DNA of 64,000 nt, taken from Macrostomum hystrix (Eukaryota > Animalia > Platyhelminthes). The notes beneath the pieces are model-generated. The model was not told where the DNA came from. It ran no database searches and saw nothing but the letters and a program-made list of their open reading frames with translations. The stretch is taken from the NCBI GenBank assembly GCA_950097015.1, contig CATNEN010000029.1, positions 620,001 through 684,000 of the forward strand, given 5' to 3'. This document shows, in pieces, positions 1 through 64,000 of this stretch; the stretch's first letter is position 1, and each line of letters opens with the position of its first letter. Made by a program: the position numbers and the translations under genes.

Positions 1-1
1 C

Positions 2-784
2 GGAACTCCTAAGACGCTAACATCTGACAATGGTACACAGTTCACATCGCAATTATTTCAACAGGCCGCCAAACTACTGAATATTCAACAAATATTCACT
101 TCGACATATAATCCAAAAGCAAACCTCGTCGAAAGATTTCACAGAAATCTACATGAAATGCTGACACACTTTGTTTACAAACAACCTGAAGATTGGATTA
201 TTTACATACAATCCGTGACAATGGCCTACAATAGCGCAGTTCATCGTTCAACAGAGAACACACCATTCTTTCTGATGTTCTCTCGAGACTTTCAACCACC
301 GAATCTATTAGTTCAGAAATTACTGCCATCTCAATATGTTGACACGCCGACGACGCTACAAAAGTTCACTTCTCAATTACACCTAGCATGGCAAATTGCA
401 AAACATAATCTCGACAACCAATCTACCGTACCTACAACAAGTAATCATGCTTCTACCTTACAAGTAGGAGATATCGTCTACCTACACTACCCGGCACAGC
501 ATACGCACAAGCATGCTTTCAAATACAAAGGACCTTTCCGTGTAACAGGACTGATATCCGCGACAACAGCACGCCTTGCAAATATCCAGGATCCACATCA
601 ACCTCAGTTCTACGTTCACATTCAACGTTTAAAACGCATCACTAACGACACTACATTCCTTCCAACGTTACAGAATCCAGACCACACAAAAACAACAAAC
701 AAGCACATTGCAACAGCACATGCCGAGACACAAACCACAAACACACCACCAAATACTCATACGTATAACCTACGCCCGCGTTAA
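2..784 (+). CDS. Gypsy/Ty3 pol, 3' part: integrase core plus GPY/F C-terminal domain (5' end outside window)
   Basis: The frame is open from base 2: GTPKTLTSDNGTQFTS...YNPKANLVERFHRNL gives catalytic D and E motifs. YKGPFRV is the GPY/F motif, followed by HIQRLK and a terminal YNLRPR typical of Gypsy integrases. Confidence 0.93.
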   Translation, partial: GTPKTLTSDNGTQFTSQLFQQAAKLLNIQQIFTSTYNPKANLVERFHRNLHEMLTHFVYKQPEDWIIYIQSVTMAYNSAVHRSTENTPFFLMFSRDFQPPNLLVQKLLPSQYVDTPTTLQKFTSQLHLAWQIAKHNLDNQSTVPTTSNHASTLQVGDIVYLHYPAQHTHKHAFKYKGPFRVTGLISATTARLANIQDPHQPQFYVHIQRLKRITNDTTFLPTLQNPDHTKTTNKHIATAHAETQTTNTPPNTHTYNLRPR

Positions 785-915
785 ATTACTCGTTTATTGT
801 TACCCGTGTAGTGACCGGGATTAAGAATAGCACTACAGCTTCTCAAGCTTGTCGTAAAAGGCGACTAAAACCTCTGTTCTCTGCAAACGCCCACACAATT
901 TTCGCGAACACTACC

Positions 916-1134
916 ATGGACTGTCCTGTCTGTCTTGAAGAATTCTCATGTAAACTACCATGTATATGTGTCAATAAACACCATGTTTGCGGTTCTTGCT
1001 TAAGCCTCGCACACTACAAAAAACCATTAAAAAACTGTCCTTTGTGCCGTGGAAATCTCCGCCAATGTATGATATGTAACTCATGGCGAACTGTACAATA
1101 CTGTCAATACGTGATGTTATCTTATTATTGTTAA
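916..1134 (+). CDS. Small RING-HC (C3HC4) finger protein, 72 aa; extra ORF inside the Gypsy element
   Basis: ATG at 916 in ACCATGG context. MDCPVCLEEFSCKLPCICVNKHHVCGSCLSLAHYKKPLKNCPLCR fits C-x2-C-x11-C-x3-H-x2-C-x2-C-x12-C-x2-C, followed by another CxxC. Confidence 0.8.
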   Translation: MDCPVCLEEFSCKLPCICVNKHHVCGSCLSLAHYKKPLKNCPLCRGNLRQCMICNSWRTVQYCQYVMLSYYC

Positions 1135-1164
1135 GCTAAGTCATTTTCTTTTCCTCTCAATAAT

Positions 1165-1198
1165 AAATTCGGGACGAATTTTTCGTAAAAAAGGGAGA
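1165..1198 (+). promoter_or_regulatory. Pre-LTR hairpin and polypurine tract
   Basis: AAATTCG-GGA-CGAATTT stem-loop (1165-1181), then AAAAAAGGGAGA (1187-1198) just before the TG that starts the LTR. Confidence 0.75.
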
Positions 1199-1201
1199 TA
1201 T

Positions 1202-2248
1202 TGTAGAGAGTTGTAAAATACGTTTTTACTTAACGCGCTACTTAAAGTAATGTCACAAGGAAACCTTAGCTATAATGTTTAATCTATTTTTAGGAATGAG
1301 TCATGCGCTATTTTTAGAAACAAGTCATGTGACATGAAATCGGAGAACTGGTTCTCGACAGCTGTATTTACTTGAAGCAAACATGACTCATCGGTTTCTG
1401 CACCTGTATTTACACAATATTCCAAATATGGTAATGTTCACCTGAAAACCCCCCAAAACGCAGCTGATCAAACAAGTCTGACCTCACTGTGCAAACATGT
1501 ATGCCCAATGTAAACACCCGGTAGTAGAACCGGTTTTTCCCCAAAATTTTACTATAAATACAAGCGAAAATCCGAGCTAAAAATTCAGACTCGGAGCGGT
1601 CCACCGGACTTCAAAACACCTTACGAAGAAGAGGACTCATCTCTGAGGGAAAGACAAGTGGTAAGCGCTTTATTAGACAGAGTTATTTATTGCTAGCAAT
1701 AGTTGTTGAATTGAACTAAGTTTACGAGAGCCACATATCGTCGATACATTTGAGAAAGGCCTCCTTGTTTCCTAGGATACATTCCTAGAGGATTATTGAT
1801 TGATTTGAATTGAGTTATCCGTTATCTTTCGGAGGTAACGAAGAAGACGCCCTTCAGGAGGACCTACTAGAGATATACAAGAGAGATTTCAATTGTTCAC
1901 TAGGGCGCACGTTTCTATTGTGAATTCCGAGCTCGAGGAAACCGAAAAGTAATCTGATTCGCTCTCGTCATTTATTGGCCAACAGACAAACTCAAGCAGC
2001 TACCAGGAAGACAAAGAAGACAAGACTACAAAGACTCAAGAAGCAACAGAACCAATACTTCACGGTCGACCAGCACAAGAAGAAGAACCGCCGGCTATCG
2101 AAAACCAAAGACTACAAACAACTCACTATCAAGGAAGAAGAAGAAACTGCAGTAAGTGTCACGTGACTGTTATAAATTCCTAGGCAATTGTTCCCCATTG
2201 TCTAGAAGTGGGAGTTTCGTGTGTCTGATCAACACGCAAAACTCTTCA
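1202..2248 (+). mobile_element. 3' LTR (about 1047 bp) of the Gypsy element
   Basis: Starts TGTAGAGAGTT after the PPT. Ends AACTCTTCA, an imperfect terminal inverted repeat with TG...CA, where a host minisatellite begins. The right end is inferred because the 5' LTR is outside the window. Confidence 0.65.
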
Positions 2249-2460
2249 TCTCCTCCATTCAGCTGCAACCATCACCTCATTTTCTCTCCTCCATTCAGCC
2301 GTACCCAGCACCTCATTTTTTCTCCGGTTGAACCCACCACCTCATTTTCTCTCCTCCATTCAGCTGCACCCACCACCTCATTTTCTCTCCTCCATTCAGA
2401 TGCACCCATCACCTCATTTTCTCTCCTCCATTCAGCCGTACCCAGCACCTCATTTTCACT
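2249..2460. repeat. 36-bp minisatellite, about 6 copies
   Basis: Unit CTCCTCCATTCAGCTGCACCCACCACCTCATTTTCT. Confidence 0.85.
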
Positions 2461-2721
2461 CCCACCATGAACAGTGAAGCGGTAAAACTAAGTTACTCAG
2501 GTTGCGCTTTAAGGATGAAAATAACCAGGAAAAGGAGATTATGTTAAGGACCCGGTTCTTTTTATCGATTTACCTGGACAGCGGTTGGCAGGGGTTCCGA
2601 AATTTTCACCTGAAAACTATAGCGATGAGTGCACAAAAAGAACGAATAAAACTGCGTAAAGCCCAGATTTTTAGGTGCTTAAGTCCTCTCTCTCCCCTCT
2701 TCGCCGCGCCCGCGTACTTAC

Positions 2722-3228
2722 CGCCGCGTAGCCGCTGCCTGCTGCTCCCTTGGCGCAGCAGAGACAGTAGCCGGGCTTGCAGTGACAGAAGGCCCATAGC
2801 AGCGAGGACAGCAGCAGCAGCAGGGCCAGGAGCAGACCGGCGATCCAGGCCGACACGCTGCCGAGGCCAGCCAGCTCCGAAGCCGGCAGCCGCCAGGCTG
2901 GCACCGCCGCCGGCTCCTCCGCCGAGAGCGCCGCCGCTGGAAATTCCGTCAGCGCCGGCGCCGACTGCGTTGATGAGGCCGTTGCTTCCTGGAAACAGCA
3001 GATTGGGGTCAACGCCGCCACCTCCTGATGCGCCGCCGGTGCCAACATCGGCGTATCCGCCATTCGGTGGCAGCTTGACTCCGGGCTCGAATGGCGAGAG
3101 AATTCCGCCCTTCGGGTCGGCTAGTCGAGTCGGATACTCCACGAGTTCGACGCCGGGCGGATGCAGGGAACAGCCGATGCACAGCTTGCTGTCCATTTCA
3201 ACTGGGCGCACGCCGAGCCACTCGATGT
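2722..3228 (-). CDS. LamG/EGF gene exon: end of last LamG, Gly-rich stalk, TM helix, Cys cluster (one +1 frame break near 2872)
   Basis: Acceptor CCCCGCGCAG gives DIEWLGVRP...CIGC. WIAGLLLALLLLLSSLLWAFCHCKPGYCLCC lies in the +1 frame. Donor GTAAGT at 2721. Confidence 0.75.
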
Positions 3229-6200
3229 CTGCGCGGGGACGAGTCGAGTCCGCTGTATCAAGCTATCTGTGAGCCATAGAGAAGTACTATCTACCCTACA
3301 TAGTATCGACACTATTAGCTACACAGCTATATGACCATATATTTTTATGGCACTGCACATGGAATGCTTTGGCAAAACTGCCTGACGATAAGAGAGTGAG
3401 GATAAATGTGTATCGCGAGCACTCACCTCCAAGCGCTCCCAGGAAGCAGATGGCCGTCTCCGGCTGACGCACGCCTTCGCTGAAGTTGCCGCCGGCGAGG
3501 CGAAGGCCGACGTGAGCGAAGCTGCCGTCGGGTTCCAGCAGGTCCCGCTGCAGGATGTACAGATCCTCCAAGGCGCGGATGTTGTCCACACTGAGGCTGA
3601 CACCCTGGCCCTCGCGCCGGCCAACAATCACGTGATCCAAGCCATCGTTCATCGGCCTATCGAGCACAGTCCGATGATCGCCAGTGATGGAGTCGCGCAG
3701 GTGAACGGCGCCGCCTTTGAGGAAGAGCTGCCAGAACTGGCCGCGCCTATTGAATACAGGTGGCCAGGACTGTGCGGGCCTGGTAGGTCTGGAATCGCAG
3801 ACGGAAGGACTCGGAGACCACCGCCTGGCTGAGCTGGCACGTGCAGGTAAGCGCAGGTCGGACTGTTCACAGCTGGCTTCACCAGGAAACCCCACGGAGC
3901 TGCGGGTTTCAGCAATGGTCAATGCATAGTTGAACAAAGACTTTCATACTGTGCACAGCTGGTTTAGTCCATGGACTGGGATCTAATTGGGAATTAAGTG
4001 CCACGCTTGCGGACACTTGTCCCGCCCGTGGGCTAAGATTCAAACTGCCGACCTCTCAGCTACAACTAGTAAGCTACAGGCGCCCCGTCTTGTAGAACAA
4101 AGAGTTGCGTTAGTGAAAGCCCAATAGAACAAAGACTCACTTTTGTTGCACCGCGGCCCGTATCGGGGCAGGGTGCAGACGCAGGTCAGTCCGAAGCTGC
4201 TCTCCTGGCAGGCACCCCACGGGCCGCAATAGCTCGGCGAGTCGGCGCATTTCGGTGGCCGTCGCAGCGTCGCCGGGACAGTCAGCAGCTTGACATGGTC
4301 CTGGCTGGGCTGCTTTCCAGACTCCGGGAACCGGTCGGTGCTGTACACCTCGCCGTTCCAACGGAAGTCTGAAATTTTTTTTTCTAGATTAGACACTAGA
4401 GGAACTGCCCTTGACCTTGAAGTAGTGAGAAAAGGGTGCGAAATACAACTCTGAATACGACAGCTAGAGACAAGGAAAGTGTATAGAAATCATTATCTGC
4501 AGCATTGCATGACAACATTGATAAAGCAGCTTTTATTAATAATCTTACCGCTGATGCCTTGATAAAAGAAATGAAAGTTTTGTATTAAAATGGGTAATAA
4601 TAATAATGAATTGATTACACTTTCATGTACACCCAATTGGGCCAGATGTGCAGCCGACAGCACAGCCGCAGCTATTGCGCGGCCCATCTGAAAGCTGCGT
4701 ACAGCTGTTCAGTCCATGGACTGGTGAGGAAGCCACAACCACCCTCAATTACACAGCTGTTCCAGTGGAGTGGAGTCGGGAATCGAACCCACGACATTCA
4801 AGTCGTGACCCCGACGCTCTAATCACTAGGCTGCAAGCCCTTTACATACAATAATCTCTGCATGCAATAGGTTAACATTCGTGAAAAGCAGCGGGCGTGC
4901 TCACTTCCGATGACGCCTGAGAACAGATTCTGGCCTCTGGCGTCGGCGCCAAAGATGATCTGATGATATGGGAAGTTGTTCATATCTGGAACAGAAGGTA
5001 AAACAGTTTCAAGTATTATTGGGAGTGTCACCTGAGTTTGAGTGAGCAGATAGATAAACAAATTAGGTCTGCGGACTCACAGGCGCTGAGCACCGGCGCC
5101 TGCTGGTCGTCAACAAACACCCGAAACTGACCGCCCGACCTCTCGATGTACACCGTGTGGTAGGCGCCATTGGCGAAACCGCCGTGCGGCGCGGCCCTAA
5201 TCACGTGACGCACGCGCTGCCGGTTGAGCTTGAGCTGGCCGTCCTCGGCCTCCAACGACCAGAACTGGCCGTTGGTGCCGTTGAAGGTCAGGATAGTGCC
5301 AGTGCCGCGGAAAGTCTGGAAGCCGATGGTGACGTTGTCGGCGTCGGTGACGCGCGGCGGGACAACTCTCAGGATGTAGAAGCCTTCTGGCAGTGGCTGG
5401 TAGCCTCCAGGCAGATTCTCAGCCTCCGCGCTGATGAGGATGCCGGCACCCTGGCGAGTGCACAGACCGTCGGAGCCGATGTTGCTGAGGTAGCCGCTGC
5501 GAGAGCAATCGCACGAGCGTCGGCCATTGATGACACGGCAGATGCCGCCGTTACGACAGTCGAAGCGGCCACAGAGCTCCGGCCGGATTTCGCAGGTGCT
5601 GCCAGTGTAGCCGTTCTCGCACTGACAGAGGCAGCCGGCCTCGCTGGCACAGGCACACCGGCCCAGGCCATTGCAGTTGTTGAGGTAGGCGAAGCAGTCA
5701 AAGTTGGCGCAGTTCGGCCCTGAGTAGTGCCGCCGGCAGTCGCAGAGGGTCACGCATACGTTGCCGACGAGGGCGTTGGGATCACAGCGGCAAGTACCAC
5801 CATTCAGGCACCTGGTCGGGTCACACTGGAGCCTCCGCTCGCATCTGTCACCGACGAAGCCATTCGGGCAGCTGCAGCGGGGGCTGCAGGACGGGCCTTT
5901 GGCCGGGTCGCATTTGCACAGCCCGCCATTTTCGCAGCGAAAGTCGCTGGGGCAGCTGACCTCGTATTGGCAGCGATCGCCCCACCAGCCATCCTGACAG
6001 TAGCAGCTGGGGCTACAAGGGTAGCGGCCCTGGCACCCACAGACTCCGCGGCTGCCGCAATAGTTGGTCGGACAGGTTGGCCGGAGGTCGCAGCGGTCGC
6101 CGCCAAAGCCAGCCGGACAGTTGCACACGACGCCGTCGCCAGCACCGGAGGAGACGTCGTCGCGACAGATGCCGCCGTTGTAGCAGTAGCCGGGCCGGTC

Positions 6201-9200
6201 GGCGCAGCTGACGAGGCGGCAGGCGTTGTCCCAGAGAACGCTGCCGTGCGGCTGGCTGGTGAGCAGCCGTCTCTCGTCCAGCGGCCGGAAGTCGCCGCTA
6301 TGCTGCTTGTAGAAGACCAGGGTGGCCATACAGGTCGGGAGGCGGTGGGTCGCATGCGACAGGAAGCCCATGTCGGCCAGACGGCCTGCCAGGCGGTCGG
6401 GCACACCAGCCAGGTAGGCGTCACACTGGTAAGAGAAGCTGCTGGGGATCGTCGGCGGCCCCTCGAGGTGCATGCCGTCGATGACGAAGTACATCCGCTG
6501 ACTGGAGCGATACGATGAGATGTGCAGCCAGACGCGGTGCCAGCGGCCCTGGCTGAGGCTGTGCGGATAATTGACGTCATCGGAGAAAGCCTGGCCGGCC
6601 TGCAGGCTGAAGCTGTAGCGCAGCCGGCCACCGAACAGTTCCAGGCCGAAAAACCTGGACGGATGGAGGGCGAAAGATCTGATTGGTTACGGCTATGGCC
6701 TTGAACAGTCTTCATGTATCTGGGAGTCTGTGACATTCACTGCGGAGATATTTTTGGAGTGAGCGCGCCACAATAGATTCTGAGGGCGCCACAATGGATT
6801 CTGAGGGCGCCACCTCACCTGCCGCTCTCCATCACGTCAACCAGGAGCACCAGCAAGCCGTTGCTGGCTCTGGTTCTGAAGGACAGCTCCATGCTGAAGC
6901 CGTCCTGGTTGCGCAGCAGCACGTTCTGCCCGGCGGGCTTGCTGTACAGGTGGCTGCCCAGGAAGGTCACCACGAATTTGCTGGCCTGCTGCTCTGGCGG
7001 ACTGGGACGTGTCGGCGGCGCCGAGGTCGGAGTGACGTGCGGCGGCTTTACCTCATCGTCCAGGCTGTAGTGCTTGGACGGCATGAACAGGTCGTACAGG
7101 TACTTGGAGGTCAGCCAGTAGAAATTCTGCATGGAGCCAACGAAGCCGTAGAAGTTTTTTAACTTTCCCGGCATGGTGACCACGTTGCAGCCGCCGATCT
7201 CAATGGTATCGGTGGTCCAAACGAAGCCCTCGCGCGAGTCGGCGTTCAGCAGGGCTGCAAAAATTCGATTGGTTGAGAAAAATGAAAAAGAACCCAGGAA
7301 TTCACTAGTGCTCACTCAGGAGTGGCTTCCACTCGCCAACCTGATCGCATAATCTCAAGCTCAAGGATAAGTCTCTTACAGAGAAGGAGATCCGCGTGAC
7401 CCGGACGATCCAAGCGGACTAACAAATCTTTATTACCCATTAGATCCCAGCTGACACTCAAATCCCCTTGACCCGGATGATCCCAGAGGGCACTCAAATC
7501 CCCTTGAGCCGTTTAATCCCAGCTGACACTCAAATCCCCTTGAGCCTTTTAATCCCAGCTGACACTTAAATCCCCCTGAGCCGTTTAATCCCAGCTGACA
7601 CTTAAATCCCCCTGAGCCGTTTAATCCCAGCTGACACTTAAACCCCCCTGAGCCGTTTAATCCCAGCTGACACTCAAATCACCTTGAGCCGTTTAATCCC
7701 AGAGGGCACTCAAATCCCATTGAGCCGTTTAATCCCAGAGGGCACTCAAATCCCATTGAGCTGTTTAATCCCAGCTGACACTCAAATCACCTGGAGCCGT
7801 TTAATCCCAGAGGGCACTCAAATCCCCTTGACCCGTTTAATCCCAGCTGACACTCAAATCCCCCTGAGTCGTTTAATCCCAGCTGACACTCAAATCACCT
7901 TGAGCCGTTTAATCCCAGAGGGCACTCAAATCCCATTGAGCTGTTTAATCCCAGAGGGCACACGAATCCCCTTGACCCTGATGATCCCGGGGACTCACTT
8001 TTCCCCAGTTCCGATCCGGGCTTGTCGTCATCAACGTAGAACTCCAAGGTGTTGGCCCGCCGTTTAACAATGAGCGTGTGCCATTGGTCATCGTTGTAGC
8101 GCCTAGGATTACTGCTGGCCATTCTCAACACCTGCCGGATTAACAAATCGTGTGATTGACACTTTGAATATCGTTTGGCAGCCTTTTTTCAACGCGCAGT
8201 AAATAAAATCGCACAGCAAATCCAATATTAGCGAATAAACTATTTTTATACTGCATGTAAGCAAGTGGCTACTCATAATGGCTACTCATAGTAGTAATCA
8301 GATGATCAGTAGAATATTAATTGCCTGCCGAAGTTACAGAAGCGATGGCTGGGGAACAGAGGCGTCTATGGAAGTCAAAAGGTCAAAAGTTTGTTAGACA
8401 TTTTAAACAATGTTATAGTTTTCATCGCACGAGACAAAGACAGAAAAATATAAGTCCTTAAGCACTAATCGGTGCATTTCTTTGTTTTTACCTCGCAGTC
8501 AGAGAAACGGTTACCACCTGATGAGATGCACTGAAATTCATGCATTCATATCTGCGTTGAAATTTGTGCTTTCCTCTTTATCCTCTTAAAGGATTTTTTT
8601 AACCCATTGAAGCGAAAATTTTCCGATCTTCTTCTGATCTTCGTGTCTAACAGATCGAAGTATAAACTAAAACGATTATATCTTAGAGAAAAACTCCAAG
8701 ATTATAGCAAGAAAAAAACGAATACATTTTTGTGGCTGGCATTTAAAATTCACAACTAACCAAAGAGCTAATTTGGTTTTTTTAATGGTGCCTGCTGTTG
8801 ATCTAACAGATTATCCATAAGAATACTCGTATATTCAGAGCCTCTCTGTTTTGTTGTCTATGGTAAAACCTGCATACGAGCTGACCAAGTACATTACACT
8901 AGACCAAAAACTTCACTATCTATGGCTTTTCATTTTGTTTAGAATGACTGGAACCAATTTAAAAGCTGCGTGAACGGAAGCAATTCAGAGATCGTATGAT
9001 CAAAGTGAAAATGCGCAGGCACAGTTTTTACCATAGACAACAAGAATAGAAGCTATGAAGGCATGCCCTATCCATTATTAGATTATCAGCAGATCCCTAC
9101 CGGCGGTGTACTAGATGCAATTGGGTGCTTAGTGCCTGAATAATGTAGGTTAGTGGCAATGACAGGCCGACCATCCTGCAGATAGGCTTCCATAAAGATG

Positions 9201-12200
9201 CGCCTCTCCTTCTGCATGGCCTTGAACAGGCAGCCAGTCGGGTGAGACGTCTTGAACCGGATGCTGATGTCGTCGTGAAAGGTGTCCAAATTGTTTCCCG
9301 CCTTCTTAAAGCGAACTACAAGAAACTGCTCATTGCCGTCCACGGTTTTCAGTGGGGCAGCTGGAATGGATAGAGAAATGATACGCTCGTAGCATGAAAT
9401 TATATAAGTATTCTTTATCTGTCCACATCTCTACCGACCTGCCTACTTCTTTACTGGTCTATTATCTACCCCTCCACTAGTTCATTTATTTTTTATCACA
9501 CTATCTACTTCTATATCGACAGATCCATCTCTCTGCCGACCCATCTACCTCTCTACGCACCAATCTTCTTCTCTACTGACCTATGTACCTCGCTACTGAC
9601 CTATCTACCTCTTTACCGATCATCAACCTATCTACCGATCCATCTTCCTCTCTGCCGACTTATCTACCTCTCTACTGACCTATTTACCTTTCTACTGACC
9701 TATCTACCTTGCTTTGAACAAAATACTCCAAGTAGGTGACAAGTGATGGCAACGGGCAGGTGTCACACCAAGCGCTTTACGATAACTAGATAAAGCTTAC
9801 ACTCGCTGCAGGGCGCGCCCAGAAACGAGAATTCAACATCGTCTGAAGTCTTCCGCGTGTACTGCGTACTCCGACAGTCGCAGAAGAAGTTCAAAGTCGT
9901 TGCCGAACTCCTGCTAGAGTTGATCAGAATGATCAGATCCGGGTTCTCACTGAACAGGTGATTGTGCTGCCACCGGTTTGAGCAGGTCTGAGCAGACGTG
10001 GCTCGCTCGTTGAGTGGAAAGCAAAGGTCTACCTGGCGGCCGGAGTGCCGATTCTGCACCAATTCATTGCAGGGCAGGTAGCGCGGCAGGTGGCAGCCGA
10101 CCTTGCGGCCGACGGCGTTCGACTGGTGCATCACCAGACTGCACAATTGGGGCAGTTTTTGCCAAAGAAAATTAAAAAGCTTCCTACTTTATACTTCGTA
10201 GGTCCCGAGTTCGAATCCCAGCCCAAGGAAAGCAACTTTGTCTTTAACAGTAGAACTACTAAGGGGAATTACGCCCTGAAATTTTGTGCCGCACCCGAAC
10301 GTTGCAAGCACACGAAACTCAAGAACACGGGCCAAATTTTTGTTACGCATCTTCTGAAACGAGTATCAAATCGCCAGCTCTTCAGACCGTCGAGATATTC
10401 AATGGTTCTAGCCGAAGGTCTGATTTTTTCCATAAGCGCTAGTGTATTTCATACACCCCTATACACGAATTAGCACTGCGCCTCAGTGCGGCCTTGCCAG
10501 GCCTTCAAAATTTATCAGCATGTCACCCGAATGTGCCTGCATCATCTCCGTCATCGGTGGTTACCTACCTTTATCTAGACGGATTTGCTAGACCTTCAAG
10601 GGCTACAACAGGTGGAAATAGGCCACTATGGACACCCTGACGCGAATTTCTTCAATTTCACAGATCAAGCCAAAATATTAGGCGCAGCTCAACCACAGGA
10701 CACCATCACCATCGTCTGTCAGCCAATCAGTCACCATCCAACGCTGTTAGCATTCAGGCACTGCCAAAAAAATTTCAGGGGGGAGGAGAAATCCTCTTGC
10801 CGCCCTTGGTATAAAAACGGGCGGCAAAATGGCTTGGTAGTCCTACTGTCAAGCAAGACACTGAATTTCCCGCTCACCCACGTGTTTATAGTTGCGACTG
10901 TGCCACTGGCTCAACTGGTTAAGGTAACCCATATAAATAATAATTATTATTGCGCCTGTAGGTAGTGGCACATCATTTGGTGACACTTGGAGATTGGCCC
11001 TCAAGGGCGTAAATTGCACGACAAGCTCCCAAGCCTTCTCTCCGCGGCTGTGCCCCAAATGAATGTGGCCTCGCCGCGGAATCTTGGTGCGAGAGGCAAA
11101 CGCGTTATCCACTCTGCCACTCACCCCCTGAGGTGACCCATATAATTCTTCATCCCAAGTACTGCTTGATCGGAAATCACAGAAAGATATGTTGCTCACT
11201 TTTCTTTCTGAATGTAGTACCACTGCGAGCCCTCCAAGCTGCCGGACCGAATGTAGTTAATGCAGCCGTAGAATTTCACCCGCGACCAGCACAGGAACGG
11301 CAGGCGGCCCTCGGTGTCGAAGCCGACGTAGGTGTAGGTGTTGAACTGCCAGTCGTGGCGCAGCAGGCTCATTTCGCCCAGGCTCTTCCTCTCGCCGTCG
11401 AGCATCACGGCCGGCTCGCGGCCGTCAACCCACAGGCGTACAATGTGCGGATTCATGTCGTTGACGTTGGCACCTTCGCGGCTAAGCCGGTGCCTGTAGC
11501 GATTGTCCGTCACTATGCCGACCACCGGAGGGCCCGCGACGAAGTAAAGGACGCCGTCGAAGATTTCCAGCAGTAGGAAGCAGGAGACGGGCTTCTTGGA
11601 TGGAGATCGATTGGATCCGTCGTATCCCCTGGATACGGATGCGTTTGGACACAGAAGCTTGGTTTCAGTCACGATATCACCATAGCAACCTAACACAGAA
11701 CACCATAGCAACATACCAAAGAACACCATAGCAACCTACCACAGAACACCATAGCAACCTACCACAGAACACCATAGCAACCTACCACAGAACACCATAG
11801 CAACCTACCACAGAACACCATAGCAACCTACCACAGAACACCATAGCAACCTACCACAGAACACCATAGCAACCTACCACAGAACAAGAAAAAAGCTTCC
11901 CCCAGATAAACAGAGCAATCTTCCCCAGCGGAAAACGAGGCGGCCTCCCAAAACCCGCCTTCGAGACAACTCACGCATAGAACAGAACGCCGCGCGGCTC
12001 GTTTGTGAGAAATTCGATCTCAATTTTCCGACCGAGTCGGTCAAACGTGCCCATTGTGAGCTCGCTGCCTTCAACTGAGAAGGACGCCTTCTCCTGGGCG
12101 TTAATCTGCGGATCCGTTGGCGCCACTGGCCCTGTTGAAACCGGCGGGGGCGGCGGCGGCGGTGGAGGGGGTGGCAGCGTTGGTCGCGGAGTCGGCGGCG

Positions 12201-15200
12201 GCTCGTAGATCACCTGGACGCTGCCGGTGATGCTGAAAGGCACGCTGACTAGGCTTCGCGGCTTGCCAAGCTCTGCCAGCAGGTCGATCGGTCGGCCGTC
12301 AACTTGAACGACAGCGCCGGTGACGTCGCCAGTGAAAGCCGAAGTGACGGTGTGGTCGGGATGCTTGGCCAGGTTGACAGTGCCACTGTCTGGCACCAGC
12401 CAGAAGTTGTCCCGGTTGACGTTGTGGCCCTCAACCTGGTCGCCGTCGATGGTGACCTCGAGGCGGCCCTCGTTCTTTCTCACCAGCACGGAGTGCTGCT
12501 GGCCGTCATGCAGGATGTTGCGGGGCCGCACTGTGATCATGCCGCTCATCACGTGCTTGGCGTCAATGCCGATGTCCTGGATGTACTTGTACTCGATATG
12601 CAGCAGTCCGTCCTGTCAAGAAGGGATCGCAAATGGATTCATATTTCAGATCAATGTGTTAAATTGATCTACGAGTGGTGTCCAAAAAGTCGTGGGAATT
12701 TTAAATGTAGCTCATAGTCGGATTCAGACACACTGAATTCCTATACGTTTTATGAAAGCTCGTAATTAAGCTTGTTCTTTAACAGCTGAAAGTCGACGGG
12801 GTATTTCAAAAAGCCACATTTTTTCTGTATCTCCCAAAACATTCAACCAATCGCCATGAAAATGCATAATATGGACTAAACTTTTCCTCGATATCCGATT
12901 AAACAACTTCCAGAATCACAGAACAGCAGCATCGTCGAGATATTCAACGATTGTCGTCATCATGTAATCATGTCGGCTAATATTGTTACAATTTTGTATC
13001 GATTAAATTGTTATTAGTTGGTCGTGAAGGGCGGAATATTTATATCCATATGGTGGACTTTCACGAAAATCGGTAATCGTGAAGTAGGCAGTGGGATTTG
13101 AAATATTTCCAAGGGGAAAAATCTCGTGGTCTTTGTACCGCTAATTTTTCCACTCACTCTCAGGTAGATGGTGACATTGGCGTCACCGCGTCTGTTCGAA
13201 TACCACAGCAGGGCGTCTAGCTGCCTGGTCCTGAAGCGCAGATCCAGCTGCTGCTGAATGTTGTTGGGCACGCCGCTGAAGGAGTAGGCCACCTGGCCAT
13301 CTCTGCGGAAGGGAAAAAGGTCTCAGGCCCATGCAGTGTATGAAGCTTTTGGAAACGTGGGGGACGCCCAGCTAAGTCCAGCGGAAGTACGCGGCTAAAA
13401 ACTCACCGACCGATCCTCACTTCATCGATCCGTCTCAAAGGGGAGCCGCCAGGCCATGCCTCCTGGCTCTGGTAGGCTCCTGGCGACTTGGCCGGAGCTT
13501 CTTCGCCGAATCCTTCGCCTTTGACAACGAGCGCGTCTAGCAGTTGTCGGTTGAGAACACACGAGTACTTGGCATTCCACCAGACCATAGCGTTTCGAAT
13601 TGAGCGGTCGGCACTTAGCACGGTCGGTGACTCAGCAGTCGCCCGTTCGGCCAGTGTCCGAGCCAAATAAGCCGCAGTTGCCAGGGCGTTGTCAACGTAA
13701 ACAAATAGTCCAGCTTCGCGCTGCCAGCTGATTGTCAGGTTAAAAATTCGGCGCCTCGATGGTGACAGGCCCGAAGGTGGAATTGAGGTGCGCCACACCT
13801 GTTCCTCCTGGCCCACCGAGATCAGCAGGCCGCCGGATCGGACAGACATTGATAGGCTCGGCTGACCGCCGACAGACAGCACTGGACGCTCAGCGACAAG
13901 AATCGCCAGCGGCAGTTGCAGGTTCAGCGAGAAGCCTTCGCGACTGAGTCGGAAAGACGCAGCCTCTGCTTCGTCGCCAACACTGCGACGCAACGGCGGT
14001 ACTAGCAGACGAGCCGCTGTCAGTTCGCCTCGGCCCGCCTCCCATAGCTGCAGCTCGTCCATGTCGAATGCCGGCCACCTGCCACCGTCCTCGGCGTCAC
14101 CGTTACCGCCGACGTTGAGCACACCGGCAGCACCGACGCCTAATCCGGCGTGAATTGCCTCGGCTGACGCAGCCGAAGCTGCCAGCGAGCCGTTGACGAA
14201 TAGGCGCAGGCCGAGGCCGCCGCGCTGCCAAGTGAATTCCACGAGCTGCCAGGAGTTCAGTGCCAGAGCCGGCCCGTCGGTTCGGGCTAGCCAGGCCTCT
14301 TTAGCGTCGGCGTCCACTAGGCGAACAGCGAGGCGGCCGTCGGCGCCAGCCGACAAGTGGAAGGTTGGTGCCGAGAGAAGCGGCGCGCCGGATCCGGGCA
14401 GCGCGAGTGGGCGGAGCCAGGCGCGCAGGGTGAAGCCGCGGCCACACTTGGCCAGGTTGGCGAGGCAGGGTCGCTGCCCTGCCGTTGGCATCGGCAAACG
14501 GATCAGTGAGTCCGCCCGGCCGGGCAGTCGGAGGGCGCGCCCGAAGCCGGCTGGCAAGAGTCGGGCGCTGCCGGCCAGCTGGAAGCCGCCGCCAGGCAGG
14601 TCCGGGTGCGGCACCCAGGCGCCGTCGGCCGATTCGAAGGGCAGCACCAGGGCGCGGACTGTGGGGCGGGGCGCAAATGGGCAACGATCAGACTGGGAAA
14701 CTGTAAGGATGGGGTCATAGGGGAAGAATGGCAGGTGAGTGAGACAGGTTGGGGCGAAAAGGACAGGTTTGGGACAGACAGATAGGGGCCAAAGGGACAG
14801 GTTCGGACAGACAGGTAGGGAAAAAATGGACAGGTTTGTACAGACAGGTAGATGGAAATACGAATTTTGTGTTTCTTAGAAACTAGACGTTTAAAAACGG
14901 GCCTAAACGAGCAAACAAATTGTTGCGGCGATTTGACTTTTATAGCTTTAATAATGTTTAAGCTGGCGAGTTGATTTAAAACTTTCTGCCTTTACATAAT
15001 CTAGTTTCTAGGCATTGATTTTGAACTTCAATTGCTCATTTCGCAATATTAATTTTCTACTTTCCCTTCATCCGTGCCACTCCGCAGCTCCACTTTTATA
15101 TTTTCTTGCGTTCCCATTATTAGTTTTCCCCATTCCCATTCGGTCTGCGATGCAGGGAGATCGGAAACTGCCGAGAGGCTGCAAGAAGATAACTGCCTGC

Positions 15201-18200
15201 CAAAATGGTTTCGGCTTGTTGTTGGGGGAGAACTGCGAATCCTGCGATGGGTAGGGTAGGGATATCTATACTGGAGATACTGGAGAGGGAGAATGGCGAT
15301 GCTTCGATCCCTCCATTTAGCAGCAGGCGGAGCCCAGTGCCAATTAATTCCCCGAGCCAGAAAAATCCCACTCCACCATGCCAACGCAGTCCCCGCCCCG
15401 GCAAGAAGCACTCGGCCTGAAAGATGCCGACCAGAGCTTTCAGTCAGAATACCCCAGCGTCTCCCTGCCTATCCCTTCTCTCACCTTCGCTTCGCCGAAT
15501 TGTCTTCAACTTTGCAGTCTGTGCGCGGATTCTATTCTCATTTCTCGATAATTCACGCCCTAAATTAGCCTCTGTTTCGCCCCATAGGCATGTCTAATTA
15601 TTCTGCGTCAAAATATTTCTGGCCCGTGTTTGCCTACTGTGTGCAGATTGTAGCACTTAAGCTTTTATGCTTGAATTTCAGAGACTCCACACTGTTCCTA
15701 CCCGCTCTTGGTCATTCAGTAGATTCCTACCCGCTCTTGGTCATTCGGTAGGTTCCTACCCGCTCTTGGTCATTCGGTAGGTTCCTACCCGCTCTTGGTC
15801 ATTCAGTAGGTTCCTACCCGCTCTTGGTCATTCGGTAGGTTCCTACCCGCTCTTGGTCATTCGGTAGGTTCCTACCCGCTCTTGGTCATTCAGAAGGTTC
15901 CTACCCGCTCTTGGTCATTCAGAAGGTTCCTACCCGCTCTTGGTCATTCAGAAGGTTCCTACCCGCTCTTGGTCATTAAGAAGGTTCCTACCCGCTCTTG
16001 GTCATTCAGTAGATTCCTACCCGCTCTTGGTCATTCGGTAGGTTCCTACCCGCTCTTGGTCATTCAGTAGAATCCTACCCGCTCTTGGTCATTCAGAAGG
16101 TTCCTACCCGCTCTTGGTCATTCAGAAGGTTCCTACCCGCTCTTGGTCATTCAGAAGGTTCCTACCCGCTCTTGGTCATTAAGAAGGTTCCTACCCGCTC
16201 TTGGTCATTCAGTAGATTCCTACCCGCTCTTGGTCATTCGGTAGGTTCCTACCCGCTCTTGGTCATTCAGTAGAATCCTACCCGCTCTTGGTCATTCAGT
16301 GGAATCCTACCCGCTCTTGGTCATTCAGTAGAATCCTACCCGCTCTTGGTCATTCAGTAGAATCCTACCCGCTCTTGGTCATTCAGTAGAATCCTACCCG
16401 CTCTTGGTCATTAAGAAGGTTCCTACCCGCTCTTGGTCATTCGGTAGGTTCCTACCCGCTCTTGGTCATTCGGTAGGTTCCTACCCGCTCTTGGTCATTC
16501 GGTAGGTTCCTACCCGCTCTTGGTCATTCGGTAGGTTCCTACCCGCTCTTGGTCATTCGGTAGGTTCCTACCCGCTCTTGGTCATTCGGTAGGTTCCTAC
16601 CCGCTCTTGGTCATTCGGTAGGTTCTTACTCTTAGCTAAGTCATTCGATGTCTAAGTGTCCAGTGTCCTTGTCCTTCCTGTATTTTAAGTGACCTTAACC
16701 TTGCCACCGCCCCAGTCGTCAGGGACCTAAACGGAAGACGTTTCTTTCAAAGTTCTAATTAAAATCTACACGAACGGTCTATATGCATTTAGACAGTGAA
16801 CATGATGCAGAACGAGTTTCGTTGGTTGATGTGGCCAAGAAAATGAATAGGATTTTTGGCTGATCGCAGATCGCCTTCATGCAAAAGAGCATCGGCCAGT
16901 TTTTTTCAAACCCTGAATGTTCAGGGACTATATGCAAATCCCTGAAAAAAAAAGAATTAAAATCGTTTAAACGGGTCATGCAAACTAGTTTCTCGCTTTC
17001 TAATATTAATTCAATCATGAAACTATATAAACATAAAAAGATTGACAGCAGTCTGAACAATGAAAAACTGATTAGATGAACAATGTAATATTTGGATGGA
17101 TAAAGCAATATGCTGCAAACCCAATTAGCCTAAGGCTGGTAGGTTGCCAGGCAACCTACGGTCGGCAACAGATCCTGTGGGCTCTATGGCCTGATCGGCA
17201 AGCATTAAGCTTGTTGATTGAGAGCTGGTGGAATCGCTGACGGCTACAAATATTCAGGGCATTGTTAAGCTCATTAGCAAGAATTGTATGATTTTTTCAA
17301 TTAAAAAGACTCGTTCCTGAGTATATCTTTACTACTGAAAATGCTTCAAATACTACTGAAGTAGAAGGAAATCGCTGTTTAGAATTTCATTGGCTGGGTC
17401 AGGTCACGTGCTTGGGTGGAGGGAGTTGTTAACTAGCGGCTTCCCCCATTTTTTTTTCTAAAAATAGCATCAATTAACTTAAACCCGGCCTATCCGAATT
17501 TGAAGGCCTCTTTTAACTAACTGAACTACTTACATTTTAGCAGTCTACGGAAAGAAAACGCTGAAATTCATTTTCAAAGCTAAATTTATATTAAGCAAAG
17601 CGATTGAAAGCATCTAGGAAGGTAAATTACAAGTACAAACTCTATCACAGTCCGTTATGAATAAACTAAAAGTTACGATTTTATCAGAAAAGTGACATCG
17701 TTTAGGAATCGCTGTACTGGAAATTGACAGAAAAAAAGTATGAAAACAGCGAGTAGGTCATTAGGTAATTGTAAGGTAAACAACTGATATCAAACATAGT
17801 CGAACCAATAAATATGAAGTAGACTTTGCTGCCTGGTATGGATAAAGAGAAAGTCTAAATCCAAATCATTCTAATACTCGCACATATGACACATCGAAAG
17901 GCGAAACCCAAGCTAGTTACGCACTAAAAAGCAGACTACAGATTGTTTCCTAGAAAGACATCAGATAGAAGAAAAACAACACGTAATGAAACTTTTAAAG
18001 CACGAGCGTACAGTAAAGCTTATTTCTTTGAAAAAGCACTCTTACCCGGCTCTCCTGCGCCGTCCTCTGCCCGATCCTTCGCTCGACCTGCGGCTGAGAC
18101 GTGCAGCGAGTACACTGTGAACTTTTTACTATCGATCATGGGTGGATGCTCCACAGACCGGTCCAAGCCTAGAGTCCAGCCGTCCTTATAGAGGCCGTAG

Positions 18201-20837
18201 TGTTTTAAGGCTGGCCGGCCGGTCCGGGCCCTGCCAGTTGCGTCACTGCCAACGAGCCGGGAGTTAAGATGCAGGCGCAGGCCGCCGGACAGCGGGTGCC
18301 AGACTAGCTCGGCTAGGCCCCACTCGTTCTCGGTCACCGAGCCGCCAGATGCGCGCCAGTCGCGCTGCTCACCGGACAATTCCGCCAGCAGGCGATTAGA
18401 CGAGTCTAAGCCGAGCCGGACACTGCCCAGTCTGGGGCCGGCAGTGAATAGCGCCAGATCCTGATGACCGAGCAGCGGCTTGAACAGCAGGCGGATGTAC
18501 AGGCCGCAGCTGCACTCCGACAGGTTGGCAAAGCAGCGCCCATCAGTTCCGGGATTGAGGGCCAGAAAGTCCGAATTCTCCGTCAGGGTGACGCCCTGCA
18601 GCGTCGAATAGGTGAGGCTGGCGCCGTGGCCGTCGTACAGAGTTGATAGGTTGGCATTCGGGGCGGCGAACACTGCATCGTAGCGGTCTGGCGGGCACTG
18701 GGCTGCAGGTGTGCAATTTGCAATAGTCAACGTACAATATGTACATCATAAGCGAGACCAAGGACCATTCGAAGTAGAAAGTTAAACTAGAACAAAAAAA
18801 TTGATATTTTCTTGGTTAAAAGCCTCGGGAAGTAGATCAGAAATCGCTGCAAGACATCGATGAAGCAACTTGCAATGCACCATATACTTAGATACTAATG
18901 CAGGATCCGTCTCACGGGCTCACAGTTGAGATAATTAATGATCAAAAACTGAATCCCGTCCCGCCAATGAAATTTTAGGAAAAGTTAGTCTTTAAAGAGT
19001 GCAATTTGCTTCTATCATACTTCTAATGGTCCGTGAGCGAGATTTATTTGTTCCACTGTCGCTGTGTGATTGTGGTTTTAACTGATGCACATTTAGAGAT
19101 GCTAATACCGGGATCCCGGATTCGAAAAATACCGGTTTTGGGCCATTTTTTCGGTATTACCAATACCGGTATTAGGGTCCGGTATTGGTCCGGTATTGGT
19201 CCGGTATTGGTCCGGTATTGGTCCGGTATTGGTCCGGTATTGGTCCGGTATTGGTCCGGTATTGGTCCGGTATTGGTCCGGTATTGGTCCGGTATTGGTC
19301 CGGTATTGGTCCGGTATTGGTCCGGTATTGGTCCGGTATTGGTCCGGTATTGGTCCGGTATTGGTCCGGTATTGGTCCGGTATTGGTCCGGTATTGGTCC
19401 GGTATTGGTCCGGTATTGGTCCGGTATTGGTCCGGTATTGGTCCGGTATTGGTCCGGTATTGGTCCGGTATTGGTCCGGTATTGGTCTAAGATCATGTCT
19501 GTATTAGAGATGCTAATACCGGGATCCCGGTTTCGAAAAATACCGGTTTTGGGTCATTTTTTCGGTATTATTCGGTATTTCGGTATTGGCGAAATTCCGG
19601 TATTGAATACCGGGATCCCGGTTTTGGGCAAGTCCAGTATTTTGGCATCCCTATCCACATTCCAGGCTTCTCTAACCAAAATTATACTTGTGCCCTACAG
19701 CATTTTTATGAAATCGCAACGTAGTGTTCTGTATAGAGAAGCAGAGTCAAGTGGTTGCCCACCCCAAGTTAATTCATGTAACAACAATTGTCTAGAGTCT
19801 TCCTGTGGATTCATAACAATTTTCAGAACGAATCAGTTAGCCACGCTGATAAAGGAAAAAATCTATATACGAGCTACGAAGCTTTGTAATGAGTGCGCAA
19901 TTCACTTTGATGGGCTCATTTTCGGTGGATGAAGTCGCAAATTAACTTGAGTTCAAAATGCACGTAGCAGACGTTTTTTGCAAAGAACGCAATTTTCTGA
20001 AGCAAGCAGCAATCTGCGCAGCATGATTAACAGTTCTAATCTGCCTCAATGCTTCATTGAGAAGTATGCGTGTACTAGTGTTGCTTTGATACGAGCTAAA
20101 TCCAATTTTAAACGGTCTGCATATGGTTTTAGCCTGTCGCTGTGTGTCTGTCTATGTGATCTATCTACGAGTATAATAGTAAATTTATCTAGGGATTCTA
20201 TGCAAGTATATAAATCAAAAGATTATATACTATAGTTTATCTAACTATAGATTCTGTTCTAGTAGATCTATCTCAAGATTCAATAAAAGTATAAGTATCT
20301 TGAGATTCTGTACTAGTTGATCTATCTATAGATTCGATACTAGAAGATCTATCTAGAGATTTTATACTAGTATATGTATCTAGAGATTCTATACTTGTAG
20401 ATCTATCTAGAGATTCTATACTAGTAGATCTATCTAGAGATTCTTCGCTAGTAGATCTATCTAGAGATTCTTCGCTAGTAGATCTATCTAGAGATTCTAT
20501 ACTAGTAGATCTATCTAGAGATTCTATACTTGTAGATCTATCTAGAGATTCTATACTAGTAGATCTATCTAGAGATTCTTCGCTAGTAGATCTATCTAGA
20601 GATTCTTCGCTAGTAGATCTCTCTAGAGATTCTTCGCTAGTAGATCTATCTAGAGATTCTATACTAGTTAGACACAATCAATCGTGACCCTACCTGACCC
20701 CCTGACCCCCATTGAATTGAGTCTATACCAATCAACGCAAATGACTCACCGTTAGTGGATTTGCCTATACGAACTGCTCCAGTGCCTATTAGGTAGGCCA
20801 GCTGTAGCACCAAGCACTGCTGCAGCAGGCACTTCAT
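2722..20837 (-). CDS. Neurexin-superfamily-like LamG/EGF single-pass membrane protein, >=15 exons, >=2412 aa; last exon(s) beyond the window
   Basis: Exons join by GT-AG with matching phases: 20750-20837, 18046-18702, 13407-14658, 13158-13302, 11975-12612, 11200-11628, 9801-10138, 9101-9360, 7999-8131, 6819-7254, 5081-6654, 4905-4985, 4141-4368, 3427-3899, 2722-3228. The product has a signal peptide, LamG motifs (FRT, WH.V, GC), EGF cysteines and a TM helix. The last two exons need three single-base frame corrections. Confidence 0.85.
3427..3899 (-). CDS. LamG/EGF gene exon: sixth LamG (two +1 frame breaks near 3837 and 3757)
   Basis: TPWGF...AYLHV, QLSQAVVSESFRLRFQTYQARTVLAT and VFNRRGQFWQLFLKGG...FLGALG lie in three successive frames. 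Donor GTGAGT. Confidence 0.7.
4141..4368 (-). CDS. LamG/EGF gene exon: end of LamG5 plus EGF
   Basis: FRWNG...CADSPSYCGPWGACQESSFGLTCVCTLPRYGPRCNK. TTTCAG acceptor, GTGAGT donor, phase 1-1. Confidence 0.9.
4660..4835 (-). mobile_element. tRNA-derived SINE, family B
   Basis: The minus-strand head has an A-box-like GCCTAGTGAT and a B box GGTTCGATTCC. The body core CAGCTGTTCAGTCCATGGACTG recurs near 3950-3980, 26590-26620, 30835-30870 and 61665-61730. Confidence 0.7.
4905..4985 (-). CDS. LamG/EGF gene exon (81 nt), part of LamG5
   Basis: MNNFPYHQIIFGADARGQNLFSGVIG. TTCCAG acceptor, GTGAGC donor, phase 1-1. Confidence 0.85.
5081..6654 (-). CDS. LamG/EGF gene exon: LamG4 C-terminal half, six EGF repeats, LamG5 N-terminal part
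   Basis: Open for 1574 nt: FFGLELFGGRLRY...GRWHRV, six EGF-like Cys repeats, GFQTFRGTGTIL...YHTVYIER. Donor GTGAGT. Confidence 0.93.
6819..7254 (-). CDS. LamG/EGF gene exon: end of LamG3, Pro/Thr linker, start of LamG4
   Basis: IEIGG...FVGSMQNF...PPHVTPTSAPPTRP...LSFRTRASNGLL. Phase 1-2. Confidence 0.9.
7436..7985. repeat. 36-bp intronic minisatellite
   Basis: Unit GAGCCGTTTAATCCCAGCTGACACTCAAATCCCCTT, about 15 copies. Confidence 0.9.
7999..8131 (-). CDS. LamG/EGF gene exon, LamG3 middle
   Basis: YNDDQWHTLIVKRRANTLEFYVD. Phase 0-1, donor GTGAGT. Confidence 0.9.
8839..9054. mobile_element. MITE-like element with about 33-bp imperfect terminal inverted repeats
   Basis: TTTTGTTGTCTATGGTAAAACCTG near 8849-8872 and CAGTTTTTACCATAGACAACAAGAA near 9022-9046. 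Confidence 0.6.
9101..9360 (-). CDS. LamG/EGF gene exon, LamG3 N-terminal part
   Basis: VDGNEQFLVVRF...ISIRFKTSHPTGCLF. Phase 1-0. Confidence 0.88.
9500..9712. repeat. Degenerate minisatellite, unit about 20 bp
   Basis: CTATCTACCTCTCTACTGAC-like units. Confidence 0.7.
9801..10138 (-). CDS. LamG/EGF gene exon: end of LamG2 plus an expanded-loop EGF
   Basis: GRKVGC...FFCDC...SFLGAPCSE. Phase 2-1 fits both neighbours; donor GTAAGC. Confidence 0.75.
10985..11130 (-). mobile_element. tRNA-derived SINE, family A
   Basis: Shares GGCCCTCAAGG...AAATTGCACGACAAGC...GCGAGAGGCAAACGCGTTA with 54070-54252. Confidence 0.7.
11200..11628 (-). CDS. LamG/EGF gene exon, LamG2
   Basis: FLLLEIFDGVLYF...PHIVRLWVDG...TYVG...FYGCI. 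Phase 2-2, donor GTGAGC. Confidence 0.85.
11680..11885. repeat. 23-bp intronic minisatellite
   Basis: Unit CATAGCAACCTACCACAGAACAC, about 9 copies. Confidence 0.9.
11975..12612 (-). CDS. LamG/EGF gene exon: LamG1 C-terminal part, polyproline linker, start of LamG2
   Basis: DGLLHIEY...LHDGQQHSVLVRK...FTGDVTG...PPPPPPPPP...IEFLTNEPRGVLFY. Phase 0-2. Confidence 0.9.
13158..13302 (-). CDS. LamG/EGF gene exon, start of LamG1
   Basis: DGQVAYSF...LDLRFRTRQLDALLWY. Phase 2-0, donor GTGAGT. Confidence 0.9.
13407..14658 (-). CDS. LamG/EGF gene exon: two ConA/LamG3-like jellyroll domains
   Basis: CLANLAKCGRGFTLRAW...WQLVEFTWQRGGLGLRLFVNG and NLTISWQREAGLFVYVD. Phase 1-2. Confidence 0.85.
15695..16627. 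repeat. 29-bp intronic minisatellite
   Basis: Unit CCTACCCGCTCTTGGTCATTCGGTAGGTT, about 32 copies. Confidence 0.92.
17160..17243 (-). CDS. Candidate symmetric 84-nt linker/cassette exon of the LamG/EGF gene
   Basis: TTTGTAG acceptor, GTAGGT donor, phase 1-1, stop-free AVSDSTSSQSTSLMLADQAIEPTGSVAD. Confidence 0.45.
18046..18702 (-). CDS. LamG/EGF gene exon: first ConA/LamG3-like domain
   Basis: CFANLSECSCGLYIRL...WGLAELVWHPLSGGLRLHLN. Phase 1-1, donor GTAAGA. Confidence 0.85.
19094..19653. mobile_element. hAT-type MITE with a duplicated left end and an internal 11-bp array
   Basis: Ends TAGAGATGC and GCATCCCTA are inverted and resemble the Ac-type TAGGGATG terminus. The 8-bp flanks TGCACATT and TCCACATT match 7/8. 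ATACCG motifs are subterminal, and a second left end starts at 19505. Confidence 0.75.
19176..19483. repeat. Perfect 11-bp tandem array, 28 copies
   Basis: Unit GGTCCGGTATT. Confidence 0.95.
20290..20665. repeat. 27-bp palindrome-rich minisatellite
   Basis: Unit TAGTAGATCTATCTAGAGATTCTATAC, with a CTTCGC variant. Confidence 0.9.
20750..20837 (-). CDS. LamG/EGF gene first coding exon A (signal peptide)
   Basis: MKCLLQQCLVLQLAYLIGTGAVRIGKSTN plus 1 nt, then GTGAGT. Phase 1 matches the acceptor at 18702. Confidence 0.75.
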
Positions 20838-23800
20838 GTTCCGTTGTTGTACTTTTGTTGTTTAGTTGATTTTCTCTATTGTTTAAGTTGTTCTAGTTGT
20901 CGCATCTCATCTAACATGAATTTCGGATTGCCAAAAACAAAGTCTAATTTTACTAAAAAATTTTTTTCTTGTATCGACTTCAGCACGAGTTCTTAATAGC
21001 AGCAAAAAACACTGGGCCCAGCAAATGGCAAATGGCTCTGCTTGGCTAAAGCAGCCTTCCTTTGGAGTCTCTCCGAGAGTGTTTTCTTGGCTCTGGGTCT
21101 ATATTCTGCGGTGCCTCCGCCCCTCCTCCGTGGCAGTGCTGCACAATTCCGCTGACAGATAGAATGCGTAAAAATGCCTGCACGACCCGAACAGAGGAAG
21201 GGTAAAAAAAGTTTTATAGTTGGAATCTGAAGCTGAGAATGAGAAATGAGAAAGCTATTTGAGTCTGAGAATTGTTAGGAGTACTCAGAGAGTCAGACAC
21301 TGTACGAGTCCAGTAGAGAAGGTGGGCGTGCGACTAGTGGTTTTTTTAAATGCATGTGTAATGTATATATATAGCAAAAGAGCCACCGTAAAAGTTGGGT
21401 AAAGAGTAAAGATGTTTACGAGACCCTGAATTGTTTTCTCGGGGGGGGCATGAACTGGAAAATCTAAGGAAACTGATTCTCAGCTTTGACTCTGAGACAA
21501 GAACTGGCCAGCGGTGTTCCGCTGAGTACCCACCGTCTTACTCTCTTAGCGAAAGAATAAATAAAATATTCAAACAACAAAGCCTTTATTTGGCTTCTAT
21601 AGTCTGTTTACTAATCTGTGCTTTTTCTTTAACTATAAAGGAAAGAGAAATGATGCTACTGATAATGCTGAACCAGAAGAGACTTAGGGGGAGGGGTGGG
21701 CGGAGCAAACAGAACAGACACCTTCCACTCGGTTTATCTAGGCCACTGCGATATGCGATACGGCAGCTCTGATAGGAAACTGATAGGAATAGGAAATAGG
21801 AAAGGCCGAATGATGATGGATGATGACGAGCCTGGGCGCCGGACTCCGGTGCTGCTGTCTCCAAATTTCGATGCTATTTCTCGTGCTCGCTAGCTTTGGT
21901 GGTGTAAGTAGTGAATGGAAAGCACGGGGGATTTTTGGCGTGCTTTAAAAGTCTCCCAACAACCTCTCCTCAGAGTGCGAAACAATGTTCTAGTGCACAT
22001 TAGTGGGGAGTATTTTGGCCAAAGGGAGTCTTTCCTACTCTTCCCTTTGCTCTCAGTATTCTCCTCTAGTGTCCCTAGCAGCTCAGTCCTCAAAGTACAC
22101 TGCATCAGTTGCGACACGATACAGGGAGGGCCATAGACGAGGTGGAGTTCTTTGTACATTAGGCAGTCGGAAGTACGCTCACGTCCTCCCCCGCCTCAGC
22201 CCCGCACAGAGAGGCTAAATTTTCTTGTCTAACCCCAACCCCAACCCGCGCGCACAACGGAGATGAGGTGGTGGGGCGAGGCCGACGCCTTTTACGCCCG
22301 GGTGAGGGAGAGAGACTCTCAGGCCATCACCCCGACCCTTCAAATTCCTTCCCCCCCCCCCGACTCCTTTCCCTTGGCCAGGCAGGCCCAAAAAAATACG
22401 CAGTCCACCAAAAGCGGAACCGTTGTTTGTTAACTGTTACGTAAAGCCCACGGCCAGGATGATCCGCGCGGGTCTTTACCTTTCCTAGCTTCTTAGGCTT
22501 CTGACCAATTTTTAACCTTAGCGAACCAAATCTGCCGGATGAGTCATCGCGACCGTCATCCGTTCCAAATTTGATGCCAACCGATGGGACCAGGTCACCA
22601 GCGTAAATGCGGAAAACTGTTGCCGTACCAGAAAGAGCCTATAGAAGGACTATTTTCAGCCGAGCCAGAATTAGAAGCCAGAACGAAGTCGTCAGGAGGA
22701 TGTTTAGTGCGCCTCCCACATTCGCTGCCAGATAGTCTTATGTTCCCCCTCCCAGTTTTCCTAAACTGATGGCGCAAAGGATTATTAGGGAACAGGACGC
22801 AAGAGGAATGCCAATCCTTCGAGCGACAGTTTTGGCGGCTTGGGTGGCTATTTTAAGGCTTTATTTAGTCAAGCCGCAGCAAGGAATGCACAACAGGCTT
22901 GCCAAGTACGCGTCTAGACTGACGATCGATGTTGTAAACAAATTCCAAAAAAGAATTTCGAATTTTTTCTGCCAACACGTGCGCTTGCTCCCTCCCGTTT
23001 CATTGACGGCTCTATTACGAGATATAATTCTTACGTTTCATTCGTCTATGGAAGCTCAGTTAAATCGATATGATACATAGCTAATTGTGCGCTGAGTAAT
23101 CAACTTACAGAAACATAAGATGAAAGAATATTGTCGGCTGCCTGATCAACTTACAGAACAGAAGGAAGCTCGTTATTATTATAATTCCTGTTAAAAAGAG
23201 CTTCGCTTCCTAAAAAATAGGAACCATTCACCCATCAGAGAAACGGGCATTGCTTACCCCGGTCCCCGACCCTTAAAATATTTTTCTCACAGCCGACGTC
23301 TGCTCAGACGCGATGCTAGTTTGAGCACACCGCATGCTCACCTATTTGAATCAAGCCTTGTATTAGCAATAAAGAATAAAAGTGGCAGCTATTCATATAC
23401 TTGACAGAGATTGTGTGTTTTGTGCTAATGTCTCAAGGGTCCCTAGTTTTAACAGTCTGTTCGCTCTGGCATGCAACATTCTTTAACTATTTAATATTGC
23501 CAAGTATAAGGAATAAGTTTAAGATGAATTGTTGTGCCAGCCGAGTAGTCTGGGACTATTTGACAGAAAGATCCGACAGTTTCAGTGCAAATGTAGGCAG
23601 TTAGTACAGTTGGACTGCTAAAACGGGCGGGAGATCAAGCAAACTTCGAAATTTCATTGTCTAAAGTCCAGTCACAACTGCACGACTCCCCCTAAAGCTT
23701 TCTATACCGTGCCATTTAAATTTAATGCGTCAAAATACTAAATTACATCGCCATGCGAAAACATTTTAACGCATACTCGTATTGTGTTTAGATATCGCGG

Positions 23801-24482
23801 GCCATATCGTGGAAATAATCGTCAGTGTGCTGCCCCGGAATTCGTAGTCTATGGCCGAATTTGTGCCAGAAAATTAAACGGATATGTAACGTATATCTAA
23901 CACATTTAACCATTGTAGATCGATTGAACGTAGGTTTTGTCATTAATACACCATTTTACCCTCAATTTTGAACTTTGTATTACTACCAAGGACACACTAA
24001 GCAATTCGTCCACTGCTTATGGACATACGGACAGACATATCTATATATTCTTACGACCTTCCGACTCGGAAACTCGGAAACCACAAGCTAGCTTGCGAGA
24101 CGCTAAAAGCTGCAAAGTCTCATACAAAACAGAATTAGCACATTGTAGTGAAAAGTTTAAAATACAATTCGACATTGTATAGTCCCCATTCGATATGAAT
24201 TTATTAGAGGAATGATAAAGATGGTCAAAAACTTTGAAAGTCTTTGAATACGAAAAAGCATTTCACTAGAAAGTCGCGATATTACCTTTATTTCGCCTCT
24301 TTTTATCCTCGTTACTTTCATTTTCTTTCTGTTTTCGCTTTTATATATATTGAACTGAACCAGTTTTTTGTAAAAAAGCAAATACGAGTCATAATAATTC
24401 AGTTCCCTAGCAATTTTTCTAAGTGTTCCGGCTAAAAAATGACTATAACTCAGTTATTGACAAAGTACAATTCTATACTTAC

Positions 24483-24633
24483 TAGTGTCAATTGAGACAG
24501 CGACAGAAGAATCCACTAGAAGCAGCAGCAATGTCATTAGCAGCATGAGCAACGAGACGGTTGCTCCACCTTTAGTTGATGTTGTTGTTGAGCGTTGAGG
24601 CTCCTGACCATGAGGAAGCAGCTCAGTCGTCAT
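24483..24633 (-). CDS. Candidate alternative first coding exon B (signal peptide) of the LamG/EGF gene
   Basis: MTTELLPHGQEPQRSTTTSTKGGATVSLLMLLMTLLLLLVDSSVAVSIDT plus 1 nt, then GTAAGT. Phase 1. Confidence 0.6.
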
Positions 24634-25702
24634 TCCGATGAGATGGCGCCGCCCCGTTATCGAGATATCTCAGGTGCGCGCATAAATAAACAAAAAATCT
24701 GTCTAATTTCTAGAATGCTGATTAATAAATGACGCTCGTATATTTTTCACCGGGAGAATACCTTGTTAAAAGGAGACTGAAAAGAATGTATTAGTCCTGG
24801 TTGAAGCAACCAGGTAAAATGAGGTACAGCGAAGGTGTACTGCCGAAACTTTATATATATATATGTAAATATGTATAGGCCCTACTATCGGCTAGGTGGT
24901 TGCTGCATGCAGCATTGTTGCAGGAGGCGAGGCGCGGAGGATAAAGAGGGGATTGGAGCGTGGCGATTGAAAGGCTGCTGCCGATGCTGCTGTTTGGGGG
25001 TGGCGCGGCCTGGGCTTCCTGCGGTAGACGGCGCTTCCCGGTTGGCTGCAGGCTCCGATGGCGACTGTTGCTTCTGCTTTTTTTAAACCAAATTCGCCAG
25101 AACTTCCCCTCGAATTCTGTCCCTATCTATCAGTGTTGTGCGCAAAGAGATGGCTAAAGTTTGGTGCAGCAAATAAAGATCATAACAAACGTTTCCGGCA
25201 TATAGCTCGTAATTTATGCTTTTTCGCTAACATTCATTCATTTCATAGCTTGTTCGGTATTTGCTAGGCACCAATTTAGCCTGCCCTTTTATGATACGAT
25301 ATTTCATGCTCACAACAGGCGATCCTTAGTGATAGTGATGGTGGTGGTGGTGACAAACCCACCACCACCACTGGTGTCTTTTATGCAAGGCAGCCGAATA
25401 TTATTGCAAAAAATGCCAGACTTACAAATCTAAATATTGTTCGTTTGCACTCTCTCTCAGGAGCACGCATTTTCGTGTCAGGACTAATTGGGCAGCTTTG
25501 GCGCTGTCAAGCTGCTACAAGCATTCCTCAAAAAATGTTAATTGTCTATAATTGGTACCTGGGAAATTTTTGGAAAACGTATAGCCGCTACTAGCACTAC
25601 AGGAACCAATCTATCATATTATGTCTAGAGCAGGACAAAGACAAATAAATGATCTGAAAGAACACAGCAGAATGAATAGACAAAAAACTAAAACATGATG
25701 CT

Positions 25703-26180
25703 GAGAGATCAGACACGGGAGAGATCAGACATGGGGGAGATCAGACATGGGAGAGATCAGACACGGGGGAGATCAGACATGGGAGAGATCGGACACGGGG
25801 GAGATCAGACACTGGAGAGATCGGACACGGGAGAGATCAGACACGGGAGAGATCAGACACGGGAGAGATCAGACACGGGAGAGATCGGACACGGGAGAGA
25901 TCAGACACGGGAGAGATCAGACACGGGAGAGATCAGACATGGGGGGAGATCAGACATGGGAGAGATCAGACACGGGGGAGATCAGACACGGGAGAGATCA
26001 GACATGGGGGAGATCAGACATGGGAGAGATCAGACACGGGGGAGATCAGACATGGGAGAGATCGGACACGGGGGAGATCAGACACTGGAGAGATCAGACA
26101 CGGGAGAGATCAGACACGGGGAGATCAGACACGGGGGAGATCAGACACGGGGAGATCAGATACGGGGGATATCAGATCAG
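25703..26180. repeat. Purine-rich minisatellite, unit about 16 bp
   Basis: Unit GGGAGAGATCAGACAC with G-run length variants. Confidence 0.9.
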
Positions 26181-27329
26181 ATAAGACTATAGCTAATGCG
26201 AGCCGTAACTTGCCCTTGGGACAGGAAGTTGCTGATCCTACAATGGCTTTCCGAACAGCTCATAAAACATTCCTCCACATTGCGGACCTGTTTATTGCTC
26301 TGTCCAATGTCTATCCATGATATTAAAAAAGGTTTTTTAAAGATGAATTTATGCACGCGACAGCGCAGTTTCGTATTTCAAGTTATTACTGACTGCAGTA
26401 AAGTTTCCCTCATGTCGAAAAATATGTCGGATTCAGGTTATGGTTGTGCTTGTAAAAGCTTGGAAAGACCGTTTTGCCTACAACTAAACTTGGAAGGTGG
26501 CTCGTACTTGACCAGGGAAAATACAGCAGAAAATCTGAAGTTATAAAACCTGCCAAGTTCGGCCTGATGTACAGTGAGTGGTGTAGGGACTGTGTACAGC
26601 TGTTCAGTCTATGAACTCTAGAACCCTTGGGCTAAGATTCGAACCCCCAGACCTCTGGGTTTGTAGTCTAAAGCTTTAACCACTAGAATACAGGCCTTTT
26701 TTCAGATGAGAGGCAACCATAGAAGGACATTCTTGAAGTCTAGTGGAGAATCAGTAGAGATTCTGAAGCGCAAAAGCAATTAAAAAAGCAGAAAAACGTA
26801 AAGTCAAGCAAGGAAGCACTCTATAAGTGGTCTAGTTTGGTCTTGTGTGTCTGGGATTTGCACTCGAGTTTCGAAACCTATTTTAGATCCCTTTATTTAG
26901 CGCGCCAATAGCAGACACAACAAGAACATCTACGGAGTGGCACGCAGAATGCAGATACCGCACATAGTCAGCCCCGCTGCATTCCCCAGACACTGGGGGT
27001 GGGCAGTTTTTGGGATTGTGAAAAATGCCACGAAATCTGAGAGTCGAAGTGCATATAGATTAGGTGTTTATATTGGCAACGACCTCAGTTACCTTCCACT
27101 GTAATCAAGGAGTAGAAGAAACCACCTAGAGGCGGCCTCTCCAAACGATTACAATCGCCATTTGCATCGTTTGCAAAGTAGAATATCAGGATAAATAAAT
27201 AAAAGCAAAGGGTTCCGAAGCGTGCTGGCAACTACGAGCTATAATGAGGATTACATAAATATTACCATATTTGTACTTTGCTCGAACTTGAACTCTTTGA
27301 AGATTGCTTGACCTGGGAGACTGGAAGAA

Positions 27330-27880
27330 GTTGCTTCTGTAGCCAAGTGGAGGACCGGAAGGAGTTGCTGCAGCCAAGTGGAGGACCGGAAGGAGTTGCT
27401 GCTGCAGCCAAGTGGAGGACCGGAAGGAGTTGCTGCTGCAGCCAAGTGGAGGACCGGAAGGAGTTGCTGCTGCAGCCAAGTGGAGGACCGGAAGGAGTTG
27501 CTGCTGTAGCCAAGTGGAGGACCGGAAGGAGTTGCTGCTGCAGCCAAGTGGAGGACCGGAAGGAGTTGCTGCTGTAGCCAAGTGGAGGACCGGAAGGAGT
27601 TGCTGCTGTAGCCAAGTGGAGGACCGGAAGGAGTTGCTGCTGTAGCCAAGTGGAGGACCGGAAGGAGTTGCTGCTGCAGCCAAGTGGAGGACCGGAAGGA
27701 GTTGCTGCTGTAGCCAAGTGGAGGACCGGAAGGAGTTGCTGCTGTAGCCAAGTGGAGGACCGGAAGGAGTTGCTGCTGTAGCCAAGTGGAGGACCGGAAG
27801 GAGTTGCTGCTGTAGCCAAGTGGAGGACCGGAAGGAGTTGATGCTGTAGCCAAGTGGAGGACCGGAAGGAGTTGATGCTG
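27330..27880. repeat. 34-bp minisatellite
   Basis: Unit GGAGTTGCTGCTGTAGCCAAGTGGAGGACCGGAA, about 16 copies. Confidence 0.92.
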
Positions 27881-28802
27881 TAGTAAAGTGGGTGACAGGA
27901 AGAACTGACAGAGTGGCCATAGCAGCAGACCAAAGAGCTAATTGGTTAACTCGTACCTACTGTGCACGTAACATACAGGTAGACATTCTGAATTAGATCA
28001 AAATGCGCATTTTTAAACGCAAGAAGTACAGTTAAGTGCATCGAAGAGTGAAATATATATATTAGAATTACAGACCTAGCAGAGTGCAGAACTTTCTTCT
28101 CGGTAATTGCTTGGCAAATTTCCTTACACAGTCCGTTGGACAGAAGTGTAATGTTTTCTTAGCTGCTTATATTTTCCTGCTTTAAATCTTCGATCTTCGA
28201 CATTGAATATATCTTGCTTAAATCAGACTCATATCTGAGTGATCTGGAGTTCGAATCTCATCCCGGTTGAAGCAATTCTTCCGAGAGTTCATCATTTCAT
28301 TTTGTCGGATTGCTTATAAAAATTGCTCACATCGAATACAAATACTTATGCTGCCACTTTAAGTAGCGTAAATCGGACAGCATCAGCTAAAGAAATTTAA
28401 TATATTAATAAATATAATTTAACAAGTATTTTCCCTTACTGCCACTACTAGTAGAGCTGGTAGGGCATGCAAATACCAAAAAATAACAATATTATCGATC
28501 GGTTCATATTTGCGCTTTTCCTAAAGATAATTGCACTCAGATAGATAAACCGCCTTAACATTTTACAGGGATTCATCAAATCCAAATTGTTCCTTATTTA
28601 GTTAATTCATTTCGTTCACCCGGATGTAGAATAACTAGTAGGTACACTGATACGCTCGATTAGCTGTGTTAGAAGCTTGGGTCGGTCTGGCGACCTTTGC
28701 CGCGCGGATCTACGTGTGGATATGGCCCATTTCTAGATGTCGCGAAAATAGGATAGATATTATGCTTTCATTTGAATTAATAAATTTGCAGAACTTGCCC
28801 TT

Positions 28803-29288
28803 TAAGATTTGATTGGCTATTGCTAACTAACAGCCTATGAAGGCTACATCTGCTTGATTCTCAGAAATGCTTTCTCTTTTATTTAAGATTTGATTGGCTA
28901 TTGCTAACTAACAGCCTATGAAGGCTACATCTGCTTGATTCTCAGAAATGCTTTCTCTTTTATTTAAGATTTGATTGGCTATTGCTAACTAACAGCCTAT
29001 GAAGGCTACATCTGCTTGATTCTCAGAATTGCTTTCTCTTTTATTTAAGATTTGATTGGCTATTGCTAACTAACAGCCTATGAAGGCTACATCTGCTTGA
29101 TTCTCAGAAATGCTTTCTCTTTTATTTAAGAATTGATTGGCTATTGCTAACTAACAGCCTATGAAGGCTACATCTGCTTGATTCTCAGAATTGCTTTCTC
29201 TTTTATTTAAGATTTGATTGGCTATTGCTAACTAACAGCCTATGAAGGCTACATCTGCTTGATTCTCAGAAATTGCTTTCTCTTTTAT
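28803..29288. repeat. 81-bp tandem repeat, 6 copies
   Basis: The unit starts TAAGATTTGATTGGCTATTGC at 28803, 28884, 28965, 29046, 29127 and 29208. Confidence 0.93.
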
Positions 29289-31865
29289 TTTTCTTCCCAT
29301 GCTTCGAAAGGCATGTTTCGAGTTTTCCCGTTGCCATTTACCCGAGACCGTCGCAAAGACTAATTAATTATTCAAGCGCGGTAATGCCCCAAGCGATTGC
29401 AAATGTGCTGCGGCAGACGAACTTTTCTCGTATCGCTTGAGACGCATTAACTGCTATTCATATGTCGCAGACAAATCGAATAGGCACGCGATTGCATTCT
29501 GCAACTATGCCAGCAGCCTCCACGAATGATTCGGTGACAATGAGGGAGCTCCTCATTTTCGGAGCTGCAAGTTTTGCAAGCCAGTCTGTCAGTCAGCCCA
29601 GGCCGAGAAGCAGACAACTGATCAACTGCTCAGCCCAGACGGTAATTGGGCTGAGTCGGCTGCAGCAAATCCCTTCGGCAAATTGCCTGCCCCGCCCCTC
29701 GAACCGCCGCCAGCTTTGGTCGCAGTCCCGCGGGGAGTCGGGAAAGGCAGAGAGGAAGATATAGGGGCTGGAAAAGTGGATGCTGCATAGAGAGCAAACG
29801 GCCACTTCGCAACCGGCCATGTGAAGTACTCTATCATCCAGTTCTTGCTCGTCCTGCCTCGCATATTCTCTATATGTTACTCTGCTTCATGTATTTTTTT
29901 CTACCGATAGTTTTTTTCTAGAAATTTGGTCTGAACGATTTTCAGCTCAAACCCATAGAAACATGGCATGCTTGATGTTAGTGCCGATAAATTTTTCGCT
30001 TTTAATAACTGTTTTCAAATTATTATTCTTATTTCAAATTAGAATAACTGATTGTAATAGGTTTCGATCAATTTCCCGACTTTGATGTAAACTTTCCGAC
30101 GGAGACATCAAACTCTGTTGGGAAAAGGATTAGAAATACCGGCGGATAAATCCCCAATTCTCAGAGTTTGCTCTCGAGCCGCCTTTAGTCCCTTATACTC
30201 CCAGATTCCTCCAGATGCTAATTCCCAAAAGGGGAGTCAAGCGGTTCCCTAGCTTACAGAGCAAAAATGCCACAGACTACCAACCCACCCCAAATTCCAT
30301 CCCCAACTTCACTGCTGGCAGCTCGGGACGGGATCTGGGGCTCGCCAGAGAGCCGAGGGTTTCCAGATAGCGGCGATCGAACTCATAATGAATCGCCAAT
30401 GCTGTTTGCGCAAGGGTGACTTTCGCCTCCCTTATTCGCCTCGCACTGTGCAAAATGCTTGGCAAGGCGGTGGGGATGAATTTGATTGGTCGAGATTCTT
30501 CATTACAGCGTCGGTTAGGCTCTAGGTGCTTGGGAGGGCCAAAGTGGCCTCCGCACCCTTAGCTAGGGAACCGGTTTGAACCGGCCCGCTCCTCGCTGCC
30601 CCCCTCCTCCTCTCCCCTTCTCTCTAACTTTTTTCTTCATAGCTCGCTCATCCCCCTGTGTAGGCGCAAGAATTAGACCCAGTGATTCTGTAGATAACAC
30701 TTGAGCATGCTCACAGCTGGTCACCTCTCGTCCCTCGTCCCAATCCATAGCTCGACAGCTCGAGGCGTAGAGAGTTCGATTCATATTGGAAACAACCTGT
30801 GTCAGTAAACAAAATTCTTAACTCCCCATTGCTTCGGTCCATGGACTGATCGAACAGCCTGTACACAGTCTTTGGAAGATGTCACTGGCATACCCAACAA
30901 TATGGACTTTTGGCGCAGTGAAAGTATGTAAAATGGCACAGAATTGAAGAATTTTGTTCAGAGCCAAGAAGCGCCGAGTCAAAGAAGCTGCTCAGTTTGT
31001 GAGCAAAGGAAGAAAAGAGAACTTTATGTGAGCCCGAATCCGAGAAGGCTCAGGTAAATCAATCGATGCAACCCTGGCGAGAGCATTGCGCTAGGAAGGC
31101 ATGACTTGACAAATTCCTGGGCAATGGGGACAGAGAAAGCGCGTCTTCAGTCATGATGGCTAAAGGAAGAATGTCCTTGGAGATTGGCAGTTTAAGATAC
31201 AGGTGAAAAGCGAGGCGTACAGATTGAGGTGAATCACCTTGGCCTCGTTAATGCACTCATCAAAAGTGACAATTAAATACTAGAAAATTATGTTTGTTTT
31301 TATAGACAGTGTTTCCAACAACAGCACGATGTACGTTAAAGACCCCGAGAAGCTCAACTACTCATAAATATAACTCATATATGCATAGGTAAGCCCTTTA
31401 TATACGTTGCGTACAGTTTGATAGTTCCGTGATTCATCCAGAAACTTTCGCGGCAAGAAATCAGAGCAATTGTGAAGCTGGACAGCAGTATCTTTTTCTT
31501 CGTTTCTGAGGCCTTTAATTTTCGAGTCGGAGCAGATGCTCGCGTGCTGGGATTCCTAGGTTTGGGTGGGTGGAAAAGCCAGCTTTCCCGCCTCTGCAAG
31601 CCAAGTTCAACTGCGTGAGAAAGCAAAAACTAAGACATGACGCTTTCGTGCAATAAATTATCCAAAGACTGACAGTGAATTCGGGGCGAGAGATCAATAA
31701 GGCTCTCTCTGCTCTTGCACCGGAGCTGTGTTTGACAAGCTTTTCAAGCTTACGGATCTCTCGAAATACAAGACGAGCTGCTGACGATACTCGTGAAATG
31801 AATTTTCTTGACAACAGGAGTAACCGAAAAATGAACTTTACTCGAATCGATGAATGGCAGCTTCG

Positions 31866-34800
31866 GGAATCCAAGTAGATTTTCTTCTGGAATCCAGGTG
31901 AAAAGTCTCGAGGAATCCTGGTAGAAATTCTCGAGGAATCCTGGTGAAAAATCTCGAGGAATCCTGGTAGAAATTCTCGAGGAATCCTGGTGAAAAATCT
32001 CGAGGAATCCTGGTAGAAATTCTCGAGGAATCCTGGTGAAAAATCTCGAGGAATCCTGGTAGAAATTCTCGAGGAATCCAGGTAGAAATTCTCGAGGAAT
32101 CCAGGTGGAAATTCTCGAGGAATCCAGGTGGAAATTCTCGAGGAATCCTGGTAGACATTCTCGAGGAATCCTGGTGGAAATTCTCGAGGAATCCAGTTGG
32201 AAATTCTCGAGGAATCCTGGTGGAAATTCTCGAGGAATCCTGGTAGAAATTCTCGAGGAATCCTGGTAGACATTCTCGAGGAATCCAAATAGAAATTCTC
32301 GAGGAATCCTCGTAGAAATTCTCGAGGAATCCTGGTAGAAATTCTCGAGGAATCCAGGTAAAAATTCTCGAGGAATCCTGGTAGACATTCTTGAGGAATC
32401 CTGGTGGAAATTCTCGAGGAATCCAAGTGGAAATTCTCGAGGAAACCAGGTGGAAATTCTCGAGGAATCCTGGTGGAAATTCTCGAGGAGTCCTGGTGGA
32501 AATTCTCGAGGAATCCTGGTGGAAATTCTCGAGGAATCCTGGTGGAAATTCTCGAGGAATCCTGGTAGACATTCTCGAGGAATCCTGGTGGAAATTCTCG
32601 AGGAATCCAGTTGGAAATTCTCGAGGAATCCTGGTGGAAATTCTCGAGGAATCCTGGTAGACATTCTCGAGGAATCCAAATAGAAATTCTCGAGGAATCC
32701 CGGTGGAAATTCTCGAGGAATCCAGGTGGAAATTCTCGAGGAATCCTGGTAGACATTCTCGAGGAATCCTGGTGGAAATTCTCGAGGAATCCAGTTGGAA
32801 ATTCTCGAGGAATCCTGGTCGAAATTCTCGAGGAATCCTGGTAGACATTCTCGAGGAATCCTGGTGGAAATTCTCGAGGAATCCAGTTGGAAATTCTCGA
32901 GGAATCCTGGTCGAAATTCTCGAGGAATCCTGGTAGAAATTCTCGAGGAATCCTGGTAGACATTCTCGAGGAATCCAAATAGAAATTCTCGAGGAATCCT
33001 CGTAGAAATTCTCGAGGAATCCTGGTAGAAATTCTCGAGGAATCCAGGTAAAAATTCTCGAGGAATCCTGGTAGACATTCTTGAGGAATCCTGGTGGAAA
33101 TTCTCGAGGAATCCAAGTGGAAATTCTCGAGGAAACCAGGTGGAAATTCTCGAGGAATCCTGGTGGAAATTCTCGAGGAATCCAGTTGGAAATTCTCGAG
33201 GAATCCTGGTGGAAATTCTCGAGGAATCCTGGTAGACATTCTCGAGGAATCCAAATAGAAATTCTCGAGGAATCCCGGTGGAAATTCTCGAGGAATCCAG
33301 GTGGAAATTCTCGAGGAATCCTGGTAGACATTCTCGAGGAATCCTGGTGGAAATTCTCGAGGAATCCAGTTGGAAATTCTCGAGGAATCCTGGTCGAAAT
33401 TCTCGAGGAATCCTGGTAGACATTCTCGAGGAATCCTGGTGGAAATTCTCGAGGAATCCAGTTGGAAATTCTCGAGGAATCCTGGTCGAAATTCTCGAGG
33501 AATCCTGGTAGAAATTCTCGAGGAATCCTGGTAGACATTCTCGAGGAATCCAAATAGAAATTCTCGAGGAATCCTCGTAGAAATTCTCGAGGAATCCTGG
33601 TAGAAATTCTCGAGGAATCCAGGTAAAAATTCTCGAGGAATCCTGGTAGACATTCTTGAGGAATCCTGGTGGAAATTCTCGAGGAATCCAAGTGGAAATT
33701 CTCGAGGAAACCAGGTGGAAATTCTCGAGGAATCCTGGTGGAAATTCTCGAGGAGTCCTGGTGGAAATTCTCGAGGAATCCTGGTGGAAATTCTCGAGGA
33801 ATCCTGGTGGAAATTCTCGAGGAATCCTGGTAGAAATTCTCGAGGAATCCTGGTAGAAATTCTCGAGGAATCCCAGTGGAAATTCTCGAGGAATCCAGGT
33901 GGAAATTCTCGAGGAATCCTGGTAGACATTCTCGAGGAATCCTGGTGGAAATTCTCGAGGAATCCAGTTGGAAATTCTCGAGGAATCCTGGTGGAAATTC
34001 TCGAGGAATCCTGGTGGAAATTCTCGAGGAATCCTGGTAGACATTCTCGAGGAATCCAAATAGAAATTCTCGAGGAATCCTCGTAGAAATTCTCGAGGAA
34101 TCCTGGTAGAAATTCTCGAGGAATCCTGGTGGAAATTCTCGAGGAATCCTGGAGGAAATTCTCGAGGAATCCTGGTAGAAATTCTCGAGGAATCCTGGTA
34201 GAAATTCTCGAGGAATCCTGGTAGAAATTCTCGAGGAATCCTGGTAGAAATTCTCGAGGAATCCAGGTGAAAATTCTCGAGGAATCCAGGTAAAAATTCT
34301 CGAGGAATCCTGGTGGAAATTCTCGAGGAATCCAGGTAGAAATTCTCGAGGAATCCAGGTGGAAATTCTCGAGGAATCCTGGTGGAAATTCTCGAGGAAT
34401 CCTGGTGGAAATTCTCGAGGAATCCTGGTAGACATTCTCGAGGAATCCAAATAGAAATTCTCGAGGAATCCTCGTAGAAATTCTCGAGGAATCCTGGTGG
34501 AAATTCTCGAGGAATCCTGGTGGAAATTCTCGAGGAATCCTGGTAGAAATTCTCGAGGAATCCTGGTAGAAATTCTCGAGGAATCCCGGTGGAAATTCTC
34601 GAGGAATCCAGGTGGAAATTCTCGAGGAATCCAAGTGGAAATTCTCGAGGAATCCTGGTAGGAATTCTCGAGGAGTCCTGGTGGAAATTCTCGAGGAATC
34701 CTGGTGGAAATTCTCGAGGAATCCTGGTAGAAATTCTCGAGGAATCCTGGTAGAAATTCTCGAGGAATCCTGGTAGAAATTCTCGAGGAGTCCTGGTGGA

Positions 34801-34900
34801 AATTCTCGAGGAATCCAAACGGAAATTCTCGTGGAATCCAGGTGGAAATTCTCGAGGAATCTAAGTGGAAATTATCAAGGAATCCAGGTAACAAATCTAC
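31866..34900. repeat. 23-bp satellite, about 130 monomers, with higher-order structure
   Basis: Unit GGTAGAAATTCTCGAGGAATCCT, with degenerate edges. Confidence 0.95.
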
Positions 34901-35753
34901 AGTAATCCAGGTGAAAATTCGTAGGAATCCAGAGAGAAGTTATCCAGGAATGTATGAAGAAATTCACCAGGCATTCCGATAGAAGTGCTTAATCAATAGA
35001 ATCAACAGATCAATTAATCAACAGATAGACATTTTTTGAGGTAATTATTCTTCATTTCTGGCTTTAATTACCTTAGGTAGCTGCCACAGTCTAATGACTA
35101 GTAGGAGTTAAAAGAAAGTTTAGCATCTGACCATGCCGTACAGCGTCACAGAGAATGAGTTTTAGACCTTACATTTTATATTACAGTCATTGCGCAACTC
35201 TACTTGAATCTCGCGCACTCCTGTGAGCTGAGTATTCTGAGCCGGTCGCTCCCATCGCCATATTCAAACAAGTAAAGATGCAATGCGTTCACCTTTACAC
35301 CCTGCCCCAACAGCAACTCTAGCATTGTCTCTGTTGTTCTCACCGATTGGCAATCGTTTTCCTCTCTTTAGTTTACTAAGTGGTAAGTACTTCTCATCCT
35401 GGTTTCTCCTACGGGCCTCTGTATGTAAGGGTCCAGGCGCCTGTTCTCAAGTCCCCGGGTTGTCTCACCCCACCCAATATTCCCCTCCTCCCACACCGCC
35501 TCCCCCTTCTGCTTCCTCCTCTCCTTCGTCTCTCCGTCTTCATCTCAAGCGTCCCAAGCCAGAGGATTGGGTAGTTGCTTGTTTGGCGGCCCCGCGCCAG
35601 TTTCCCGGAGCTGTGGAGAAATAAAAAGGCGTAATTCTTCTGCTCCAGCGTGCGTCTCACCGCCCCCTTCCTGCTCTGCCTCATCAGACTATTAGCTGCA
35701 GTTTTAGCTAGCCGCAAGACTCTCTATAGAAAAAGCAATCGTCACTTGTTTCA

Positions 35754-37254
35754 ATGGCCTATCGATCGGACGCGGAGGCGGGTGACTGGCAGCGAAATCA
35801 GCAGCAGCAACAGCAGCCGCCGTATCAGCACCATCAGCAGCAGTATGAACAGCAGTACCAGCCACAGCAGCAGCAGCAGCAGCATCAGCAGTATGAGCAG
35901 CAGTACCAGCCTCAGGCGCCGGCACAGCAGCAGCAGCAGACAGTGGGGTCAGTTTTTTAACTTGTACAGACAAAAAGTGCTTTTGACTCCTGTCGAGAGG
36001 TTGTTAGTTCGTATCCCAGCACTTTTATATCCTTGACGCTTAGTACCCATTGTTTCATTTGCCTAACATGATTAGGTTTTAATTTTTTCAGTCAATTCAA
36101 TACAAACAAGTGAATCCTGTAGGTTGAAGAATTTTAAATAGAAATTACGTTAAACAGATGAAAGAGTTTCGCTTGAGTTTAATTATATGCAGAAGCTTGA
36201 AGCTTTTTATTATTAAAAAGCTCTGATCTCTATTTAGAATTAAGTTTGAGTGCAGCAGCAGCGGCTGTGGACATATATCAAAGTTTGCTGTTGCCACCCG
36301 GAAACTGGAAGCGGAGCAGTGTTGGGTTGTGCTGAGGCCGGGATTTGCCGATGGGGCTCAATCCTTGTCTGACCGGTTTGGCCACTGGAGGAAAGAAAAT
36401 CCCTGCTTTTATCCTGCTTTTATATAAGCGGGTCGGATAACTTCTGGTGTATCTTTGATGCGGACAGTTCCAATGCTTGCCTGATGGCGGAGTTTTGGAG
36501 GCCGATGGAGGAATTGGGGAGGGGAAAAAACAGCGATCCCCTTCCCGTCAGACGCAGGAGACGCTTCCCCTCTCAGACTGGCTTCCATTTTTCCTGGTTT
36601 TCAGCCTTGATCCCCTCCGCCGCCTCCTAAACCCAAGGAGCCGATCGGCTGCTCTGCGAGACCACTTGAAAAATCCCAATTCTCGTCTAACCCCAACGGT
36701 CGCCGCAGATACCACGGAGACATGGCCGGGCCGGCGGATAAGGCGGGAACATTTGAGTCTAGCGGAAGGAAATTTGAGTAGGGCCGTCTTGAGACCACCC
36801 TCTCTGTCAGCCTTGTCCATCGGCCTTTTCAACTGCGGAGCAGCCGTTTTCATTGAGTTTTTTGGGATAAATGAGAAAAATCAATGTCCCGCTTGAAGAG
36901 GATTTGAAGAGTGGGATAAGTTTTCTTTCAAACAAAAGTCAATGGGAATTGATGGAGAAAGCTAGAACGCTAATATGCTGATGAGGATATTTGCTGAAGA
37001 AAGTTTGACCTCGAACTTCCATTTCTGTTAACACACGCAATGCTGAGCTGTTGAAATTCATGCCTGGAGGGAAATTGGGCCATTTACGCGTAACTTATGC
37101 ACGAAATGTCCCAGCACTGCTGCTTTCTTCATTTTCACATTTTTCAAGCTTAAAAAATCTTTCTTCTGAATTCATTTTATAAAATAGGAAGTCGATTGAC
37201 GAAGGTCCAAATGGAACTGTCGGTTTCAGCGGTGGCGGCGGTGGCGGCGGCGGT

Positions 37255-37285
<31 letters not shown>

Positions 37286-39979
37286 CTCCAATGTGGCCCT
37301 GGGTAGTGCTGGCCTGCGCAGCAATCAATGTCATATTTTTAGGTGGAAAACGACGTGCGTTCGGTGTTTTCGTTGCGCAACTGCGCACTGAGTTTAACGG
37401 CACAACGTCGCTTGCCGAGCTCAACTGGATCGGTAAGGACCGGTTATAAAATCCCTAAAATAAAATGCTCTTTGCTTCGGACTGGAGCGTTTGCCTCTTG
37501 CACCAAGGTCCCTGAGCTCGATTCCGCGGCGAGGCCAGCGGAAAAGAAGGCTTGAGGGCTTGTGGTACAATTTACGCCCTTTAGAAAATTGAGAACCAAG
37601 GCGTAGTGAGAGTGTACACTGCCTGTCAGGGGCAGATGCACACACCTGTGTGAGTGTGTTTTAGCGGAAGGGGAAGAACTGCCTCCTCGCTGCCGGTGGG
37701 TCTACACTCACACAGCCATCCTGCAATTTTTCACTGAGTTCCTGTTTTTCAATTTCAGTCAGTGTCTAGTCTGTTTCGCGTCGCATTTTCCTAAGTATCC
37801 TACTTTTTAATTAGGCTTACTGTCTGCAATCTATTTTACCCCACTCAGTATGCATTGTATTATGAGATCGGTTGCGCAGGTGCAAAAAATGAGCCTTCCT
37901 ATCATTACCGAAGAGGATGCAGGATAGCCACCCACTCGATGGAATTATTTATTATGAGATAGTAGCAGCAAGTATAAATGATCATTTATTATTATTAAGT
38001 ATTAATATGCTGCTAATTATCTATTAGCAGCAAGTGTTCCAGTTTCTGTATAGGCCGATGGAAAAACTGGTTTGGACCGGATTCCAAGCACACACACAAA
38101 CACACGCACGCAAAACTATGGATCAATCGAACCTCTCTCTTAGCCGATAATTAAACGGAAGGAGGTTGCCACCGGGCAGGGGGTGAGGATGGGAGTGGCG
38201 GCAGGCGCCCATGATTTGAATAATTAATTCTGGCCTCCGGGAACAGCGCTTCCAGGCCGCTAGGAAGCAGGCTGAGTAAGGGAGAGAGAAAGGTTTCAGG
38301 TTCTCAGAAACTGGGCAACAGTTCTGAACGAGCTTTCTTCTGGGCGCTTTGGAGTTTCTCCCCACCCCCCGATGAGCGCTCTTTTTAAGTTCGTTTGTTC
38401 ACCCACTTGGTGAGTTTCATGAGGCGTGCAGCCTATATGGATTGCATCGAAATGAATGCATGAACGTCGTTACGTCGTTATCGCCATTAATTTAAATTAT
38501 TAAAAATGTACCAACCAGCGAACCGTGGATTTTACAGTCTTGTTCGTGCATTGAAAATCTTTTTTCTGCGGATTTCCCTAAGAACTGTATTCTTTCTTTT
38601 TGATTTTATCTATCACTGTAGGATGGTCTCTGAGACACAAGCAACCAATCACTGTAGGATGGCTTCTGAGACACAAGCAACCAATCACTGTAGGATGGCC
38701 TCTGAGACACAAGCAACCAATCACTGTAGGATGGCTTCTGAGACACAAGCAACCAATCACTGTAGGATGGCCTCTGAAACACAAGCAATCGTTTAATGTG
38801 GGTTCTCAATCGCTCATTATTCTCCATCTTTACCTTACAGGTGACAGCTACGCTGCTTTGGGCTACATGACTACAGCCGCCACCAGCACAGCAATCCTCG
38901 TGTCCGGCCGGAAATTCCGTCTCTTCCAGCTGCTCGGATCCTTGTTCATCCTGCTGGCCTGTGTGACCTCCGCCTACGTGCCAAACCCGCACTGGCTGTT
39001 CCTGACGCACACCCTGTTCCACGGCATCGGCAGCTCCTGCGTGCTCAGCGTGGTCGGTCTGATCGTCAACGAGTACTTTGACAAGCAGCACCGGCACCAT
39101 ATTCTAGCCACCACATTGGTCTCCGGTGGCTCCATTGCGTCCATCGTGTTCGTGGAAATGTACGCCTACCTAATTGAGACCTACACTTGGCGCAAAGCCT
39201 TCCTAATCCTTGGGGGCATATACCTGGTCGTGAACCTCAGTGGTGTATTTTTCTTCGGAAAGAATCCAGCTAAGCAGGACTACCTGAGCAGCAACAATAG
39301 CTGCCTGGGCGCTATCCGAGAGATCGAGCGCCGCAAACTGCCCTACCTTGGTCTGTGGTTCTTCGACCGCATCATGACAAGCATTGTCACCTACGGCATG
39401 CTGCTCAACTTGGCCGACTACGTAAGACGCCGTGAGAGCAGCCTCACCAAATCAACCCATCTCACAATGCTGTTCGCCTCCGGCGAAGCCAGCACCTACG
39501 CCATCGCCGCCGTGATCACCGCGTTCACCAAGGACCTGCTGCTGAACAGGCTGAAGTACATCCTGCTGGCCTGCACCGCTCTGCTGGCCGTCATGCTCGC
39601 TCTCTGGGAGCTCTGCGCCTCCAACGACGGCCTCAGCAAGCTGCTGGCCTACTTGTGCGGCTTCGGCCTCGGTCCGAGCATCACCTTCCTGTTTCCTGCC
39701 GGAGAGGAGCTCACCACTCTGCCGGGCCACCTAGCCTATCCGTTCAGCCTGGCTGGCATGGGAGTTGGCATGGCGCTGTCGCCCATTGTCACGGCGGTGA
39801 TCGCCGAAGCCTACGAGTACCGCGGCTTCTTCCTCATCCAGGCCTTCCTCATCTTCTTGAAGCTGCTGGCCCTGTGTGCCATTGTGCTGCTGCAGAAGCT
39901 GGTGCTGGGGCCTGGTGATGTTGAGTACGAAGCGGTCACTTTGGAGGAACTCAACCGAGAAGGCGAGGTGAAAAAATGA
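35754..39979 (+). CDS. SLC16/monocarboxylate-transporter-like MFS protein, 3 exons (35754-35947, 37188-37432, 38841-39979), about 525 aa
   Basis: Exon 2 has WPWVVLAC...FGVFVAQLRTEF...NWIG, an MCT TM1-2 signature. Exon 3 is a hydrophobic multi-TM ORF (LFHGIGSS...VNEYFDK, ETYTWRKAF). The phases match (2 and 1). Linkage of the polyQ exon 1 relies on a GTCAGT donor and is less certain. Confidence 0.85.
37490..37630 (+). mobile_element. SINE family A copy (partial)
   Basis: GCGTTTGCCTCTTGCACCAAGGTCCC...GGCTTGTGGTACAATTTACGCCC...AGTGTACACTGCCTG matches the reverse complement of 54070-54252. Confidence 0.65.
38624..38785. repeat. 36-bp minisatellite, about 4.5 copies, just upstream of the MCT exon 3 acceptor
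   Basis: Unit CACTGTAGGATGGCTTCTGAGACACAAGCAACCAAT. Confidence 0.9.
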
Positions 39980-41671
39980 GTGACTCGTGAAAGTGAAAAC
40001 TAGTTTGAATTTCTGTCTCTCGCATCTCATTAAATTTGTAACATTTTACGTTTTAGTTATACATGCAAAGTGTCCAGCACAAATATCCATTGTCAGTTTT
40101 TATGACCCGGGTTCTTCTCGGACGCAGAAATTAATCTCGGTACATCCATAAATACCCAATGCATACCTCATGTGACATCCATGGTAACAAAATTGAGATT
40201 CAAACTCGAATTCCCTAGTGCTTCAGTTCATCCGAGTGTAAAATGGGAACTAGCATTAGCTAGGGTGGCATTATGGGCGAATCGCAATAGCTGCGGCTGT
40301 GCCACTATCTGACTATCTAGCAAATTCTGACTACTGTTAGTAGACGATAAGCTCATATAGCCTAATTCGCTAACTAAAACGCAAAAGGCTTCTCTTCGGA
40401 CCAGCCGCAACAAGTAGCATAGAAAAATTAACTAATAGAGCCTTTTCTCTTGCGATGTACTTTTATTTGTAACCGTCAGGTGTGACTGTTAACTTTTTGC
40501 CGCCTTTTTAAATAACCCGTTATATCTTAAATTCGATTCAATCTTATAAAACAGTACATGAGCAAAATGCGTATAATTATTGTACTTCTGACACTGTGAT
40601 TTTGTATACAATGAGGAACAGAATGGCTTGAGGTGGGTTCCATCAGAGTCGTAGATAATCGATGTACATTCATAGTTTTAAAAAGCCAATAGTAATGCAG
40701 TCTATAAGTGTAGCGCTAAATCAAGTTAAATCTAGTTAAATCAAGTAAATTATAGACAAGTTAGATTAAAATATATATTTCAGCAAGCATATAAAAATAT
40801 TATATACTAATGCGCTCTTTGTTTAGCTGTACCGCATAAACTTAATAAAAATAGCTCTGCATTATTAGTTTTGATTCGCTTCATCTTTTGCATAAATGTC
40901 TTATTCCACCTACTAATAGCAGAAAGTATAGCATTTTCTAATTCGTGATTTATTGCTGAAAAATGCTTTGCTCTGTTAAAAAAAACAGAACCAGATTTTG
41001 GTTATCTCTCATGCGTTTTCTGTGGCTATTCAATTCTTTTCTCTGCACGTTTTACTCTATCATCTATCATCCGAGCTGTCAAACTTGGCCTTCTATGACA
41101 TTGGTCTAATGTTTATATGCTAACATAATACAGCTTGATAACATACGAGTTAGTTCAATAAAAAGCTTATCCACACGATTGTAATCAAATCCGCGGAAAT
41201 TGCCCAATAAACTTTGCGAACTAGAGCGAAAAAGCATACTTTATTGCTCTTCATAACAATAGTTTTATTTTAAATTATTATGTACTAATAAAATAAAATA
41301 TATAATATAATATAATATTATATTATATTATATTGAATTGTATTATATTTTAAAGAGCATTATTATGTATAATTAAATTAAGTAACGTAATTTGCAATAA
41401 AAATATTTTATCGTAAAGATGCTTGACTTTTAGAAAACTATTTATAACTCAAAGTAGAAACATTTAATAGCTTACGCTGGTATTTAGAAAAATACATGCG
41501 ATGGTTATAACGATTGATTGCAGACTTTTTGTGAAAATTTGCGTCAGGTCAAGTTAATAGTTTGTGATCTCCATGAATTTTGTCATCTTATTTTACTAAA
41601 ATAGAAAATTTAATGTATTCTCCTCTGGGCATTTAGCTGAACACAAATCTACCTAACTGTCTGCTTTTCAA

Positions 41672-41846
41672 TCCCGACTCTTTGAGTCCCGACTCTTTGA
41701 GTCCCGACTCTTTGAGTCCCGACTCTTTGAGTCCCGACTCTTTGAGTCCCGACTCTTTGAGTCCCGACTCTTTGAGTCCCGACTCTTTGAGTCCCGACTC
41801 TTTGAGTCCCGACTCTTTGAGTCCCGACTCTTTGAGTCCCAACTCT
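41672..41846. repeat. 15-bp tandem array, 11 perfect copies
   Basis: Unit TCCCGACTCTTTGAG; the tandem contains the dyad GAGTC-CC-GACTC. Confidence 0.95.
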
Positions 41847-43348
41847 ATGACAGAAAGGGGAAGAGCTGGGTGCGAAACTTGGCAGGGTTCAACTGATTTT
41901 CATCCACTGATATAGTGCAAGAGATTGCAGCCAGCTCACAATAAGACAATACATTTTTTCTTGTCGAAACGCATCGGAGAAAGCCAGTATTAGTTTCAAA
42001 CATATCAAAATTATTCGTACTTATTATCGTTCTTTGTGAACACATGCAAATTATAGTTTTTTTTACAGCTTCCAGAATTTTTTGGAGAAAAGCGAGGGGA
42101 AATAAAAATGTGCATTTGCACGCCTATGAATAGCATTTTCACGTGTTTAAGGGGGCGAAAACACAATCAAAGCAACGAAGAAGAATAAAAAAAACAAGGT
42201 GTCTCAAAAAATGAGAAACGATTACGGAAAGTCCACACACTCGTTGTCATGTCGAGCTATGGGGCAGAAATGAAGACCGCACAAGTTTTTTTCCTACTTG
42301 CAACCAAGAGTTAAAGTACAGTGCAATAAAATATTATTTATTTATAACAAAAAAATAAGTAGAGATTGACGAACCGATTTCAATCGTTCGCTAACTATTT
42401 TCAATGCAAGAATGATTGGAAAGCATGCTACAATCTTTAGAGACATTTCGAGAAACTTTAGAGGATTTCAAATTAAAGACGTCGAATTTTTCGCGCCAAT
42501 TTGAACAGTAAATTTGAAGTGAATGAACAAACAAATTTGCACATGATGGTCACCTTCAAGAACTGCTTTTTATCAAAGTTTCATTGACTCGTTTTCATTA
42601 TGGCGAATCCGTCAGTGGAGGAGGCCTAATATTAAAAAAGTATAGTTATCGGCTTTAAAATTCCAATTTTCTGAAAAACGTTTTGAAAAACATTTTTCTT
42701 AAACCTTGAAAACATATTGTAAATGGCGTGAAAAATACCGAATAGAAACTTTATAATCTATTGGACACTGTGCAAAGCGTAACAAAACCGTATAATATTG
42801 AACATGTTTATCCAACAGAACTATGATTGCATCAGCTTCTCGGTACAACATATAAATTGTATACTGATCAATATACTACGAGCGTATTTTTAGTTTGTCT
42901 TAATTTTTGTAGGAAATTTTTTAGACTAAACACGAGACTATAGTTATATATAACACGGGCCAGCACTTGCATCACTGTACATATGCATTTTTGCGATGTC
43001 ACTAAGAGGCAATTATAGGAAACAAGACTATAAATAAAATTGTGAGGCGGAGATGCGTTCAACAAGTATCTTCAATCTTCAAATCCTTTGCATATATGAG
43101 ATCCATGAGCTGTAAGAAATCTGCTTCAATAAAAAATTAATTTGCAATTCTTGCTTACATAATAAATGTATAAAATAGTTCTCAAAACTGATCTCAAACA
43201 GGCTGTCCAACAAAACAAGTATGTGTCTATCTGTTTTTATGCATAGACATAATCCATTGCTAAGAACCTACAGAAGTTAGGGACTCAACTTTTAATCGAT
43301 GAACAATCGATCAATTGATAAGATGAATGCCAAAGCTATTGGTTGACC

Positions 43349-44659
43349 TCAGTCGGCCTCCCGCTCAGGGGAACCAGAGTCTGCGGGACTACCAAGCGGC
43401 ACCTTCTCAGGGTGGCCTCCGGCACCTCCGCCGCCTCCGATCGCCTCATCGTAGCTCGGCGGAGCCGACGGAATCATTGTAAACATCGTCAGGTCTCCGC
43501 CGTCCGGTGGTGGCGGGGGCGGGGCTGTCGGCACGACCGATGCCGCGGACGTCCCTGTAGCGTTGCTGGTTCCATTCACACTGGGATACAATTGCTGCGG
43601 ATGCTGCTGCGGCTGTTGTTGCTGCGGCTGATCCGTTTCCATAGCAACAGCGGGCTCGCGTAACGCCCGCATTCCAATGACAATTTGCTCTTCGGCAAGC
43701 ACACTGACGACCTCAGCCTTGCGATAGTCCGGGCCTACACAGACCACCTGGGACAGGGGCGCGCCGGTCACGGCAGAGATTAGCGGCGTACTGCTCGTCA
43801 GCTGGAGGTAGTACTCGATCTCAATCAGGCGACTGCTGCGCTCCACCTCGCTGGTCACCAGCCAGGGCAGCGCCAGCTTCGCATCGTCGACCAGCAGGCG
43901 CTCTGCGTTGCGCAGCCGGCCAAGGCACAGATTTTTTACCAACAGACGCTGCACTCGACGCAGCTGAAGACCTCCGGCGCCAAATGCCTTCAGAACGCCC
44001 TTCTGCACTAGGCAGGCGTTGATGTTTTCGAGCTTAGCTCGTGAGTTATTGTAGATTTCCACCTGCATCGCGAGCACCTCGCCGATGGCGTAGCCGCGCT
44101 TGTTAGCCACGAGGCGGGCGGAGATCAGACCGGTGTCCGAGCGGGAGCGCGCAGGTGACCAGACATCTATGGGTTCGGTTAGTGGTACGCGGCCGCGGTA
44201 GCGATTCAAATCAAGGTCATTGATGACCACGATAGGCACGGTAGTCTCATGGCTCTTGCCGCCGCAGTCGAGGAAGGCGGTGAGCTTGTAGAACACGACG
44301 GTCATGAAGGAGCTGGGCAGGTCGGCCGGTAGGCGGAACTCGAACTTGAACTTGTACAGCTCGTTGCGGCAGATGCGACGCAGCGGGCCGCTCTGATGCG
44401 AGCTGTTCTTGGAGTAAACGATCTGCGCCAGGCGCACGTAGGTCTCGTGATCCTCGAAGGTTGGACGCGATGAAGAGGCAGCGTTGCCGCCAGAACCGTC
44501 GACAAATTCTACCTGACCTCCGCCGTACAGGTAAACAACCACCCGTGCAATGTCAATATCCTTCTTGAGACGCAGCAGTACGTCGCCAATGATCAGGCTG
44601 CCTGATAGAAAAGGGCCGCTGTTCTCCAGCTTCATCTCGAAAATGTCCAGTTTGCCCAT
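43349..44659 (-). CDS. Alpha-arrestin (arrestin domain-containing protein), single exon, 436 aa
   Basis: Arrestin_N motifs (F..G..I.G.V.L, YKFKFEFRLP..LPSSF, YKLTAFLD), Arrestin_C (KRGYAIGE.L...VEI.N.S, IEIEYYL) and a C-terminal PPSY WW-binding motif. Confidence 0.93.
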   Translation of the reverse strand: MGKLDIFEMKLENSGPFLSGSLIIGDVLLRLKKDIDIARVVVYLYGGGQVEFVDGSGGNAASSSRPTFEDHETYVRLAQIVYSKNSSHQSGPLRRICRNELYKFKFEFRLPADLPSSFMTVVFYKLTAFLDCGGKSHETTVPIVVINDLDLNRYRGRVPLTEPIDVWSPARSRSDTGLISARLVANKRGYAIGEVLAMQVEIYNNSRAKLENINACLVQKGVLKAFGAGGLQLRRVQRLLVKNLCLGRLRNAERLLVDDAKLALPWLVTSEVERSSRLIEIEYYLQLTSSTPLISAVTGAPLSQVVCVGPDYRKAEVVSVLAEEQIVIGMRALREPAVAMETDQPQQQQPQQHPQQLYPSVNGTSNATGTSAASVVPTAPPPPPPDGGDLTMFTMIPSAPPSYDEAIGGGGGAGGHPEKVPLGSPADSGSPEREAD

Positions 44660-46359
44660 GCTGATAGCTCGGTGTAAGACTGACTGGAAGCAATACAGCT
44701 AGCTCTCTTTGAGCAGTGCGCACTCTCACTTTGGGGTTACAGTAAAAGCGCAAAGTCAGTATATTGCTCTTCGCGTGGACTTGCTTCTGGCTGCTGCCTA
44801 CCGCTTTAAGAGGAGGTGTGGGGTTGGCAAGGCTGTCCTGTGATGTCCTGGGAATGCGGGCCACGTACACTGGCCTGTGAGAGGGGAAACGCAGGGCGCG
44901 TCTGAGGTTGCGAGACAGCGCACAGAGTGGAGATTAGAGGAAAAGGGCGAGAGGGAAACAGGGCGACGAGAAACAGGGATAGGAAAGAGAAGGGATAGAA
45001 AATGAGGGAGCCAGAAGCTCTATGCTTCCCTCACATTACCCCGGTGTGTCCCCGCGTTTCCCCTTCTCTCCACAGGAACTTCGTCGAGGGTTACAGTCGA
45101 AGAGCTATCGGAGGACACGGGGTGAAGAATACAGGGGAGGGATCAGCTGCGAGTGAAGGACGGAGGACAGGCGGACAGATTGAGCGACCGGCACTATTCA
45201 GCGGAGTCCGGGATGGGAATGTAACATTGAAATATCGGACCGTGGGAGACGAAGGCAAAGGAAGAGGAAGAGTCAGCTAGGCGAGGGTGAGCTTTGGATC
45301 GAGACACGGGGGGAGTGAAGGTAGAGCATCTGAGAATAGGAAGTGTAGTGGATGTAGAGGCAGCTCTTTCACTCCCTCTGCTGGCACCGCTGCTGCTGAA
45401 TTACTGTATACTTGCCCTCCGCATATTCCTTATTCTCTCATTCGCCTCGTCACAATCTTATGATCCATCTTATTTTTCACCACGGATTCCCAGTGCTCGT
45501 GTTTTGCCGCCCATGCCCGCGTCTGAGCGATCTTTAGGTCCCATTGTGTGCACTCAATTGCTCAGCGCCTCGCGCGTCCCCCAATGTCATAGATTAATGC
45601 CACACTAAAAGGCATGCCGTGCACCTTCACTCCAACCCCTTATGTACGAGCCGCACACGTTACTTGCGTCATCAGTGTCACCAAGTGTCACCAAGTGAAG
45701 AGAGTCCCATCGGGGAATTGAGGCGGAACACGAGCAGAATATTTAGATTCTTTTCAGTAGCCAATGATTTGATACTGAATAAACTTTTTAAGTTGTTCTG
45801 ATGGTTTTTTGGATGCGTCTTGTGATGCCTATTTCTGCCTCACCTAAAGGGATGGGTCAATTATTTCACCAGATACTGCTACAACTGCTTGACGCATGTC
45901 CCTGCTACAAAATGACACCTCAGACACACAAATTAGTCAAGTACTTTTTAGATACGACTCGTATTCTCATTTAAAGTGTACTTTCTCTGCTTCTTTGTGG
46001 CTTTCGTCAGCAAAGTTTAATTGCCATTAAACAAATGAGTGCTGTGACCGTATACTTATGTTCTCATAAATTCTCAAAAAAGAAACACATGATCGTTCAA
46101 GCCTACTTAAGGTAGGGCATCTAGTATCGTTCCAAACTCGAATTTACTGTGTAAAAAGCGAGTAAAATCAGCAAAATAAAAGGAGTCAAGACTAGAGGGG
46201 TGAGAGATCACGGTAAGTTGGTGAGCTAGCTTTAGCCCTAACGATTTAATGCATGTCAAACTGAGCATACTTGAGAAACAATGGATGTGTGAAATAACTG
46301 AGGGGTGGGTGGCTCTGGCGGCTCCGCCCTGAGCACGTAAGCTTTATATGCCTTAGCAA

Positions 46360-46960
46360 CAAACAACAGCAACAACAAAAGACGCTAGCCCCAAAAGTCA
46401 GGGAGGCAGCGTCAGATGGCGCTCCGCAGAGCCAGCGCGCGAACATGGTCCGCGCCGGTGGCAGTGTCGGGCGCCCCGGCGTCGCTCAGCAAGCAGTCGA
46501 CGTAGCGGCGGGTCCGAGACTGGCCGCGCCTGAACGGGCCCTGCAGGGTGAGCAGCAGGACGTCCTAGGCGGGCTGGCGGCAGTAGCTCTCGGCCCGAAT
46601 AACGTGGCCCGCTAGTCGAAGTCGCCGCTGGCGCAGGATGGTGGACGGGCGTTGCAGCTGGGCTCTTTCGTACAGAGCCTCGGTCACGACGCTCTCGTCA
46701 GCTTGAAAGGCCGCACGGAGCAGCCCCGAGTGCGCCGAGTCCAGCTGCCGCTCCAGCGTAGCCGTCAGCGTCCACGACACGACTCGGCGTTGTACAGCAG
46801 GACGGTCTCAACGCCGCCTGCCACAGCCGAGCCCTCTGGCGGTCAGGCAGCGCTGTGGACTGGAGGACGGCCCGGATCGAACGGTAGGCCGCCCATGCGA
46901 GTCCTCTGCGCCGCCTGATGTCCTCTTCCACGTTGGGCACCAGACCGCAGAGGCCGAGGC
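46360..46960 (-). pseudogene. 5'-truncated RTE-like non-LTR retrotransposon, post-RT region
   Basis: DIRRRRGLAWAAYRSI...LLYNAESWTLT...LRQRRLRLAGHVIR across shifted frames with a stop, plus a (TTG)n-like tail near 46360. Confidence 0.75.
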
Positions 46961-47587
46961 CAGATGCCTTAGCAACTGCATGCAAAACCCTGATCCATGA
47001 CATATAAGTCACCCTTCCGCTGGCCTAAATTAAGAAGATAACAAATAAACAATTTAATTCTTGGTTAGGCTCATGAATGCTCTTTTTCGCACATTTTCCA
47101 AAACCAGAGCACATTAAAAAAACTGTTCCCCTTGGCCTTGCTTAAGCACCCTTATTCTCATTCCCCCACCCCCATCACAGTCACAATCTCGTTGTTGTTA
47201 TTTTTTATGACGCCCTGATTGCGCAATCTGAAAATGCAAACAAAAAACTACTGCAATCATACTGACTATATTGCACAGTGGACACGAGTTCAGCATCAAC
47301 GGGAGTCGGATGTCCCTGTGCGGTATAGGCCAATTTATCAGGCTGTCTAAAATATCCATCGTAATCAGCACATCTTTGTGAGTTGGAAATCGATACATCG
47401 CTAAGCTCCTGATGTAATTTTCCTTTTCTCACCTCTAGGAATATTGATTTTCAATAAGGCAAAGCAAGTGAATTTCAAGAAAAAAATTGAATATTAGGGT
47501 CATTTATTTATATAGTCAGTTTGTGCTTAAAGACCTGGGCTCAATCGTTTTCATTATGAAAATCAAAGCGATCAAAATCCAACACGG

Positions 47588-48275
47588 AATACCTAATTAG
47601 TTTATTTGCCTACTGCGTAACACCTAATTTAGTTTATTTGCCTACTGCACAACACCAAATTTAGTTTATTTGCCTACTGCACAACACCAAATTTAGTTTA
47701 TTTGCCTACTGCACAACACCAAATTTAGTTTATTTGCCGATTGCATAACACCTAATTTAGTTTATTTGCCTACTGCACAACACCTAATTTAGTTTATTTG
47801 CCTACTGCGTAATACCTAATTTAGTTTATTTGCCGATTGCATAACACCTAATTTAGTTTATTTGCCTACTGCACAACACCTAATTTAGTTTATTTGCCTA
47901 CTGCACAACACCAAATTTAGTTTATTTGCCTACTGCACAACACCAAATTTAGTTTATTTGCCTACTGCACAACACCAAATTTAGTTTATTTGCCGATTGC
48001 ATAACACCTAATTTAGTTTATTTGCCTACTGCACAACACCTAATTTAGTTTATTTGCCTACTGCGTAATACTTAATTTAGTTTATTTGCCTACTGCACAA
48101 CACCTAATTTAGTTTATTCGCCGATTGCACAACACCTAATTTAGTTTATTTGCCTACTGCACAACACCTAATTTAGTTTATTTGCCTACTGCACAACACT
48201 TAATTTAGCTAATTTGCACACTGCATAAAACCTAATTTAGTTTATTTACACACTGCGTAACACCTAATTTAGTTT
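47588..48275. repeat. 32-bp minisatellite
   Basis: Unit TAATTTAGTTTATTTGCCTACTGCACAACACC, about 21 copies. Confidence 0.92.
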
Positions 48276-48619
48276 ATTGACTTGATTATATCGTTTATTT
48301 ATTTGTCTGTATTTAATTTTTGACAAAAAAAGAAGATAAATTGCAAGGCCAGGCTTAGGCAGGAAAGCTTTAAGGCAGCTATTGATGAGGTCGAATTCAA
48401 AGCAGGCAGCGTTGACTATAGGCGCATCGCAGCTTCCCATGGACTGTCAACAACCACACTCTGCGACAAGGTGCGCAAGCTGCGAGATGGCTTCCAAGAC
48501 AATCGTCAATTGTGCTGCGGATGAACGAACAGGCCTGCGCATCATCAAGGAGGTAAGAAGTGGCTTCTTTAAACTTTGAAAATTCCTAAATTTCAAACTG
48601 GCCTCTATAGTGTAACCAT

Positions 48620-48860
48620 GCATCCTTCCCCCTCATCCTTCCGCATCTCCCCTAATCATTCCACATCTCCCCTAATCATTCCACATCTCCCCTAATCATT
48701 CCGCATCTCCCCTAATCATTCCACATCTCCCCTAATCATTCCGCATCTCCCCTTTATCCTTCCGCATCTCTCTTCATCCTTCCGCATCTTCCTCATCATT
48801 CCGCATCTTTCCCTAATCCTTCCGCATCTTCCATCATCCCTCGGCATCTTCCTCCAGATC
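48620..48860. repeat. 20-bp minisatellite
   Basis: Unit TTCCGCATCTCCCCTAATCA. Confidence 0.85.
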
Positions 48861-49429
48861 ATTCCCATTTTTTATGCCGAAACTATACCTAATATTTATT
48901 TAAAGTTTTGGTACGAAAGTCTAGAAAGTCGAGCTTTGCTACGTTCAGCAAAGGGAATGCTGAACGTCATTCAGAAGGTGTACGGCAGTGACCGCAAGCA
49001 CACGACCGTCCTGACTGCCGTGCAATGCGCTTGGCAATGCCGTGCAATGTCAAGCTGCTGCCGCCACATTTAGTATTTCCTATAGCAATAAGCTATTTTC
49101 TAATAATAAGTACCCCAGCGACTGCCGTTTCTCTGTGTCAGAAACAGGCTGGATGACAGCGGTCGTTTTTCAAGAATTTATCCGCAAAACCTTCATCCCC
49201 TTCCTGCAGCATCCCCTTCCCTGATCACGGCGCGCAGCTGCATTCAGCTTTGCAGCAATCAGTGAGCTTTTTAAAATGTTATACATTTTATCACGTTAAT
49301 TTCATCACTTTAAGTCATCCAAAGTTTTCATAATTTTCTGCTTACTTCTCAGACTAGGGGTGTTGTTCTATTTAATTTGTTCTGTAATTGCCTTTGATGT
49401 TTTTCCCTATCCCCTGTCAATTGTCATTC

Positions 49430-49640
49430 CCTTCATTTATTACCTGTCATTCCTTTCTTCCTCTATTACCTGCATGTCTTTCCTTCCTCTATTACCTGTC
49501 ACTCTCTTCCTCTATTACCTGTAATTCCCTTCCTATATTACCTGTCATTCCCATCCTCTATTACCTGTCATTCCCTTACTCTATTACCTGTCATTCCCAT
49601 CCTCTATTACCTGTCATTCCCATCCTCTATTACCCGTCAT
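49430..49640. repeat. 23-bp minisatellite
   Basis: Unit CTATTACCTGTCATTCCCATCCT. Confidence 0.85.
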
Positions 49641-52076
49641 TTCGAAACCCAGGTACAAAATGTAGCGCAAGCGAGTCAGTGACGGAAGCAGAAATGCACA
49701 TGCACACACATTTAAATTCAGCTTGTTAAAAATATACTTCTGCCCGTTGCTGGCGGCGTGCACTGCTAACGTAACAGTCCCTTTTCGCTTTCCGTCCACG
49801 TCCACATTTTTTACTTCGATGATCACAGATTAAATGATCTGTAATTATTGCGCTCGTTGGTATAAATAATAGCACCAACGAGGTTGTGATTGTGATGGGG
49901 TTGGGGGAATGAGAATAGGGGTGCTAAGTAGACACAATAGAATTATTTCCAAAAGACACAACAGCTACGAAAAACGAAAATGCGGAAATTTCATTTAATA
50001 TATAGTCACAGAATCTGCGAGTCTTAGAGTCGAAAAAGGAATATATCCATACCTTATGCTTTGTACAAACCGTAATTTTTAGAGGCTCAAATTTGTTTTA
50101 AACATGTGTTTTTTATTGTTCGGTTTTGTGATTTTTCTGTTACCTTTTGACATGCTACCATGTATATATAAAATCCGAACAGATGGCAAATTTGGCATCA
50201 TCAACCGAACAGACAATATTTTCAGCTAAGGACTCTAGTTAGCTTATAATACTCTAAAGTGATATTTGAAACCGTTTTTAAATTTACAGTTTTTAGTAGA
50301 GGGCTGTATTTCCGCACGCCTTTGCTTCTAGTCAACATTTGCGACTTTTATGATGTCTCACCCTATGAAAAACAGAAGTAGCATGAAGATGGAATTGTCA
50401 CATAGGAATAGGCCTATGGGTATCAATATTAATGGTAGATAAAAATTAGATAAGAAATATATCTACCAAAATATAAGTTATTTAAGAGTTTTATGTTTCA
50501 CTAGTTTTTCCCTATTAAAAATGTCTTGAAATAAGCTGCCTTTCTGAAGGTACAAGTATGACTTTAAGTTTCAACTATACTTGATGGGTATCAAAGTATA
50601 TTGTTTTCCATTTTTGTTGTAAATATTACATTTAAAATATTTTTTAAGCTACTAGCTAGCATGCCAGCAACTTTTGTCTCAAACATAGATGATCATCTCT
50701 AATTCCTTCCATCTTGTTTTATATGTTGGCAACATATTTTTAGTCCCAACTGTAGCAACCAGAAGTAATGTAATCAAATGACTCAATTAGTAACATTTTC
50801 CTTGCAAACAACCCAATAATATGCCTATCCTAAAATTTGCCACTTGGTCAAAACTAGGCCTATCCCCTAGTTAACAAATATGGCAGATTTAACCTTAGCT
50901 AGCTTAGACTTCCAAGCTTGGCTATTATCTTATCTCAATGCAACAGTCTGGTTTGAGCTCTGATATATAATCACAAGGCTAGCAACTTTTTGATAATATG
51001 ATTACAATAATCATAATAATCTTGTTATAGATTAGGCCTAGCTAGCCTACACCACTTTCACAGATTACACTGTGAACCTTATTTAAGTTTAGTGATAACA
51101 CAATAGCTAGGCCTAGCCTTCTTGAACTTTAATCCTAGAAGAAACTTCGGGTTTTCCAATTGACTTGATTTCACCCACTGTCTTTTAGCAGGTTATAGAC
51201 AAAGAGAAAACCTTAGGTTTAAGAAAAACCCAAGCAGATAGAAAGATGGAAAGGGAGAAGTAATAATAGTTGTAGGTATGAAAATCTCATGATCTTGGTA
51301 ATGGTATCATTATGGTATCACCATAATTTCAAAGCAGCTTTTTTGTTTAGCAGTTTACTGAAAATCTTTCAACAAATTAGCAAAAGTAGTCACCTAATGT
51401 CTAAGGCTTTTAGAAAATTAATGGGGCATGACAAGTTAGCAAAAATTTGAGTCTATAAGTTGTGACACTTTCGCAGATTCAAAAGTCTAAATAATTGATT
51501 TTAAATATGTGCCTTATTATAATGTACTTATTATATTTGGTAGCTAATATGTGGTAACCTGACAACCTATATTTTAGGAGGCCATAAGAGAGCTTGAATT
51601 ACAGTGATTAAGGCTTAGTTCTTTTTTTCTTAAATATTAAAGTGCTTTTTCCATGTACCTTGCTATTAAATGGTTACTAGAATTTGCTAGGATAGAAAAT
51701 CAGGTCTATAGTGGCCCTCCAGTCCATAAAGTGACAACTGCACTAGAAAAGGGTAACCAAAAGTTCTGTCAGAAATTTATGCTTTGAAATATATTTCACA
51801 GTACTTAAATAGAAAAAAGAACTTTTTTGTGTATTGAATAAGCAAAGAATATGTGGTTAATAATTAATTCTGCAGAAGACAGTTTGTTTATAGAAGCCAA
51901 AAGTGATGTATTTTTTACTAAAAGTATACAACTTTACATGTTTACTACATTTCCTATAAAATCAGATTAAGGAGAAAAGCAACTAACCATATGGTCAAGA
52001 AAAATATTTTAGAAAAAGTAAACTAAATTAATAAAGTTATTTATTTATTTCTTAACTAAATTAATTAAACCTTATA

Positions 52077-53425
52077 CTTTGGGTGTGTCATAAGTATGTC
52101 ACTGAGGGGAAAACAGACCAACAAACAATCGTAGATGAACAAAACTGTATCAATCAACAACATAGTGTCTCCCAATATCAACCACCCTCTGGCAGTGCTC
52201 GTACAGCTTCTCCACCTCAGCCTGCAGGTTTTTTCCTCCAGCTGTTGGAACCAGTGCAACACTGCTTCTTTGACCTCACCATGGTTTGCAAAACTTCTTA
52301 GGGAAAAGTCTGCCTTCAGCCATTTGAAGAGGAACCTGTCGCACAAGTTGAAGTCTGAATCTGCTAGAGCAGATTCGCTCGCCATCCAGCCAGAAAATCC
52401 GAAAATGCCTGACAGGTGTGTGGCCGTGCGTTGTCCATCTGCCACAGCACTTCGTTCAGGTGAATCGGGTTTGACCGGAGCGTGCGCCAGAGGTTCCCAG
52501 TGTGTCGGACAAAGTCGATGAAGTACTCGTCATCGACCTTGGTGTTGGGCGCAGTTGTACAGATGGAGACTTGTTTGTTTGGCGTGAATGCCACCAGCAG
52601 CATTGTTTTCTTGTCTTAGATGGACCTCCTGGTCACTGTCAGCCTGTAGTCCCCAGCTCCCAGCCAGCAGCGATTGTCTGCCTTGCTGCTTTTGCCATCC
52701 AGGTGGAGCCAGGTCTCATCCTCAACAACCAGGCAGTTTAGGATGTCATCCAAGCCCGGCTTCTGAGCACCTTGCGGATCTGCTTGGCGCAGTTCACACG
52801 GGCCTGACGTTGGTCCGCAGTGAGGTCATGGGGCACCCAGACCGAGCAGACGTTTCGGAGATGGAGATCCTGTGTCAAGATGCGATGGACTGTCTTGAAA
52901 TCAATCTCCAAGCAGTCCGCTAGCTCCCTGACTGCCGCGGGCCTTCCTTCACCAGGTCGCTGACGCTGATGACTTCGATGTTCTCTATTGTCCTGGTTGA
53001 ACATGGTCGTCCAGATCTGGCGGCATCTCCCAATTCGAACCCAGGATCAGTAAAGTTCTGAAACCACCTGTAAATTGTCCTGCGAGTTGGGCAGTTGTCT
53101 GGCAGTGTGGTCCGGAGATCCTCCTCTACTTCTGCTGCAGATCTTCCAAGCTTAAAGCGAACGAAAGCGTGGAACTGGATGTGCGTCTTGTCGTGATTCA
53201 TGTTGAGTTTTGCTTGTTGCAAAAAGAAGATTTCATCGCTTTGCGCTTGCTAAATCTGATTAACGAATCCTTGCGACAGCTTTGACCGTAGACATTAAAA
53301 TTGCTGCTCCGGTGTGGTGGCAACTTCTCAATAAATGTACTTTCAGAATATAGTATATTTGGATGCTTGTGGCTTTGGGTTTCTGCACAACAACTACAGT
53401 GACATTACTTATGACACACCCGAAG
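52077..53425 (-). mobile_element. Full-length decayed mariner (Tc1/mariner) transposon, about 1349 bp
   Basis: TIRs CTTTGGGTGTGTCATAAGTATGTCACTG and CAGTGACATTACTTATGACACACCCGAAG with TA on both flanks. Frameshifted transposase with HTH (TIYRWFQ...RSGRP), WVPHDL, DETW, MDNARPH and DFNLCDRFLF motifs. Confidence 0.9.
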
Positions 53426-54069
53426 TATTTCAAAGTCGTATTTTGGAGAGTAAGTTGTGACGACTATACTCGTATTAGTAGAGTATAAAAGTATATTAGA
53501 AATTAAAAAATCAATAAGTTTTTACCTCTGTTGTGTTTTCCGACAAATCTTTCAGTACATCAAGATTTGACAATTCAAAAATCTGTCTAGTTTAAGCAGC
53601 GTAGCCTATCCTAGCCAATCACTGAAGTTAAGTTCTATGGATTAAATCAATACCCTGTTGCAGCCAATATTTAAACATCTAAGTATTGAAAGTATTAAGT
53701 GACAATAGTATGTGCAGAATAATATCATAAGTGTAAGAGAGTTAAGGGGCCTTGTTTCTTGTAAATACTGGACTAAAGCAGATGTAACAAAGTGTGTCAC
53801 GCAGAACAGTAGAGACAATAATTGCTGCAATCTCATAGGGATAGAGAGGCAATGGAGTGTGGCTTATTGTATTGCACTTTGCAAGGTCATAATAGTAGAT
53901 ATAAATAGTTTTACTGCTAATAATTATTGTTCTCTTGGATCATTGCAAGGTCAGTTTTCTATTTTCATTCGCTGACTCCTGAGCACATACACACACACAC
54001 ACACACACAGAGATACTGTACGCAGGCATATGGTCACACAGGTGTGTTCGTCTGCCCTGACAATCTCAT

Positions 54070-54252
54070 CGTCAGGCAGTGTACACTCACTGTGCCTTAG
54101 AGGTTGGCCCTCAAGGACTTAAATTGCACGACAAGCCCCCAGAGCCTTTTCTACGCGGCTGCGCCCCAAATGAATGTGACATCGCCATGGAATTGAACTT
54201 CGGGACCTTGGCGCGAGAGGCAAACGCGTTAACCGCTCTGCCACCGACCCCC
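54070..54252 (-). mobile_element. tRNA-derived SINE, family A (best copy)
   Basis: Head GGGGTCGGTGGCAGAGCGG (A box)...GTTCAATTCC (B box), then a non-tRNA body shared with two other copies. Confidence 0.75.
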
Positions 54253-54785
54253 AGTAGTAGCCCAGCATAAACAGGGGTAGAATTTCGAATGGGTGAGTCC
54301 ATTTATTATATATCTGTGTCACAGACTGATCATCTGGCACAACTAGTTTATGTGCACTCTCTGTTACCGTCAGTGTAAACCCGTCACATAATTTGAAAAT
54401 TTCTCTTTCATTCTGTGCTTGCTGTTTGCTTCGTTGCATTGAAAATTCTGCAAGATTTTTAATTCGAATTGAATTCATTCGTTTTTGTTAACTAATTTGC
54501 AGCTGTTTTATACCTACATGTCCCCCGAGCCTACTAGCAGTAGCGATGTTTGGTTTTCGCAGCGCTGCCACGCCTCCATATTAGTTTTAAACCAATGGAG
54601 TAGCTTTCACTTCGAAGCTTCTAGCCAATGGTGTCTGGCGGAGCCGTACGTTCTGCGGTCAACGGAGGCGGGTTGGGGAAGGCATTAGCTGGACCTTCAA
54701 AAAGCAGCCACAGACCGCAGTTCAACGGGGCATCAGTTTGTCAGGGCAATCAAGAAATTCTAAGCGGCAAGGCTAAAGTAATAGA

Positions 54786-57700
54786 ATGCAACAGAAGCAG
54801 GAGAGCCGAGTTCCAGTATGCGGTGTCAATGACGCCGGTCGCGCTGGGTTTAAGAAATATCTGCGCTATCGCTATCTGTCGTCTGCCGGCGCGCAAGATT
54901 CGACAGAAGTCGACGTAATCGACGCTTCGCGACGCCATTCGTCGTCGTCAGCCTCTCCTCCGGTGTCGCCGTCGACCTGTTTCAGCTCGGCTGGCAGTCA
55001 CAGTGCGCCGACTACGCCGATCCAGTTGCTGTTGTTGCAGCGGCCGGGACCTGTACTGCAGTTGGTCTGCCTGCAGCAATGCAACGCATTGGTGGGTGCC
55101 CCTACCTTGTTTACTCTATTATTGGCTTTTGCAAGTATTGTCTTGTCAATGATTGTCACTCTCATTCACAGTTGATGCCTATTTGTCCAGTACATGATGC
55201 ACTCTCAATTGTCTCAATTGTATTGATGGAATTCCTAGACTGTTTTTGAAAATTGTGGATTTATAAGGATTGTGGATTTATAAAGATTGTGGATTAATAA
55301 CAAAGTTTTGTAGATTAATAAAAAATTGGGGATTTATAACAATTTTGGTTTTATAAAAATTCTGGATTTATAGAGATTTTGCATTTATAAGGATTGTAGA
55401 TTTATTTATATTGTGGGTTTATTAATATTGTGGGTTTATTAATATTGTGGGTTTATTAATATTGTGGATTTATTAATATTGTGGGTTTATTAATATTGTG
55501 GATTTATTAATATTGTGGGTTTATTAATATTGTGGGTTTATTAATATTGTGGATTTATTAATATTGTGGGTTTATTAATATTGTAGATTTATTAATATTG
55601 TAGATTTATTAATATTGTGGGTTTATTAATATTGTGGGTTTATTAATATTGTGGGTTTATTAATATTGTGGATTTATTAATATTGTGGGTTTATTAATAT
55701 TGTGGGTTTATTAATATTGTGGGTTTATTAATATTGTAGATTTATTAATATTGTAGATTTATTAATATTCTGGATTTATTAATATTCTGGATTTATTAAT
55801 ATTCTGGATTTATTAATATTCTGGATTTATTAATATTGTGGATTTATGAATATTGTGAAGTTTTTAACGTTGTGGGTTTATGAAGATTGTGGGTTTATGA
55901 AGATTGTGGGTTTATGAAGATTGTGGGTTTATAAAGATTGTGGGTTTATGAAGATTGTGGGTTTATGAAGATTGTGGGTTAATGAAGATTGTTGATTTAT
56001 AGACATTGTGAATTTATGACTACTTTGTATTTATGAATATTTTAGATTTTCATAAATCGCATAATTAGGTCTCGCCAAAAATTACATACTAAGGAGCTAA
56101 ATTCCATATGCAAGTCCTTTTAACAGTGAGCTGTGATTTCATTCTTTTAGGAGAACACACCTGTACTATTGACTGACAATGGGCATACTGATGGCGGATC
56201 TCTGTTTGTGTTTCCACCGGAGCAGATCCAAAAGCACTATCAGCAGCAGCAGCAGCGCTCAACAATGGACAGCCAGTACCTCTGCAGCGTCTGCGGCCGG
56301 GCTTTCGCTCGCGGTGACATGCTCAGCCGGCACTCCAGACTGCACAGCGGCAGGCGGCCATACACCTGCCAGATCTGCGGCTTGGCCTTCTCCAGGTGTG
56401 GAACTACTTTGCCTCTGCTTAGCAGTTTATTACCAATGCTTTTCAGAACAATTCATATAGGATAGGCGGTTTAGTAACATTGAGAATTTTGAGTATTCCG
56501 TTGACCCCTAGAAGTTGCGCCAAGAAAAGTTGCAGTTACTTCCGGTAGGTGAAGGCATGTTAAAAATATTTACCTTGCCATCGCACTCTGATCAAAACGC
56601 CCTCTTTGCTTTAATAAGACACTGCTTCTGTTCAGAAGCGCATTTTCCTGTTGCTAAGCGTGTCCCAATATTGATTCTTTCTAGTTAATTTTCAATGCGG
56701 TGCACACAGCTCATGTTGGTGTCTGCATTGTACATTGAAGAGAGTTTTCTAAGCCTTTTGAGCCTAAATGCTCAGCTGGCGCCACTCCCTCATGCGGATA
56801 TATTTGCCAATCTTGTCCTGTGCTCGCTCTATCTTCAAATGTCAACAGGCTAGCTTAGCTCTTGTTTAAGCTGCAGCTGGTAGCTAAGGCCTTAACGCAA
56901 ACCTTTCTACTCTCACCGCTGACACACGCGCTCTATTAGCGGCTAATTTTGCTAAGACTTCTTCTTTCTCAGTTCTCCCTATTTGATTGGCTATTGAATT
57001 GTCAAATTGGTACTCACGTGACACAGCGATTTTTTGTGGCGGATAAAAGAGAGACGACTCAAAGCCGACTCAGGCTTCTCTATGTGCCTCAGTGATCCTG
57101 AATGCTATCAACAATTAGCTACGAACCGTATTATTGCTGTCAATTATTATGAATGTGATCTTCAATTTGAGCAGCGTTCTCTGCTTTCCTTTTAATTGCG
57201 TCCCGGCACAGTGAAACCAGTCTAGAATGTCCATTGGTGCGTGAACAGTTTCGCCTTAAATTGCGAAAATAATCGTGTCTCGGTTCCCTGCTGCCATTGT
57301 GCTTAAATCTCCGCGTGCGCTTTCACTTGATTGGGGTGGAATTGATAAAGCTGAATTGGGTGCGGCAAGTGATATTTATTTTCACTAAATTATCTAACTA
57401 AATTTCACTAAGTTAGGTGTGCAATCACAGTATATTTAGGTGTGCAATCACAGTATAGTTAGGCGTGCAATCCCAGTATAGTTAGGTGTGCAATCCCAGT
57501 ATAGTTAGGTGTGCAATCCCAGTACAGTTAGGTGTGCAATTCTAGTACATGTTAGGTGTGCAATTCTAGTACATGTTAGGTGTGCAATTCTAGTACATGT
57601 TATGTGTGCAATTCTAGTACATGTTAGGTGTGCAGTTCTAGTACATGTTATGTGTGCAATCCCAGTACAGTTAGGTGTGCAATCCCAGTACAGTTAGGTG

Positions 57701-60700
57701 TGCAATTCTAGTATAGTTAGGTGTGCAATCCCAGTATAGTTAGGTGTGCAATCCCAGTATAGTTAGGTGTGCAATCCCAGTATAGTTAGGTGTGCAATCC
57801 CAGTATAGTTAGGTGTTCAATCCTAGTACAGTTTTGTATGCGATCCCAGTACTGTTAGGTGTGCAATCCCAGTATAATTAGGTGTGCAATCCCAGTATAG
57901 TTAGGTGTGCAATCCCAGTATAGTTAGGTGTGCAATCCCAGTACAGTTAGGTGTGCAATCCCAGTACAGTTAGGTGTGCAATCCCAGTATAGTTTGGTGT
58001 GCAATCCCAGTACAGTTAGGTGTGCAATTCTAGTATAAGTTATGTGTGCAATCCCAGTATAGTTATGTGTGCAATCCCAGTACAGTTAGGTGCGCAATCC
58101 CAGTACAGTTAGGTGCGCAATCCCAGTACAGTTAGGTGTGCAATCCCAGTACAGTTAGGTGTACAATCCCAGTACAGTTAGGTGTACAATCCCAGTACAG
58201 TTAGGTGTGCAATCCCAGTACAGTTAGGTGTGCAATCCCAGTACAGTTAGGTGTGCAATCCCAGTACAGTTAGGTGTGCAATCCCAGTACAGTTAGGTGT
58301 ACAATCCCAGTACAGTTAGGTGTGCAATCCCAGTACAGTTAGGTGTGCAATCCCAGTACAGTTAGGTGTGCAATCCCAGTACAGTTAGGTGTGCAATCCC
58401 AGTACAGTTAGGTGTGCAATCCCAGTACAGTTAGGTGTGCAATCCCAGTACAGTTAGGTGTGCAATCCCAGTACAGTTAGGTGTGCAATCCTAGTATAGT
58501 TATGTGTGCAATCCCAGTACAGTTAGGTGTGCAATCCCAGTACAGTTGCTATACTTACATTTACCAACACTACAATTGGAATCTCTGTATTCGTTACTTC
58601 AAGAATACAACAGGGATTTTCTGGCGTCGCAAGCAGGATCTTGATCAACTTCGAGGACGTCTTATCTACAACGACTGTCACTATTGACCGAAGGATCAAG
58701 CTACTACAATCATGCCCGAAACGATGCAAGACGAGGATATAATCAGCCTCCTACGGCAGCAGATGGAAGAAGAGCGCCAACAGCGGAACGCTGACCGGCA
58801 GATGATGCTCGACCTCATTCGGTCTCTAAAGCCTGCAGCGGACCAGTCCCAGGCTGCAGCTTTGCCGACACATGTGACGACGTCGACTCCGAGTTTCTCG
58901 CCATTCGACGCCACGTCCGAGCTCTGGCCCGACTACTTGGCCAGATTCTGCACCTTCACGGGCGCGAACTCCATACCCGACGACAAGAAGGCTCAGGTGT
59001 TCCTGACGAACCAGTCTCCGTCTGTCTACAAGCTTCTCTCAAACTTGGCAGCGCAGCAGACGCCGCGGAAGGAGATCAACACGCTCACTATGGACGAGAT
59101 TGAGAAGTTCATGGAAGAACAGTATGACACCAAGCGCTTCATCGTGCGGGAGCGTTTCCGGTTCTGGAGCGACATGCGGCGGAAACCGGGTGAGACGATC
59201 CAGGAACTGGCTGCGAGAATCCGCCAGGATGCAACCACCTGCGATTTCTCTTCCATCAAAGATCCACTGGACGAGGCGCTGCGCACGCGTTTCATCTGCT
59301 CAGTGAGGAACGAAGCAGTACTCAAAGCTTTGTTCAAATTAAAGGTGGAAGAGCTCACGTTCGCCCGGGCTGTCGAGATCGCCATCGAGACAGAGGAAGC
59401 CGCCCGAGTCGCCAAGGAGACGGTTTACGGCGACAAATCCAGCCCCGTTAACAAGGTTAAGCAGAAGGTTCGGCGACCCGGAGCCACTTCGGCGAAATTT
59501 ACGACAGATTCTACTGCTTCCAGGTCTACTACTGACTCTGCGTCTGGTTCGTGCTACCGCTGCGGAGCGAAGAACCATCGGGCAAACGATTGCCGATTCA
59601 AAGACGCGACCTGCCGGCACTGCAAAAAGGTGGGTCACCTAGAATCTGTCTGCCGTTCCAAGGCCAAAGGATCTGCCCTTGCGGCGAACTTCAAGAAGCC
59701 AGTGAAACAGGTCGAGGAGCATGTGCTTGTACATGCTGTAGCCCGAACCGAGGACGACCTGCCTAAGCTGGAAGTGTCGATCCACATCCAAGGCAAGGCT
59801 CTCGCCATCGAGGTCGACACTGCGACAAACGGCAACTTCATCACAGAGTCATTCTGAAAGAAGCTGGGGACGCCGCCGCTCGAAGTAGCGATGTCACGCT
59901 ACGAGTCCGCCAGCCGACACGACTTACCTGTACTAGGTACCTGCATAGTTAAATGAAAAAACCTACTGTTTGTCATGTCTAGATTTATTAGGCAAGTGTA
60001 CTAATTGTTTACTAAGCGAGCTACTTTACCCTATTTAAATGTATTGTCTATGAAAGCAATCTCAATGCTGTTACCGATTCAATTAAATTTATTGAAGTTG
60101 TCAGTTCAAAGGCAAACGGTTTTTTAAATCGAATTAAATAATAGCAGAGTTTTGCGAGCAAATAAGTTAAGTTGTTGGCACTTTCAGATCTCTAACTAGA
60201 GTCTAGTATTCCTTTGTCTGTATATTATTCTATATTTAGCTATCTATCTTTTTCAGATTGCTTTAGACTCGACAGTTGGTGTGTCTTTGTGTGAAATCTT
60301 TCTTTATTTCGCGTCGAACAGTAATATAGCATTGTGAATTGGAGAGAGAAGAGTTTTAGTGCGCCTGCACCAAATTTGCGAGCCAGTTTTGTGCACTTTG
60401 ACTACCATTTACACTGCTTACGGAATTAAGTATTGTATAATGTATAGCACTATGCTGTATAGCACTAATGCATATGTATATGAATTGGTGTCTGGATTTA
60501 GACTGCAGCACCCGCCCACCCACCCGTCCTTGCCCGCTGGCCTTGATATATTGTAAGACTAAACACAGACACACAGAGTCGCCTGCCTGTCCTCTTTAAA
60601 TAATGCTAGCAAACGGAAATTCTGGTCAAGTTAAATAGTCTGTACTCGTACATCGAATTTTTGGAAATTTCGTCTATTAGCTAATTTTATATTGAATTTA

Positions 60701-63057
60701 TAATTCTACAGCCCACATCGCATCATACCGTATATTATATGTTTCATTTTTTCTACATTCATTAGCAATCTTTATACTCGTAGAAGTAATTTATATTTTT
60801 GAGTGAATGAGGTTGACCAGTCTTGTTCAATATTCAGATTTCAAGTGCAGCTTGTGTTTTCCTTCGCTTTCTTCTGTATCTCTGAAAGTTTAGTCCCTTT
60901 TCTTTGATTACGGAGCCTTCATCAGAACATTCTCTGACTCTAAGTAAATGTCCTGGGAATTCTTAACCCGAATCGAATTAGTTTCAACACATATCGGCTA
61001 GCTCTCACCCAAATACCCCCTTAATCATGGAACTAACTACCTGATTAGACAGTGTTTATAGTTCACAATGCTCTTAGTTACTGTGCGTTTATCAGCAGCT
61101 TTTGTTGTCTTTTAGCAGTCTCTCTGGATTAAATAATGCCTTTCTGCGTACTCGTTTTTGACTAGCTTCCTTTGAAGAGAACAAATACCGATTGAAGTGA
61201 ATACTCTTCTTGTTCTGTGAGTCTTTAATCACTAAAAATCCTTCCCTTGAATATTGTTATCCCAAAATTTCAATTTGCCGTGAGCTACTTGCCGCATCCA
61301 GGGCATTTTCCCCCGTGCTTGACAGCACCTGCTCTGCTGCTCGCATGCCCGCATCTTGGGCTGCTAGCAAAAAGCTAAGAGGCATTCAATTGGCCATAGG
61401 CAAGATACAATAAAACACTAATATTATGAATGCATCTGTGACGCATTACAAATTGATGAAACCAACCGCTGAATGTTGTTAGCATGCCGCAGCGCTGCTG
61501 CTGCTGCTGCTGCTGTTCTCTCATCACCTATCCATTCAGTTGCCATGCCTTTTCACTAGAACAATTAAAGGGCGTTTCGAACCTTTTTTATAAAAGGTAA
61601 AAATTGATTAGATTAAATAGATAGAAATGACACCTTTTTGGGCAAGATGTACAGCCAGTGGCTCAGCCGCAGCTATTGCGCGGCACTTCCAAAGGCTGTG
61701 TACGGCTGTTCAGTCCATGGACTGGGGAGGGGCATACCCACCCGAATTTCTACCGTAGCTGATGCAGCTGGGTGAACTAAACTGGTGCCGCTCTGCCACT
61801 GACACCCTTAAACAAGACACTGCTTGGTTCTTGCCTAGTTTGTTGTATTTTTGCTAGTAATAGAGTAGAGATACATATCGGTTAGTTTTTGTCCAACCGC
61901 CAGTTATGCCCTAGGTCTGGCAATGATGTTGAAACTGCCATGCTAGAATAAAAGCATAGCAGTTTTCCCCATAGGACACAATGGAGTCAAATTGGGATCT
62001 ACTCATTGAAGCGATAAAATCTTAGCAGACAGAAATTAATTGACAAGGATAAACTCTGCAGTCAGCGATGAGATTGCTGATTTCTGACTGGCTTTGTCGA
62101 TTTCTCTTAGCTTAATTGTGTACTAACATTGCGCGATTCCATTTTTTACCGAGATGCCTGCATTGTTGTTCAGTTTTATTTTCTTCCACCCCAAAATCTG
62201 ATGAAAATGTCAAATCTGCTGCTCAATTCATTGTTTATTATCTGTTTGACCAAGTACCCTCATTTTTTTAGCTTTTTCTCCTAACATTCTGTGTCTTGTT
62301 CCAACAAAGTTCCTATGTCCAAATTTTTTGCGGCCTCCTAAATACCCTTAGTTACCCGATTCCATCGCCTAAATCCTCACTAAGATTCCCAATCCCATCT
62401 CCAAAATCCTCACCAAGATCCTAATCCCATCTCCTAAATCCTCACCAAGATTCCCAATCCCATTTCCTAAATCCTCACCAAGATCCTAATCCCATTTCCT
62501 AAATTCTCACTAAGATTCCTAATCCCATTTCCTAAATCCTCACCAAGATCCTAATCCCATTTCCTAAATTATTACTAAGATTCCTAATCCCATTTCCTAA
62601 ATCCTCACCAAGATCCTAATCCGATTTCCTAAATCCTCACCAAGATCCTAATCCCATCTCCAAAATCCTCACCAAGATTCCCAATCCCATTTCCTAAATC
62701 CTCACCAAGATCCTAATCCCATTTCCTAAATCCTCACCAAGATTCCTAATCCCATCTCCTAAATCCTCACCAAGATCCCAAATCCTATTTTCTACCTCCA
62801 CACTGACGTTCCCCGCTCCTTCTAAATCCCCAATTACATTCCCATCTCCCCGCAGGTCGGACCACCTGACTACGCACCATCGCACGCACACAGGCGTGAA
62901 GCCGTACTCATGTCCACACTGCAGCTACTCCGCCTGTCGCAAGGACATGATTAATCGGCACATGAAGGTGCACGCTGACACCTCTGCATCAGCGGCACCT
63001 ACTATTAGTAGCAGCTCCGGTACAGGCACCGCCAGCCTTTCGGTTGCCTCTTCATGA
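54786..63057 (+). CDS. klu: Klumpfuss-like (EGR/WT1-related) C2H2 zinc-finger transcription factor, 3 exons (54786-55091, 56151-56395, 62856-63057), about 250 aa
   Basis: Spliced fingers: CSVCGRAFARGDMLSRHSRLH-SGRRPY-TCQICGLAFSR|SDHLTTHHRTH-TGVKPY-SCPHCSYSACRKDMINRHMKVH. These match my recollection of Klu fingers (RSDML, FSRSDHL, YAACRRDMI). The phases match (0 and 2). An alternative in-frame acceptor exists at 56226. Confidence 0.82.
55420..56000. repeat. AT-rich 17-18-bp minisatellite in klu intron 1
   Basis: TTTATTAATATTGTGGG units grading into TTTATGAAGATTGTGGG. Confidence 0.9.
57410..58547. repeat. 23-bp minisatellite, about 49 copies, in klu intron 2
   Basis: Unit GTTAGGTGTGCAATCCCAGTACA. 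Confidence 0.93.
58548..59953 (+). mobile_element. Truncated Gypsy (Mag-like) LTR retrotransposon: LTR remnant, PBS, gag and broken protease
   Basis: LTR-like end AATACAACA at 58612 and PBS TGGCGTCGCAAGCAGGAT at 58622-58639. There is no RT or integrase downstream. Confidence 0.85.
58712..59857 (+). CDS. Gag with two CCHC zinc knuckles, running into an aspartic protease interrupted by a stop
   Basis: WPDYLARF...RERFRFW..RRKPGETIQELAARIRQ.A..CDF; CYRCGAKNHRANDC; CRHCKKVGHLESVC; EVDTATN. The TGA after ESF is followed in frame by KKLGTPPL, so it is probably a TGG-to-TGA change. Confidence 0.85.
   Translation: MPETMQDEDIISLLRQQMEEERQQRNADRQMMLDLIRSLKPAADQSQAAALPTHVTTSTPSFSPFDATSELWPDYLARFCTFTGANSIPDDKKAQVFLTNQSPSVYKLLSNLAAQQTPRKEINTLTMDEIEKFMEEQYDTKRFIVRERFRFWSDMRRKPGETIQELAARIRQDATTCDFSSIKDPLDEALRTRFICSVRNEAVLKALFKLKVEELTFARAVEIAIETEEAARVAKETVYGDKSSPVNKVKQKVRRPGATSAKFTTDSTASRSTTDSASGSCYRCGAKNHRANDCRFKDATCRHCKKVGHLESVCRSKAKGSALAANFKKPVKQVEEHVLVHAVARTEDDLPKLEVSIHIQGKALAIEVDTATNGNFITESF
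62360..62790. repeat. Pyrimidine-rich minisatellite, unit about 31 bp, before the klu exon 3 acceptor
   Basis: Unit CCTAAATCCTCACCAAGATCCTAATCCCATTT, with variants. Confidence 0.88.
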
Positions 63058-63155
63058 AGCATCAAAGCATCAATGCGGGTTGCACTCCACAGCTGCGCGA
63101 TTTTGCACATCTGCATTAGTTAACTACTTATCATTCTAAATCAAAACTGTTAGTG

Positions 63156-63712
63156 GCCAGTCTAATGACTCAAGGAATGATCGGGAAATGACCAGTTTAA
63201 TGACTCTGGATTAACTGAGAAATGACCAGTCTAATGACTCGGGAGTGATCAGGAAATGACAAGTCTAATGACTCGAGGAGTGATCGGGAAATTACCTGTC
63301 TAATGACTCGGGAGTAACTGGGTAATGACCAGTCTAATGACTCGGGAGTAACTGGGTAATGACCAGTCTAATGACTCGGGAGTAACTGGGAAATGACCAG
63401 TCTAATGACTCAGGAGTGATCGGGAAATTACCTGTCTAATGACTCGGGAGTAACTGGGAAATGGCCAGTCTAATGACTCTGGAGTAACTGGGAAATGACC
63501 AGTCTAATGACTCAGGAGTGATCGGGAAATTACCTGTCTAATGACTCGGGAGTAACTGGGAAATGGCCAGTCTAATGACTCGGGAGTAACTGGGTAATGA
63601 CCAGTCTAATGACTCGGGAGTAACTGGGTAATGACCAGTCTAATGACTCGGGAGTAACTGGGAAATGGCCAGTCTAATGACTCAGGAGTAACTGGGAAAT
63701 GACCAGTCTAAG
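63156..63712. repeat. 34-bp minisatellite downstream of the klu stop codon
   Basis: Unit GACCAGTCTAATGACTCGGGAGTAACTGGGAAAT. Confidence 0.9.
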
Positions 63713-64000
63713 GATTCGTGAAATTCGAATTACATGTTGATTTTCGCCTACTTCTTTGAATCGTTTTTTTTAGTAAACCATGGGCTTCGGCCTCTTTAAG
63801 CAAAATGTGTTCATTAATGTAAAAGAAAATCTAAGCATTGATATGTTCATACTTTTAAGATTTTTTCTTTTATTCTCCCAATGGATATTTTTGTTGAACC
63901 TGTTTTATTTTTGTTGTATATTGGCTTCATTCTGCGCCCTTGATCATTACCTAAACTTGCCTGCCTTGTGCTTATGGAATGATGGCAATTGATTGACATC

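What the first reader, a model, noticed from the sequence alone, without database searches (positions are those of the whole stretch)
785..1201. Gypsy retrotransposon carries its own small RING-finger (putative E3 ligase) gene between integrase and the PPT
Seen: 131 nt after the pol stop, an ATG in ACCATGG context opens a 72-aa ORF with a complete C3HC4 RING. Its CxNxHxxCxxC core resembles SINA/SIAH-type RINGs, and an extra CxxC follows. It lies upstream of the hairpin, PPT and LTR, so it is inside the element, in the slot where env sits in errantiviruses. Established: RING domains recruit E2 enzymes, and some viruses use small RING ligases (herpesvirus ICP0, poxvirus p28) against host defence. 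Inference: this may be a transposon-encoded anti-silencing or counter-defence ubiquitin ligase, an accessory gene I do not recognise from animal Gypsy elements.
Basis: partly seen in the sequence, partly recalled or inferred. Interest (0 to 1): 0.82.

Follow-up and report, generated by a model that had tools for sequence, protein, structure and literature searches.

The report
Retrotransposon-borne double-RING gene, truncated copy
A flatworm-type Gypsy retroelement really does carry a small RING-finger (ubiquitin-ligase-like) gene after its integrase, and related elements keep that gene under selection. The copy in this window is a shortened version that has lost most of the second of two RING fingers.

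Summary
Pol stops at 782-784. 131 nt later an ATG in ACCATGG opens a 72-codon ORF (916-1134) with a complete C3HC4 RING, upstream of a hairpin, PPT and LTR start. That RING pattern occurs once in the window and never in 100 random 64-kb sequences.

The ORF is a real gene of the element lineage. Two related Ty3/Gypsy elements place a homologous ORF about 120 nt after an integrase that is 69-77% identical: one is an unnamed sequencing-run contig, the other is in the Macrostomum lignano assembly. All eight RING ligands are invariant, as are the Pro before and the Arg after the last Cys. Non-synonymous divergence is 0.28-0.29 while synonymous sites are saturated.

The five kin proteins (124-229 aa) all have two tandem RING-HC fingers. 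The window ORF ends inside the second finger, so this copy is truncated.

A specific SINA/SIAH affinity is not supported; the best profile matches are TRIM, UHRF1, RING1B and BRCA1 RINGs. E3-ligase activity is inferred and a counter-defence role is untested.

I found no description of such a gene in the papers searched. I rate it a new variant of a known kind, the extra ORFs of LTR retroelements.

The parts
1..784 (+). 3' end of pol: C-terminal part of the integrase core plus the integrase C-terminal region, cut by the window start; stop codon at 782-784. No stop or frameshift in the 260 codons present.
   Evidence: Pfam rve E 6e-7. 69% aa identity to the integrase of L001. 74-77% to the M. 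lignano copies. pN/pS is 0.18-0.24.
803..868 (+). Conserved non-coding block in the 131-nt leader between the pol stop and the RING ATG. Candidate cis-acting RNA/DNA signal; function unknown.
   Evidence: 97% identity over 66 nt to L005, although the flanking coding DNA gives no blastn match. L001 keeps it with 3 compensatory pair changes. The fold is not unusually stable, z -0.44. No Rfam or tRNA hit.
916..1134 (+). RING accessory gene, 72 codons plus stop. It is a shortened copy of a double-RING gene: one truncation consistent with one deletion, with no frameshift or internal stop detected.
   Evidence: 61% identity to P0001 and 56-58% to the M. lignano ORF. Similarity to kin lies in one frame only.
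922..1047 (+). RING finger 1, from first to eighth metal ligand (C3 to C44). Complete C3HC4.
   Evidence: Pattern check. Ligands invariant in 6 sequences, as are Leu after C2, Pro before C8 and Arg after C8. PDB RING hits.
1165..1181 (+). 7-bp hairpin with a 3-nt loop just upstream of the PPT.
   Evidence: Read from the sequence. Lies in the 1165-1215 block that is 88-91% identical to L005.
1187..1198 (+). Polypurine tract (plus-strand primer site).
   Evidence: Read from the sequence. The same tract precedes the LTR in L005.
1202..2131 (+). 3' LTR starting with TG. The end at about 2131 is uncertain. It holds a TATA-like 16-mer at 1552-1567.
   Evidence: The LTR start is conserved with L005. 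There is a weak terminal inverted repeat between 1204-1214 and 2118-2128. GC rises past about 2000. The 16-mer is shared with both L005 LTRs. The 5' LTR lies outside the window, so the end is not proven.

Best explanation
The window opens inside a Ty3/Gypsy (Metaviridae-type) retroelement of a flatworm-like host.

Shown: between the integrase stop and the PPT, this lineage carries its own small gene with its own ATG. In complete form it encodes two tandem RING-HC zinc fingers of about 95 aa, followed by a lineage-specific tail of up to about 110 aa. The gene has been kept under purifying selection across element lineages whose synonymous sites are saturated.

Inferred: finger 1 is an E2-binding, ubiquitin-transfer-activating RING. 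It keeps a hydrophobic residue between C1 and C2, the Pro before C8 and an invariant 'linchpin' Arg right after C8. Finger 2 lacks a conserved linchpin and probably acts as a structural partner, in the manner of the inactive half of a RING pair. The variable tail would choose the substrate. The protein is most likely made from a subgenomic (spliced or trans-spliced) mRNA, as other post-pol genes of retroelements are, and the strongly conserved 66-nt block upstream may serve that mRNA.

This particular copy keeps finger 1 whole but ends inside finger 2 and has no tail. It is most likely a recently truncated, functionally impaired copy and not the working form. What the ligase acts on (a host factor or the element's own proteins) is unknown.
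For: Gene reality and position:
- The ORF and its context were read directly.
- Chance is excluded.
- Scanning 1.84 billion representative proteins found a small family, P0001, P0002 and P0007.
- P0001 lies 120 nt after an integrase that is 69% identical to the window's.
- Two M. lignano copies have a 124-aa homologue after RT_RNaseH-Integrase_H2C2-rve.
- The relative reading frame of pol and RING differs among the three lineages, and L005 has a stop upstream of its ATG. So this is a separate ORF and not a pol fusion.

Selection:
- pN is 0.28-0.29 against pS 0.75-0.95 for the window versus L001 and L005.
- All 8 ligands plus L, P and R are invariant at pairwise identities down to 27%.

RING nature:
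- The family profile hits TRIM21, TRIM5, UHRF1, RING1B and BRCA1 RINGs at E 1e-5 to 1e-3. Finger 2 hits the Bre1 and MAT1 RINGs.
- The AF2 model of P0001 has pLDDT 60-86 over residues 9-110, and all Foldseek top hits are RING domains.

Truncation:
- The alignments show finger 2 complete in all 5 kin and cut in the window.
- No remnant of the missing part appears in any frame.
- Residues up to the end of similarity are still conserved, which suggests a recent loss.

Precedent for a spliced, non-env post-pol gene: Cer1 CERV (PMC10309623).
Against: - No biochemical or expression evidence exists.
- Pfam gathering thresholds are not reached by the window ORF or by any relative.
- The Foldseek E-values are all at least 0.02, and the window ORF's own model is poor, with mean pLDDT 59.
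- Only three integrase-linked lineages are known, and no sister copy from the window's own genome could be obtained. I therefore cannot show that the short form is a one-off.
- Some small viral RING proteins are not ligases.
- The context of P0002 and P0007 is unresolved: the upstream ORF of L002 is not an integrase, and L003, L004 and L006 are too short.
- The splice-acceptor idea rests on one conserved YAG motif and three sequences.
Confidence: 0.6

Rival explanations
1. Counter-defence ligase. The RING protein ubiquitinates a host restriction or silencing factor so that the element escapes control.
For: This is compatible with everything under the best explanation. The variable, fast-evolving tail is what one might expect of a substrate-recognition part in a conflict. 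Viruses are known to encode RING ligases against host defence (established knowledge).
Against: There is no evidence about any target. Two of the three integrase-linked lineages carry forms with no tail or a very short one.
Confidence: 0.2
2. Non-catalytic zinc-finger scaffold. The double RING serves particle assembly, trafficking or RNA handling, like a small viral matrix-type RING protein, and does not transfer ubiquitin.
For: The protein is small. The M. lignano form starts with a myristoylation-like Met-Gly...Ser motif. The arenavirus Z matrix RING appears among the Foldseek hits (TM-score for the target 0.64-0.68, E 0.11-0.22). The post-pol gene of Cer1 handles RNA export.
Against: The Pro before C8 and the Arg after C8, typical of E2-activating RINGs, are invariant. 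The N-terminal motif is in one lineage only. No transmembrane segment is present, with a maximum 19-residue hydropathy of 1.26. The Z match is no better than many ligase RINGs.
Confidence: 0.15
3. The 72-aa form is itself the working gene of this element family: a minimal single-RING ligase or a modulator that competes for E2.
For: Finger 1 is intact, the ATG has a good context, and the ORF has no internal stop. Tail length varies widely among the kin.
Against: Finger 2 is complete in all five relatives down to 27% identity, and here it is cut after three of its eight ligands. Between the start of finger 2 and the hairpin, the window has roughly 200 nt less than the M. lignano relative. The AF2 model is poor.
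Confidence: 0.12
4. Chance ORF, or a neutrally decaying fragment of a captured host gene.
For: Pfam hits are below threshold. The exact protein is not in the collections.
Against: The RING pattern has an expectation of 0 in 100 random sequences. The gene holds the same position in three diverged lineages and pN is far below pS. No close cellular donor was found among 1.84 billion representatives; the next hits have E of about 1e-4 or worse.
Confidence: 0.03

Closest known systems
Additional ORFs (ORF3 / aORFs) of LTR retrotransposons: the bdelloid rotifer ORF3 types (PMC5408684) and the post-pol ORF of C. elegans Cer1, which is part of CERV (PMC10309623)
   Same: [quoted passage not shown]
   Different: None of the ORF3 types described there is a RING finger. 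They are env-like, GDSL lipase, DEDDy exonuclease, coiled-coil or TM types, and the words RING and ubiquitin do not occur in that paper. CERV is 517 aa, spliced from five exons, without zinc fingers of this kind, and acts in RNA export.
RING-HC (C3HC4) E3 ubiquitin ligases, e.g. the TRIM21, TRIM5, UHRF1, RING1B and BRCA1 RING domains
   Same: Eight-ligand spacing, a hydrophobic residue between C1 and C2, Pro before C8, and a basic residue right after C8. These are the best sequence and fold matches.
   Different: The similarity is weak (E 1e-5 at best with a profile) and covers the RING only. There is no B-box, coiled-coil or other partner domain. Two RINGs lie back to back, about 6 residues apart. 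The gene is carried by a retroelement.
Heterodimeric RING pairs (BRCA1-BARD1, RING1B-BMI1)
   Same: One RING has E2-activating features and is paired with a second RING that lacks them. Here the invariant Arg follows finger 1 only.
   Different: Here the two would be in one chain. Packing of finger 1 against finger 2 is an inference and was not examined in the model.
Platyhelminth GAG-ENV-POL errantivirus-like Ty3/Gypsy elements (PMC13524379)
   Same: The M. lignano relative shows gag (zf-CCHC), then an 815-aa ORF with a weak viral fusion-glycoprotein hit, then PR-RT-RNaseH-IN.
   Different: That survey does not mention a gene after pol or any RING. The env-like hit here is below Pfam's threshold. 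The window itself holds only the integrase end, so its own upstream genes are unknown.
   Same: A small RING protein encoded by a virus or virus-like element.
   Different: ICP0 and p28 did not appear as hits in any search. Z appeared only as one of many generic RING fold matches at non-significant E. No such sequence was fetched.

Membership tests
RING-HC (C3HC4) zinc finger | Eight metal ligands with spacing C-x2-C-x9-39-C-x1-3-H-x2-3-C-x2-C-x4-48-C-x2-C | tested here: met
   Finger 1 of the window ORF has gaps of 2, 11, 3, 2, 2, 12 and 2. The ligands are invariant in 6 sequences.
RING-HC (C3HC4) zinc finger | Profile match above the curated Pfam threshold | tested here: not met
   Window: zf-RING_2 16.5 bits against 27.3. 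Best relative: P0002, zf-C3HC4_3 26.6 against 27. L005 ORF: 18.2 against 27.3.
RING-HC (C3HC4) zinc finger | Significant similarity to solved RING domains | tested here: met
   The family profile gives TRIM21 E 1.3e-5, TRIM5 5.4e-5 and UHRF1 2.8e-4. Finger 2 hits the Bre1 and MAT1 RINGs at E 0.04-0.07.
RING-HC (C3HC4) zinc finger | Cross-brace fold | tested here: inconclusive
   The AF2 model of P0001 has pLDDT 60-86 over the two fingers. All Foldseek top hits are RINGs, but E is at least 0.02. The window ORF's model has mean pLDDT 59.
RING-type E3 ubiquitin ligase | E2-contact residues: a hydrophobic residue between C1 and C2, Pro before C8, and a basic/Asn 'linchpin' after C8 | tested here: met
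   I or V is present in all 6 sequences; Pro and Arg are invariant. The role of these positions rests on established knowledge of RING-E2~Ub complexes.
RING-type E3 ubiquitin ligase | Ubiquitin-transfer activity with an E2 | not testable with these tools
   No biochemical data are available.
SINA/SIAH-type RING ligases | Sina_RING profile above threshold | tested here: not met
   11.4 bits for the window and at most 21.1 bits in kin, against a cut-off of 29.3.
SINA/SIAH-type RING ligases | RING followed by the SIAH-type zinc finger and the substrate-binding domain | tested here: not met
   Neither the window ORF nor any family member hits Sina_ZnF; only the aphid host protein P0008 does. What follows finger 1 is a second RING-HC.
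Ty3/Gypsy (Metaviridae-type) LTR retroelement | pol domain order PR-RT-RNaseH-IN with an H2C2 plus rve integrase | tested here: met
   Shown in the relatives L001 and L005. The window holds only the rve end, which is 69-77% identical to them.
Ty3/Gypsy (Metaviridae-type) LTR retroelement | PPT directly upstream of a 3' LTR that starts with TG | tested here: met
   1187-1198 and 1202. Conserved with L005.
Ty3/Gypsy (Metaviridae-type) LTR retroelement | Matching 5' and 3' LTRs, PBS and target-site duplication | not testable with these tools
   The 5' part of the element lies outside the window. In L005 an LTR is followed by a PBS-like TGG stretch.
Errantivirus env (gene in the post-pol slot) | A large membrane glycoprotein with signal and transmembrane segments | tested here: not met
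   The proteins are 72-229 aa, have no env family hit and show a maximum 19-residue hydropathy of 0.74-1.26.

The most novel reading that the evidence does not exclude
A lineage of flatworm Ty3/Gypsy retroelements, possibly env-carrying, encodes its own double-RING ubiquitin ligase and uses it to remove a host restriction or silencing factor. This would be a retrotransposon-encoded ubiquitin-based counter-defence gene, expressed through a dedicated and highly conserved cis element just after pol.
Probability: 0.15. Interest if true: 0.85.

Novelty: new variant of a known kind. Interest (0 to 1): 0.62.

Why it matters
LTR retroelements are known to pick up extra genes, but the functions of those genes are mostly unknown. 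A RING-finger gene is not among the types described in the papers I could search.

A conserved ubiquitin-ligase-like gene would mean that some retrotransposons bring their own tool for rewriting host or self protein stability. Complex viruses do this; simple retroelements were not thought to.

The family is small and well delimited. It sits in a laboratory flatworm genus with genome and RNA-seq resources, so its expression and distribution can be examined directly.

For this window the practical message is more modest: the copy seen here is a truncated one.

Tried and rejected
Searches that found nothing or little:
- The word-indexed protein search found nothing with the 72-aa ORF. With the family alignment it found only the three clusters already known.
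- Exact look-ups of the window's RING ORF and of five other window ORFs were all absent from the collection. I could therefore not obtain sister copies from the window's own genome or name the host directly.
- No second copy of the element exists in the window.
- The JGI metagenome scan found no relative.
- Rfam and ARAGORN found nothing in the leader.
- A heat-shock-element scan of the LTR was at chance level, with none in 1202-2131.
- A search for the run accessions in papers found nothing.

Ideas rejected:
- Pol-RING fusion by frameshift or read-through. The relative frames differ among the lineages and stops intervene.
- An N-terminal extension of the RING ORF through the conserved block. 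The frame is not conserved, and L005 has a stop upstream of its ATG.
- A premature stop in the M. lignano ORF. The sequence past its stop has no independent similarity to the kin tails.
- An env-like membrane protein.

Steps left out on purpose:
- I fetched no ICP0, p28, arenavirus Z or errantivirus record.
- I did not scan viral contigs, because I could not tell whether it would bring in an animal virus.

Full report
**What is in the window**

The window is metazoan DNA. It holds long ORFs with Laminin_G/EGF, MFS and arrestin domains. It opens inside the integrase of a retroelement.

- The 260 codons of frame 2 up to TAA at 782-784 hit Pfam rve.
- 131 nt later, ATG at 916 in ACCATGG (913-919) opens a 72-codon ORF that ends at 1134.
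- The ORF has 13 Cys and 3 His. Its first 44 residues fit the C3HC4 RING spacing exactly.
- That pattern occurs once in stop-free frames of the window and never in 100 random 64-kb sequences of the same first-order composition.
- A 7-bp hairpin lies at 1165-1181, a purine tract at 1187-1198, and TG at 1202. Together these mark the PPT and the start of the 3' LTR.
- The LTR probably ends near 2131. The evidence is a weak terminal inverted repeat and a rise in GC. The 5' LTR is outside the window, so the end is not proven.
- No other copy of the element is in the window.

**Is it a real gene?**

The word-indexed protein search found nothing. HMMER against 1.84 billion representative proteins found a small family:

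| Protein | Length | E-value | Identity to window ORF |
|---|---|---|---|
| P0001 | 206 aa | 6.5e-17 | 61% over the shared part |
| P0002 | 130 aa | 4.6e-6 | 38% |
| P0007 | 214 aa | 1.9e-4 | 32% |
| P0011 | 229 aa | variant of P0007 | - |

All come from unnamed assemblies of public sequencing runs, on contigs of 0.9-2.1 kb.

- **L001 (carries P0001).** It has Integrase_H2C2 plus rve, 69% identical to the window's integrase and ending on the same residues. A 120-nt gap follows, then the RING gene.
- **L005 (M. lignano).** The window's integrase also finds a Macrostomum lignano protein at 74% identity. The locus fetched around it holds two near-identical copies 9.73 kb apart. Each has RT_RNaseH, Integrase_H2C2 and rve, and about 120 nt later a 124-aa ORF that is 56-58% identical to the window's.
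- **Position.** Three diverged lineages therefore keep the gene in the same place.
- **Separate ORF.** The frame of the RING ORF relative to pol differs in all three, and L005 has a stop just upstream of its ATG. The gene is thus a separate ORF with its own start, neither a pol extension nor the last exon of a fusion.
- **Selection.** Window versus L001 and L005 gives pN 0.28-0.29 with pS 0.75-0.95, which is saturated. The integrase over the same pairs gives pN 0.16-0.19.
- **Invariant residues.** All eight ligands of finger 1 are invariant in six sequences whose pairwise identity falls to 27%. So are the Leu after C2, the Pro before C8 and the Arg after C8.

This is purifying selection on a protein.

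**What the gene is**

In all five relatives finger 1 is followed, about six residues later, by a second complete finger with RING-HC spacing, and then by a tail of about 30 to 110 residues.

- The tail is poorly conserved and is modelled with pLDDT below 50.
- The family profile matches solved RING domains of ubiquitin ligases: TRIM21 at E 1.3e-5, then TRIM5, TRIM25, TRIM32, UHRF1, RING1B, BRCA1 and TRAF6. Finger 2 on its own matches the Bre1 and MAT1 RINGs.
- The AF2 model of P0001 is of moderate confidence over both fingers. It finds only RING domains by Foldseek, at non-significant E.
- Pfam thresholds are never reached, so this is a divergent RING family.
- Sina_RING appears only as a weak secondary hit and no SIAH-type finger follows.
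- No transmembrane segment is present, so this is not an env.

**The copy in the window**

The ORF has finger 1 whole, the linker, and the first three ligands of finger 2. It then runs into unrelated residues and stops.

- No remnant of the rest of finger 2 or of a tail is found in any frame.
- Between the start of finger 2 and the hairpin, the window has roughly 200 nt less than the M. lignano relative.

Counting breaks:
- **RING gene of this copy:** one truncation consistent with one deletion, no frameshift and no internal stop.
- **The part of pol in the window:** none.
- **L005 copy one:** one frame change in its integrase part.
- **L005 copy two:** pol is read in two ORFs, so at least one break.
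- **L005 RING ORFs:** both unbroken and identical.

The residues up to the end of similarity are still conserved, so the loss in the window looks recent. Whether the short form is a one-off could not be tested. Neither the window's ORFs nor its genome are in the searchable collections.

**How it most likely works**

*Shown:* a conserved, separately initiated double-RING gene sits in the post-pol slot.

*Inferred from established knowledge of RING-E2~ubiquitin complexes:*
- Finger 1 has the hydrophobic, Pro and basic 'linchpin' positions of an active RING.
- Finger 2 lacks a conserved linchpin (Gly, Asn or Lys) and may be a structural partner.
- The tail would select a substrate.

*Inferred by analogy:* expression from a subgenomic mRNA. 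Post-pol genes of retroelements are expressed this way, for example Cer1 CERV (PMC10309623).

The substrate is unknown. A counter-defence role is possible but has no evidence. A non-catalytic, matrix-like role is a rival. It is suggested by the small size, by a myristoylation-like start in the M. lignano form only, and by a generic fold match to an arenavirus Z RING.

**Context and comparison**

The M. lignano relative forms a tandem unit with these parts in order:
- an LTR
- gag (zf-CCHC)
- an 815-aa ORF with a sub-threshold hit to a viral fusion-glycoprotein family (E 1.8e-5)
- PR-RT and RNaseH-IN
- the RING gene
- a second LTR, followed by a PBS-like stretch

A 2026 survey reports that platyhelminth errantiviruses have the order GAG-ENV-POL. 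It mentions no gene after pol and no RING (PMC13524379). So the RING gene is probably an addition and not a replacement for env.

The M. lignano LTR-retrotransposon study does not mention it either (PMC12801592). Nor does the rotifer ORF3 survey (PMC5408684), nor three other full-text searches. Within the limits of that library, the gene type is undescribed.

- Only three integrase-linked lineages are known.
- The contexts of P0002 and P0007 are unresolved.
- There are no expression data.
- The look-ups that brought in related element copies, and the unexpectedly large L005, are declared under Tried and rejected.

Noticed in passing
window 803-868 (also L005 13466-13531 and 3736-3801; L001 about 1331-1395): A 66-nt non-coding block 19 nt after the pol stop is 97% identical between the window and the M. 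lignano relative, although the neighbouring coding DNA is too diverged for blastn. L001 keeps it with three compensatory pair changes. It has no Rfam or tRNA match and is not unusually stable. It may be a cis signal, such as a splice acceptor or RNA element, for the RING mRNA.
   Followed up: partly
L005 7312-9759: In the M. lignano relative an 815-aa ORF between gag and pol has a sub-threshold Pfam hit to a viral fusion-glycoprotein family (E 1.8e-5). This fits the GAG-ENV-POL order reported for platyhelminth errantiviruses. I did not pursue it.
   Followed up: partly
L005 4387-5251, 14126-14989 and 5252-5285: Two element copies 9.73 kb apart appear to share one LTR, which is followed by a PBS-like TGG stretch. 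This is a tandem LTR-internal-LTR-internal-LTR arrangement.
   Followed up: partly
window 1552-1567; L005 4607-4622 and 14337-14352: An identical TATA-like 16-mer lies inside the LTRs of the window element and of the M. lignano relative, whereas the rest of the LTRs do not align.
   Followed up: yes
L005 13571-13591: The M. lignano RING protein begins with a Met-Gly...Ser motif that looks like an N-myristoylation signal. The other family members do not have it.
   Followed up: no
L002 585-654: In the AT-rich contig that encodes P0002, a GT...AG intron-like stretch of about 70 nt with a pyrimidine tract ends exactly at the RING ATG. The upstream ORF there is not an integrase, so this relative may sit in a different kind of locus.
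   Followed up: partly
window 31728-34900: A satellite of 23-nt units with more than 130 copies, open in three reading frames on the minus strand.
   Followed up: no
window 2249-2462: A 36-nt tandem repeat of about 6 copies lies just beyond the probable LTR end. It is unclear whether it belongs to the element or to the host.
   Followed up: no
window 58712-59857: A 381-aa ORF with a gag-type zinc knuckle (zf-CCHC). It probably belongs to another retroelement and is unrelated at DNA level to the one at the window start.
   Followed up: no
window 5028-6494 (-), 13403-14647 (-), 38600-39979 (+), 43349-44659 (-): Long host ORFs with EGF/Laminin_G, Laminin_G_3, MFS and arrestin domains. They show the window is animal DNA. 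None is in the protein collection by exact match.
   Followed up: partly
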